This document shows positions 1 to 64,000 of a stretch of 64,000 nt of DNA, piece after piece. The stretch comes from Lytechinus pictus. Lineage: Eukaryota. A program made the translations under genes and the position numbers. The notes under the pieces were generated by a model. That model worked only from the letters and a program-made list of their open reading frames with translations, was not told the origin of the DNA and made no database searches. Within the stretch, counting starts at the first letter, position 1. Every line of letters starts with the position of its first letter. The DNA lies in the NCBI RefSeq assembly GCF_037042905.1, contig NC_087245.1:33048001-33112000 (forward strand), in the 5' to 3' direction.

Positions 1-46
1 ATATATTAGATAATACTTTACTTCATGTATAAATGCAGCATCAATA

Positions 47-522
47 GGTGGTTTCAAACCGCCTCGATCACAAGAATCCCCGTTAAATTACGAGAACTTT
101 TTTAGGCTGAAAAATACCCATTAATTATTCCTGCATTCACACCGCCCTGAAACATACCCTTCGGGATAAGTTCCTGAAGTTACGAGCATGCGCAGTATGG
201 TCTGATAAGCAGCAAGGCGCGAAATTCAAAATCACTAGCCCAGCAGCAACCCATGCACGGCGCCGCACCCAACGACACGCTGGGCTAAAAGTTCCCGTAA
301 TTTGCTTTCAGACCGCCAAAATACCCACGACCTTGGAAAAATCCCCGCGAAAGTTCTCGTAATTTCGCCAAGTACCTACTATTTATCGGGTATTTTCTTT
401 CGGGGATATTACGCGTAGTTTGCTTTCACACCGCCAAAATGCCTGGTATTTTCTGATCGGGGTAAATTTCCCGATCAGAGAATACCTGGAACTGGCAAAC
501 TTCGAGGCGGTCTGAAACCACC
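47..522. mobile_element. MITE with ~21-bp TIRs GGTGGTTTCAAACCGCCTCGA
   Basis: TIRs 47-67 and 502-522 (1 mismatch), flanked by TA on both sides. Confidence 0.85.
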
Positions 523-526
523 TAAT

Positions 527-595
527 GTGTAGTGGCCTGATTCTCGCCTTGTAATCAGAGGGTCTGGGTTCATATTCCAGCACGGCCACGGTATC
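527..595 (+). mobile_element. tRNA-derived SINE head remnant
   Basis: A-box-like TAGTGG and B-box-like GGTTCATATTCC with tRNA spacing; no full cloverleaf. Confidence 0.45.
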
Positions 596-3120
596 AATCT
601 ACACACTTGGCTACTCTCCACCTATCAATATGAAAGCCAATGTAGTCCATGCATGCATAGCAATGGAATCAACTTTGAAAAGTCTTGCTAAAATAGTCCC
701 AAGAGAGTGGAGAAAGTCTAGATGATTATGTCTGGGGTAATCAAATAACTGGCTAGTGCTATAATAGAAACATTCTTCCAACATGTACATGTTTAAACAG
801 GTATTAAGCACTACATAAAAGCAGATTATCATTATCATATAAAACTAACAATTCTGCTTTTACATATTGCTTCCTGTTTTAAAGCATGAATTGACATACA
901 CTTGACCATGACGCATGGCTCGATCACAAAAGATCGACGCCGAGTGCAACACGCTGTTTGACACGAGAACAAAATGACACGCGAGGAGAAATAATGGCGT
1001 CTGTGGGCGTGTATTCGCGCGTGTTACACACATCCGGGTTGGATGGCTCGCCGCGTGTCCGAGTGTACTCAAAGATTGCTGACTGGTACTGTACATGTCA
1101 TGTTTATATAACTTAATATCATACTTGGTAATAAAAAAATGGAGGAAATCATATTCACCATTTGCATCATCTGAGTCCAAGGACAAGAGACAGATCATTA
1201 AAATCATGAATTATCATCCATCAACATTACTTTTGATTTTATGTTTTGCAGTGGTTGCAATTTATAATCGCGATATATATTTTGTTTCACAGTGACGAAG
1301 TAACTGCTGTCACTGCTCATACAATAATTCAAGTTTTCTATATTATATATCACTAGTCAAATTTCCTTTCTTTATTTTACCAATTAAGAATTATCTGTTT
1401 AAAAAAAATGTTCACAATAAACATAAAACTCACAAAGACTACAGTATAGGGCTGATAGTCTAATAAAGATCATTTACTTCATATACTTCTAAGATCATAT
1501 CTGCCTTCATTAAGGTAAATTAACTCAAGTAGTCGCAGCAAGCGATGATTAAAAGCCTTTGAAGTTAAGGTTTATCATTACCATATGATTAATAGATCTA
1601 CAGTATGTCTAGAATTCTTAATTTTTGGTACATGTACATGTATGTCTACTTGTCTAGAGCTGACCCCAAGAAATCTATAAAGCTGAAAATTGAGAACACT
1701 AGTGATAATAATGGGAAAGTGTATTGCCAGTGTTTGGAATCAAGAGTAGGATTCAATTTGTTTATTACTAAGTTTTTTATATCTATTTATTATTATTATA
1801 TACATTTTTTTTGGGGGGGGGGGTAGGACAACAAGAGGAATTACCTGCAATACAAACACTTACCTAGCTAGAAGGTAAAGCTATTATAACCATGCCACCA
1901 TCTGTACGTCAACTTTAACCCAAATTCTTAAAGGCTGATGGAATTCTCAAGTTACATCAACAATCACAGGTAAATATGACGTCACAGTGGAATAATCCTA
2001 CATCCTGGATATACATGTAGATGAAACCCACTGTTTCCCCATCCAATAAAATATACACATCACCTAATTTGAATGACTAAAATGAATACAAATAAAGATT
2101 GCCATTTGTGTGTCAATCATATCTGTATCAAAGTTTAATGCACTTCGTCTACAATGTACAGCAGCTCAACGTCCACTTACGACATAGGTGTAGATTATGT
2201 GTACCTAGATAAACACCCAACTATTAAATGCATGACAGATTTTAGTGTCATCAATGCAGTGAGCTGTTGTTATTGAACAACTATTAACTGATTTTCAATG
2301 GGATGATTCTCGGATTCACAATGGATATTTGGCTTTGTATTTCCAATTCAAAGTCTTAAATAGAATTGTGTTTTATATGACATTCTATTTAAACTTATTG
2401 TTCATGAACTGATTTTTGGTGCTGTACATGTAGGTGAACAGGGCAGTGTTTCCATGGCTGAGGGCAAGGACATACATGTATCACTTGCTAAGGGCAAGGC
2501 CACATACACTCGGCGCCCTCTATAAGGCAGTTATGTCCATGCTATGGCAGGCATGTTTGTCAAGCACCACGGTGCAATTCACCCTCATTAGCGCTGACAT
2601 TTCTCCCCGATTCCTTAGACAAAGGGATGCCCGGTGTACCCCCGTCAGAGCATTTGGTGTACGTGATGACCGTGCATTTGGGTCAGGCATCCTGTGAGTA
2701 CATGATGGGACCCTCCTACATGTAGGATCATGCTCAGTACACAGTCATTTAAAGGAATCTGCACATCCATCCATCCAGTGGGATAAATTGATATACAACA
2801 CCACCTTATGGTGTGAAGTTGTGAACCCTGATATGACGTAATTAGATCAAGCATGTTGCATTTTTAAAGAGCTAGTTATGATATATAATCCAAGATGTAT
2901 TGAATATTCAAGCAAATTGAAAAACATTGGGTTAAAGATTTGAAGTTACATGTAAATTCAATAGGAACTGTAATGCAGAACTACAAAAGTGAGATCTTAA
3001 TCTATGCTGACCAACCTAGAAATTCTAATATTGTTTTTATCAATAAACGACATCTCGCATCATACATGTACATGTATGCATATGATAACCCCAATCATCA
3101 GATCATAGACTGTACATCAG

Positions 3121-3276
3121 GGGAGTGTTTCATCAACATTTTCATCCGACAAGTTGTCAGATCTGACATCTTTCTCTGATGTTGATTGGCTGAGAGGTAC
3201 TGTTACTATGGTAACTGTCGGATAAAATGGGACTTGTCGGATAAAACGTCCGACAAGTCCTTTCATGAAACGCCCC
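3121..3276. mobile_element. PIF/Harbinger-type MITE (CWG TSD family)
   Basis: TIR GGGAGTGTTTCAT / ATGAAACGCCCC with a CAG duplication; related inverted copy at 50632-50768. Confidence 0.85.
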
Positions 3277-3719
3277 CAGAAGTCTGGAATAGCACCCCTA
3301 CCTCCACCCCCCCCCCAAAAAAAAAGGATGTTTGAAAGGCAAAGGCAGTATGCTATTAAAGCCACTTTGGCTTATTATGAGATTGCTTTTAATTTAAAAC
3401 ACAGCATCTAAAAGCCTTCTAAATTAGTCACCATGATATGGATGAATCGGGGGCATAAAGCAAGGTATTTATTATACATGAAATATAAAAAATGAAGACC
3501 CATTATACTAACTAAAAATCAATAGAGTAACACAAATCAAACAAATAATATTAAGCTCGGGATAAAAAAGGATAGGATAATTGTAAAATCATAACACCAA
3601 TAATTATCCCCAAAAGCCACAAATGCTGACATGGAGGGAATATACTGTATGTATGGGTCCTCAGCATTTAAAGTTTGAGTTTTACAAATTATAAATTTCT
3701 AAGCGATGCATACTACATG

Positions 3720-3910
3720 AATACCCTGGGATTAGCACAGCTACCCTGATCGAGTGCTAGGCTTTCAAACAATTCCTTTCTATTGGGTACCATTAAACAC
3801 ACCTGGGTGGAGAGTGGCAAATGTAAATAAATGGCTTGCAAAATGTCACAAGAGTTGCTGTGGGATCTGGGCCCTGCACCTTTTGGTTCAAAGTTGACTT
3901 ATGCAACCAT
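3720..3910 (-). mobile_element. tRNA-derived SINE fragment
   Basis: Minus strand carries the CTCTCCACCCAGGTGTG...AATGGTACCC block after a degenerate tRNA-like head; a similar block occurs at 51710-51745. Confidence 0.6.
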
Positions 3911-5182
3911 GAATCGATACTTGCAAATTGTAGGGGCTGGTTGCCCCGTTCCCTTTTTGGAAAAGCACTGACAATTACATATCAATTTCATTCTCTTTAC
4001 AATACATGTGAATCATTTTCAAACATGTAGCGCTAGAAGCTATCTTAAAATGATTACATGATGTGACTAGTCAACATGCTTTCCTCCCATGATCAACAAG
4101 TACTAGTAAACAACAACCAATGGAGACAGTCGGTGTCTAGTCACATGACAGTATCCAGGGCAGTGGTGTAATGTACATCTAGGTCACTTAAGGTCAATGT
4201 GAAGCCAAGGGTGTATTAAAGATTATGCATGGAACAAATGACATTGCATCCACGTCTTGAGATGCTATTCCCAATTAAGTAATGGGACGTTTGCATTTGC
4301 AACATTCACTGGGCTTGTTTTTCATCAACAATTTGCATGGCATCGCCGTGAAAATCCCCACTTATCTCAGAAACTAAAATACATTGCTGCCTAGAAATTT
4401 AGTTATGAATGGAATAGGACTTGTACTTTCATTTTCTGCAAAAATCTCAAAATCAATTCAATTTTAACCAAAATTGACTGGAAAGACTGTTCAGATGAAC
4501 GCCAACAAATTAATGTATTGATTAATGATGTGTTTAACCATTAAAAAGCGAGGTCAATTACTATTAAAGATCTTGCTATCATGATCAATTAGCTCAAGTA
4601 ATTTGCCATACATGTAATTATTGAAGAGATAAACCTGTTCAACTGGCAGTGCATCTCTTCATTCTCACTATGCTTGTGTAATACTAACAGAGAAAAATAT
4701 AACTAGGGGCTGATGGTGATTTAGCCCCTAAAATATAAAAGAGCCCCAATAGCCAACTTCACTGCCCTTAAAGGTTAGAACATAATATTGAATGAAAAGA
4801 GGCATTAATTAGCCAATACAGATTTTTTTTGTTATCAAATAACGATCACTTGGATAATGAACATTGAAAATTATATACATGTATTCCACTGTAATTACCT
4901 ACATGTAGTCAACTGGGATAAATGGGTTTAATAAAATGACAGCATAAATCTTTTTAAAACACAAACCTATATTCTGTAATTATGTTTGGCCATCCAATCA
5001 GTATGCACAATTTTCAAGCAGCAATATGTAGATTTCCCTTTTCCAAGTTGCTTCCTTTTATTTTGTTATCATGATCAGTTCACATTGCACAGCTTTGTGC
5101 TGTATTCAACCATTTTCAAACAGAACTTCGTAATAATTGCTATAATGGTGTAATTGCTCATGCAATCTCTCTAAAATTGATA

Positions 5183-5878
5183 GGTGGGCAATTCCAAGCA
5201 AAAGTGGACATTTTCAAAAAAATTATATTGGTTCTATTTTAAATCTAGATCAGATTTTTCTATTAAAACTCATATGGGATTTCAAAAATACAAAAGGGGA
5301 ACATAATTAGCCACATTTTTTTTAACGCATCTTATAGGAGAATCCAAACCATACAAAAATTATATACATGGGACTACATATATTGTTTTGACTTAATTTC
5401 AATTTAACAGAAAACTATTGCTCGTTTTGTAAAATTTTCTTTGCTTGTGTGTGAATATTTCAGATGTCACTCCGTAACCGTCACTCCGTAACCGGGTATG
5501 GGTTTATGTTTTAAGTTGTAATTAATGAAAAAATACAGAAATTTTTTAATGTAATGCAGCATATTAAACTAGAACAACATAGAATCCAATCAATAACTCA
5601 ATATTGTGATAGCCATTTAAAGTTCAGTTTGAGTTCAGTTTGAGCAATATGATTTCTCCTCAAATATGCACGTCACTCTGTAACCATGTTTATGAATATT
5701 CATATCTCATTAATTCAGTAGATCAAAATAACAAAATAAAACTTTGAAAAGTGGGTTTCAGCAACTACTGTCAGGTACCACTTCTTTGCAAATAACTATT
5801 TAAATATGGGTGATATCTTTGTTTGAATGCTAAAAACATGTTTCTGAATGTCACTCTGTAACCGTGGAACTACCCAGC
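5183..5878. mobile_element. MITE with imperfect TIR (GGTGGGCAATTCCA / TGGAACTACCCAGC) and internal GTCACTCYGTAACC repeats
   Basis: TA flanks; the internal motif recurs at 5466, 5480, 5672 and 5850. Confidence 0.65.
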
Positions 5879-5939
5879 TAATAAAAATGTACTAAAGCTG
5901 TTTATCAAATTGTTTTAATACCCGAAAGCAAAAGAGAAT

Positions 5940-7053
5940 ACTAGTAAGTGGAGCGCCTCTGGCAGTCTCACCTGCATTACGTGATTCAATATAGCAGCAG
6001 TGCTGGCTTTGAAAACTACTATAAAAGGATTATTCACAAAAACACCATTCATATAATGATCCAAGTCTATGTTCATTGACCCTTAATATTTGACCTTGAT
6101 CATGTGACCTAAGACTTGTCAGTGATCCGGGGGGGGGGGGGGGGGGGGCCACTTACATTGACGAGTGGATACCATGCGCGACCAGAAAAAACATGTAAAA
6201 AGGATGTCTTTTTCAAGATAGGGCATGTAACATACGTAACGTAATAGGGTGTCAAAAACACTAAAATAATGAAAAAAGGGTATCTATTTTCGCTAGGAAA
6301 GCTACGTATTAAGGGTCAAATTTGCGAGGGTGTAAACAATTAAAACTAAAATAATGATAAAGGATGTACTTTTTGCCCCAAGAGTCAACACTACGTGTTT
6401 AGAGTACGATTTTGCGCAAGATGTGGGAGGTGGGGCTGTACTATAAACCCAATCAGGTAAAGGTAAAGCCAACGACCGACGACAGTGACATAACAATAAA
6501 AATATTGTTGTACTTTTAGGGGGTCAATTCAGGGAATACTTGCCAAGAGTATCGTTTTGTTTCCAATACTTGTTAAGGGTAGGGTTTCACACGCCAATAC
6601 TTCTTAAGGGGTGCATTTTCAGAATATGAAAATACGCGTTTAGGGTGCTTTTCGAAACCCTGTGGTCGCGCATGGTATCCACTCGTCAATGGAAGTGGGC
6701 CCCCTGGGTCAGTGATACTTGATTATCCATATGTCCACATTTCATAAACTAATAAATGACTTTTGACCTTAATCATGTGACCTAAAACTCGCACAGGATG
6801 TTCAGTGATACTTGAATACTCTTATGTCCAAGTTTTATGAATCAGATCCATAAACTTTCAAAGTTATGATGGTAATTCAACTAATACCCCAACGTGCCCA
6901 AAGTTCATTGACCTTAAATGACCTTTGACCTTGGTCATGTGACCTGAAACTCACACAGAATGTTCAGTGAAAAATGATTACTCTTATGTCCAAGTTATAT
7001 GAATAAGATTCATAAACTTTCGAAGTTATGATGAAATTTCAAAAACTTAACCA
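5940..7053 (-). mobile_element. Truncated Helentron-derived (HINE/pearl-like) tandem-repeat element, interrupted by a hAT MITE
   Basis: Same end sequence (GTCTCACCTGCAT...AATATAGCAGCAGTGCTG) and TGACCT-rich ~160-bp units as the copies at 21799 and 33595. Confidence 0.8.
6127..6708. mobile_element. hAT-type MITE with poly-G/poly-C termini
   Basis: Subterminal IR CCACTT.CATTGACGAGTGGATACCATGCGCGACC; 8-bp TSD TCAGTGAT at 6119-6126 and 6709-6716. Confidence 0.9.
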
Positions 7054-7336
7054 TATGCAAGTAAAAACAAAAATGGTAGTGTATTATGTTTTTATTTCCT
7101 GTACCGTATGCATTTTTCCCAATTCGTCCATTTTGTTTTCAGCGTTTCTTTCGTTTTTAAATATACAGCTTCACATAACTGAAACTGATTTAATATCATT
7201 ATTTACCTGAAAATGAGAACCAAGCTGCTTTGTACATGGAAGTAATGTCAATGCCACACATACTACAGCACGTACATGTGGGTGTAGATACCATCATAAT
7301 TTCCAGTAAAGGGCACTGAAGAAACCAATCTTAGTA

Positions 7337-8000
7337 ACATTACCCATCCCATCACACACAAGCAGATCCTCAATTCGTCTCATATACCCTCTTCACACTT
7401 GAAGACAAATTCCAAAGTCCATTTGGTTAGATATACAAGACTGACTTATTACCCATCCCATCCTAATGTTGATCCCATCATGCACATGCTGTGCCCCAAT
7501 GTATAAAAGTTACCATTATGGTAACTTTGCCATCCAATAGTAACTTGCATGGAATACTTGTCTTTGATTGGCTGTTGATCAGCGTTACCATGGTAGTTAC
7601 CACTGGATGGAAAATATACCAGAATGGTAACTTTTATGCAACAGGGGGGGGGGGGCTACCCTCTTCACACTTAAAGACTAATCCTGGCATCCATTTGGTT
7701 AAATAGACAAGACTTTATTACCCGGTAGTTAATATTACCCACCCCATTCCAATCTTGGTGACATTATCCATCCCAATGCACACAAGCAGATCCTCAATTC
7801 GTCTCATGCACCCTCTTCACACTTGAAGACTAATCCTAACATCCATTTGGTTAGACAAAGAAGACTTATTAGTTAACAGTGCCCACCCCCATCCCAATCT
7901 TGCAGACATCACCCATCTCATCACACACAAGTGGATCCACAGTCCATCCCATACCCTGTTCATACTTGAAGACTAATCCTATCATCTGTTTGGTTAAATG
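7337..8000 (+). repeat. Degenerate tandem repeat (4 units), interrupted by a MITE
   Basis: CCCTCTTCACACTTGAAGAC...CCATTTGGTTA recurs at about 7387, 7659, 7811 and 7954. Confidence 0.75.
7492..7650. mobile_element. PIF/Harbinger-type MITE (ATAAAAGTTACCAT family)
   Basis: IR ATAAAAGTTACCATT / AATGGTAACTTTTAT; a second copy lies at 57753-58356. Confidence 0.8.
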
Positions 8001-8664
8001 GACTTGACTGTATTAGGGGGTCTTGCATGAAAATATTTGCAATCAATTGCAAATCATGAAAGGGGTACTTCTGATGAGATGATCGAGGAACACTACCTTG
8101 GGACCATGTCCATGTAGCTCAAGAGATGGTGTTTATGAGCCAACAGCATTCCGAGGTCCTTACTGAGGAAACCTGATAGATTTGCCAAAGGTAGCGGTGA
8201 AATTGAGACTACCAAAATGCCTGCAGTAGGTAGCAATGGACCTTGAAAATGCTGCAATCAAATTTCTACAAGACATATGCATGGACATAGACCTGACAAA
8301 AGTGGCATTCAAACTGTATACATGTACATGTAAGTGTTACATGAAATTAATATTCATAAAATTGTAGGGTTGACAGTGTACACTGTAGAAACCAATTAAT
8401 TAATTTCAAGCTCCTATCTCAAAGGTTTGCATAGACATTTTGTTCTGAAATTCAAATTTACTTGCAATTTTACATAAGTCTGAAAGCATTTTTCTTAACA
8501 TTTTGATCAAAATGAAAAAAAAACATTTGTACTCTACCACAAAAATCAAGGTTTTTCCATGCATTCATCTTCATTTATTTCATTCATTCTTACCAGATAA
8601 GGGTGAGTGATATGACCTGGTTCTCTATTAAATTGAATAGGCCTTAAGGAAAATATATTTTTGT

Positions 8665-8751
8665 CACAGTCATAACTCTGTGTTTACACAGTCAAAACTC
8701 TGTGTTAACACAGTCAAAACTCTGTGTTTACAGTCATAACTCTGTGTTTAC
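8665..8751 (+). repeat. ~21-bp tandem repeat x4 (ACAGTCAWAACTCTGTGTTTAC)
   Basis: Directly visible. Confidence 0.85.
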
Positions 8752-9859
8752 TTTTAAGTGATAGTGTATTTAAGTGATAGTGTATTTTTTCAAGAAAAAA
8801 CAGAAATTATACAGCAATGCCATTTATTCAATACCTGTTATGACCTGGAACAAATTCACACATTGGACAATACTTTGTTCTGCAGTGTTATTTTCTGATT
8901 GGGATTGATTGTTCGTTTAATATTTTGCTGAAGTTGCATTCCAGAGCTTTTAAAAAGTTTAAACACAATCCAATGGCAATGCAACTCTATAATTAGGAAA
9001 TAGAAAACTGGAGATACTTTTTTTTATATCCAAAGGTCCAATATAAATGTCCAAAATTATTTTAATAGCCTAGCCAAACAGGAAACAAGTTGTGGGAATA
9101 ATGTAAACTACAGTATTTTTCAAATTGTGACAGTTTCAATAATAAGGCACATTTTCTTACAACGTTCTATGTCAATATACATGTAGAAAGTACTTGTTTA
9201 TTTTCCCTGAAAAATTATAATAAATTTCATAACTTCTTTCAGTTTTGTTACTCCTGTAAATTTTAAAGGAAATTCTACTTTTTCACAATCCAAGGAAAAT
9301 CACTGTAGTATTTATACAAAAAAGGGAATTCATTTGTATTTATTGACAAATTGCACTGACCTGAAAAGAAGTCAAACGAGACCTACGATGTGGAAACAAA
9401 AAAATCAACAGTACAAGGTTGTTTTTTTTTCCTGTTCATTAGATACAGACCAGAGGTTCATGGGTACTCAATTGTGAACTTAATACATGTAGAAGGTACA
9501 TTCACAACTACCTCATCAAGAAAAATACCTCATATTTTGCTGGTGTGAAAGTGAAGTATTAGCTGTACATGTATCCCAAAAGAAAAAAAAGTAGGTCCTT
9601 TAAAAAAAAAATGTGGAGAAATTGTTCACGGGGGTTTCTCCAAAGAGACATGATTTTTATCTGTAGTATAAAATAACTCTTAATTCAAGGTAAGAATGTA
9701 AATCCGAAACTAAAAAAAGAATTTGAAAGAACCTTTTTTCTTCACACTAAACATTTTGCAATTCCATCTACATGTACTGTATATCACCAAAGGACGTGAT
9801 TGGAATCCCTGTACATTTATCGCTCACCTCGCAATGTTCACTCCAAATAAACATACAAG

Positions 9860-10245
9860 GGCCGTCTGCACCATCCCGAGTTTTCAAATTAGCGAGCTAT
9901 TTCTGATCCGGCAAATTATCCCGATCTGAACAATCTCGAGATTATTTGCTATGGAGACGCAATTATCGCGCTAGTTCGTAGGATTAATCTCGAGATTGCA
10001 CTTGGGATTATTTGCAAAATAGCACGCTATTTTACGAATTATCACGCTAATTCGTCGGTGCAGACGCACTCGGGATTATTTATTCACGGCTTCAGACCAT
10101 AATGAATCGATGCCTCGCTCGAGCAGGAATCGCTCTTCTTGCGATGGTGGAGACGGGGTTTCTTGAATCTCGAGATTAATCGCGAACAGGGCCGATCGGG
10201 CTAAAATCTCGAGATTGAGCAAACTCGGGATGGTGGAGCATCGCC
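9860..10245. mobile_element. MITE with IR CACCATCCCGAGTTT / AAACTCGGGATGGTG and internal AATCTCGAGATT palindromes
   Basis: Inverted ends and a CpG-rich interior. Confidence 0.8.
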
Positions 10246-12099
10246 TATAGATTGCTCACTTCCATCTCCATCCACCACCCCCCCCCCCCCCCCCCCGTAT
10301 CCCCCAGAATTTCTACCTAGCATTAGCAATTATTATACATCAACATGCCAATGACATTATTTCACACGCTCTGTCTACTGTTTACAGAGGAGCGATGTCG
10401 CGGACTTGAAAGACAAAATTGCCTTCGTGAAACGGAAAGCGCTGATTTGTCGCCAATCTTCCTATCTCGGAAGAATGGTCCTAGGACGTTCCTACGTATC
10501 GCTCATCTCGTCATGCAACAGGCCCCAGATTACTTGTAAAACAAACATCAACAGCACAATTGTTCTATATAACATATTATATTTCCTGGTATCAAAATAA
10601 AATAAAACTATGACTATTGCCTGTAATCGGCCATTCCATTCCTATATGAAATGGCTGATAGACAAACTAACGCCTCATCTTTACTAACCTTGCTGATATT
10701 AAACAATATCAAGACTTCCAAGTAAAATTCTTTGCATGGCAATACATAAAAACATAGTACACTGTCACTATCAAGATTAAGATTTCAATTCAATCAGTAA
10801 TGAATGTCCAATGTTAAGATGGAAACAATTTCCTGTTCTTGCAATTTCATTGATCAATTAATCATATAATAATTGTAGTGCCAGTAGCGGACAGGAAATA
10901 GAAATTGAGATTAAATACATATCTCATGTAGTTGTAATGTTGGGTTTTTATCATGAGATACTTAAGCCTACCAAAATGATATGATTTCCTATAAAAAAAA
11001 ATCCAAAGAGAGGAGCCAGTAGTGAACTTCAAATCAATACCATATGCCCTAACATCAAGTCTGCGAATTCAATTTCAAAGAGCTGAAGGCTAATAGGCCT
11101 ATAATCACACAGCAGACAGACTATTTATATACATACAGTACATTCTTTTTTTGCTCATACAGGCCTGTATGCTAGCCGGCAGTCAATTATTCTACAGTAG
11201 TTAAAGTCTACTTTTAAGATACATGTAATAAGCTTTAAATACAAATATTTTTTTGGATGGTATGACTGTTTTGTCAATAGATATACAATTATTAAATTTT
11301 GCCATTTTCGTACATCAATTTTATGCAGTATTTGTTAGTTCTGCTGAGTAATTAATGCAGCTTCCTGCCTGAACACTGTCTTGGGCCCGTTATACAAAGG
11401 TTAGAAATTGTTGAGGGGCAATTAATTGCAAATAATAATTGATTCGAGTGATTATTGTGTATGATAAATTTTAAAAATCAGCCCCTATGTCAAATGGCAC
11501 AGGACAGGCCCCCCCCCCCCCACCCATCAACCTACCAACCACCACATCACAAGATGTGCCTTATTACAAATATCTGAACATTATTTCTACTGTGATCCAG
11601 TGACTAGCAAAAAATATTTGCAGGTCAATGACATTCCTTGCTGTGAATAGATTCACCTTGGTGATTTTAAGGGCTTATGTAAGATCGCAATCCTCCAGGG
11701 GATATCTCTCTTTATAAAGTCAATCAGAGATTTCCTTACTTCCGCCGTTCATGCCCATTGAGTGATCTATAATCTATGCATAGCTCAAAATATGAATAAA
11801 GGAACGCCATATTTTAGCTGTTTGAAAGACAACATTACATGTACATGTACCTGTACCAAAATGTGTGTGCATTGATGAATGCTTTCATCCTCAATCTATG
11901 AAAGTCCCCCCCCCCCCCCCCCCCCCCCCCCCGTTATGGCCGTCAATAAGTCACAGTATTTTGAACTAAAAAATCAAGGGAATTTATTTTAAATAGTTAT
12001 TCATAAAGTTTGTTTGTATAAATTTCATTCAGGCATTATATGCACCCCCCTTATGTTGTAGTTTAGTGACTTTTTTTTCTATCTTTGTTATTGAAGTTT

Positions 12100-12290
12100 T
12101 TGTATAATTATTATGTTATAGGGTCAGCTACATGTAATCACACGGCTTGTTCCTTTCTTGCTGTCCCTCTCATATTCAATCCAATGTTTATTTCTATTTG
12201 TTGTTGTTGTTCTTTCTATTTTTTGAATAGATACTTTGTATATGTATGTTTTTTGTATGGATTTTTATGAGCAAATAAATTGAAATTGAA
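12100..12290 (+). mobile_element. LINE (CR1/L2-group) 3' end remnant
   Basis: Stem-loop-like segment, T-rich UTR, then AATAAA and a (TTGAAA)n tail. Confidence 0.4.
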
Positions 12291-12826
12291 CTATCTAGGG
12301 CCTCTACAGGAACTGCAGCAATGTCTATCACAATTCATTTTCATAGAGCAGTAAAATAATAAGGTCTTTGCACATCATACTTTAATAAAATGCCATATTC
12401 TTCACAGCAAGATGAGCGATGACAAACAAGACTCATCACTAAGTGCTTTCTCCAAGCGTCAGCTTTCAAATTGGCAATCAAATCTTAACTGATCACTTAA
12501 CATTACTAATCAGCTCGAGCGAGAAATCAGAATAATTCATCTTTTTCCAAAGCTTTATACTCCTCCCCTTGATTTGTGTTTTAGATGTTGCTAGTGGATG
12601 AACAAATATGAAGGATGGTATTATGAATATGGAGGCTCTTATGTAAATATATGCACTTGATATTATCTTCCACGATTACTTGCATTGCCCGAATGAAATT
12701 TCATATTTTAATTTTTTAAGTGTCGCTCTGCGGTACTCGTCTCCCAGTAATGAGATTAAATGAGACTGGTGATCCCACTCATCACAGGTATAAACCCAAC
12801 TCCAATGGCAGAACAAGACTGTCATA

Positions 12827-13236
12827 GACACCGTTCTCACTACCGTTCTAAAACTAGGTTACTGGAAACTGTTTTAACGCATGAGAACAGTCGAAGTGGT
12901 CTTAGAAGTGACCTTCCCAACCAGTTCGGAAAACCACCTCTCAATGTAGTTTTCAAGATCGCTGTGCCTCGTTAAACTGGTTTTAGCATTTAAGTTAGGA
13001 TGCAACCGTTCTTCGGGAAGCATTCTTCGCACAATTTGAGTGTGCTACTCCAGACACTGTGTGTAGAATTTCTACACTGCGGTTTCAAATTTCGCGGGAA
13101 ACATGTCACCCCACTGAGAGCATTCCCATAGCAACAAGGCCACTTTACGTGAAGTAGTTTTGAAAACCACTTTCGGCTGATCAAATGGGAACGGTAGCAA
13201 AGCGATCTACTTTTAAAGTATAATGAGAACGGTGTC
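12827..13236 (+). mobile_element. PIF/Harbinger-type MITE, GACACCGTTCTCA family, copy 1
   Basis: TIR GACACCGTTCTCA / TGAGAACGGTGTC; homologous to 26134-26581 and 28109-28559. Confidence 0.88.
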
Positions 13237-13720
13237 AAAAACTCATTTGGAGTTTCAAATGTGTCCAATTTAGTTTAACATTTCTCCTTCAATATGTGAA
13301 ATTACATGTACATACATGTACATGTATGTGAATTTTGAATTTTCTCCTAAATGTCAAAGCTATCTCTCTACATGTACATTGTACATGCAATATGCAGTAT
13401 AATGACCCTAAAAACTATTAAAGAGTAATCAAAAGCTACAGTTAAATTTTGTTTGATATAAACAGTCCATTTTCTCTCACGTCCAACAATGATGATCGAA
13501 CTGTACATGTATCACAGGAAAGAACAATTCTCTGAAAATTTTGAAAAAAAATATCAAAAGAGTAAAAATAAATGAACTAAAGTTTTCACTTTTTAGAAGC
13601 TTTCAACAATCAAAAAGGCAACACATTAAAGCACAAATTCAGGTCATAACAAAGCATGTTTTCAATTTATGCTAGCGCTTGAGCTGAAGAAAAAGGAAAC
13701 AAATGATATACGGTATATAC

Positions 13721-13789
13721 CTCTTCATCTTGTTCAGTTTCTGCCTTCTTATTTTTCTTCTTCTTTGGGCTACCATTGGTTCCTGGCAT
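13721..13789 (-). CDS. Candidate first coding exon MPGTNGSPKKKKNKKAETEQDEE
   Basis: ATG in AAGATG context with an in-frame upstream stop near 13892; 23 codons to donor GAG|GTATAT (phase 0). About 1.2 kb of apparently unique, partly CpG-rich leader lies upstream (to ~15000). Confidence 0.6.
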
Positions 13790-15960
13790 CTTGGAGATGT
13801 TAATAAGTATCCACGGAAGAGAGAGAAATATCCTCCAGCGAGTTTCACGCCAAGATATGTACTGTATGTCTACTCCAATCAGTGAATTTCTTCACTCCGA
13901 GATTGGATGAAGTATATAGAATGTGATGCTTTTCTTCTCAGAGAAAAATGAGTATTTCCAAGATAGGAGTGAAATAATGAATAATGGAGGAATAGTGAGT
14001 GGTTCAAAGGAGAGGGATCGTGTCCTCTGTTAATATCGACAACCATATAGAACACAACACTAAGCATTCATGTCGGTTAACTTTGTTGCTTTCTGCAAGT
14101 ACTGATAACATACACTGTTCGTGAAGCTAGTCGATGATGTAAAGCACTGAGATATAATTCAAGATGGTCGTTTCAGCGAGCATGACACTATCGCATGACA
14201 CCATTTTACAGCTCCAACAAATATCAAACCTGGCATGCTGAAAATTTATTTTTATAAAGCATACGAGTATGATAACGCCAACGAAAGAGTATATGTTGAC
14301 ACGCTCTGATTTCGCCAAGTCTAATTGAGTTGCTAAAAGGTTTCATTGACAGCTCTGAGATAGAGGGGAGGAGAATCTATTTCCTGGTGTTGTAACCTTA
14401 ACAAATGCAGAGTAAGGATGCGGCTACACACCTCCACTCTCTGATTAACTTGTTGATTGGGGGTGCAGCTCGAACAGTCGCTTCCCAACAAGCAAAACCT
14501 CAATACGGTTGGTTAAACACCATCCATAGAATCTAAGGACGAGCGGGTGCAAGCTCTTGCAACCAGATCGATAGCTACATGTAGGGACGCACTCCTCTTG
14601 CCCAGGGTTGCGGGCACGCAGCAACCGCAGCTGAAAGATAAGACGCCTAGATCTCCACCACCGGGCGCATCCAGCTCTAGTTCATCATCATCTCCAAGAA
14701 AGCCATCAACAGAAATATATTAATAGAGAGATATGCGATTGTCACTCCTCGACTTGCAGGCCCTCGACCTTTCAGATCCCACAGTGCACGTACACATGTG
14801 CACTGAACTGCAGAGATACATAATCGAACTGAAGAGATACATAATCGTGGACTTGACAATGTCTGATTGGTCTGGCAGATCAGACCCAGTGGCTCGACAT
14901 CCTCCATAGTGCATTTCATCGGAGGTCAACAAGATATCAACAGATTGCAAAATATAAAGTTTGATCACTCTCCAAAATAGCATCACTTTGAACCATATAT
15001 ACGAGAATGAAAAATGAAACACTTGGAAACTATTTTTAGGTAATTTATGTACGACATAGAAAAGGAACTACATGTACACCTCCATTATCATTATTTCTTT
15101 ACTCCACAAATACAAGTAATCCCATTTGGCCAGAGTGTTTACAATTATTATGTTTACCTTTGCATGCAAATATCATGGGGAAAAGAACAAAGAAATATAT
15201 ATTAAGTGTGATATAGTTACGTTATCATAACACAATTGCTCGATCTGATCTGAAAGCTTATGTGCTTCCACTTCAAAGGGCAGAAAATATATCCGGAAAT
15301 CAATTCAGACTTTTGGACTTGAACGCTAGCGCGAGGCAATCACTAAAAGGTTACTTAGGGCTGATACTTCAGCTGATCAGCTGACTTGAAGGTGTAGTTT
15401 AAAATTTCAGACCCATTTCAATCACATGGACAACAATTTACAGGTAACAATCTCGGTCTGCCTAGAAGCGTAGACTACACATGGTTTGGTATCAATTAGG
15501 TCTTCAAATTGATAGAGCACTTACTCACTTAGCATGTTATTGATATTAAGTGCTATTAAGATACTGCAGGTGGCTAGTATTCGAAGGTGTTACAATATTC
15601 CTTTCCACACTTTTACTGTTTCTGCATTAAAGGGGTGATCTGATCTGGGCATCTGAGATTGATACACAAATTAAAAAGGTATTATTTCTTTATAAAAAGT
15701 CTGAACTATGACATGTGCTGTATTTATTATCGTTCATATGGATAAAAATATATATATAAGATCCCCTTCCCCTTAGCCCCACCTAGTTCCTGGGTTAAGG
15801 AAAATATGTGCAGTGTGAAAACATATATGATTACTGGATGCTTTAACACCTCACAGCCAGAAAAAAAACAATAGTGTGTTCCCATAGTCCCAGAAGGGTG
15901 TAAATATACTTTAACAGAACTCATTATAAAATGAATGATGCCAGTGAGTATTTAACATAC

Positions 15961-16152
15961 CCAAACCATGTTATGTAATAATAAAGATTCGGGGAGATTC
16001 AATCTTTTGGACACATCGCCCTGTTTTGAAAAGTGATGTGTTATGAGCATGTCATCTCTACAATGTGGCTGGGGCAACGCTGTGGACGTCAGCACAGTCG
16101 TTAGCATGCAAGGCACTATAAATGCAAGGTCCAACCATGTGAGCACGTACAT
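15961..16152 (-). CDS. Candidate exon encoding a 64-aa hydrophobic N-terminus MYVLTWLDLAFIVPCMLTTVLTSTALPQ...HNMVW
   Basis: Acceptor tctgcag at 16154-16155, ATG 1 nt into the exon, open frame of exactly 64 codons to donor GG|GTATGT (phase 0). Confidence 0.4.
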
Positions 16153-18269
16153 TCTGCAGATAATTAACAGAAATACAATTTAGTCACAAGAAAGCCCACT
16201 CTCCTTTATAGCTTGCCATCCAGACAGAGTTTGGATATGTTCCATCATGGATGTCTTGTTTTTCTACATGTATGTAGGTGCTCTTGTGCCATTTCTAGGT
16301 AGGTACATACAAACCCATGAATAGTGTAAGTTTGGACCAGTGAGGACAGCCACTTGCTGAAATAGAGTACAATTAATGGCTCTAGATCATTTCTGTTTAC
16401 GTGGACAGGGTCCTACATGTAATTCTTGCTCACCCCCAATAGATTTGGCTCTTTACCACATTTCTGTCAATGTGATCAGGGTTCTATTTCTTTAGTGCTT
16501 ACCCCCATTTTCAATAGAGTATTGGCTCTATTCTGCATTATTTATGTCAATATGAACAGGGTTTTCTATTTCTCTTGCACTTACCCTCATTTTCAATGGA
16601 ATAATGGCTCTCCACCACATTTAGATCTGATAATGTAAACAGGATTTTCTATAATGACACACAACACACAGGCTTCTTCAGGAATAAACTGATACAGACG
16701 TCCATGCGCAACAACACGAAAGTTTGCGATAATGAAGGACAAAATTTTGCTATTTTTTTAATATAAAGTGAACAGACTTCTTTTGTTTGAAGAAAATATT
16801 AGATAGACAGGCACCATCACATATTGTGCTACCAGACAAATAAACATGAATAGCTATTTCCACACCATGGAAGGTTTGCATTCGTTGCCATGGAGACAAA
16901 GCAATGGACAATGAAATCTGACTACAGTTCCACAATTTAATGAAGAGTCCACTTGCTGAAATGGCATGCCTTTTCAAAATACAACAAAAGTGATCAAATA
17001 TGCAATTGAAATTTATTTAGGCTTTTGCACTTGCACCAGGTTTTTATTTGCACAGGTTAGCATAAACACAATACAGCTTATATAATCATCAAATACTGAA
17101 ATTCGTAAAAAATTTTCTTTTCTGAGTTCGCCCCAAGATCTGCCACACACAACATTCAAGAAAATTTACAGGAAAAGGATGGATAATTGGGTATCTTCCC
17201 ACATTAATAATGCGAGCGTGAAGCGTGGGCAGAATTTTTTTTTTATTCTGATCTGAAACTCTATAATTTAAGCACGTTTTAGATAAGAATAAGCTACGTA
17301 GCTCAATAAATATGGGCATGGTGATCTTTGAACTATCACTAAGCTGTTACTCTGTAGAAAAGTCGGGAACAAACTGTTTTCTGCCAGATCGAAATCCGGC
17401 TACTAGTATGTCTTTGTCTTATGGCCTACATGAGCGCATATGGTAATTCTCCTATGCAGAGCTACATGTACTTGGCTGTTGATGGCATGCAGGAAACCCA
17501 TATGCAGGAGAATGTCTTTGATGAATGCACAGGTGTGGTAGCGTACATGTGAACCGACAGAATGCGGTGCGACTGCGAGTAGGCCTATGGGGTCGGGCCG
17601 GCCGTTACTAGGCAGTAAATTAAACATGGGTGTAATACCTCCAATCTTACTTTTCTTTTTGTTTTTAAGCTTTTCAAGTTAAAAAAGACACATTTTTTTC
17701 TGCAGGTTGTCCCAAAATAAGCGGGGCGGGGCTGGCTCACCCCCCCCCCTAGTCTAGTTCTAGACGATATTAAACGAATCTATTTGCACCGATATATACG
17801 TTCTATTCCGTGCGTACGCCCAGCCGAGTGTGCGCGCAAAACCGAGAACATGTACTCCGAGAAAATATCGTCTAGAACAGTTGCTCAGCGGTGACGTCAG
17901 AGGTCAAAGGTCAACGGACGAGTGCTTCATAAATATGCATGAGTTACTTGTCAATCACCGCGCCGAACAACAGTGCAACCATGAAGCTATTACGTAATAG
18001 TTTTACGTTTTGCACATGTTATCAGCTGTGTGCATGCAATGTGCATAGCTTCATGCATTGTGCATGTGGGATTGATGTAATACACGGATATCAGTTCAGC
18101 TCGGCCAGAGTCAGGGAAGGATTTCTTGCTACCTATTAAAGTTAGTGCTAGCGGTACATGACAGGCCAATATTTTTTTTAATTTTTATGAAAATTTTCGT
18201 GTTTTCTCTTTCTTGCATGGTATTTGCAAGGGAGTAAAAAAAATATATGCATGGAAGAAATTGAAAAGA

Positions 18270-18578
18270 AACGAGTAGAGTAGGCCTATGTACGGAAAGG
18301 CAATGGAGGCTGAATATTAAAAGACAAGAGAGAAGGAAGATTAGTCGAAAGATGAAATAAAAAGGTAATACTGCATGAAGGAGGGAAATGCAAGGAGTGG
18401 ACATGCATATAAAAATAAAAGAGGGGGGATGAGGTCGAAGAGAAATTGAGAAGAAAAAGACTGGTGAAGAGGAAAAGGAGAAGAAAGTGAAAAAGAAAGA
18501 GAATTAGGTAACGAGTAGGGGAGAGAGAATTAAGAAAAAAATAAAAGTGTGGGAAAGGGGGGAAGGGCTGGAAGATAA
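18270..18578 (+). repeat. Purine-rich (GA) low-complexity tract
   Basis: Composition. Confidence 0.7.
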
Positions 18579-18919
18579 ACATTTTTTACACCAATACATC
18601 TTTGACGTTGTGCAGAATCCTGATAGGTGAAAAAATGGAGATAGATGTAAAAAAAAAAATCAAAAAAAATAACATGTTGGTGTTGTACTGTAAACATCCC
18701 TGTTCATTTTGTCATGGTAGCTTTGTAGGCCCTATATTCTCATGTAAACTGATTAATTGTAAACCTTTTTTGTTGAAATGCCGAATAAAATAATGATAAA
18801 GAAGAAGAAGAAAAGGATTGAAGAAGAAGAAAAAGAAGAAGGCGAAGAAGAAAAAAGAAGAGGAAGTAGAATATAACAAAAAAGCAGAAGAAAGGGAAAT
18901 AAAATGAGACCTCCATTAA

Positions 18920-19519
18920 AGGACAAGTCCATGCACCCCAACAAAAAGCTGATTTGAACAGAAAGAGAAAAATCAAACATGAATAACGCTGAAAGCTTCA
19001 TCAAAATCGGATGTAAAATAAGAAAGTTATGACATTTTAAAGTTCCGCTTATTTTTCACAAAATAGTTATATGCTCAACCCAGTGATATGCAAATGAGAG
19101 AGTCGATGATGTCACTCACTCACTATTTCTTTTGTTTTTTTTATTTTTGAATTATACAATTTTGCCTTTTTACGAATTTGGCAATTAGGACCCCCTTGCT
19201 TGAACCACAAAATGTTAAAATAATGGAATTCCATGTGTTCAGGGAGGAATTAAACTTCGTTTCACATGACAGTGACGAGAAAATCAAAATATTTCATGTA
19301 ATAAAATACAAAAGAAATAATGAGTGGGTGATGTCATCGGTTCCCTCATTTGCATACCGAACAGGGTGTGCATATAACTGTTTTGTGAAATTAAGCGAAA
19401 CTTTAAAATGTCATAACTTTCTTATTTTACATCCGATTTTGATGAAATTTTCAGCGTTATGCTTGTTTGATTTTTCTCTTTCTATTCAAATCAGCTTTTT
19501 GTTGGGGTGGACTTGTCCT
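18920..19519. mobile_element. Kolobok-type MITE (TTAA|AGGACAAGTCC...GGACTTGTCCT|TTAA) with ~220-bp inverted arms
   Basis: TTAA TSD, AG...CT termini, long inverted arms; relatives at 33250, 35604 and 50815. Confidence 0.88.
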
Positions 19520-20204
19520 TTAATGGAGGTCTCAGTTTATTTCCCTTTCTTCTGCTTTTTTGTTATCTTCTACTTCCTCTTCTTTTTTCTTCTTCTTTCT
19601 TCTTCTTCTTTATCATTATTTTATTCCGCATTTCAACAAAAAAAGTTTACAATTAAACAGTTTACATGAGAATATAGGGCCTATACAAGGCTACAATGAC
19701 AAAATGAACAGGGATGTTTACAGTACAAGTCCAAGTTGCCTGTGAAAGAAATTACTGGCGCAGGCTTTCCTCCCCGACCTGGACTTATAAGGTAACATAC
19801 ACAAGAATAAAACATATATATAAACTTTATATCAAACAATAATAATCTTAAACAATAGTATTTTTATTCTTAGTAGGAGAGGGGCCTGTTGCTACAGAAT
19901 AAATGAATAATAAATCAAAGTGTGTCCACTGACATTTTCAAAACGAGAATAAATATGATATAAACAACTGATCAACTGAAAAAGCAGATGCACATATATT
20001 AAATACAGTTTAAGTGGGGATGGGCATAATCCAAACCATAAATGCCCCCCACCCTAGCGAAAAAAAAACACAAGAGATAAATTTACCGCATGATGGACAT
20101 TTTTGTTCCACAACAGTATTGTAAATAATTAATTCACTACATCATACATTAAAAATAGTGGTAGTATATTAATATTTTGGCTTCATAACTTTAATATAAA
20201 TTTA

Positions 20205-20450
20205 ATTTGATTAGATTTGATTAGATTAGATTTATTTCCGTTTCACAATTGTACATGATAAACATAACATAACAAGGTCGAAAATACTGCAAGACAACAT
20301 ATAATATATATCTAACATAATTATAGATTTAAGTAACACAATTCAGTAAATAAAGTTATTTCAAATGACATTTGTATTTAAAAGTAAAACGGAGGGACTT
20401 GCCGAAAAAAGCAAAGCTTGTACAAGAGGCAAGCCCCTATCTTAGTTACA
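20205..20450 (-). mobile_element. LINE (CR1/L2-group) 3' end remnant
   Basis: Minus strand ends AATAAA-(TCTAA)n; a stem-loop segment GGGCTTGCC...GGCAAGTCCC lies upstream. Confidence 0.5.
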
Positions 20451-20652
20451 TTACAAAATTACAACAAATAGATATTGAGTCGTAATAATAATTTTGTTTA
20501 AAAATAGATACAAACAATTTTTGTGCACTTGACAAAAACGTAACTGATGGATCATGTGAGCAAAAATTACGTTTTATAATATTAGAAGAGAGGGGGAAGT
20601 TAGGGGGAGGAGACAGGAGGGACAGAGGTGTGCAGTACACTATAAACGCATA

Positions 20653-21084
20653 CCGCATACATTCGTAATTCCGAAGCTACGTTATTCCGAAGGTTCGGAT
20701 ATTCCGAAGGTTCGTTAATCTAAAAACGAAATAAGGTTCGTAATTCCGAAGGTTCGTTAATCCGAAAATGAAAGGTTCGTAATTCCGAAGGTTCGCTAGT
20801 CCGAAAACGAAATAATTAACGAACCTTATTTCGTTTTCCGACTAACGAACCTTCGGAACAACTAACCTTATTTCGTTTTCGGATTAACGAACCTAGTGAA
20901 CAGCGAACCTTATTCCGTTTTCGGATTATCCAACCTTCGGAAAAACGAACATTCGGAATAACGCCACAAATGTTCGGATTAACGAACCCTTTTACGTTTT
21001 CGGATTAACGAACATCGAGGTATAGGCAATTTGGAATTACGAACCTTCGGAATAAAGAACCTTCGGAATTACGAAGCGTAACCC
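20653..21084. mobile_element. Foldback-type MITE built of TTCGTAATTCCGAAGG subrepeats
   Basis: Left half has repeated TTCCGAAGGTTCG and right half the reverse complement CGAACCTTCGGAA; terminal IR TTCGTAATTCCGAAG / CTTCGGAATTACGAA. Confidence 0.85.
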
Positions 21085-21680
21085 TAAGTAGAATGAATAA
21101 GATAGAAGGCGGGCAGCAGGAACAGGTACTTTGGCTAATTGCAATTTTAAGAATAAAAAAATATAAAAGAAATAATTTACATGACTATATGTATTATGAT
21201 AAATTTATTTTATTTCAATCACTAAGAAAAAATAAAAAATAAAACGGTAAAAAAAAACACATGCCTACCATCCCTTATACCAACCATTTTAATTAGTAAA
21301 ATAAAAATCATTAACCATTTTAATCACTAAAAATATAAATCTAAGAAAACAAACATCTGCCTACCCTCCCCCTTTACCATTTTAATCACTAAATAAAAAT
21401 AAATTAGAAAACAAATAAACAACGTAGAAGCCCCGCCTCATCCTTTTATCATTCTAATCACAAAATGAAAAGTAAGATAAAAAACAACAAAGAATAAAGC
21501 AATGCTATTATTGAATCCAATCTCTATAAGAATGAGATTTTTTTTAAATACGGAATTAACAAGCCATGTTTCTCCCCTTTTATCATTATTCACTAAGAAT
21601 AAAAAATATAATAAATAAAAAGAGCCCCCCCCCCTTATCATTTCAATCACTATGAATAATTTATTCAATAAGAAATGAAA

Positions 21681-22825
21681 TAAAAACAAACAACAATGAA
21701 GCCCCCTTTATAATTTGAATCAATAAGATCATAATTTAAATAAAAGCAAACAACAATGAAGCCCCCTTTATAATTTGAATCAATAAGATCATAATTTAAA
21801 CAAGTGGAATGCCTCTGGCCGTCTCACCTGCATCACGCGATTCAATATAGCAGCAGTGCTGAGTTTGAAAACTACTATAACTCGCACAAGATGTTCAGTG
21901 ATACTTGGTTACTCTTATTTCCACGTTTTATGAACTAGACCAATACACTCATAGAGATATGATGGCAATTCAACAAATACCCCCAACGTGGCCAAAGTTC
22001 TTTGACCTTACATGATCTTTGACCTTGATCATGTGACCTGAAACTCGCACAGGATGTTTAGTGATACTCGATTACTATTATGTCCAAGTTTTATGAACTA
22101 GACCAACACACTTTCAAATTTATGGCTGTAATTCAACAAATACCCCAATTTGGCCAAAGTTCATTGACCCTAAATGACCTTTGACCTTGATCATGTGACC
22201 TGAAACTTGCACAGGATGTTCAGTAATACTTGATTACTATTATGTCCAAGTTTCATGAATCAGATCCATAAACTTTCAAAGTTATGATGGTAATTCAACA
22301 GATACCCCCAATTCGGCCAAAGTTCATTGACCCTAAATTACCTTTGACCTTGGTCATGTGATGTGAAACTCAAGCAGGATGTTCAGTGATACTTGATTAA
22401 CCTTATGTATAAGTTTCATGAACTAGGTCCATATATTTTCTAAGTTATGATGACATTTCAAAAACTTAACCTTAGGTTAAGATTTTGATGTTGATTCCCC
22501 CAACATGGTCTAAGTTCATTGACCCTAAATGACCTTTGACCTTGGTCATGTGACATGAAACTCAGGCAGGATGTTCAGTAATACTTGATTAACCTTATGG
22601 CCAAGTTTCATGAACTAGGTCCATATACTTTCTAAGTTATGCTGTCATTTCAAAAACTTAACCTCAGGTTAAGATTTGGTGTTGACGCCGCCGTCGCCGT
22701 CGCCGTCGGAAAAGCGGCGCCTATAGTCTCACTCTGCTATGCAGGTGAGACAATAAAAACAAACAACAATGAAGCCCCCTTTATAATTTGAATCAATAAG
22801 ATCATAATTTAAATAAAAGCAAACA
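21681..22825 (+). repeat. 60-bp tandem repeat x3, split by a HINE insertion
   Basis: Units at 21681-21740, 21741-21800 and 22754-22813. Confidence 0.85.
21799..22753 (-). mobile_element. Helentron-derived HINE/pearl-like element, full length
   Basis: Minus strand reads: subTIR GTCTCACCTGCAT with adjacent IR GTGAGAC, (GACGGC) microsatellite, 160-190 bp tandem core, 3' subTIR ATGCAGGTGAGAC, short hairpin, CTTGTT end. Inserted in a T-run. Confidence 0.85.
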
Positions 22826-23059
22826 ATTAATAAGCTCATCCACCCCTTTATTTAAATTAAAACAAAGAAGACCCCTCCATCGATCGTCGCACTTCATAAA
22901 AAATAAAACAATAGTATCGATAATGAGCGCGCGCGCGTGTTTTGCCAGCTGTCCGGAAATTAAAAGGTATATACTGTCCGAATACTGAAAAAGGGCGGAA
23001 GGGGTACGAAACGAGCGCTGTTACGCTCGACTCCGACGTCGGCAGGCCATGAAATGAAC

Positions 23060-24030
23060 ATTGATTGATTGATTGATTTTATTCGTCAAGAATATCACAG
23101 GAGATTACAATAAAATTGAGGAAATACCTTGACAGGATAGCCCATGAAAGCCGAAAGGCTTATTTCCAATGGGGTCCTATAGTTAGTATAAAACATTAAC
23201 ATATTGTAACAAAAAATATAAACTACGACAAGTACTGGAATATTGGGGAAAAAAAAAAATAAAATACATACAAAAATATCCATCAGTCATATAATTTGCA
23301 AACATCTGAAGCAAACAATAATCTTCCTAATATGTGAAACAAGATTATATTTTAACATACCCTAATGTATACATTATCTACAATACTAGAAACCAACTGT
23401 ACAAATGTGTTATTTTACTGGTAATGCTGTTCTTGGGCAGCTTCAAGTTTTAGGTGATTTTTTAATGCACTCTTAAATTGACAAAAGAATTTAACGGCTT
23501 TTATTTTTCAGGAAGAGCATTCCAAGATTGGATGCCATTAAAATAAAAAGTGTTTCCAATATGTCCTTCACGTTTTGGTAATACGAAATTAAAATTACTA
23601 TTTCAAGTATCGTACCTATGGATATTTGATACATGGGTGGAATTATTTGCTATATAATGATCTAATTTATCCGAATAGAATATTTTATGCACGTGGTGTA
23701 TTTACTAATTGTTGTGACCTGTGATCTACATAAAGCAATCCTGCCTTTTCAAGTTTATTATATCCGACATGTGCTCTTGGTCCTAAAACATTTATATATC
23801 TCACAATTTTATTTTGAATTATTCTTAGCTTTTTCATATCCGTATTAACACCCAGACTACCGTACCAAGCCGCATTAGCATAGTCGAATAAACATTGTAT
23901 TAACGCAAAGCATAAAATACGTCTAGACTTCATATTCAAACAGGTTTGATATCTATACAAAAATTTCAAGCGTGAATTAGCCTTTTTGGCGATTGAGTCT
24001 ACCAAACCCGTCCATGAAATCAATGCAAGA
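23060..24030 (-). mobile_element. 5'-truncated non-LTR retrotransposon (CR1/L2 group): degenerate RT C-terminus, 3' UTR and (ATCA)n tail
   Basis: Translation VDSIAKKANSRLKFLYR...ALIQCLFDYANAAWY...KLRIIQNKIVRYI is the typical post-RT region; AATAAAATCAATCAATCAAT tail at 23060-23083. Confidence 0.88.
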
Positions 24031-24634
24031 ATATTCTTTAGCACTTGGCAAGCATGGACCTGGGAAGCGGGGTGCTGGGGTACTAAAGCATCCCCAGAAA
24101 TTTTCCTGGGGGTGCTGCGTGTATTATTTTCCATAGGCAGCACCCCCACGAAAATCAGGTTCCTCCCTGTATATTTTTAAATATGTTATAATGTACATAA
24201 TTATCACATCCGACAATCGCAAATCGTTTTCATAGTCTTTTACATATTCCAATAACATCCCCCCTTCAGAATTTTCCTTTCCAGTACTTAAAATAGTGTT
24301 AAAATTCACCCCTTTTTCAGATCGGAATATCAAATATTTTCTCCTCGCGTTTCGCGCTCGCATTAGTGATTTTTATAATAAAAAAAGTGTATTTAGAATG
24401 CCCAGATATTAGGTCTAACTCTAAACACGCGCACGCATGTTTATTCAGATACACAGCTTGTTTTGGAGGTACTTCGGGCTGAAAATATGTATATTAAATA
24501 CATTTTTTCGAATTAAATACATTTTATGAAAATCTGATAACAAATAGTTAAGTTATTTAATTCTAAAGTTTAGCAATATTTTATGAAAATGGTGATATGC
24601 ATGTCGTCATTGATATATTTAATAGGTGGGTTGA

Positions 24635-24959
24635 CATGGGCGGAAATCTGTCCTCAAATGTAGGGGTACCGCGGGCCTGTAAAATTTGACAAACAAAAAA
24701 AAGGTTATCACCCTAAATGTAAGGACATTTTAACCCTAACAAAATTTGACAACCTCGATCCCCCCCCCCCCCACAAAAAAGGGTTTTCACCCAAAGTATA
24801 AGGTCATTTAGTCCAAAATACATGTATTATTTCTATTGTGAAGTGATGTATTTTTCTCCATGAAAGACCAAAATAGTAGGGGGACATTTGATATTGTGTC
24901 CCCCTACTATTTTTCAAGGGGGACACGTCCCCCTGTCCCCTCTGGGATTTCCGCCCATG
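24635..24959. mobile_element. hAT-type MITE inside a decayed Kolobok-type MITE (~24480-25150)
   Basis: TIR CATGGGCGGAAATC / GATTTCCGCCCATG; perfect 8-bp TSD TGGGTTGA. Confidence 0.92.
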
Positions 24960-26133
24960 TGGGTTGAAGATTTCACATCCCCACTATCCTGTTTCTTGTG
25001 TTATTACATGGAATCAGAATTGTTTCATTTTTTCATACAAGTGTGAATGATATGTCTCCCTTCTAATGAAATAAGATGCAGCAAAGAATATCTAATGGAC
25101 TAAATCAGTTGTCAATTCAACTGTTTTTTGTTCTTGAAGTGAAAATAATGAATAAACCTAATTCTATATAATAAATTCAGTTTCTTGCGTGTTTACCAAA
25201 TCAGCTAGTGCATACAAATTGAGGTCTAGATCACTTATCTTCGTTTGTTTTTTCATATATGGTGTGATGGCGACGGGAAATGAACGTCATGCTGTCAGAG
25301 ATTCCATCATGCATATGTCTAAACAGTTGGAAATAACGACTTTGAAGATCGCAAGAAAATGAATTTGAAAACCGCGCGCTGTATACAATACACAATACAA
25401 CCAGGGAATTGGGAGTCTCCCTGATACAACAGCACGGTACTGTACACAAGTCTATGGCTTATGTTGTGCTGCTTTGTGCGATCCGATTGATTATGTATGC
25501 CATACGATAGTCTACGCTTATAACCAATGTTGTAGGTATCAGGGGAAACATATACGATACGATTCATTTTTTATGTTTTTGTGTGTTTAATTTGATTTCT
25601 TTTATCAATTATTTATAACAAAAAGTCCCTTTTTAGGTAATTGATATTCATTTCATCGGTAGATCACATCATATTTCTCAACCCAGTAATCTTCCCTGCT
25701 GTTAACAAAGACTAGTGGCTGAACGGGAGGCGTGTCCACTTTTAACGACTTTCCCTCAAAAATCTGAGGGAGTGACGTCACCGCTGAGCAACTGTTCTAG
25801 ACGATATTTTCTCGGAGTACAGGTTCTCGGTTTTGCGCGCACACTCGGCTGGGCGTACGCACGGAATAGAACGTATATATCGGTGCAAATAGATTCGTTT
25901 AATATCGTCTAGAACTAGACTACCCCCCCCCCCTGGATCCGTACCTGATTAAAATTGCAAACTTTTATAATTTCTTTTTTCAACTCATTTCAAACATAAT
26001 CAGTTTCAGACAATATTTTAAATGGTGAACAATTAGCTGCATCTGGAACTCTATAAAAGAGTGGTATCTACATGTAGATAAAAGTTGGGTGACCTAAAAT
26101 ATGAACTATGAAGAGAATGAGTTAGCACACTAG

Positions 26134-26581
26134 GACACCATTCTCATTACGCTTTCTTAAACTAGTTTACTGGAAACCGGTTCAGGAAACCAGTTTGGAA
26201 TATCGCTTTACTAGTGTTCCCATTTGATCACACAAAAGTGGTTTTCAAATTCACTTCATGTAAAGTGATCTTGTTGCTATGGAAACACTCTCAGTGGGGT
26301 GACATGTTTCGCGTGAAATTTGAAACCGCAGCGTAGGCATTCTACACCCGTCGTGTGGAGTAGCGCACTCAAAATGTGTGAAGATCGCTTCCCGAAGAAC
26401 GGTTGCGTCCTCACTTACGCTAAAACCATTTTAACGAGGCAAAGCAATAGTGAAAACTACATGGCGAGGTGGTTTTCTTAACAGGTTTGGAACGTTCGAC
26501 CCTTCTCATTACATGTTAAACTAGTTTCCACTAAACTAATATCCAGTTAACTAGTTTTAGGAAGGTAGTGAGAACGGTGTC
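26134..26581 (-). mobile_element. PIF/Harbinger-type MITE, GACACCGTTCTCA family, copy 2 (inverted)
   Basis: Reverse-complement homology to copies 1 and 3. Confidence 0.88.
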
Positions 26582-27088
26582 TAACAGAGGACCTAGACAA
26601 GGCACCTCATGATTTCTTAAAATAACCCTTTAATTTGAAAAGTCCAGTTCAAAGGATTAGCCCATCATCAGGGACATCAATTGACCTTCAGACAACACTC
26701 ACTTTCTTAACAGAAGACCTAAACATGTAACTTGCTCAAAATGCATTTTAATTAGGTGAATAACCTGGCGAATGAGAGGGGAAATTGAATCAAGATCCAT
26801 CCCTTGACCACTCAGCGCACTTCTACAGTCATAATGTCCAGTTTTGGTCAGTGAGAGATCCTTATCCTAACTGTCATTACATGAACAGGACTGAAAATAA
26901 ATGTAGATCAGATACGAAGACCTTAGTCATCATGCCATCCGTTGGATCTGCTTCTACCCACTTTGTGTCTGCAGATAGCAAACATTTGTTGCCTTCCATC
27001 ATCAATCATAAAAGCACTAAGAATTTGATCACCATCAATTGGCGAAAGTGATGGGATGAATGAACACTGCGAAGGTTTAATAAACCAG

Positions 27089-27178
27089 GGGCCTATTTCA
27101 TAAAACTGCATGCTTAAAGCTATCGAAATCACTTGATTTGATTGGCTGATTGTAACAAAGTCTTTATGATACAGGACC
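27089..27178. mobile_element. Short CWG-TSD Harbinger-type MITE
   Basis: CAG flanks, imperfect IR, central GATTGGCTG. Confidence 0.55.
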
Positions 27179-28108
27179 CAGACAACAACACAGGGAAAAA
27201 ATACACTGGGGCTCGGGGGATTTTGCCACCCCCCCCCCCCCCGAAATGCTTAAAAGAGCCATGGAAAATAAAAAAGAGCCCCCCAAAATTCCCCATTCAC
27301 TGCAATGTTAAAGCTTAACCAATGTTGCAGATTTAGGTTATCAGTTTTGAAAGTAGCTCCCGTAAAGAAATGCCTGCAACATGATGCATGTAGCAACATT
27401 AAGCAGGGCCCGCTGGGAGAACAGTTTTAATATTAAACTGAAGTGGCTACCCTGGGTACCAAGGATTCTTGCTGTTAACAGCGGAAAGATATATATGTAG
27501 CGTACAACGTTAATATCAGTATAAAAGGGGCCTTAACACCTGTACATATGCCAATGTACTCTTCATGTGGCCTGCCATTTTCTCCTTTAATCCAAACTGT
27601 TGATATGTTCAATTCTTGATTTCAATTTCCAAGAATTGCACTTTGTAACAACACAAATATAGAGAATTCAAATTCTTTAATTTATGAAGAATCTTTTGTG
27701 ATATCAATAAACAGGATTAAGACATTTTTGCAGATTTGACAATAAGATGAAAAACAATAGGTTACAACTATGTCAATTCCTCATGCTATAGGGAGGAATA
27801 CATTTTTTTAAATATTACAATGAGGAAAATTTTTAAATATTTCATATTTTTTATTACAAAATACAAAACGGCGAGTGGGATATCATCAGTTCCCTCATTT
27901 GGAAACAGATCAGGATGTGCTCTGCACCTTTTTTGTTAAATTATGTGAATCTTTAAGATGTCATAAATTTCTTTATTTCAAATCTTATTATAAAAGTTTT
28001 TAGCTAGCGTGCTTGAATTTCTCTTCTTTATTTAAATCAACTTATTATTTGGGTGGACTTCATCCTTCATGTTTATGGTTAGGCACAGGGTGACATAAAA
28101 GACAGTTA

Positions 28109-28559
28109 GACACCGTTCTCACTACCTTTCAAAAACTAGTTTGCTGGAAACTAGTTTAACGTGGAGTGAGAACGGTCGAAGCGATCTTGGAAGCAATCTT
28201 CCAAACCTATTTAGAAAACCAACTCGCGATGTAGTTTTCAAGATTGCTTTGCCTCGTTAAACTGGTTTTAGCGTAAGCGAGGACACAACCGTTCTTCGGA
28301 AAGCGATCTTCACACATTTTGAGCGCGCTACTCCACATGACAGGTGTAGAATGCCTACGCTGTGGTTTTTCGAATTTCGTGCGAAACGAGTCACCCCACT
28401 GAGAGCATTTCCATAGCAACAAGATCGCTTTACATGAAGTGATTTTGAAAACCACTTCCGTGTGATCAAGTGGGAACGCTAGCGAAGCGTTCTTCCAAAC
28501 TGGTTTCCTGAACCGGTTTCCAGTAAACTAGTTCTAGAAAGCGTAATGAGAACGGCCTC
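28109..28559 (+). mobile_element. PIF/Harbinger-type MITE, GACACCGTTCTCA family, copy 3
   Basis: TIRs plus a TTA target duplication on both sides. Confidence 0.9.
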
Positions 28560-30772
28560 TTATTTGGTATACTTAGTATGGGATGGAGTATGAAGTAAAA
28601 GTGATTACAGAGTCGTTTCACAATTGAACTACATGAAGAAAAATATTGTTGATTTTTTTTAAAAGAATAATTCCATCCATTTAGGATTCGGGAATGACAA
28701 ATCAAGCAGTACGCAACTTTTTCGTACACCTCAACATGTTGATGAATCGCGATGAAACAATACTCAGACATCCTTGTTTCTAAGGTTTTGAATTTAATTG
28801 GTAATCTCACATTTTATAATTGAAGAAAGAAAAAAAAACAGCCTTTTGGCATAGGATCTCATCCTTCACTGAGTCACATTGTATGGCCTCTTGACCACAG
28901 AACTCATGTTCTCTCTCTCTTCTATTTTTCTCCGCGTTCAGACTATTATCTGAGAGGAAGGAAATAACCCCATTTGTATTCTCCTCTTTTCTTGTAATTT
29001 GAATGATTACAGAGAACTCTCAACAATAAGGAGTTCAGAGACAAATTCAGTGAGAGTGATCTTGCGTGTGGGGTCACAGTGCGAGATTTTACGTGTGCAC
29101 AAATTTAAATGTGTGCAGGAATGACGCACCATTCCAAGCTGTTCACCGTCTGAACATATCATTTTGAAATGTTCTTTCCACGGCTCTGAGTCTGCTTCCA
29201 AGCCTTGGTGACAAAACTGTGAGATCCTCCTCAGATAATAATGTATTGGAACCAAACTTGCTCGTAGAGAATGCATCTCACTCATTTGAAATCCACTTGT
29301 AAAATATCACTCTTCCACAATTGGTAATTTCAAAACTCTGGCCATTTATTTTTGTTATTATTCAAATTTAGCAGAGATGTGTATCTATTACTCTTCTTTT
29401 TTTCTTTTTTTCTTTGGAAAGGCTCTTTAAAGCATCCTTCAAATTTAGTGATTTAATATCTAAAAAAACTAAAAAGATTGTATCCTAAAATTTTCAGTCC
29501 ATATGCTTTGTTAAAGGTTTTATACTCCATGGAGTGGGCTTTCATGCTCTTCTTTCTTTAGACACTTTGTACATTGCGAAATTTCCCTGACGTATTTAAG
29601 TTTCTCTTACGTCAAAGCAACCTTTCTCCTTTCTCTTACATAATCGGCGTTTCCCAATAACTCCTCGTTAAATCCTGTCAAGATTCACCCACACCGCCTC
29701 CCTCCAAAGAACTCATTCTGATCTTTCAAACATTTATAATTTCTCCACTTCCTCACCGAACCTGGCAAGTCGTGAATCAATCACAATGTGCCCGACACAA
29801 ATATCAATGAATGAATCCCAGTTCCATTCAATTCCCAGCTTCCAGCTGTTTCTACAATTCTTTTATCACTTTAAATCATGAGATAATGCTATCTGGATTT
29901 TATCCAAACTTCATCAAGGATTTTTAGACATTTATTAACTGTTACTTTCCCCATATCTTGTCTTTGTTACTAAGTAATTAAGCTAATTATCATAATTAAT
30001 TTGAGCTATCCTCCTTTCTATTTGGGTTTTCTGCATATGCAAGTATGATGGAAAAATTATATGTTATTAATTCTTACAAATTATGTTAAATTCTTTTTAG
30101 TTTTTTTTTTGTAGTAAACATTACAGATTTTATACAATCTTCACAACAATTTGAATTCTAAGAATATACAAATGTAAGATATACATGTAGTTCTATAAAG
30201 GTGTTCAGAAGTTGGCTTATGAAATACAAAATTTCACTATCACAAAACTATTTTTCTGCAATATGAAAAATGAGACTTCAACATTATCATCTAAATCATC
30301 TTAATCAATTAACTTCTTATACAAAAATATCACTTTTAAAAGGAAAGCAATCTTCATTAAAAATATAATTATTCTGAAAAACCAGATTTCTCCTGTAAAA
30401 ATGTCTTGATTTTGTTCTATCTTCTTAGTAATTTAAGTCTTTGCAGTGATTACCATTCCTCACACCTACATTGCATCGTAATTTCCTATCCATTTTTATT
30501 TAACTCTAGAAAGTTTATGAAATACAAAGGATCATTAAACAGAACTTTCCAAATATCCAAACAGCAAATTGCTAATCAAATTTTAGAAGTAAAATTGTTA
30601 CCTGCCTTCATTATAATGAGTAATAATATTCTTCATAAAATTATCCACAATGATCATTCCCCTCCAGATATTTATATGACAAAGAAAAAGACTAATTATT
30701 ATCAGAACAGCAAAACTAACAAAAATCTCGAGAAAATTAGAGGGATCAAACAAGCCCACGCTAGTTACTTAC

Positions 30773-31100
30773 CACAATGCCATTTCGGGGACGATAATAT
30801 GAAGGTAAACGGGAGCCGAAAGTCCGTGACGGGAAGGCCGAGATGGCCTGCTGGGGGAGACGGGGCTCGTACATCCTCATTTCGAAGCCGAGCGACAAGT
30901 GCAATAATCCGAGATCCTACCACGGCTCCACAACCCCGCATTGATAGTGACCAAGCCCAACACTCTCGCTAAGTTCCCTAAACTTTGTTTGGCATCCCCA
31001 GCCAAATCCTACTGGCTCTACAGAACGTAATTTGCTGAGATTAGGTCGCAGCTGTTGCCGGCTAGCTGAAGTCCTCCTACTAGACGGACAATAAACGGTG
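30773..31100 (-). promoter_or_regulatory. CpG-rich alternative promoter / first exon ending ATGGCATTGTG|GTAAGT
   Basis: GC/CpG-rich island at 30780-31100 with a consensus donor TG|GTAAGT at 30773/30772. Confidence 0.5.
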
Positions 31101-33249
31101 ATGTCATACCCCGATCAACTACAGCTTTGAAACATGTGCTGATTGACCGTCTTAAAACACAATTTTACCTCTTCAATATGGGAGGTAAAATTATGTTTCT
31201 AAACTGATAACTGTCTCAATTTACTCGATTTGTATGGAAATATATATGTAAATCAAATCCTTGCAATGGAGAAAGAACAAACAAACAAACAGTGCCAGCA
31301 GCAACGATGAAACAAATAGTTCCAGAAAATGGTATCTCACTCAATTGCTGACAATCTACCAAACAAAAAAATCCTTTTTGAAACTGGTTGGGGAAAGGTC
31401 TCAATCTAAAAGTATTCAAGTAAGAAACAAAAGTACTGAATCCTCTTTCCTGTTTAGGAAGAAGTACATGTATTCCTTGATGTAGATGAAAATCAAAGAA
31501 ATCAGTAGAGGAAGAATGAATGTACAAACCACAGCAATCACAGCTAGATAATGATTCAGAGATTGTTGAAGAACAACTGTGACATCATTAAGCAACAAGG
31601 AAAAACAGATCAACGAATCGGAGAGGGGGAAGTAGTTAGACCTCCAATGTTAATTCAGAAAGTTTTGGCGAGAAATGTGCCATTGTATTACCCAACATGA
31701 TCAATGAATGTATGTATGCCCCCTCATCAAATGAAGAAATACAAACATTGACTCATGAACACTGTAAGAAAAGAACTTGGCTGAAGTTGTGGAACTCTGT
31801 GAAGACATTCTGAGCTGTTTTCAGAATTGAAGCCGAATATTTTTCCTCAAATCCCCACAGCTCAAACCCTGCCACAAAATTTCAACCGAGATTTTGTCTG
31901 AAAATAATTACGGCTGGAATAGTCACATCGCAAAGCTGGAAAAGACGAAGATGGTATTGATCCTGCACAAGTAAGTAAGTTCATGGTCTACAATTCACAG
32001 GAGTGTGATAACTTTACTAGCAGGCAAGGGGTTAAATTCAGATTCCTTACCAAAGCTATCCCACTGAAGCAAGCAAGTAATCGCAGAGATTCTATGCTGC
32101 ATTAAACATCATTAATGTTACTAAGGCAGGAAGTTGAATAAGACCAGATTCTACAGCCCCCTCCCTGCAGTCATGCCAGTGCATCCAAAATTAGGGCATG
32201 CCCCCATTACTAAAAATCATCTGGGACTTCTAAATTACCTGGATCAGAATCTATTATTATCGCAAAATGCGAGCAATTATAATTCATTATCACTTTTATC
32301 GAAAATGTGAGGTACTACATTTACTTTCTAGAATAACCCTTGGTTGTTATTATTTTGATATTGATTAGTCCTCAGACAGCAATAAGATGTGATAAGGTAC
32401 CATGCAACATGTTAAGAGGCTAAAGCAAATTGTATCTTTCATTTTGAACCATTTCTTGTTCTTTATTTTAACCATTCAAGGACACAAATGAAGTGAAGCC
32501 TTCTGAAAGGAACTGAGCCAAAGCTGAAGTCTGTACTTTTTCCATGTTCCGCTATACTTAATCACATTAAAATAGCAAGGACGATGCACACTTTAGGTTG
32601 TTTAGAATTATGCAAATGTAAGTATTATTGTACTGTACAGAAAAGGTTTTCTTCTTTTCTGACTCAGATGTACAAATGTATGCATTTCATTATCACTTTT
32701 CTGGCCAAGCATCAAGATATCCCAACACTCGGAGGTTTAAAACTTACGTCATAGATCTTCTGCCCCGTTTAAATACAAAATTACCCGTGCTTAACACGGT
32801 GCAAAAATAGCATCATTAATCTTCTCTATCCATGTGCAATTTGAAATTTGGCAAGTACAAACCTCAAATCTATGACTATTTTTACGAACCCTCACAAAAC
32901 AAATGGCTGTGTATCATCCATTATGGATTTTTTTTTTGTAAAGAAAATCCAGTTTGAAGGGGAGATAGATGTATAATGAGGTCCCTGGTAAACAAAGTAA
33001 TGATGATTAAAAAGTATACATTCTTCATTCCTTTTCAAATAAGTCGATTTAGAGGACATACTTGTACAATGATCCAAGTCATGGCAATGCTACATAATAC
33101 ATACAGTATATCAATTTTCAAATTTGATTAGTTTTTGTAAAACCAAAAACAATTTGTTGCAATTACATGTATGCTGTTGCTAAAGTTAAAATAATAGCAA
33201 AGGCAAAAGCAAGAATTTTGTAAATTTGTCCCTAAGAAATCCTCATTAA

Positions 33250-34942
33250 AGGACAAGTCCAACAAGCATAACACTGAAAATTTCATCAAAATCGAGTGTA
33301 AAATAAGAAAGTTATGACAATTTAAAGTTTCACTTAATTTCTCAAGACAGTTATATGCACATACATGTAGTCAGTATGCAAATGAGGAGACTGATGACGT
33401 CATCTACTCACTATTTCTTTTGTATTTTATTACATGAAATATTCGAATTTTCTCCTCATTGTCAAATGAAAAACAATTAATTCCTCCCTGAACATGTGGA
33501 ATTAGCATTGTTAAATACTTTATGTTTCAGTCGAGTTTATAGGTCCTTATTGTCAAATCTGTAAAAAATGAAAAATTGTATAAATCAAACAATAAACAAG
33601 TGGAATGCCTCTGGCCGTCTCACCTGCATCACGCGATTCAATATAGCAGCAGTGCTGATTTTGAAAACTACTATAACTCGCACAAGATGTTCAGTGATAC
33701 TTGGTTACTCTTATTTCCACGTTTTATGAACTAGACCCATACACTTATAGAGATATGATGGTAATTCAACAAATACCCCCAACGTGGCCAAAGTTCATTG
33801 ACCTTACATGACCTTTGACCTTGATCATGTGACCTGAAACTCGCACAGGATGTTCAGTGATACTTGATTACTCTTATGTCCAAGTTTCAAGAGAAAGATC
33901 CATCAACTTTCCAAGTTATGATGGTAATTCAACAGATACCCCCATTATGGCCAAAGTTCATTGACCTTTGACCTTGGTCATGTGACCTAAAATGCGCAAA
34001 GGATGTTCAGTGATACTTCATTACTCTTATGTCCAAGTTTTATGAACTAGACCAACACACTTTCAAAGTTATGGCGGTAATTCAACAAATACCCCAATTT
34101 GACCAAAGTTCATTGACCCTAAATGACCTTTGACCTTGATCATGTGACCTGAAACTTGCACAGGATGTTCAGTAATACTTGATTACTATTATGTCCAAGT
34201 TTCATGAATCAGATCCATAAACTTTTAAAGTTATGATGGTAAATCTACAGATACCCCCATTCGGCCAAAGTTCATTGACCCTAAATGACCATTGACCTTG
34301 GTCATGTGACGTGAAACTCATGCAGGATGTTCAGTGATACTTGATTAACCTTATGTATAAGTTTCATGAACTAGGTCCATATATTTTCTAAGTTATGATG
34401 ACATTTCAAAAACTTAACCTTAGGTTAAGATTTTGATGTTGATTCCCCCAACATGGTCTAAGTTCATTGACCCTAAATGACCATTGACCATGGTCATGTG
34501 ACATGAAACTCAGGCAGGATGTTCAGTAATACTTGATTAACCTTATGGCCAAGTTTCATGAACTAGGTCCATATACTTTCTAAGTTATGCTGTCATTTCA
34601 AAAACTTAACCTCAGGTTAAGATTTGGTGTTGACGCCGCAGCCGCCGCCGCCGTCGCCGCCGCCGCCGCCGCCGCCGCCGTCGGAAAAGCGGCGCCTATA
34701 GTCTCACTCTGCTATGCAGGTGAGACAAAAACAACAGAAATAGTGAGTGAGGGACATCATCGTCTGTCTCATTTGCACATCACTGACTTGTGCATATCAC
34801 TGTTTTGTGGAAAATAAGCGAAACTTTAAAATGTCATCACTTTCTCATTTTACATCCGATTTTGATGAAATTTTCAGCATTATGCTTGTCTGATTTTTCT
34901 CTATTTATTCAAATCAACATTTTCCTGGGGTGAACTTGACCT
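33250..34942. mobile_element. Kolobok-type MITE with nested HINE
   Basis: TTAA flanks at 33246-33249 and 34943-34946; the left arm has a ~45-bp deletion between TCCA microhomologies. Confidence 0.88.
33595..34728 (-). mobile_element. Helentron-derived HINE/pearl-like element, full length
   Basis: Near-identical to 21799-22753, with one more core unit and a longer (GCC)n; inserted in an A/T run of the host MITE. Confidence 0.87.
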
Positions 34943-35603
34943 TTAAGAAGGATAATAACGTATCCTCTTCATACATGCAGGTATTTCTATTAATTAATGT
35001 TGAGCATTCATCACATATTAACCAATGAGATATTGTACTTTGCCTGTTAAAGCCCGTCTTTTTCAGTTTTGGTAAATCACCTACCAGTATCAAGGTGTTG
35101 GTCATTATTCCAGTTATGTACATGTATGACTGTGTTTGTCCAAAAACTATTGGGGCATGGATTATATGAAATAAAAAATCTCTATTAAAGGAGGAAATTG
35201 CACTTTTACATGATATTTTTGGTGCGTTACCCTGACCAAAACATTTTTTTCCATTTTGGAGTTAAACATTTCTATAGGAAATGTCAGGACACACGTCCGA
35301 ATTTGCAATCATCTGATAAATGATCTCTCTACTGTACATTTGTATTTGTGTTCAGATGCTAAAAAAAATCACTATAGAGAACCTTAAAACCTTAAAAAAT
35401 ATACAGAACAAAAAGTGCAACGTTCAGTGCCACTATCAATAACAAGTGCTAGTAACTTCTATTATTATTCTATAAGATTGAAATGTTAGATGATACTCCA
35501 ATATCATTCACATTAATTATTAAACCGCAGACAGACCTGTCATCACTATGACAAATTGTTTTGTTTGTATTTGTCAATTATGATAGAGCATCACAACCAT
35601 TAA

Positions 35604-36203
35604 AGGTCAAGTCCACCCCAGAAAAATGTTGATTAGAATAAATAGAGAAAAATCAAACAAGAATAATGCTGAAAACTTCATCAAACTCGGATGGAAAATA
35701 AGAAAGTTATGACATTTTAAAGTGTCACTTATTTTTCCCAAAACAGTTCTATGCTCACCTCAGTGATATGTAAATGAGAGAGTTGATGATGTCACTCACT
35801 CACTATTTCTTTTGTTTTTTATTGTTTGAATTAAACAATATTTCATTTTTTTCCGGATGTGACAATTATGACCATCTTGTTTGAACCACAAAATGTTAAA
35901 ACAATCAAATCCCACATGTTAAGGGAGGAATGAAACTTTTCTCACATGATATTGAGAAAATTCAAATATTTCATATTTCATATAATAAAATACAAAAGAA
36001 ATAGTGAGTGGGTGATGTCATCGGTCCCCTCATTTGCATACTGACCAGGATGTGCATATAACTGTTTGGTAAAATTTAGCAAAACTTTGAAGTGTCACAA
36101 CTTTCTTATTTCAGATCCGATTTTGATGAATTTTTCAGTGTTATTCTTCTTTGATTTTTCTCTTTCTATTCAAATCATCTTTTTGTTGGGGTGGACTTGT
36201 CCT
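35604..36203. mobile_element. Kolobok-type MITE
   Basis: TTAA|AGGTCAAGTCCACCCC ... GGGGTGGACTTGTCCT|TTAT; colinear with 18920-19519. Confidence 0.88.
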
Positions 36204-37229
36204 TTATAAAAAAACAAATAAATAGAAAATTCTCATCATCTCTCTTTCATACAGTATGGTCAATAAAATCCTCAGAAGATTAACTGAGCATCTCTTCACA
36301 ATTATTTATGTCCAGTCATCTGTCTCTTTTTATTTAAGGTTACAAACTCCAATATCTTATAAAATCATCAACAAGAACTGGACTGATCCCTCCAGTACCA
36401 ATACAGGAAGTTATTCATTACCCAGTGATGGTGAATGCCAAGTCTACCGGCCCATGTCAGTCATGGAGCGCTATCTGAGCTGAAAGATTTCAGTTGAATT
36501 TAAAAGAATGCCAATTACATGTACATGAAGAAATTACACTAAATTACACTAAAATGGGTGTTGTGCAAAGTGTAGCACAGGTGTCAACAACTGTGAAGAT
36601 GCTTCTGTACACTACACTAAGGATCGCTACGATCATAAAAGTCTTTTATGCAGCAGAATTTTACATATAGGTCTGTAGCAGAACTTGAATAGTTAAAGAG
36701 CTTTTCTTTTACGAAGAAAAATGCTTTCAAATTTGGTAAGAAAAACTATTGCCTGAATAATAGCAAATATCTCAAAGAGTACCAGACTGAAGAGTTTCAA
36801 AATATAATTGGAGAAAACGCAACCAAAGTGACAGTGAAACAGCAATATAATGGCATAACTGGGGTGGGGTGTAACTGCTTCTTTGATCATTGAAAAATAA
36901 CCAACCTCAAAAGGAATAGAGAAAGAAATTGAGAGGAAAGAGGTGGGTGCCCCCCCCCCCCTCCCCTCCATCCACTTCAGCACCTGACATAATAATTTCC
37001 AGGTACATGTATACTGCATGCAATGCCACAGGAAAAAAAAAATCTTCTGTAGATTTTTCATGCCCCCCTGCATTAAAAAGCACTGTCATGATTACAGAGT
37101 CCTGTGGTGGTGAAAATAACAGTGGATGTACAGTACATATAATATGCACCTTGATATTTTTCTTTCTTATAAAGAATAAAACAAGTACACACACAGTTTA
37201 CCAAGAATGTGTATTTTCATTTAATTAAA

Positions 37230-37350
37230 TAGGACAAAAGAGCACTGCTGAATGAATGCCTTGCTCACAGACATGGATGCTATGGATGTGGCATCAAACC
37301 CAGGACTCTAATGTGCCTAGTCTGGCGCCTCAGACCACTCAGCCATGGTA
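37230..37350 (-). mobile_element. tRNA-derived SINE head remnant
   Basis: Minus strand TGGCTGAGTGG (A box) ... GGTTTGATGCC (B box). Confidence 0.55.
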
Positions 37351-38358
37351 CCTCCACAACTTTGAATACTGTTTTGTAAAATCATGAAGAAAAACATGGT
37401 TAAGAAGTGTACAAGTCCATTAAGTTCACTTCTCATCTCAATTCCTCATCATGAACTAAGAAGAAAATAAGCTCCATCTAACATCACTTTCTTTCGAGTA
37501 GACAGCATGATTCTCTAATAATTCACTCTTCACCAATCATTTTGCACTTAATCTACAAAAATGTGGATGCACCATTACACACCATTCAAGAATGATACAT
37601 TCGCGCCATTGACTTTCGCTATTAACAAATGAATGAGAACCATGATGAAACAAAGATGATTGGTTATGTGCAGGCACGCAGCAACTGATGGAACCGTAAC
37701 TGCAATATGATAATTACTTACCATATATATTAACAATTCACGAGTGTAATCTAGCAATACCCATAAGTGTAATCTAGCAATACCAGTTTCCTTATGTATG
37801 CCTCACCACAGAGTCAATGCCCCCACGGTGGCCACAGCTGTAACAAAGATATCATCATAGACTACAATTCCAGATTGTAACAAACCAGCATAGATGTGGC
37901 AAAGTTAGGACTCAAGGAGCTAAAAAATATCTTCCAAGATAAAAGCAGTCTAACACATATTCGTTCTACAGTGGCTATTTACAACTTGGAGATTGTGATT
38001 AAAAAAAATAAAAATATCTCATGCAATCATAGGGGTAAAAAAAGAAATCAAAGCTACATGTAAATGCTTGTTCAACAGAACTGTAATAAATTGATGACAT
38101 CTTACAATCAAAATACATTATTTGTGTGATCGTGTGATTGTGAGATAACAAAATATCATATTCCTCTACACTCCAATGTTTTGAAGAGAAGAAGCAATTC
38201 ATTCCTTCCTTTTATGGTTTATTCATTAATTCATGCACATGTTCATTCCTTTGTGTTTTTTCCATTAAAAAATGAATCATCAATTTTGTATTAGTAAAAT
38301 GAAAGTTGCACAAAAATAATCAGGCCTTATGTGAGTCAATAATGAACAGACATTGAAT

Positions 38359-39356
38359 AACAAGGCAAAAGCGATTTTGTGTCTCGCCCACTTATGAAAA
38401 TAACCAGAAATATCGTGATTTGCGAGGGCACGCAACAGAATTTTATCAAAACTTCATTGTGAAATGACTGGGATGGAATTACACTTGTCATAAGAGCCTC
38501 GCACGTAAACTTTAATGTTGACCTGAAAATGACCTTTGACCTTACCATATGACCTCTGACTGCAGCATAACATGCAGGTCGCCTAAGTACATCTACATTG
38601 TACCATCCAAGTTTTGTTGAAAAGTGACTTCCGGTTGCGGAGTTCGGTGTCATAAGAGTCTTGCATGTAAATTTTAATGTTGACTTGAAAATGACCTTTG
38701 ACCTAACCATGTGACCTCCGACTGCAGCATAACATGCAGGTCCCCCAAGTCCATCTACCATCCAAGTTTGGTTGAAAAGAGACTTACTGTTGCGGAGTTA
38801 GGTGCCATAAGAGAGTCTTGCATGTAAACTTTAACGTTGACCTGAAAATGACCTTTGACCTAACCATGTGACCTCTGACTGCAGCATAACATGCAGGTCC
38901 CCCAAGTCCATCTACCATCCAAGTTTGGTTGAAAAGCGACTTACGGTTGCGGAGTTAGGTGTCATAAGAGAGTCTTGCATGTAAACTTTAACGTTGACCT
39001 GAAAATGACATTTGACCTTATCATGTGACCTCCGACTGCAGCATAACATGCAGGTCCCCCAAGTCCATCTACCATCCAAGTTTGGTTGAAAAGTGACTTA
39101 CGGTTGCGGAGTTAGGTGTCATAAGAGAGTCTTGCATGTAAACTTTAACGTTGACCTGAAAATGACCTTTAATCTTACCATGTGACCTCCGACTGCAGCA
39201 TAACATGCAGGTCCCACAAGTCCATCTACCATCCAAGTTTGGTTGAAAAGCGACTTACGGTTGTGGAGTTATGTGTCATTACATGTAGGTTTGTGATGGA
39301 CGACGGACGACATTTGGATCCCTAAGTCTCGCCTTCACCTCTGGTGGGCGAGACAA
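38359..39356 (-). mobile_element. Second HINE/pearl-like family with a 157-bp tandem core (5 units)
   Basis: SubTIR GTCTCGCCCAC at both ends, adjacent IR, short GACG microsatellite, hairpin CAAAA-TCGC-TTTTG, CTTGTT end. Units recur at 38823, 38980 and 39137. Confidence 0.87.
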
Positions 39357-40097
39357 AAAGTGAAGCCATGCACTTCATTGCATCATGCACAACGAAAATG
39401 CAAACTGATTACTGACTTTCATCATTTTTTTTTGGGGGGGAAGGAATCTCAAGTATTCAGTATGCGTTAATTAAATTCATGCTATTCAGATGAAATACTG
39501 ATTGACTCAGTCTCAAATAACCCTCATCTACTTGCAGTTAACATTAAGAACATGTACATAAATTGTAAAAAAAAAAGTCATGCATCAAATCAATACAATA
39601 CAAAACATACATCTACAGTACTTGCAATGGTCCAATTTTGCTGTTGGCATTAGTCAGAAAATTTCACCTCTTACGAATGTACTATGAACTGTATAAACAT
39701 GGCTGAAATTATGTTTGATTTATCAACAAAACTAACAATTGTCAAAAAGACACAACTGGCCCCACATGCTACATTGTAATTAAAATGTTAATCTGTATTT
39801 GTGTGAATAATCATGCATTAACATCATAAATGACTAATAATATCTACATATTTCTAACTCACCCAAAGGCATTGTACTTTATCAATAAATGCCAATTGTT
39901 TTGCCAATACACAATTGTTAGTCGAAAATTTACTTGTCAAGAACTACATTGTAAATGTACAAGGTACCGGAAATACAGCACTATACATCAAGGAATTGCT
40001 TGCATTAAAGAGTAAATAGCCAGAATTCAATTGGAACCATAATTAATGCAGATTTGTTTATTCGAAATTGCAATTTTCCTTGTATTTGATAGACTAA

Positions 40098-40255
40098 GAC
40101 CTCGGTCACATTTGCTCTACGGCGGCCGTACGCAGAGTTGAAAACAGGCGTTTTATTCATTTTTTTTCAAACCACCTATATGAAGCTGGTGCAAAAGTTA
40201 AAACGGCTGTTTTCGACTTGCCGTACGGCCGCCGAAGAGCAAATGTGACCGAGGT
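40098..40255. mobile_element. Palindromic MITE with ~55-bp TIRs (ACCTCGGTCACATTTGCTCT.CGGCGGCCGTACG)
   Basis: Direct inverted match; TAA flanks suggest PIF/Harbinger. Confidence 0.85.
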
Positions 40256-40955
40256 AAGAAGCACTGTTACTGTAATAATTACTCTCAGATAAAACAGAAC
40301 TTGTCTGAGTCCTCTCATGAAACATTCCCCAGTTTAGTTTGAATATATACAAGAAAACATGCAAACAAACACAAGAATGAGATTAACATGTAATTAGGTG
40401 GTATTCCGTGCATTTCCATTTGTTACACACGCCTTGATAATGTAAGTAAATTCTCCCAATATAAAATGACAACTTCAAAACAAGAGGGCAGCATTTCCCT
40501 AAGAGGCTCTTCACAAAAAAAAAAATAGAAATAGGAAGAGTGTCAACTAATTATAAAGGATTTGGCAGTTTTTTTTTCTTAAAAAGAATGAAGTAACATG
40601 AACAAAAACTTTCCAATTTGACTCCACTAGTCTCAAATCTAGAAGCATTTGTTGACCTGTGCAGAAAGCAAGGAAATGTCGCCCTCTATGTTGAAATCTT
40701 GACTGCAATACTGTGGAGAATTACCAACATGACATGTATACAGGTATCTCATACATGTAGCTGCAAATTACAGTACATATACAAAAGGTCTTGTGATGTG
40801 GAGAAAGTATACAAATTTAAACAGTGTGTATATACAGTAGGCAAGGAAGTGGATTTAAAAGAGGATAAGGAGAAGCCAAAATCAATTGGGATTAAAAAGG
40901 AAAATAATATGGAATGGGACCAGAGGCCTGTGCTTATTCCATGATGGGTACTCAC

Positions 40956-40982
40956 CGATAGACTTCTCCTACAATTTTGCAT
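40956..40982 (-). CDS. Candidate coding start MQNCRRSLS in exon 40956-41090 of the unidentified gene
   Basis: Acceptor cctctcacag at 41091-41092 and donor G|GTGAGT at 40955. ATG in AAAATG context; 9 codons ending phase 0; two short out-of-frame uORFs upstream in the exon. Confidence 0.5.
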
Positions 40983-41704
40983 TTTGCCTGAGTTTAATGG
41001 GGTTTACGATGATGCGAAGGAAGGGGCATGAGAGAGGTTTCTGAACTAGTTTTTGCTATCTACTGTAATTCTGCAGCATGGTTGGAGAGTCTGTGAGAGG
41101 TAGTGAAACAAAAAATATCAACAAACGAAACGATGTCAACAAAGATGGAAAAAAGAGGGTGCATGGTTTCAAATCCATGGTGAACTTAGAAAACACAAAC
41201 ATGTCATTTGAAAAATAACAAAACAATTTAAAAAAAACCTGACATTTTCAATTTTCTAAAACTTCAGAAGATGGACACCTTTTCTACAGACAAAAATCAA
41301 TGTCAAGTACACATTCAATAGCATTTATAAAGCACAGATTATCCAGTTGCCTATTCAATGGCGTACTTTAATATCTCTTAATGTTACTCTACGTTGAATA
41401 TTCCAGAGACTTCCAAAAATAACATGACAACAGTCACAAAACCTAGATCTGTATCACGTCTTGGACTTTTGATGAGTAAAAATGTTATGCACATTTCTGA
41501 ATTACATTTGAAATAGGATGTCAATTGGAAAATCAGTTATAATTTCAATAACAGCTTTCCCTATTTCCCCTTTTTATTTAAGAACATTAAAATCATCATG
41601 GCTACAATTCTGTATCCAGATCTATACTTTTTTTTCATCTACAAATTCAATTTGAGCAAAAAGATGCTACATGCTACAATGCATTCTACTTTAACAATTA
41701 CCTG

Positions 41705-42515
41705 GGGTGGCATTCTGAGATCCATTTTATCTCAGATAAAATAAAATATTTTATCCCCGTTAAAATCAGTGAGACAAAATACCCTTAAAATCTCTCCGAA
41801 TTGGTATTCTGAGAACAATTTTATCTTCATTTTATCTCTGTAAGACACACCTACTTTTTAATCAATATCCAATTAGAAACGCGCTTTTATAGCTCTCTCG
41901 TGTCACTCAACCAATTGAAATCCATTCCGCCAGGTGTGGCAAAGGGGTGAGATTGCGTCAATTTATTGACTTCAAATACGCTTGCAAAATACGCTTGCGC
42001 GTCTTTACAGAGATTTCTTTTTAACAAAAAGGACAGTACTCTCATCTTTTTTCGAAGTCTATATCGCATCTTTTCAAGCATCATAAAGACAATATTAGTC
42101 AAGACAAGTCTTATGAAATACTTTCTGATTGTACAGGAACAACGTTAAAGTGTTATTCTCAATAAATATATAATTTTTCTTCATTTTCATGTCAACATTT
42201 GGGGTTAATTCACCTGGAAATATTGGTGAAATCAATGTCGCGGAGATAAAATAGCCCAGGCTACCCTCTTTTAAGTTTATTTCATTTTTTTCTTCTGTAA
42301 CTTAATTGGGCGCAAGCACATCATCCGCGTTGCAATACCCAGATACCCAATGGGTATGTCTACGCAGGCACTGTTCTGTTGCGTATCATCTATAGTTACG
42401 CAAGATAAAATTGTAAATTTTATCTGAGAGATAAAATGTCATCTCAGAATACCAATTTCATTTTAAGAGATAAAATAAAATATTTTAAAGATAAAATGAC
42501 CTCAGAATACCGCCC
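41705..42515. mobile_element. MITE with TIR GGGTGGCATTCTGAGA..CATTTTATCT and internal GATAAAA repeats
   Basis: Right end AGATAAAATGACCTCAGAATACCGCCC. Confidence 0.8.
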
Positions 42516-43171
42516 AAGTTTATGTAATGAAATCAAATTGGTACAAACTGTAGAAAAGGTGGCCATCTACATGGTAAAATGTTAAAGAGAGATGCATTTC
42601 ACAAAGAAAAGTATTTGAAAAGAATGACTTTGCCTGTACATGTATGATTCATTTCATGAAGCAATAAACATTGAGAAAAGAAACACTTACACATCAAACT
42701 GCCACAAATTTCTTCTAACAAGCAAGGAAAATAGAAAAATTAATTTCTCCTGGTAATCACAGAAAGAATCAGCACAGTTAATGAAAACAAACAAATACTT
42801 CAATAATCACTCCAATTCAGTATTTTCATGAGATCCATGCATCCCATTCACTGACACCAGAGTAAAACAATGGAGCTTTCACATGTATGACTAACAGTAA
42901 GTGACAATCTGCTTCATGATATTCTTAAATAATATACTTACTTTTAGCAGAAGTGTTATCATATCATATTCTACTGAGCTCTACTGAAAAATTCACTACC
43001 TACACTTTATATTTCCTCTCTGCTCTCTATTCCAACTTCATGCCTTTCCTGTTTACACTACATGTATATTTCATGGCTACCCCCCCCCCCTTCTCTTTCT
43101 ATACATTGTAAACTCCTTTACCAAACACTATTTTGAACACTTTAAAAGGGATTGAATTCATGAAAGACCTG

Positions 43172-43437
43172 GGCTCCCATCTTATGAAGAGTTACAATTG
43201 ATCTGATCAACTATGGAAGGCCAGCAACATCAACATCTAAATTGCATGTTTTGTTCAAAATATTTTCTAGATATGCTGACTATTCTTACATTCATATTTT
43301 CTTGAAAATCTAGTGTGCCTCTCTTTGTTTACAAAGGACATTGTGCAAAGTTCCTGTAGCAGAAAATTATGACATTGATGGATTTCCATACATTTGAAGT
43401 TGATCGCATCAATCGTAACTCTTTGTAAGACAGGGCC
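43172..43437. mobile_element. CWG-TSD Harbinger-type MITE
   Basis: IR TCTTATGAAGAGTTACAATTGAT / ATCAATCGTAACTCTTTGTAAGA; CTG flanks. Confidence 0.8.
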
Positions 43438-46400
43438 CTGATTTACGCATTTAAGTTTGGATTACATGTATACTTTGTTTTGTATTCACAGACCTACAGA
43501 GGGTGACTGATTTAATAAACAGTATGTACAGCATTGTATACATATTTTACATTCTTTAGAGTACCATTTGTTTTTACAACAAAGCTCAATAAAAGCAAAA
43601 TCAATGTAAACATTCAACAAGAACTTGCAAATAAAACATACACATGTGTGACTTTTGTTTGTTATGAGAATGCAAACATTTAAATATTTTTACAAGCATG
43701 TGTATTATAGATTTCTGCATGGATATTTAAACTGCAAAGTAACCAAAGACAAGCTTGTTGCTCTTTTGGAGTCTTCAAAATAAATTTCATGGTGGTTGTG
43801 CAGGCATTCATGGGAAAATGAACAATTGCAAAAACACAATCAATTACATTTGCTTCTTCGTGGGGGTCAATGGGAAAGTAGCACCAGCAAGTTTACATGA
43901 AAATATAAAATATGCACATTGTACGTGTATGAGAGTGGCATGGCAGCAGGTTATAGCAAAAATTTTGACTGGCATGCGGATCACAATTGAAAGATATTTA
44001 GCAGTTGTTTTTATAGTCCCCATACATTTTAGCATGGGTATAATGGTCATGGGATGTCAAATACAGAGCAATGATATATTACTGTAAAGAAAAGATATGT
44101 TGGCATATTCATAGCTTCAGTTATTGATATGATGGTCCTTTTATGTGTTTATAAATGGTGCAATGAATAAACATGATTAATAGGCCTACACGATTCATTC
44201 ACATGCACAAAATTACATGTAAGTGCTCTTTGAAACGCAAGTTTGTTTTTTATCATTTTATCACTTTCATCAAGCTACATTTTATGATTTAATTTGCTCT
44301 TCACGCAAACCTACTGTATGTCTAACGATAAAATAAATTCTAATAGAAAAAAAATAAACGCAAAAAAAAAAAATAATAATAATTTAAAGTAAACCTACAT
44401 ACTCTTTTAGGAATTTAACATTTAAATCCATGTGCTGCCCTTCATATCTGTTTTATTGATATATTATGCAATTATTTCAATAATTATCTTGATCCATCAT
44501 CTCTATTTACAAAGTGAAAGGATAGCCATGAAAAGTTGGGGTGGGATTAATGTAGCCCTGGACAATGTATGGCTGTATATATACGGGTAAACTTGTCCAT
44601 GAATCTTACTAGAACTAATAGTATCCATGCTTTGTCACAGCATTTATTACTGCTAAGTGTACATTGCAGTCATCTTTTGTTTTTCCACTAAGTGGCATAT
44701 CCTACTTATACAATGTACATGTAATCAACAAGTAGGATCCACAGAACAAAGACATTTCTTGTCTTAGTCATTATGTCGTCAACCTTGCACAATAGACTTT
44801 AGATTTTGTTGAATACAAAATCATGGTCAATGTGTGCAACACAATACAAGCATATCAAGACTGTATAAATTTTCCCAATAGATGGCAGCACTTCAAACTG
44901 CCTACCAGTCTCAATAAAGCATGTTCAAGGACAATTACCAGTGCTACGTGTTACTCATGCATTAGCACGTGCCATGAATTAATCATGAAATAATAACCAC
45001 AAATTTTACTGAAAAATAATACATGACTCTGGTAAGGGAAATAATGAACAATCCTTTAGGAAATCGTAAGACATCAGAGTTAAATATAAGAGTAAAGAGT
45101 TACCAATTTTATTTAGAGGGTGAATACTGTACTGTAAGTTTTCTTAGTCTTACTCTGTTAATGACCTTTTTTCAATCAAGACACCAAGCTTATCCACTAA
45201 ATATGAGAAAATATACTTTTGCATGTGTATGCTTCAAAACCAGAATTGAGCTGAGAGCAAAATACCTGCAAAATTATAGTAAAATATACATGAAATAAAA
45301 AAAATTAATAACATCTATAAAGCCTGGCCAAAAACAGAGGATCATATTTTGTGTTAATAATACATGACAAGATATACATCTCAGCTCATCATTACTCTAA
45401 TTTTAAAACTACTCAATGAATGAAAAATCATTAAAATTTTATCGTTTCCTTTTAAAATTCAATGTGTCACACCCATCACGTTGGTACAAGACAGGTTGAT
45501 AAATGTACATATCCCATCAATGTATGCATTAATTTTAACACATTTTCCATTTCCAATAGTCGGGGAGGGGGGGGGGCTTATTTGGCCCCTCCCAGTCATA
45601 TCTAGGCCTTTGATTGTGTGATCCAGCGAAAATTGACATGCACATCACCCATTATGACATACATGTAATATCTCATATTGGACAGTTACACCAGGAGTTG
45701 GTTACACATCAATATTATTTCAAATTTAGTTTTAATCAATCAATACATACAATCATTATGGACACTCTTTAGCAGTAGAGGCACATGGATTATCTCCAAT
45801 ATCAGAAACTTTTGTAAAGAAATTGGGTATTCAATTTCAGAGACAGCCTCCAGTTCGGGAGACCAATTTTCTTTGTTAATATTTTGCTGCAAAAGGATAA
45901 TACCTTGGCGGCAAATGTTGATAAGCAAATTCCTCATGAAAAATTACCCCTTTTCACCGTCTACTTCAAAAATTTGCCATCTACTGTACTTTAATATGTT
46001 TTCAAAAGGACTTTTGTTGTCATCCACACACAAAATAAATGGGCTTCTGACCACATTCTTGTTGATGTTGTTTCTTAGTCCTTTTGCAAAGCAAGTCTCC
46101 AAATGTGAGAGATTGCCTTCCATATTGGAGAGTCTCCCATATTGGTCATGCGCCTCTACTTTTAACAGTTAAAGCATACAAAAAGGGCAATATCAATTTT
46201 GTTGTGTTTTCTTTTTTCTTTTTAATATTTAATTAACTTTGATAATGATATGTTGATTGTTTTTCAAAGGATATTGTTGACAATATTTTTGTCATAAATG
46301 TTATGAAATCAAAGGTTTTTGTTCATTAAAGAAAGTGAAATAATTTAATGAACAGATCTTGAACTTATTACGATCACAAAAAAAGACATGATTATCCAAC

Positions 46401-46543
46401 ATCACCAGCATAATTACCAGTTTCACATTCATAATCATGATTCATCATTGTCATTGACATCATTTGAAAAATCCATTTTATCACCAGCAGACATTGTCAA
46501 CCCACACACAAAACAATAAACTAAAATAAAATGAAACACTGAC

Positions 46544-46960
46544 GTAGATAATGCTATGAGTGTGATAACAACGTCATCGCATTAGGCACCACACGATTAA
46601 CACTACAACTATACACCAGCTGATGGGAAGAAAGGGAATTCGTACCACGACGACCACGCTTTTCTGTCCCATATTCCATATTGACCCAGCGTGTGTACTG
46701 CATACAAACACCGGCACCATCCGGCAACCGTATCGCAGTGTGCCGGTCGAAGACCAGTGGCAGTGGCGCAGTGGTTTCATCCATCTCATTTTGATATAAA
46801 AACACATTTCACATTCATAATAACGCATTTTGGTCCATTATGTCTACTTACAACAGAATCTTGGGAGATAACGACGGTCGAAGATGTTTCACTTGATTTT
46901 GAAAACTTATTAAATTGCGTCTTTTTGTTTCGAGTTCAGTCAGCCAGCCGGTGAATTTGC
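46544..46960 (-). promoter_or_regulatory. CpG-rich promoter / non-coding first exon of an unidentified minus-strand gene
   Basis: Apparently unique CpG-rich sequence in a CpG-poor background; candidate donor C|GTCAGT at 46544/46543. Upstream boundary approximate. Confidence 0.45.
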
Positions 46961-47970
46961 AATGCGTACATACAATCAACGCGCGTTGAGCAATAATGCA
47001 TGCATGCTGCGCTGCATTGTGTGGGGGTGAAGAGTGCTGAAGTGCGCTATGTATCCTATACCAATTTGTATAGAAGAATGGGATACATACCGGCTTTTTG
47101 TCCTTACTTTTTTCTTTCAACAGTCTTTCAACAGTGACCACCCCCCCCCCCCCCCCCCCCGGTGTTTGATTTTACTTTTTTATGCAAACCGGTACAATAT
47201 ATTTATTAATTTATGACATTTGCAACAAATAACTGCAATTTAAGCTCTATTCAAAATAAAGTTCAAGTCCACCCAGAAAAGCAAGTTGAATTGAAAATAT
47301 AGAGAGAATCAAAGAAACTAACAATTAAAACATCATCATTGATTTGATGTGAAGTATTTCGCGAGAGTGAGAGTTGTACACATACCCTGGTTGGTATTGA
47401 AATAAAGACACCGATGGTGTTACCTGATGACTTGAGTGACGTATTTATTATTATTGTATTAAATATAGAATTACACTAATTCAATTCATAATTTGATTCT
47501 GAACAGTTTGGTATTACAAAAAAATGAAATCTTTCATTCATGATAGTTCAAAAGAATGTGTGAGTGTGACACTTTAGAAACTACAATGATCTCCGGCTCA
47601 TGAAGTTTTAGTTTCCAATGGTTACTTCTTCCCAAAATTTCCCGAAATGAAGTTTGCTTTCTGAATTCCTACTGGCGAATTCATCTACATGACTTGTAGT
47701 CCCTATTCCATCATGACGAATCTTTGGTTTAATTCAATTAAATCAATTTTGGTATAGCTTTAAAAATATATTTAAAAAAACCGAAAGTCACAGAAAAGGG
47801 TATTTTAAAACATATTAGGATTAATAGTTCCCAGTGATTTATAGACATGAATCATTAAGAGACAAAAAGTAATTATATAAAATCCACTGACAGCATCGAA
47901 CAAGGCGAGAAAATGGCGAGCCTTGTTTGGGTCGTGAAATTAACGTATATAACATCAACGTGGTTAAGGT

Positions 47971-48230
47971 CAGTGGCGGATCGACGGGGGGGGGGGGGGC
48001 ATTTCCGGCCCGCCCCCCTTTCGAGAGTCATAGTCAATATTTTTAATGTAAATTTTATGTCGTTTATCGAATCAGTGTGCCCCCCCCCCCCTTTGAGATT
48101 CCCAGCAAATATTATTAATGGGAATGTGTCGTTCATACACACGTACAAAGGTAAGGACCCTTTTTTTATAAGGTTGTCAAATTTTCTTAGGCAAAATGTG
48201 CCCCATATTTGGAAATCCTGGATCCGCCTA
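47971..48230. mobile_element. hAT-type MITE (CAGTGGCGGATC family)
   Basis: Perfect 8-bp TSD GTTAAGGT; GGCGGATC / GATCCGCC ends. Confidence 0.9.
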
Positions 48231-48864
48231 GTTAAGGTGACTGTCCACTGTCCTGACCGCTGACTAAAATGTTTGGTTGACAATATCAACTTTCTTTTTT
48301 TTTTGCTTTAAAACCCTTTTTCCACTTTTCCATTCAAATGACAGAATCACATAATGTTCATTATATTTATAGTAATTGTTTGTAGATTCATTATTTTCAC
48401 GTTTTCAGTATCCAAAAAGCAAGAGAAGCAATCATAAACACAATTCGTCCGAAGAAAATTATATCCACCCCACAAAAATAAATGTCCCTTATTTATATTC
48501 AAAACGAGTACAAATAAGTAGCTTTCTAGTAAATTTGTCAAGCTCCTCAAAAACCTAACCTATATACACTTCCTCCGATTCTTGTCAATATTGACATAAT
48601 GAAGGTTACGATTCTCATGAATAATTTGAGGAAATCCCTAAAGGCCCTATCCTATACGATATTATGATCGGGGGAAGGTACACCTGGCAACAAACTGATT
48701 GGTATTAACAAAGCGACTGTCAAAGGTTTGAGGAAAATATGTGAAGAATTAATAGAGTTGTGATTTGTTGATATTTATTTTGAGATGTCACGTGCAAGCA
48801 GCCGCTTATATCACACACATTATACATAAATTCAAAATTTCGATAATCCATGACGACCGGTAGC

Positions 48865-49270
48865 GGTTCCATCACATTTGCTCCGGCGACAATTGCTCCG
48901 CTCTAAATTCCACACACCAATGGAATGACAAACTTCAACTCTGGGCATGCTCGGTTTAACACTATACTGACCAGGGGCCGCGGAAGCGGGGGGGCTGGGG
49001 GGACTTCAGCCCCCCCCCCCCACTTTTTTCCAAAACCGTGTACAAAAACGTAAAAATTACCATAGGATTGTGATTTTTTGCATGGTCAGCCCCCCCACTT
49101 TTGGCTCACCCCCCCCCCCCCACTTTGAAAACCGTTCCGCGGCCCCTGTACTCTACCCTAAACCTAACCCAAACCTTAACCTAACATAAAACCCTATTGC
49201 AACCCTAACCCTACATCTTAGAAGAAATCAAGCCCGGAGCAATTGTCGCAGGAGCAAATGTCGTGTCACC
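48865..49270. mobile_element. MITE with IR ATTTGCTCC.GCGACAATTGCTCC and telomere-like CCCTAA interior; hosts a hAT-type MITE at 48972-49148
   Basis: Inverted ends visible; nested TIR CAGGGGCCGCGGAA / TTCCGCGGCCCCTG. Confidence 0.82.
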
Positions 49271-49804
49271 ATCCTGGAATGTGGGGGCCGGTTTACTTAC
49301 TTTTTAGTCTATATAACTAACTTAAAAATTATTGTAACTACCATGGAAACCTTGATTGTGATTTGCTGAGCCCTGTCACCATGGTAGTTGATATCATGGC
49401 AATGTAACTCTACATAATTATCATGTAAAAATAGCGGGGGCGACGATAAAAAGGTGATGTTTATTTTTGGAATTTATCAATACGGGTATAGAGGTATATA
49501 CACGAATAAGACATTCCTTTGTTATATACTCTTCTTTATTCCCTTTTCGACATTTTCTCTTTCCTTTTCACCTTATTTTTAATATGAAAAATCATTATCG
49601 CCTCTGTCCCCACCCCCCCCCTTCTCGGCTAGCTGCTCCACCTCTGAATTTAGTGATGGCGCTAGTGTATTTGATAGACAGTACCGTATGGATTACTTAA
49701 TCTTGGACTATTGGTAAACAAAAATTGTTTTTAAAAGAATCTTGTTTTTAAAGATTGCGTAAAAATCTTATTGACCTGGTTTTTTTTTAATGTTATATTT
49801 TTGA

Positions 49805-50070
49805 AATTTCTATTTATTTATTTATTCATTCATTCCATCATTCATTCATTCATTTATTCATTAATTCATCAATTAATTAATTCATTTATTTATTTATTTA
49901 TATTTGTTTATTATTTATTTATTTACATATGTATTTATTTATTTATCTATTCATTTTTATTTATTCACTCATTATTATTTATTTGTTTTGTATTTTTTGG
50001 TTTATATTCATCTATTTATTTATTCATTCATTCATTCATTTATTTATTTATTTATTTTATCCTATTTTAT
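49805..50070 (+). repeat. (ATTT)n/(ATTC)n degenerate microsatellite
   Basis: Directly visible. Confidence 0.9.
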
Positions 50071-50631
50071 GAAGTTAAATTAACGTTTTTTGGGGGTGGG
50101 GCCTTTTTACGAGGTTGTTGACCATATTTTCTCTACCGCCGACCATGATACTGAACAGCCCTATATAGACTTTTAAAAAAAATGTGTGTATAAAAAATGG
50201 AATGTTCTACAACCATCGACCAAAAAAATAAACGACATTTGAAAAGTGACATGGTTATTATTGGGATACAAACTGGATTGAATATGAAATCATGTTGATA
50301 GAATAAGGATTAAAATAAGTGGAAGGTTATATTTCAACACTTTGTCCTTTGTGATACTTTAATACAAATGGCAGGCAGGCAAAGCAAAGTAGAAAAATAT
50401 GTCAAAATGCTTTTCTAATTCGCTTTACCTGTCATTAATATCGAAGTAACATAGCCCACGTATATTCTCCCTTAAAATAAATCATAGACAGTTATGCGGG
50501 AAAATTAATTGTCTCACTATTTAGAATTTGGATAATAATCATATTTTCTTATATATAAATTATGTAGGACCCAAAACTTACTTTCTGAAAAGTCTGTAAG
50601 TGTTATACAGTTACGCAATATAATTACACTG

Positions 50632-50768
50632 GGGAGCGTTTCATGAAAGGACCTGTCAAACGGTTTATCCGACTGTTACCATGGTAACAGTTCTCTCAGC
50701 AAATCAAATTCAAGGAAAAGTGTCAGATCTGACAACTTGTCGGACAAAAATGTTGATGAAACGCTCCG
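50632..50768. mobile_element. CWG-TSD Harbinger-type MITE (inverted relative of 3121-3276)
   Basis: CTG duplication; TIR GGAGCGTTTCAT / ATGAAACGCTCC. Confidence 0.87.
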
Positions 50769-50814
50769 CTGATTTTAGCAGAGAATTCGAAGTTTTCTCG
50801 CGCCCCGCGTTTAA

Positions 50815-51690
50815 AAGTACAAGTCCACCCAAACAAAAAAATTGATATGAATAAAAAGAGAAAAATCCAACAAGCATAACACTGAAAATTTCATCAAAAT
50901 CGGATGTAAAATTAGAAAGTTGTGACATTTTTAAGTTAAGCTTTAATTGATTTCACAAAACAGTAAAAAGCACATCCTGGTCGGTACGCAAATGAGGGAC
51001 TGATGACGTCACCCACTCACTTTTGTATTTTGTTATATCAAAATATATGAAATATTCTGATCTGCTCCTCATTGTCATGTAAAACAAAGTTTTCACCTCA
51101 CTGAACACGTGGAATGACCATTGTTTTTATAATTTTATGCTTCAATCAAGTTCACTCTAACTTTAAAATATTGGGTAAAAGTGATGCATGATGGTAATTA
51201 TGTGTCCAACCAACATTGGGCATTTCTTTTGGGCAATTTTATTTATCCAGTATGATGAAAATTTTTGCCTATTCTAAAGTAATTGCTGCTTATTTTTTAA
51301 CCTTACTGGACAATATGTTTCCCGCATTGGGTAAAATCCGGGGGTAAAATAATGCCCAAAATTGGTTGGACACATAATGACCCTCGTGGTGGTATAAAAA
51401 TCTCACCCAATATTTTTTACAGTGTTGGTCCTTATTGTCAAATCTGTAAATAATGAAATATTGTTTAATTTAAACAATAAAAAACAAAAGAAACTCGTGA
51501 GTGAGCGACATCATCGAACCTCTCATTTGCATAGCACTGAGTTGTGCATATAACTGTTGTGTGAAACATAAGCGAAACTTTAAAATGTCATAACTTTCTT
51601 ATTGTAGACCCGATTTTGATGAAATTTTCAGCGCTTGTTAGATTTTTCCAGCTGATTCAATTTAATATTTTTTTTGGGTGGACTTGCCCT
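50815..51690. mobile_element. Kolobok-type MITE with nested CACTA-type MITE
   Basis: Arms homologous to 18920-19519 and 33250-34942. Confidence 0.83.
51153..51424. mobile_element. CACTA/EnSpm-type MITE
   Basis: CACT...AAAATATTGGGT / ACCCAATATTTT...CAGTG ends with a 2-bp TT duplication; the host sequence rejoins cleanly. Confidence 0.75.
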
Positions 51691-51699
51691 TTATAGGAA

Positions 51700-51850
51700 A
51701 ACAAATCTGCCGGGTACCCACTACCTCACCTTGGTAGAGTGCAGCACAATGTGTATCGATTTCTTGATAAAGGAAATAAGACTAGACCGTGACCGGGATG
51801 CGAACCCACGACCCTCTGTTCAAAGGCCAGAGACTATAAACCACAAGCTC
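51700..51850 (-). mobile_element. tRNA-derived SINE fragment
   Basis: Minus strand B-box-like GGTTCGCATCCC followed by the CTCTACCAAGGTGAGG..TGGGTACCCGG block. Confidence 0.6.
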
Positions 51851-52744
51851 CGCAAGAATATTTATATGTTTCGATTTTGCTCGCTTGCTGTAGATGTTGG
51901 TTCTTACCCCACAATAATTTTATGACGTTTATTTTGAATTTCCGAACCTGTGTAAGTACATTGTTACGGTTCTAGTCATTAGGGCGAAATAACCATCTAA
52001 ACACAATGGTTTCCCATCATAGATTAATTTTATCCACCTCTGTGACCCATTGATCAGCTGATCTGTTACTGTTAGATCAGTGTGGTTACCTCGGCGTATG
52101 TCGCTTGTCGCCCTCTACTGTTTAATTTCTTATATCCCTGCAAACTTTAGCTTTGTAAACGCCGTCCAAGAAGTGTGATGCAGATAATACTGGTAGCTTA
52201 TTCAACACCTGCGCCGGTTACAATTTAAAGTATATCTTCATTTTCACTAGCAACAAAAATACAAACCATCATTTTATTATATTAATTTAATTTATGTTAA
52301 AGATATGACAGAAAATAGAGTTCATTCGGAGAGGGGGGTATCGTGCTCAAGACGTCATTTTGGAGTAGTTTTAAAAGTTCATATTATTTGGTCTCCTCAA
52401 TCGCCAACCCGTTTACAATATTATCTTATTTATGTTGTAGATAGACCTTGCGACGGGTTTATTGTTCACTTATTTTTCAAAAATATACTGCACCAAAAGA
52501 TATACGGTAATTGTGTTGAAATATATAGAAAAAAAACCCCAACACAACAGCACCAAATTGGGCCATGCCTAAGCAGTGAAAACTGCACTATTTCGATTGT
52601 CTCACACTTGAGGCTTCTTCTGTTGTTCATCAGATTAGCATTTCTAGTCTTTTTCTTCAATCTTTTGCGCCTAATGAAAGTGACGGTTGGGGGACATGAC
52701 CCCTATAGGCCTTGCTATCTAGATTTCCCACTGGCAAACATCTT

Positions 52745-53530
52745 TACAATCACAATTTCAATGATTACTGTTACTGTTATCACAAAAACTAATATTTACA
52801 TCAATATCTTCAGCAGGACCATCATCAGGATCATTATCACCATCGCCGCCGCCACCACCTTCACCACCCTCATCATCATCACGTTTCAAGACCATCATCA
52901 CCAACATCATTATAAACACCATCACAATAATCATCACAATCATCTCCATTTAATCATCATCACCATCATCATCATCGCAATCATGTCTACTATGATCGCA
53001 ATTGATGACAATCACTATGTTACATATTCATCAGCAGAACTACTATCACTGTCATCATCGTCATCATTACAATCATCATTATCGCCAACACCACCACCAT
53101 CATCACACCCTCATCGTCATCATCATCATCACCATCATCATCATTGCTATCCTCATCCTCATCATCATCACTACCACCATCATCATCACCACCATCATTT
53201 TCGCCATCATCATCATTGCCATCCTCCTCCTTATCATCACTACCATCATCATCATAATCATCAGCATCATCATCACCACCATCATTTTCACCATCATCAC
53301 CATCATCATCATTATCACCGACACCATCACCATCAACATCATCATCATCACCACCATCATCATTACCATCACAATCACCATCACCATCATCATCATCACT
53401 ACCACCATCATCATCCATCATCATCTTCCTCGATCATCATCACCATCATCATCATCGTTATCACCGTTATCACAATCATCCATCTAATCCTGCATCTCAT
53501 CATCTTCACTATCAACATTATCTTCATTTG
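52745..53530 (+). repeat. (CAT/CAC)n trinucleotide microsatellite, ~780 bp
   Basis: Directly visible; explains the poly-His/Ile/Asp/Met ORFs in several frames. Confidence 0.95.
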
Positions 53531-53594
53531 ACTTTCAATCACTGTATGGATCACAATCCATCCATCAGATAAAGAGGAAAGTAAGAAACAAAAT

Positions 53595-56500
53595 TAAAGT
53601 TGAACAACTTTTATTACATTCTTGTACTGTGTATAACAAGACTTGTCATATTTCCATTCAGACATGCAAAATATGAGTTATCTAACGTTCCTTCGGCTGC
53701 ATTCTAAAATATCCCCATGGCAATGACTACAATACAATAATTTAAATTCAATATTCTTGTAAAATATAATAACTAGCAGAATAATCAATGTTTCTCAGAC
53801 TCTGCATAAAAGTCATACAAATTTCATTTTTGTACACATTTATTTTGAATAAAAATTCTTTATCAATATGGAGTCCTGATAATTTAGGCCAAAATGGTTC
53901 TATATCTCATTATTCATTATGTGAGATTATGGCAGTCAATAAATATTTCCTATTCAATTTTATACCTATAATTATTTTGTCAATTTATTGACTTCTTCTT
54001 ATAAGAAAATAAATAAAAGCACGTAATTTATTTTCTTACTTAACTCAAGGAGGGGGGGGGGGGAGATATTACTGTAAGGTGAAGAGTGGTCTATCCATTG
54101 GTGCAATTCATAATGTGCTGTTTTCAGATTGAAATTTAATTATTTATCGACTAACTTCAAGTATACTGAAATAGTGACATTTGTTTTGGACGAAATTCGG
54201 CATGAGGAGACCTACATACGCTGTGAATTTTACGATAATATTCCAAGTATACAAAGACTCCGACAACATCTTTGTAATATACATTGATTCCAAACACATA
54301 TATTTTTACAAGTACAAGCATATACAAACACATTTATATACCACTACAATACTCATGCAGAAGCAAATAACATATTTAAAAATATTCATATTTATATATA
54401 TAATATATATATATGGTATCTACGTTTAATAGCAATGACATTTTTACTTGGTGACCTAGTATCATTGATTATGTCGCGCATGATATGTCATGAAAAAGTC
54501 TAATTCATTATGAAAATAACTGCAGCTCAAAGAAAAGTCAGTGGTAGTTTTATTAATATTTTTAAATATGTAATAGCATTTGTCCTTTCAATAGCAAGAA
54601 AATACTTCCTTTAAAAAGAGAGAAATCTTTTATTATGAACTGATTTTATTTCTTATTCTAGCCCTATCAATTTCATATTTCATCAGCATATTATTATAAA
54701 ATATTTCCCAAATCAAAACAGGGTGTCAAAAACATAATGTATATGGGGCACTTTATAAAAAAACATACTTTCGGAAAGAAAGACAATCATGTTTATGGCA
54801 TATAATTTTGATAACATGCTCAACTGTTATATCAGAATATTAATAGTATTATTTTATTATTGTCATTATCATTATAATTATCACAGATTTTTTACTATTA
54901 TCATCATTTGCTTTGTTCTTAAAAATAAAGAAGATAGAAATTGTCAAGATTAATATAAAAATGCTTGAAAGATTTGCGTTCAGAATTGACATTTAAAAAT
55001 TATATTATACGGTAAATGACTGACAAGTTTTAAAATGGGCATTTTTGAAATAGATAATGAAATAAGAATTTGTACCAGTAAAAATATAAATGACGTTGAC
55101 AGATGCATAATGCACCACTATGAATACATATGCAGCTAAAAACTTTGTATTTGTACATAATTCTTTTAAATAAATATGAGAGACAGGAAGAAATAGAGAG
55201 AAAACATAGATATATTATTCACAAATAAATTGCTCAAACACAACTTGGCACTTGGGAGCTCATAAATATAACATATAAAAGAGACATTAGCTTCCTTCAC
55301 ATCATTCATAAACAATAAAATGAGTTGTAAATATTACATATTTAAACTTGAAGGAACACAAACCATAACACAAAAAATTCTTCAATTTATTACAAATTGA
55401 TATCTAAAATTTAATTATATTAACCTAGAATATGCAAGGCAAACAAATTGCAATTTATATATTTTTTTTTGGAAAAATAACTTATTCCATTATTTTCTTG
55501 AAAATGCAAAACTAACTAAAATAAAAACAAAAAACCCCAAAATATTCAAATTTGCATTAAATATATTTCTGGTGTTATTTTGATAATAAATATTTGAGAA
55601 TTTCCAACAATCCCATGTGTTTATTTTCATTAGTATTGATATGGTTCACCGTCTGCCATCTACATACTCTCACTAACTAATAGATTTTTCTATGAATACA
55701 AAAAGTATCGATGAATCCAATTGTATGACAGTGTTTTCAAGTACATATGAAATATGTATATATATAATGAATTCCTTTTTTTGTAAATTTATTCAGATAA
55801 AAGAACAAAATAAAGTAAAATAATGCCATGCATTTTTTTTTAAGTACAGCAAGAAAACATTCAACATTAGAACATTCTCATGTAAAATCACATCGGTATA
55901 TAGTCATGCAATATTTTTTTTTTTAGGGATTCTAATTTACAGGTCAAAATTTCTTTATTTTTTATGAAAGAAAAAAAAATCCACTCCTAAAAACACTATA
56001 ATATACATAGCCTCTTTTAATTGCCCCATACAACTGTACTTAACAGTTGGTTTGCTTGCTTTCTTGGTATTAGTTACTTTGTTTCAAACTGTTCAACATT
56101 TATAGAAAAAAGTTGACATGCAAAATTCACATACAACAGTCTATAAGTCTGGGCCCCACAATCAGGATTTGCTTTCTGCAAGTACAACCCACGTCTGCCC
56201 CTAGAATCAGGATTTGCTTTTTTTGTGTTTACTATTGAGTTGACCATTTTTAAAGACAATCATGTTTAATCATATATCATACACTTCGTGAACTAGAAGT
56301 ATGATATTGATTCCTTGAAACCTCCTCGAGCAATTGCATATTAAGAAAGACCAGTGAATTACACTGCTTTCTGAATGGATTAACGGAACCTGCTAAACAA
56401 TGACCAACTACCAAGAAATATACTGCTTTCCTTGCCTGTGGTTTATATAGACAGGTTTCACTGTAAGCTTGTCGAGGGAAATATGAGGGGTTGTGCACAG

Positions 56501-57224
56501 CTGATAGAAAGTGAGTTGATGGCATATCTTTACATATCAATGGGAACAGGCTCCTTAATTAGTTCGTCCAATCTGAGTTTCATACTACTATTCAGATGTG
56601 ACTAATTGTGTGAAAGGCTTAATAACAAAGGCTCACATGAACATTCAAAAGTCCCTATCCACAAATTGATCAATCATAATTAGACATACTCCTCTTTAAA
56701 ATTATCACTCATTTTTACATAAAAATAAAGAAAATTCTCTGTATTTTTTTTCTAGAAAAGCTTGCAATACTGTCAATAAATACTAAGACAAAAATTTCTC
56801 AATTGTAAATTTCATAAAAACTGTACAAATCAGAGAGCATGAAAAATAGCGCTCCAAATTTATTTCATTTACAGAATCAAGGCAATTGAATTCATTCCAT
56901 ATCAAATCTTTTAAATTCACTGAATCATTTTCTTTCTCCTTTGAAGAGGAGCCAAATGGTTTTAGAAACATGATAAGACAATTTTTCGCTGAATGACTTT
57001 TAATGATTTATCATAAAATGAAAACATCTGACAGGTTCAAGCTGCATGTTGATTCATTTTTATCAATGAAATCGGTTGTAAAGCTGTTAAGATATGATGA
57101 TATACAGCATGCAATGAGACCCAATTCATGCATGCATTTGCATTTGACTGGCTCCCTCTATAGTTCATGTTAGGAGAAGCAGAGTTCATTGTCTGTGCAC
57201 TTCTCTCATTATTTGTCTCTATGC
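53595..57224 (-). other. TNS: Probable long 3' UTR of tensin (~3.6 kb)
   Basis: Very AT-rich stretch with no recognisable transposon, running from the stop codon to an AATAAA followed by a U/GU-rich tract. Confidence 0.55.
53610..53615 (-). terminator. Candidate distal polyadenylation signal AATAAA
   Basis: tttatt on the + strand. Downstream on the minus strand lies TTTTGTTTCTTACTTTCC, a U/GU-rich element; the repeat-free zone ends here. Confidence 0.5.
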
Positions 57225-57384
57225 TCAGGGTGTCTTGACTGATGATTTCGAGGCGGAGCCGAGCATTACCTTGGTAACAAAACTAACAATGGCGGAGGCG
57301 GGCTGCTCGACCTCCCAATCGGCAAAGAGATGGCACTGGTTGTCTGTCAGGCTGCCTGGCTTGCGGGCAACAAATCCAAAGATT
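57225..57384 (-). CDS. TNS: Tensin terminal coding exon: (K)[52 protein letters not shown]
   Basis: ttgcag acceptor at 57385-57386. FGFVARK..S.TDN.CHLFA....QPASAIV.FV.KVM is the tensin C-terminus; TGA at 57225-57227. Confidence 0.97.
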
Positions 57385-57752
57385 CTGCAAAACGGACAAC
57401 AAAGAATAAAATGACTTTTAATGAATGTTGATGGGCATCTACTCCTAGCGTGTGCACTATGTTAGCAATCTTTTTAGATTATATATTTTATATCATCCTA
57501 ATCATAATCACTATCTTAACACCCGTAACTGAATGCTTTAACATAATAAAACAAGTCGTAATTAATCTTGATTTCTCTTGATGAGAAATTAATATATACA
57601 CATAGACCTCTATTCAATTGTTGGATAATCGAAATAAACATTATTGATTTTGCATTTTGCTTTTCTTGATAAGAATTTAAGATTAACTTTCATTCTTTTA
57701 TCAACAAATCTTTCTTGTGTCTACTCCCATCCTAAAAGCCCAGCCGGATCTG

Positions 57753-58356
57753 GGACCCATTGAATAAAAGTTACCATTATGGTAAATTCCCGGGGGGGGG
57801 GGGGGGGGGGGGGGTCACTCTCCACATGGACTGCTACCCACCCGTGTCCGACAACCTCAGAAATGCACCCTAAACGGCGTAATGACATTATGTAAATTTG
57901 CAACCCTAAACGGCGTAACCCATGAGAAAAGCTACCCTAAGTGGCGTGAACGGGGAAATCCCCTAATTTGATACCCTAAGTGGCGTAAACACCAAAATCG
58001 ATTAATGTGATACCTGTGGACCGTGTGGGTAACGCATGCTGCCTAGTATAGAGCCAGGTGTAAGAGACTAGCTAGAACTGTACGGGGGTACGGGAGCGAA
58101 TGGTGCTGAAATGCAACCCTTTTTGCCAAAGACGTCAACGCCGCCCGAGTGCCTGAAACGGGACCCTTTTCGACGCTTTTTCCAGACGCGGTTGAGTAGC
58201 AGGCCATGTTGAGAGTGACCCCCCCCCCCCCCCCCCGGCGGTAAATTTGCCATGCAATGTTAACTTCCATGGAATCCTTGATTATGATTGGCCGTTGATC
58301 ATCGTTACCATTGGATGGCAAAGTTACCATAATGGTTACTTTTATGCAACGGGGCA
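57753..58356. mobile_element. Harbinger-type MITE in the last tensin intron, interrupted by a hAT MITE
   Basis: CTG duplication; homologous to 7492-7650. Confidence 0.85.
57789..58239. mobile_element. hAT-type MITE with poly-G/poly-C termini
   Basis: CCC(G)nTCACTCTC ... GAGAGTGA(C)nGGC; perfect 8-bp TSD GGTAAATT at 57781-57788 and 58240-58247. Confidence 0.92.
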
Positions 58357-58433
58357 CTGTCCCTGATTCAGACTTGATAATAATTTAACCTTTGCATGTG
58401 AAATATACAATTTAAATGATAGAAATAACTTAC

Positions 58434-58472
58434 TTCGCGTCAGCTACTTCTTGGCCTTCTCTCCTTGGGTAT
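58434..58472 (-). CDS. TNS: Tensin PTB small exon: (K)YPRREGQEVADA(K)
   Basis: tttttcag acceptor, GTAAGT donor, 39 nt, phase 2-2. Keeps the frame and fills the loop between DP.RK and IFGFVARK. Confidence 0.85.
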
Positions 58473-58734
58473 CTGAAAAATAGAACAAAATATTTAAATG
58501 GTGTTAAAGAAAAAATTTCTACAGCAGCTGGGTAACCTTACAAATATGTACATCTAAACCCCTCAAACAGGGACATTCCTAATATCATTTGTGTTTTCTA
58601 GATCATTTGAAATGTTGTAATGCGATCAAACTATGTGATGCTTTGAGCATCATAGTTTGAAACCAGAATAGCTTTTCTGCAGTTAGAGTGGACAGTATGT
58701 ATAAGAATCATTTCATGAATTTAGAAAGACTTAC

Positions 58735-58803
58735 TTTCTTGTGAGTGGGTCCATTCCACAGAAGAGGATTGACTTGACAGGGTAGTGCTTTCTGAAGAAT
58801 AAC
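58735..58803 (-). CDS. TNS: Tensin PTB domain exon: (K)LFFRKHYPVKSILFCGMDPLTR(K)
   Basis: ttgtcag acceptor, GTAAGT donor, 69 nt, phase 2-2. Matches tensin KLFFRRHYP..S..FC..DP. Confidence 0.96.
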
Positions 58804-59390
58804 CTGACAAAAAGACAAATAAAAACAAATATAAATAATGATGATGCAGATGCAGATCCCCAACAGGGATATAGTCAAGGCCAGGAATTCTGAGTCAGGA
58901 TGCCGCTAGAGAATAATTTCTCCCAAGACTCTGCCCAATGCCAATTCCAAGGCCAGCAAAATGTGGCCGAGGTTAGCCTTGGCTACATACCCGATCCTCG
59001 ACAAAAGAAGAAGAAATTTGGCATCCATACCAACTTAATGAGCAGGACACAGATGAAACCAGATCATTCCCTTATCACTCTTAGAAAACCCAATTGCAAT
59101 GGGCACCACATGACAACATTCATTTTCCATATTTCAAGTGCAAGAAAAGAACAGGCAGAAACTCGAAACTAGAAAATAAGTCAACTTGTCAAAAGTCTGA
59201 GCCACATTGTTGAGCAGGAATCCCACTGTGAGGATGCTACACAACTTTTCAATGCAGCTTTCCTGCAGTCCCAAATGTTTTTTCTATTTGTGATTATGAT
59301 GATTTGTTATGAACGACTGCTTGCAGGATTCCTGCGGGGGAAAGACTTCTGACAAGGTGCCTTAAAGGAGCTGATTGCATCGCGACTTAC

Positions 59391-59559
59391 TTTCTCTGTG
59401 TATCTGTGAGGGTGATTCCTTTGGAGGACACCTTGAAGTGGACGACAACAGCCTCGGGTTTCTTCTTGGCAGTCAATGTCTTGGTCAAGCCTTCTCGTAT
59501 AGCCTCAGTCCCCGTCAAGGATTCCATGTCAACGCTGTCGATGTACAACACTTTGCACG
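59391..59559 (-). CDS. TNS: Tensin PTB domain exon: (A)[55 protein letters not shown](K)
   Basis: cccag acceptor, GTAAGT donor, 169 nt. Carries the tensin-PTB hallmarks SVDMESLTG and [14 protein letters not shown]. Confidence 0.97.
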
Positions 59560-60670
59560 CTGGGGAGGCAAAAGAAAGCAAAAGGATATGTAATTTAAAT
59601 GAAAAGAAAGTTTCACCCAAAGGCAAGTATTGCAATGAAGAAAGGTGATTTCCATGAGCCTGAAAAAGAGGAAAGGCCACAAAGACTACTCAGAAGTCTT
59701 CGAACTTGATCTAATTTACCATGTCAAAACAGATTTGGTCTACTTAAGTCCCCATCATTCAGTCCAATCATCACTTTTTCTAATACTCAGTAAGACTAAT
59801 TATAATTGTGTCTAGTGATAAGAAACTCTAAAAAAAAATTTAATGAGAACCTAATATTCTCATTATGTCTGATGTAGGATTTAGTCAAAGAGAAGTGAAT
59901 ATTACTAGAGCTTAGACAAAATGGAGTTGGTGTCACATGGTAATTAGACCAATTGGTAATTTGAAACAAAAAGAACCCTGTTTTTTTGATGAGGTGGGAC
60001 TTCAACGAGTAGACGTTCACCTGCGATATTATCTTAACCAATTACCTTCATTGTCAACTTCAAATACCCTGTAAGGTCTTACATCACTTATACATAGATT
60101 TCAATATCATATGACCTTAACGAAATGATTGATTTTGTCACCACTCTGAGAAATCATTTGAAATGACAGAATTCAGAATCCCATTAATGAAAGGAAATTG
60201 TACCCAGCTGAGGTTGAATGGAGTTTTTGTTTGACGCTTGTAACTGCACCTTCAATCAATAAAGGTCATTAAAATGACCCGATAATAAATATATGGTTGA
60301 ACCCGTCTACAAACATGCCGATTATTACTTTAAATAAAGTACTTAAGTTCTTTTTAATCTTAAATAAGAAGTACTGTGAAAATTATATAATCAGTCCATT
60401 TCCAATGAATTTGACCTCGTAAATACCTCAATGTGAAATTAAAGATTAAAGTGATCAAAATGTACATGTATATGAAATGATGTGACAAGCTAATTCACAT
60501 GACTCATTACTTGGGTGAACTACACTTCATAGAATTCTGCGCAAACAACTCAACCCACTTTTTATTATCCTAAATTCAAAGTAAAACTTAAACCTGACAA
60601 AATATCAATTTCATCAATTTGGCAGGGGTTCAATAAACTTTTATGATCAAGGCTGTTCCATTGATCTTAC

Positions 60671-60745
60671 CTGCTCCCTGCTGTAATAACGATGCTGCTG
60701 ACTTGGGATCCAGACCTGCATCGGTAGCATCAGCACCTGATGGAT
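60671..60745 (-). CDS. TNS: Tensin exon (SH2-PTB linker): (D)PSGADATDAGLDPKSAASLLQQGA
   Basis: ttag acceptor at 60746-60747 and GTAAGA donor at 60670; 75 nt, phase 1-1. Splices in frame to give LLQQGAACKVLY, matching the tensin LLKQGAACNVLY motif. Confidence 0.92.
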
Positions 60746-61120
60746 CTAATATTCAGAGGGAGTGAAGAAAAAATAAAATACTTTCTTAAATTCTCTTGAA
60801 ATACTGCTTCATATAAACAAAATAACAGGTATGTGATTAAATTTTAAAGATTACAACATATACATTGAATTAGATTTTTATCTGTTTCTTGCTTCCATTT
60901 AACAGAGATTGAGATTGTTACAAATGGACTTGACTAAACGGTATAGACAATATATGCATGGTACTCTTGAAAAGAAAGAAAATGGATTATATTTAGAGCC
61001 AAACAAGAAGAATTATTTTTGTCACTAAGTTTTTAAGAACTTTGAGATTTGGTTGAAAAAGTGATGGTAAGAATTTGAACTCTCAAGCACAGAGGTATTA
61101 TTCTCCTGAGTCTTGTAACT

Positions 61121-61249
61121 CAGGCACGTACGAAGGGGGGGGGGGGGTTCAACCCCCCTTAGATTTTTTTTTGAAAACTTTTTTTTTGCTTGTCGAATTT
61201 TCATTCAACATGAACCCCCCCTTTAAAAAATCCTGCGTATACGCTACTG
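61121..61249. mobile_element. Short hAT-type MITE nested in an older MITE (to ~61506)
   Basis: CAG...CTG ends; TSD TTGTAACT/CTGTAACT (7 of 8 match). Confidence 0.75.
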
Positions 61250-61862
61250 CTGTAACTCAACGGTTAGCGATTAACCATATGCTTGATTTTAACGATTAAT
61301 TGTACATAGTAGTCAATGCAATCAATCGTAGCTGTGTCATTTTCCCCTTCCACAATTTTTTTTCTTTCTTATAAACCATAAACAGAACACAGTGCTCTTC
61401 GAAACACCCATAGAAAGCGCCTTATAAATGTTATGTATTATTATCATTATTAATCGTAGAATAATGAGTCTACGATCATTGCAAAGATTTGTGTTACGGG
61501 CCCCTGTGTTTAACCAACATTATATCATCTTTCAAATAATACAGTCACATCAACGAAACAGAATCCTAAGTGACCGATGATATGCCATTGGAAATATTGT
61601 AATAGCTTTGATCGGTCTGGAGTCGGTTTCATTGTGTGACCGAAGCTTATTCATCTCAAGTCACGTTCAATGGCTAAGGAGGTTATTTATGAGAAAGGAA
61701 AATAATCATGGAAGGAAAGACACATTAGGACTGATACAATCATAAAAAAGGAACAAACCACAAAACTTTCTAAATTCATCCCCAAAGTTTTCTTATCCCT
61801 TCCTAATCTGATATTACAGGGAAATGCTAAGAGCAGCATGGCATTTGTCACAGGTAAACCAG

Positions 61863-61992
61863 GGGAGCATTTCATAAAAGAAATAGTCATTAGCTATTGT
61901 TGTTCTAAGCTACTAAAATCCTTGACTCTGATTGGCTCAGAGCAAATTTGTCAGTGAAAATCTCCCAACTAATTTTTTCATGAAACACTCCC
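61863..61992. mobile_element. CWG-TSD Harbinger-type MITE
   Basis: CAG duplication; GGGAGCATTTCAT / ATGAAACACTCCC; central GATTGGCT. Confidence 0.8.
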
Positions 61993-64000
61993 CAGGAGAG
62001 GAAAAAAACAAGACATTGGGGACAACTTAACAGTGAAGTTTATGAACTTTGCTGATTCAAACGACATGGCTCATAAAATTTGTGAGAGCATTAAATGATA
62101 TAAGGGGGGAAAAAATGGATGTTTGCCAAAAAAGAAACCGAAGCCCTATGTAAGGTAGGCACCGATGATGCAACATATATATATATTTGAATAATATTGA
62201 TAGCCTTGAGATGAAGATGTAATATAATTATGAAAATTATGGTTCAATATTTAAGAATTTGACATGATGATGATTTGAAGCAATTGAATATTCCCATGTG
62301 TCCCTGAAATTTGTGATGCAATGCATGATAATGCCAAAAAAAAAATCATAACTTGCATATAAAATTTATCACCTTATGATGAACATAGATTTGAATAGAG
62401 CCAATGAATGGAGAGATGTTACAAACTATTCTGGATAAACCATTTAAAAAAATCTATTCACAGATACTCTAGCACTTGTTCCTGTTAATGCGGTAGATTG
62501 ATTGATACATCACATGCTGTAACTTGTGGCTTTTACTCAGCCGAGCAGGTTGGTGCCAAATTTTAGCCACAAAATTTACGCAAGTCATGTAAGTATGTGC
62601 ATCAAATTACATGTAATTTGAAACTGTAACAATAACAATGTATTTCAAGCAAAATATAAAATGAATAGAAAATTTGATAGAAAAGTCATTTGATTGCATG
62701 ATCATGTGCTTCTATTGTTCAGCAGCATTTAATTAGACCAACCTTGTTTTCAGTAATATATGTCAGTGTAAACAATATTCAATATTAAAGTTTATATGAC
62801 ACATTTACTAGTTAGACTGCAATAAGTAATAACACATCACAAAGAAATTAATACACCTCATGTCATACAGACAGTCCTTAAAAAAATAGAAAAGTACAAT
62901 TTTGTTTAGAATGTCTTTGTAAGGATGTTTGTAAATTAATCATATTTGAATATCAAATATTGGGTCACAATGGTACAAGCTTTCCCACGGTTGACTTAAA
63001 AAGAAATTGCAAATAGTTTAATATCATTTTGTCAGAATAACAGGACTTGTGTAGATGGTCATAGATGATTTCCTCCTGTCAATAAAGGTCCAAATATTAG
63101 TGCATTAAATCAGGCAAACGTCACTGAATGCTACATGAAACAGAAGGATGATCTGACCGCACAGATAGATGGTAGCGATTGGCAACATTTACGGAACAAT
63201 CATCATTTCCTTGAGCTATCGATGGCAGGTTGATTCCCTTTGACATATTGTTTACCACATGTCTGATATGTTTGCGTGAGTGATAATTTACAAATATCAC
63301 GTTTTTGGAGAGAATTAATCAAATGAGATCTGCATGATTGCTCGCCTATTCTGCACGATATTGAAGAGATTCGTTGAAGCAAAACCCCCAAAACACCAAA
63401 TCTATATTTAACATGTTGTTTCTCAGCAGCAAAGTTCCTACTCTGGTAGGGAAGTCAATGCCACAATACTAAAACTCAAGGCATGTATTAGAATCTACTG
63501 TTAATGTCATTAATGAACATATATCAGAATAAACAGAATCCTACTATGCAATAATCAGCTACAAGAGCTTGACAAGGACAGAAATTAGCTCTGATCAGTT
63601 CACGATTTCTCAATAGCGATTAGAAATAAGATCTTGAAAGATGTTTCCCTATTTTTTAAAACTTTTTTCTAATGACAATACAATGAACGCTATTAATTCA
63701 AACTTGATGTGAATGGATTGGCAATACATGTACATTCCCAAACCTGTTCCAAATATTGCCTCTGGAAATCTGAATTTCACTTTATGGATGAATTTTCCTC
63801 TGCTCTTGTAATGTGTACAATATTTTCTCCACTTTATATGGGCACCCCCACCCCCCCCCCCAAAAAAAAAATAAAACCCCACCAAAAATAATCAATTACA
63901 AAATATCTTTACTACAAGAGCTACATTCCACACAGACAAAACCAATTAAATATGTAGCTTTACTTTTATAAACCAGAAATGACCTGATAATTTTTTTTCT

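Follow-up and report, generated by a model that had tools for sequence, protein, structure and literature searches.

Long terminal inverted repeats (TIRs) and 9-10-bp duplications also fit Mutator-like elements (MULEs), and the TIRs of cut-and-paste elements, unlike LTRs, are not reset at each jump. Within the Academ superfamily, the helicase-carrying lineage AcademH is described with target site duplications (TSDs) of 9 or 10 bp and AcademX with TSDs of 3 or 4 bp, according to the sections consulted of two reports (PMC10045372, PMC10799480). No description of the Academ transposition mechanism was found in the parts of the literature covered. Among animal Pack-TIRs, 323 of 370 cases were assigned to hAT or Tc1/mariner, and multicopy Pack-TIRs are rare, with 4 of 370 cases (PMC8277862, main data in part). 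The element described here, at positions 17750-25922 of a 64-kb stretch of DNA (hereafter, the window), is compared with these systems on the basis of its own sequence and of contigs from four of 24 listed public sequencing runs, including X1 (sister species), X19 (near-identical haplotype) and X10.

Element Ends and Target Site

The element is bounded by inverted ends of 150 bp each, identical at 149 of 150 positions, with a single mismatch at position 101 (A vs. C) and a sharp break of the identity at position 151. Its termini, TAGTCTAG...CTAGACTA, are of the TAG..CTA form, and the paired inverted ends with outer C-runs noted in the initial sequence-only reading are therefore borne out. The ends and their surroundings comprise the following features:

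17723..25947 (17723-17749 and 25923-25947): insertion target, an interrupted host MITE-like end, with a look-alike on the minus strand at 47989
17740..17749: left run of 10 C, with the putative left TSD copy
17750..17899, plus strand: left TIR, 150 bp, with the TAG terminus, TTGCA at positions 35-39 and TGACGTCA at 143-150
17900..18676: left subterminal region, with AGGTCAAAGGTCA at element position 152 and a purine-rich tract
25389..25772: right subterminal region, which adjoins the TIR also in ~95% identical relatives from X19 and X10
25773..25922, minus strand: right TIR, 150 bp
25923..25933: right run of 11 C, with the putative right TSD copy

When up to three mismatches were allowed, the terminal 17-mer was found at two places in the window, both of them element ends (0.05 expected; 0 of 100 shuffles gave two). 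Both ends belong to one short type, and such symmetric ends are an odd feature, as is the 15-bp site at TIR positions 8-22 that recurs inverted at 115-129 in each TIR. Folding of the whole TIR into a stable single-strand hairpin was considered and rejected (z = -1.63), since 13 of 200 shuffles fold equally well, and the inner repeat is thus better read as a putative binding site. An Rfam search of the TIR gave no match. The left subterminal region has a relative in X19 contigs over 18244-18411, with 7 differences. The right subterminal DNA is family sequence and not cargo, because the same junction with the TIR is present in the X19 and X10 relatives. The proposal that excision would restore a host MITE end holds insofar as the flanks, once rejoined, are similar to a MITE-like end found at one other place of the window, the look-alike at 47989; a partner end was not found upstream.

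Superfamily Assignment

A curated set of bivalve elements (PMC10294476, supplementary file 31) was compared over the first ~400 bases of 37 of its 100 Academ consensuses, together with motif matches. TAG starts were found in 34 of these 37, the other three starting with TAC, and in none of the 28 MULE consensuses compared (of 39), 27 of which begin with G. All six consensuses beginning with TAGTCTAG are Academ, and two from M. mercenaria match element positions 1-11 with one mismatch. According to the Repbase rule, positions 1-11 of a non-autonomous member match a known member with at most one mismatch, which supports placing the element at 17750-25922 in Academ, in agreement with its paired TIRs with TAG..CTA ends. 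Its TAG start departs from the G-initial termini of MULE/MuDR, its terminal units are inverted and do not form long direct repeats at the termini, as KolobokP has, and it does not carry the helicase and transposase of an autonomous AcademH.

In regard to the TSD, the 21 C around the element can be set against the C-run without the element of 11 in X1, which gives 10 bp, or of at least 12 in X19, which gives 9 or fewer, an estimate made on a homopolymer and on contig ends. A 9-10-bp duplication is deduced from this difference, while a TSD of 3-4 bp as in AcademX would require an ancestral run of 17-18 C and is disfavoured. The termini support a non-autonomous member of the Academ superfamily rather than a MULE. 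As for the AcademH lineage suggested by the sequence-only reading, the curated termini carry the Academ part and the AcademH part enters only through the duplication length. A search for the TIR pattern gave 20 loci in metagenome contigs and 2 in viral contigs, none of which has an inner repeat or a second end; these 22 loci show no likeness past the search pattern and were taken as chance matches. No Academ entry was found in the supplements of PMC8969392.

Interior and Coding Content

Nested repeats make up about half of the element interior, in which the following pieces were distinguished:

18677..19734: foldback centred on a TTAA-flanked MITE, with low-complexity outer arms
18920..19519: TTAA-flanked MITE inside the foldback, to which other parts of the window hold relatives of 72-86% identity
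19735..20199: spacer without a match elsewhere in the window
20200..20450 (limits approximate), minus strand: probable LINE 3' end, with a microsatellite tail read by eye and no protein match
20650..21085: MITE made up of inversely arranged 16/39/42-bp repeats, in which no TSD was recognised by eye
21679..22826: tandem-array element (21800-22751) with 163/192-bp repeats and a flanking 75-bp duplication
23050..24035, minus strand: 5'-truncated LINE, with 3' tail and the C-terminus of the RT protein (23418-24035)
24635..24959: short-TIR MITE bordered by an intact 8-bp TSD

The mosaic nature of the interior, as originally described, is evident from the LINE RT C-terminus, the foldback with its TTAA MITE, the MITE with the 8-bp TSD and the tandem-array element. 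By their hallmarks and without database matches, we take the MITE at 18920-19519 to be of Kolobok type, the tandem-array element to be HINE-like and the MITE at 24635-24959 to be of hAT type. The support for a decayed Kolobok MITE, reported near 24.5 kb, is one weak alignment (81 bp at 72% identity, E 1e-4). The tandem-array element shares 90% identity with a copy at 33.8-34.7 kb of the window, and X10 contigs match 20230-20537, over the probable LINE 3' end.

No intact transposase ORF was found inside the element, as had been stated before. The longest open frames hold 172 and 163 amino acids, the latter belonging to the LINE, and transposase or helicase domains were found neither in the 35 frames (of 114 listed) searched against Pfam nor in 6 searched against NCBIfam; further homology searches with two suspected frames gave nothing. 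Visual inspection raised the suspicion of a helicase relic with RecQ-like motifs at 25267-25507, which was abandoned for want of database support: Pfam, NCBIfam, a homologue search, a search of representatives (0 matches) and two Atlas searches returned nothing, and the best PDB hit was unrelated (E 0.39), all with a short query of low power. The Pfam search of frames revealed no host exon inside the element, and the label 'pack' holds loosely, as the interior DNA is foreign but no host gene fragment was found in it. As to the suggested intron between alternative promoters, two candidate ATG exons with phase-0 donors, near 13.7 and 30.8 kb and lacking homology or RNA support, flank the element on the minus strand; a homologue search with one of them (30773-30910) found none.

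Empty Site and Age of the Insertion

The check for an empty site gave a single C-run in the sister species, where the X1 contig aligns from the A that precedes 11 C and carries another 82 letters, which do not match the TIR sequence. For the other haplotype, one X19 contig stops at 17749 (2 unaligned letters) and another begins at 25923 (1 unaligned letter), so that the site reads as at least 12 C without the element, based on these two contig ends; among the joints listed in the contigs, none explicitly connects 17749 with 25923. The X19 haplotype is thus probably empty, and contigs without the element agree with the claim of a recent insertion. X1 contigs do not cover 18124-18495 and 25192-25563, nor do X10 contigs cover the flanks and the left end, which was not read as absence. 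The depth of X19 is ~12-15 at five low-copy places of the element and 2.3-3.8 on the flanks; several cargo-bearing copies would fit such depth, which is however not equal to copy number and, the library type being unspecified, was not counted as evidence.

The X19 flanks differ from the window at 13 of 1611 bases (0.8%), whereas the foldback arms carry 7 substitutions in 204 aligned bases (3.4%) and 2 indels (Fisher p 0.004 against the X19 flanks, p 0.08 against the TIR mismatches). The sister-species flanks, at a divergence of 5-6% between the species, differ at 31 of 534 bases (p 0.26 against the arms), and by this measure the interior does not predate the split. The LINE RT stub holds 2 frameshifts and 1 stop, and its extra base at 23701 is absent from all four runs. 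By these comparisons, the foldback and the LINE stub look older than the insertion, in line with the 'visibly older' interior of the sequence-only reading, but the duplication flanking the tandem-array element is exact (0 mismatches). TIR identity by itself is a weak clock. Had the interior aged within the lineage, 5.1 TIR mismatches would be expected and 1 was observed (P 0.036), so that selection on the TIRs, their homogenisation or recent capture would be needed.

Origin of the Interior

As the probable reading, we favour a non-autonomous Academ element that was presumably mobilised by an AcademH partner and brought most of its interior along. Mobilisation in trans by a helicase-encoding partner appears most likely. 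The partner transposase would bind each end at the outer site with its TAG terminus, probably aided by the inner inverted 15-bp site, excise everything between the two outer termini and insert it with a 9-10-bp stagger into the C-run of the host MITE. The foldback, LINE stubs, MITEs and low-copy spacer would have been gathered earlier, by nested insertion into the parent copy or capture by it, and most of the interior would then have arrived as one 8-kb piece, although a small number of pieces, for instance the tandem-array element, may be later arrivals. Transport of the interior as a single unit, as claimed at the outset, is likely; none of the public-run contigs spans two interior pieces, and neither they nor the window showed a second full copy.

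The last observation also suits gap filling in place, an unlikely alternative, according to which a small young Academ element broke internally and repair copied ~6-7 kb of old DNA from elsewhere, leaving an interior old in content that never transposed. Such repair needs no additional assumption to account for old DNA between near-identical TIRs and is given as the main route to single-copy Pack-TIRs in animals in the sections consulted of PMC8277862. There, however, 160 of 281 donors lie within 15 kb, while the window holds no donor of the spacer DNA in ~17 kb to the left or 38 kb to the right of the element. In addition, the only X19 homologue of the spacer among the matches listed (19894-20030) is 93% identical and not ~99%, and all three X19 contigs covering position 19929 differ from the window there. 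X19 contigs hold no 99% donor of the interior, which was not counted as evidence. An ordinary nest is improbable. In this scenario, a small element landed shortly after the sister species had diverged and then accumulated repeats in place, with TIRs that stayed alike by chance or conversion. In its favour, the sister-species divergence leaves time for that of the arms, one interior insertion looks young and the X19 empty site is based on two contig ends. Against it, both these contigs, from a haplotype 0.8% away, end in the C-run and do not reach into the TIR, and the single TIR mismatch is fewer than such ageing predicts.

Two further explanations have very little probability. Two solo 150-bp mini-elements, each with its own inner inverted site, could bracket host DNA as a composite, for which KolobokP offers a eukaryotic precedent of composite-like ends (PMC9587614, in part) and for which the 15-bp inverted repeat within each TIR would speak, a length of at least 15 bp being reached by 11 of 2000 shuffles. 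Yet the terminal 7 bases do not recur in the inner site, TIR identity extends 21 bp beyond it, the TIR is joined to the same subterminal DNA in relatives from two runs, and the window contains no solo copy of the 150-bp unit. Long TIRs with a 9-10-bp duplication would also be compatible with a MULE-type pack element, against which the start of the termini speaks.

A broader and doubtful extension of the favoured Academ reading would be a small cargo-carrier family, driven by AcademH, in which symmetric ends with facing sites move blocks of old repeats as a unit and the TIRs are homogenised. Two facing binding sites per end could let a helicase-assisted transposase move multi-kilobase blocks, and homogenisation during transposition, e.g., via a single-stranded panhandle, would account for 1 mismatch in 150 around ~3% old cargo. 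Six contigs of another species (organism B) match the right end and the LINE-like pieces at 95-99%, and the same composite may have reached that species.

Apart from the two odd features of its ends, the element exemplifies a known phenomenon cleanly. The copy is young and probably polymorphic, and with its intact ends it offers a defined substrate for Academ transposition, in which a 150-bp end combines an outer site with an inner inverted one and carries host-factor-like motifs. Should the cargo have travelled as a unit, the element would represent a route for relocating whole nests of retro- and DNA elements in animal genomes; in the event of gap filling or a nest, the case would be ordinary.

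Comparison with Known Systems

Like KolobokP, as far as described in the sections consulted of PMC9587614, the element has long terminal units that each contain short inverted repeats, in KolobokP of up to 18 bp. There, however, the units are direct repeats of ~450 or 660 bp that move alone, while here they are inverted, 150 bp long and have an inner site without a terminus. With animal Pack-TIRs (PMC8277862, in part) and plant Pack-MULEs, it shares the structure of a non-autonomous TIR element with foreign interior DNA. Unlike the captured non-TE sequence with a parental copy in Pack-TIRs, its cargo is mostly other repeats, with no parental locus within the window.

Bivalve Academ consensuses (PMC10294476, in the part compared) share the TAGTCTAG(T) start with the element. 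By eye, several of them also have TTGCA, at 35-36 or 46, and some have TGACGTCA near 135-150. They differ in being autonomous and were compared by the first end only, in a file that does not separate Academ lineages, since all 100 are labelled Academ-1. The 8 kb of the element lie near the upper length end of autonomous Academ elements, whose bivalve mean is 5,565 bp. While the lack of a transposase or helicase and the interior of nested repeats set it apart from AcademH, the element resembles this lineage in its TAG-type termini, as in the curated Academ consensuses, and in the inferred 9-10-bp duplication.

Structure and ends of the element

The element is 8,173 bp long (17750-25922) and is real, young, non-autonomous and of Academ type. 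Its inverted terminal repeats (TIRs, 17750-17899 and 25773-25922) are 150 bp long and differ by a single mismatch, as the sequence-only reading had described them; the mismatch is at position 101 from the terminus, and left-right identity is gone at 151. The flanking C-runs which that reading reported are present as well, with 10 C before and 11 C after the element. The terminal 17-mer occurs in the window at these two ends and nowhere else, against 0.05 occurrences expected.

In each TIR, a 15-bp word at positions 8-22 is repeated in inverted orientation at 115-129, the inner copy being without the terminal 7 bases; an inverted repeat of at least 15 was found in 11 of 2000 dinucleotide shuffles of the TIR, self-palindromes counted. 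Folding of the entire TIR as single-stranded DNA is unremarkable (z -1.63), so that in place of a hairpin the repeat may represent a second binding site that faces the first. Both TIRs end in a perfect TGACGTCA at 143-150, followed on the left side alone by AGGTCAAAGGTCA (17892-17913). These motifs resemble CRE and nuclear-receptor sites and are similar to those of host transcription factors; the insertion has placed them beside a candidate promoter region.

Relatives of the right end were found as contigs that run from the right subterminal region into the TIR, one of 457 bases in X19, a near-identical haplotype (25389-25836, 20 differences), and one of 412 bases in X10, another species (25502-25876, 19 differences). 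On the inner side of the right TIR, about 380 bp therefore count as family DNA, and the TIR is more than just a solo unit. A composite of solo 150-bp units is very improbable. A relative of 18244-18411 is also present in X19. In total, six X10 contigs match LINE-like pieces and the right end of the element with 95-99% identity, five of them at a depth of 7.8-9.4, in the following parts:

20230-20537, match in X10
23060-23890, match in X10
25502-25876, match in X10

None of these contigs links the separate matched pieces, and they could originate from a related composite, from horizontal transfer, or from consensus-like contigs of minor foreign DNA in the run.

The site without the element

Contigs of four of the 24 listed sequencing runs were aligned to the window. 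In X1, the sister species, flank pieces are about 94% identical to the window, and the alignment of one contig (25922-26058) begins only at contig letter 83, reading A and 11 C followed by the right flank, while the preceding 82 letters depart from the TIR. Because an A precedes the left C-run too, this is the expected empty-site sequence, and X1 firmly lacks the element at this site. The X19 flanks differ from the window at 13 of 1,611 bases, and their contigs stop where a filled site would continue into the TIR, one at 17749 with two letters unaligned and the other starting at 25923 with one unaligned. Read from these contig ends, the X19 site is probably also empty, with one C-run of at least 12. 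Among the joints listed for the four runs, none explicitly spans the element. The predicted empty site was recovered in X1 and, with the lesser certainty stated, in X19. The target-site duplication (TSD) would be 10 or 9 bp (21 C minus 11 or 12), which fits the 9-10 bp proposed for AcademH, with a count blurred by the homopolymer. The flanks rejoined without the element resemble a MITE-type end found at one other place of the window (47989, minus strand), in agreement with the proposal that excision restores a host MITE end.

Origin of the interior

Seven recognisable nested pieces make up about 4.1 of the 8.2 kb, among them:

18677-19734, foldback with a central TTAA-flanked MITE, arms about 210-240 bp of low-complexity DNA
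21800-22751, tandem-array element with an exact 75-bp duplication on both sides
24635-24959, MITE with its 8-bp TSD kept

No transposase, helicase or host domains were detected by Pfam in 35 of the 114 frames, in line with the claimed lack of an intact transposase ORF. Two short plus-strand frames at 25267-25507, picked by eye as a decayed helicase start, were unsupported by every test.

The interior had been described as a mosaic of older pieces, which appears to hold for the foldback and the LINE stub. The latter shows matches of up to 86% to RT proteins and carries two frameshifts and a stop within 620 bp; its extra base at 23701 is absent from all four runs. Between the outer foldback arms there are 7 substitutions in 204 bases and two indels. 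The description suits the tandem-array element less well. Presumably HINE-like, it may be young, as its flanking repeat, possibly a long insertion-associated duplication, is exact; within 21679-22826, it is flanked by a 60-bp unit in three copies that are nearly identical, with 75/75 bases identical across the sides. The TTAA-flanked MITE lies at the exact midpoint of a palindrome, the DNA of which is of low complexity and otherwise looks ordinary, and none of its other copies in the window has these arms; it either targeted the hairpin centre or caused the inverted duplication of its flank.

An empty X19 site would make the insertion more recent than the 0.8% haplotype split. The foldback arms are 3.4% apart, compared to 0.8% for the X19 flanks (Fisher p 0.004), and in that case the foldback would predate the arrival of the element. 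The argument leans on X19, because the arms compared with the TIR pair alone give p 0.08, and they are not older than the sister-species split (p 0.26). Two routes for the old DNA are conceivable, transposition of a parent copy that was already loaded and gap filling once the element had inserted. The element probably carries older repeats as cargo. Of the claim that the 8 kb moved recently as one unit, the recent insertion stands, while carriage of the interior as a unit is only somewhat favoured. According to PMC8277862, most single-copy Pack-TIRs of animals arise by gap filling, with old DNA copied into the element in place, and 160 of 281 donors lie within 15 kb; here, however, a donor was not found within the window and the listed X19 homologue of the spacer is only 93% identical, and we regard this route as rather unlikely. 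A nest of repeats collected in place is less likely still. Had the cargo aged inside the element lineage, about five TIR mismatches would be expected and one is observed (P 0.036); the deficit could stem from selection for mobility acting along the TIR, from the ends being homogenised, or from old DNA having been captured recently.

Surrounding window

30880-30773, minus strand, CpG-rich candidate ATG exon with phase-0 donor
13789-13721, minus strand, candidate ATG exon with phase-0 donor
57270-59659, minus strand, last exons of a presumably tensin-like gene, with a PTB domain matched in Pfam (E 4e-11)

The two candidate ATG exons would fit alternative first exons; a homologue search with 30880-30773 gave no match. 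A second, older foldback adjoins the element (26131-28562); its arms of about 440 bp have 45 mismatches, and a copy related to it lies at 12815-13208. A 163-bp tandem array of about 92% identity occupies 38486-39279, and a long CAT/CAC microsatellite (52251-53572) produces spurious long ORFs.

Comparison with known superfamilies

The ends were compared with a curated bivalve library (PMC10294476, supplementary file 31) over the first ~400 bases per entry. Among the 37 of 100 Academ consensuses compared, 34 start with TAG and three with TAC, whereas none of the 28 of 39 MULE consensuses compared begins with TAG and 27 begin with G. Academ is hence favoured over MULE, as originally proposed, and a MULE origin seems highly doubtful. 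All six entries with a TAGTCTAG start are Academ, and positions 1-11 of the element have one mismatch to two Academ entries; such a terminal match together with an agreeing TSD length is the Repbase rule for non-autonomous membership (PMC4455052). TTGCA lies at 35-39 in both ends of the element, with a chance of about 0.5% for its occurrence within three positions. By eye, several Academ entries in the compared portions share it: about five have it at 35-36 and three at 46, positions that are 10 bp apart. Both ends of the element are alike in having the short spacing. Motifs similar to TGACGTCA and AGGTCAAAGGTCA were also seen by eye in some of these bivalve Academ ends. According to PMC10045372, TSDs are 9 or 10 bp long in AcademH and 3 or 4 bp in AcademX. 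The element is probably driven by AcademH.
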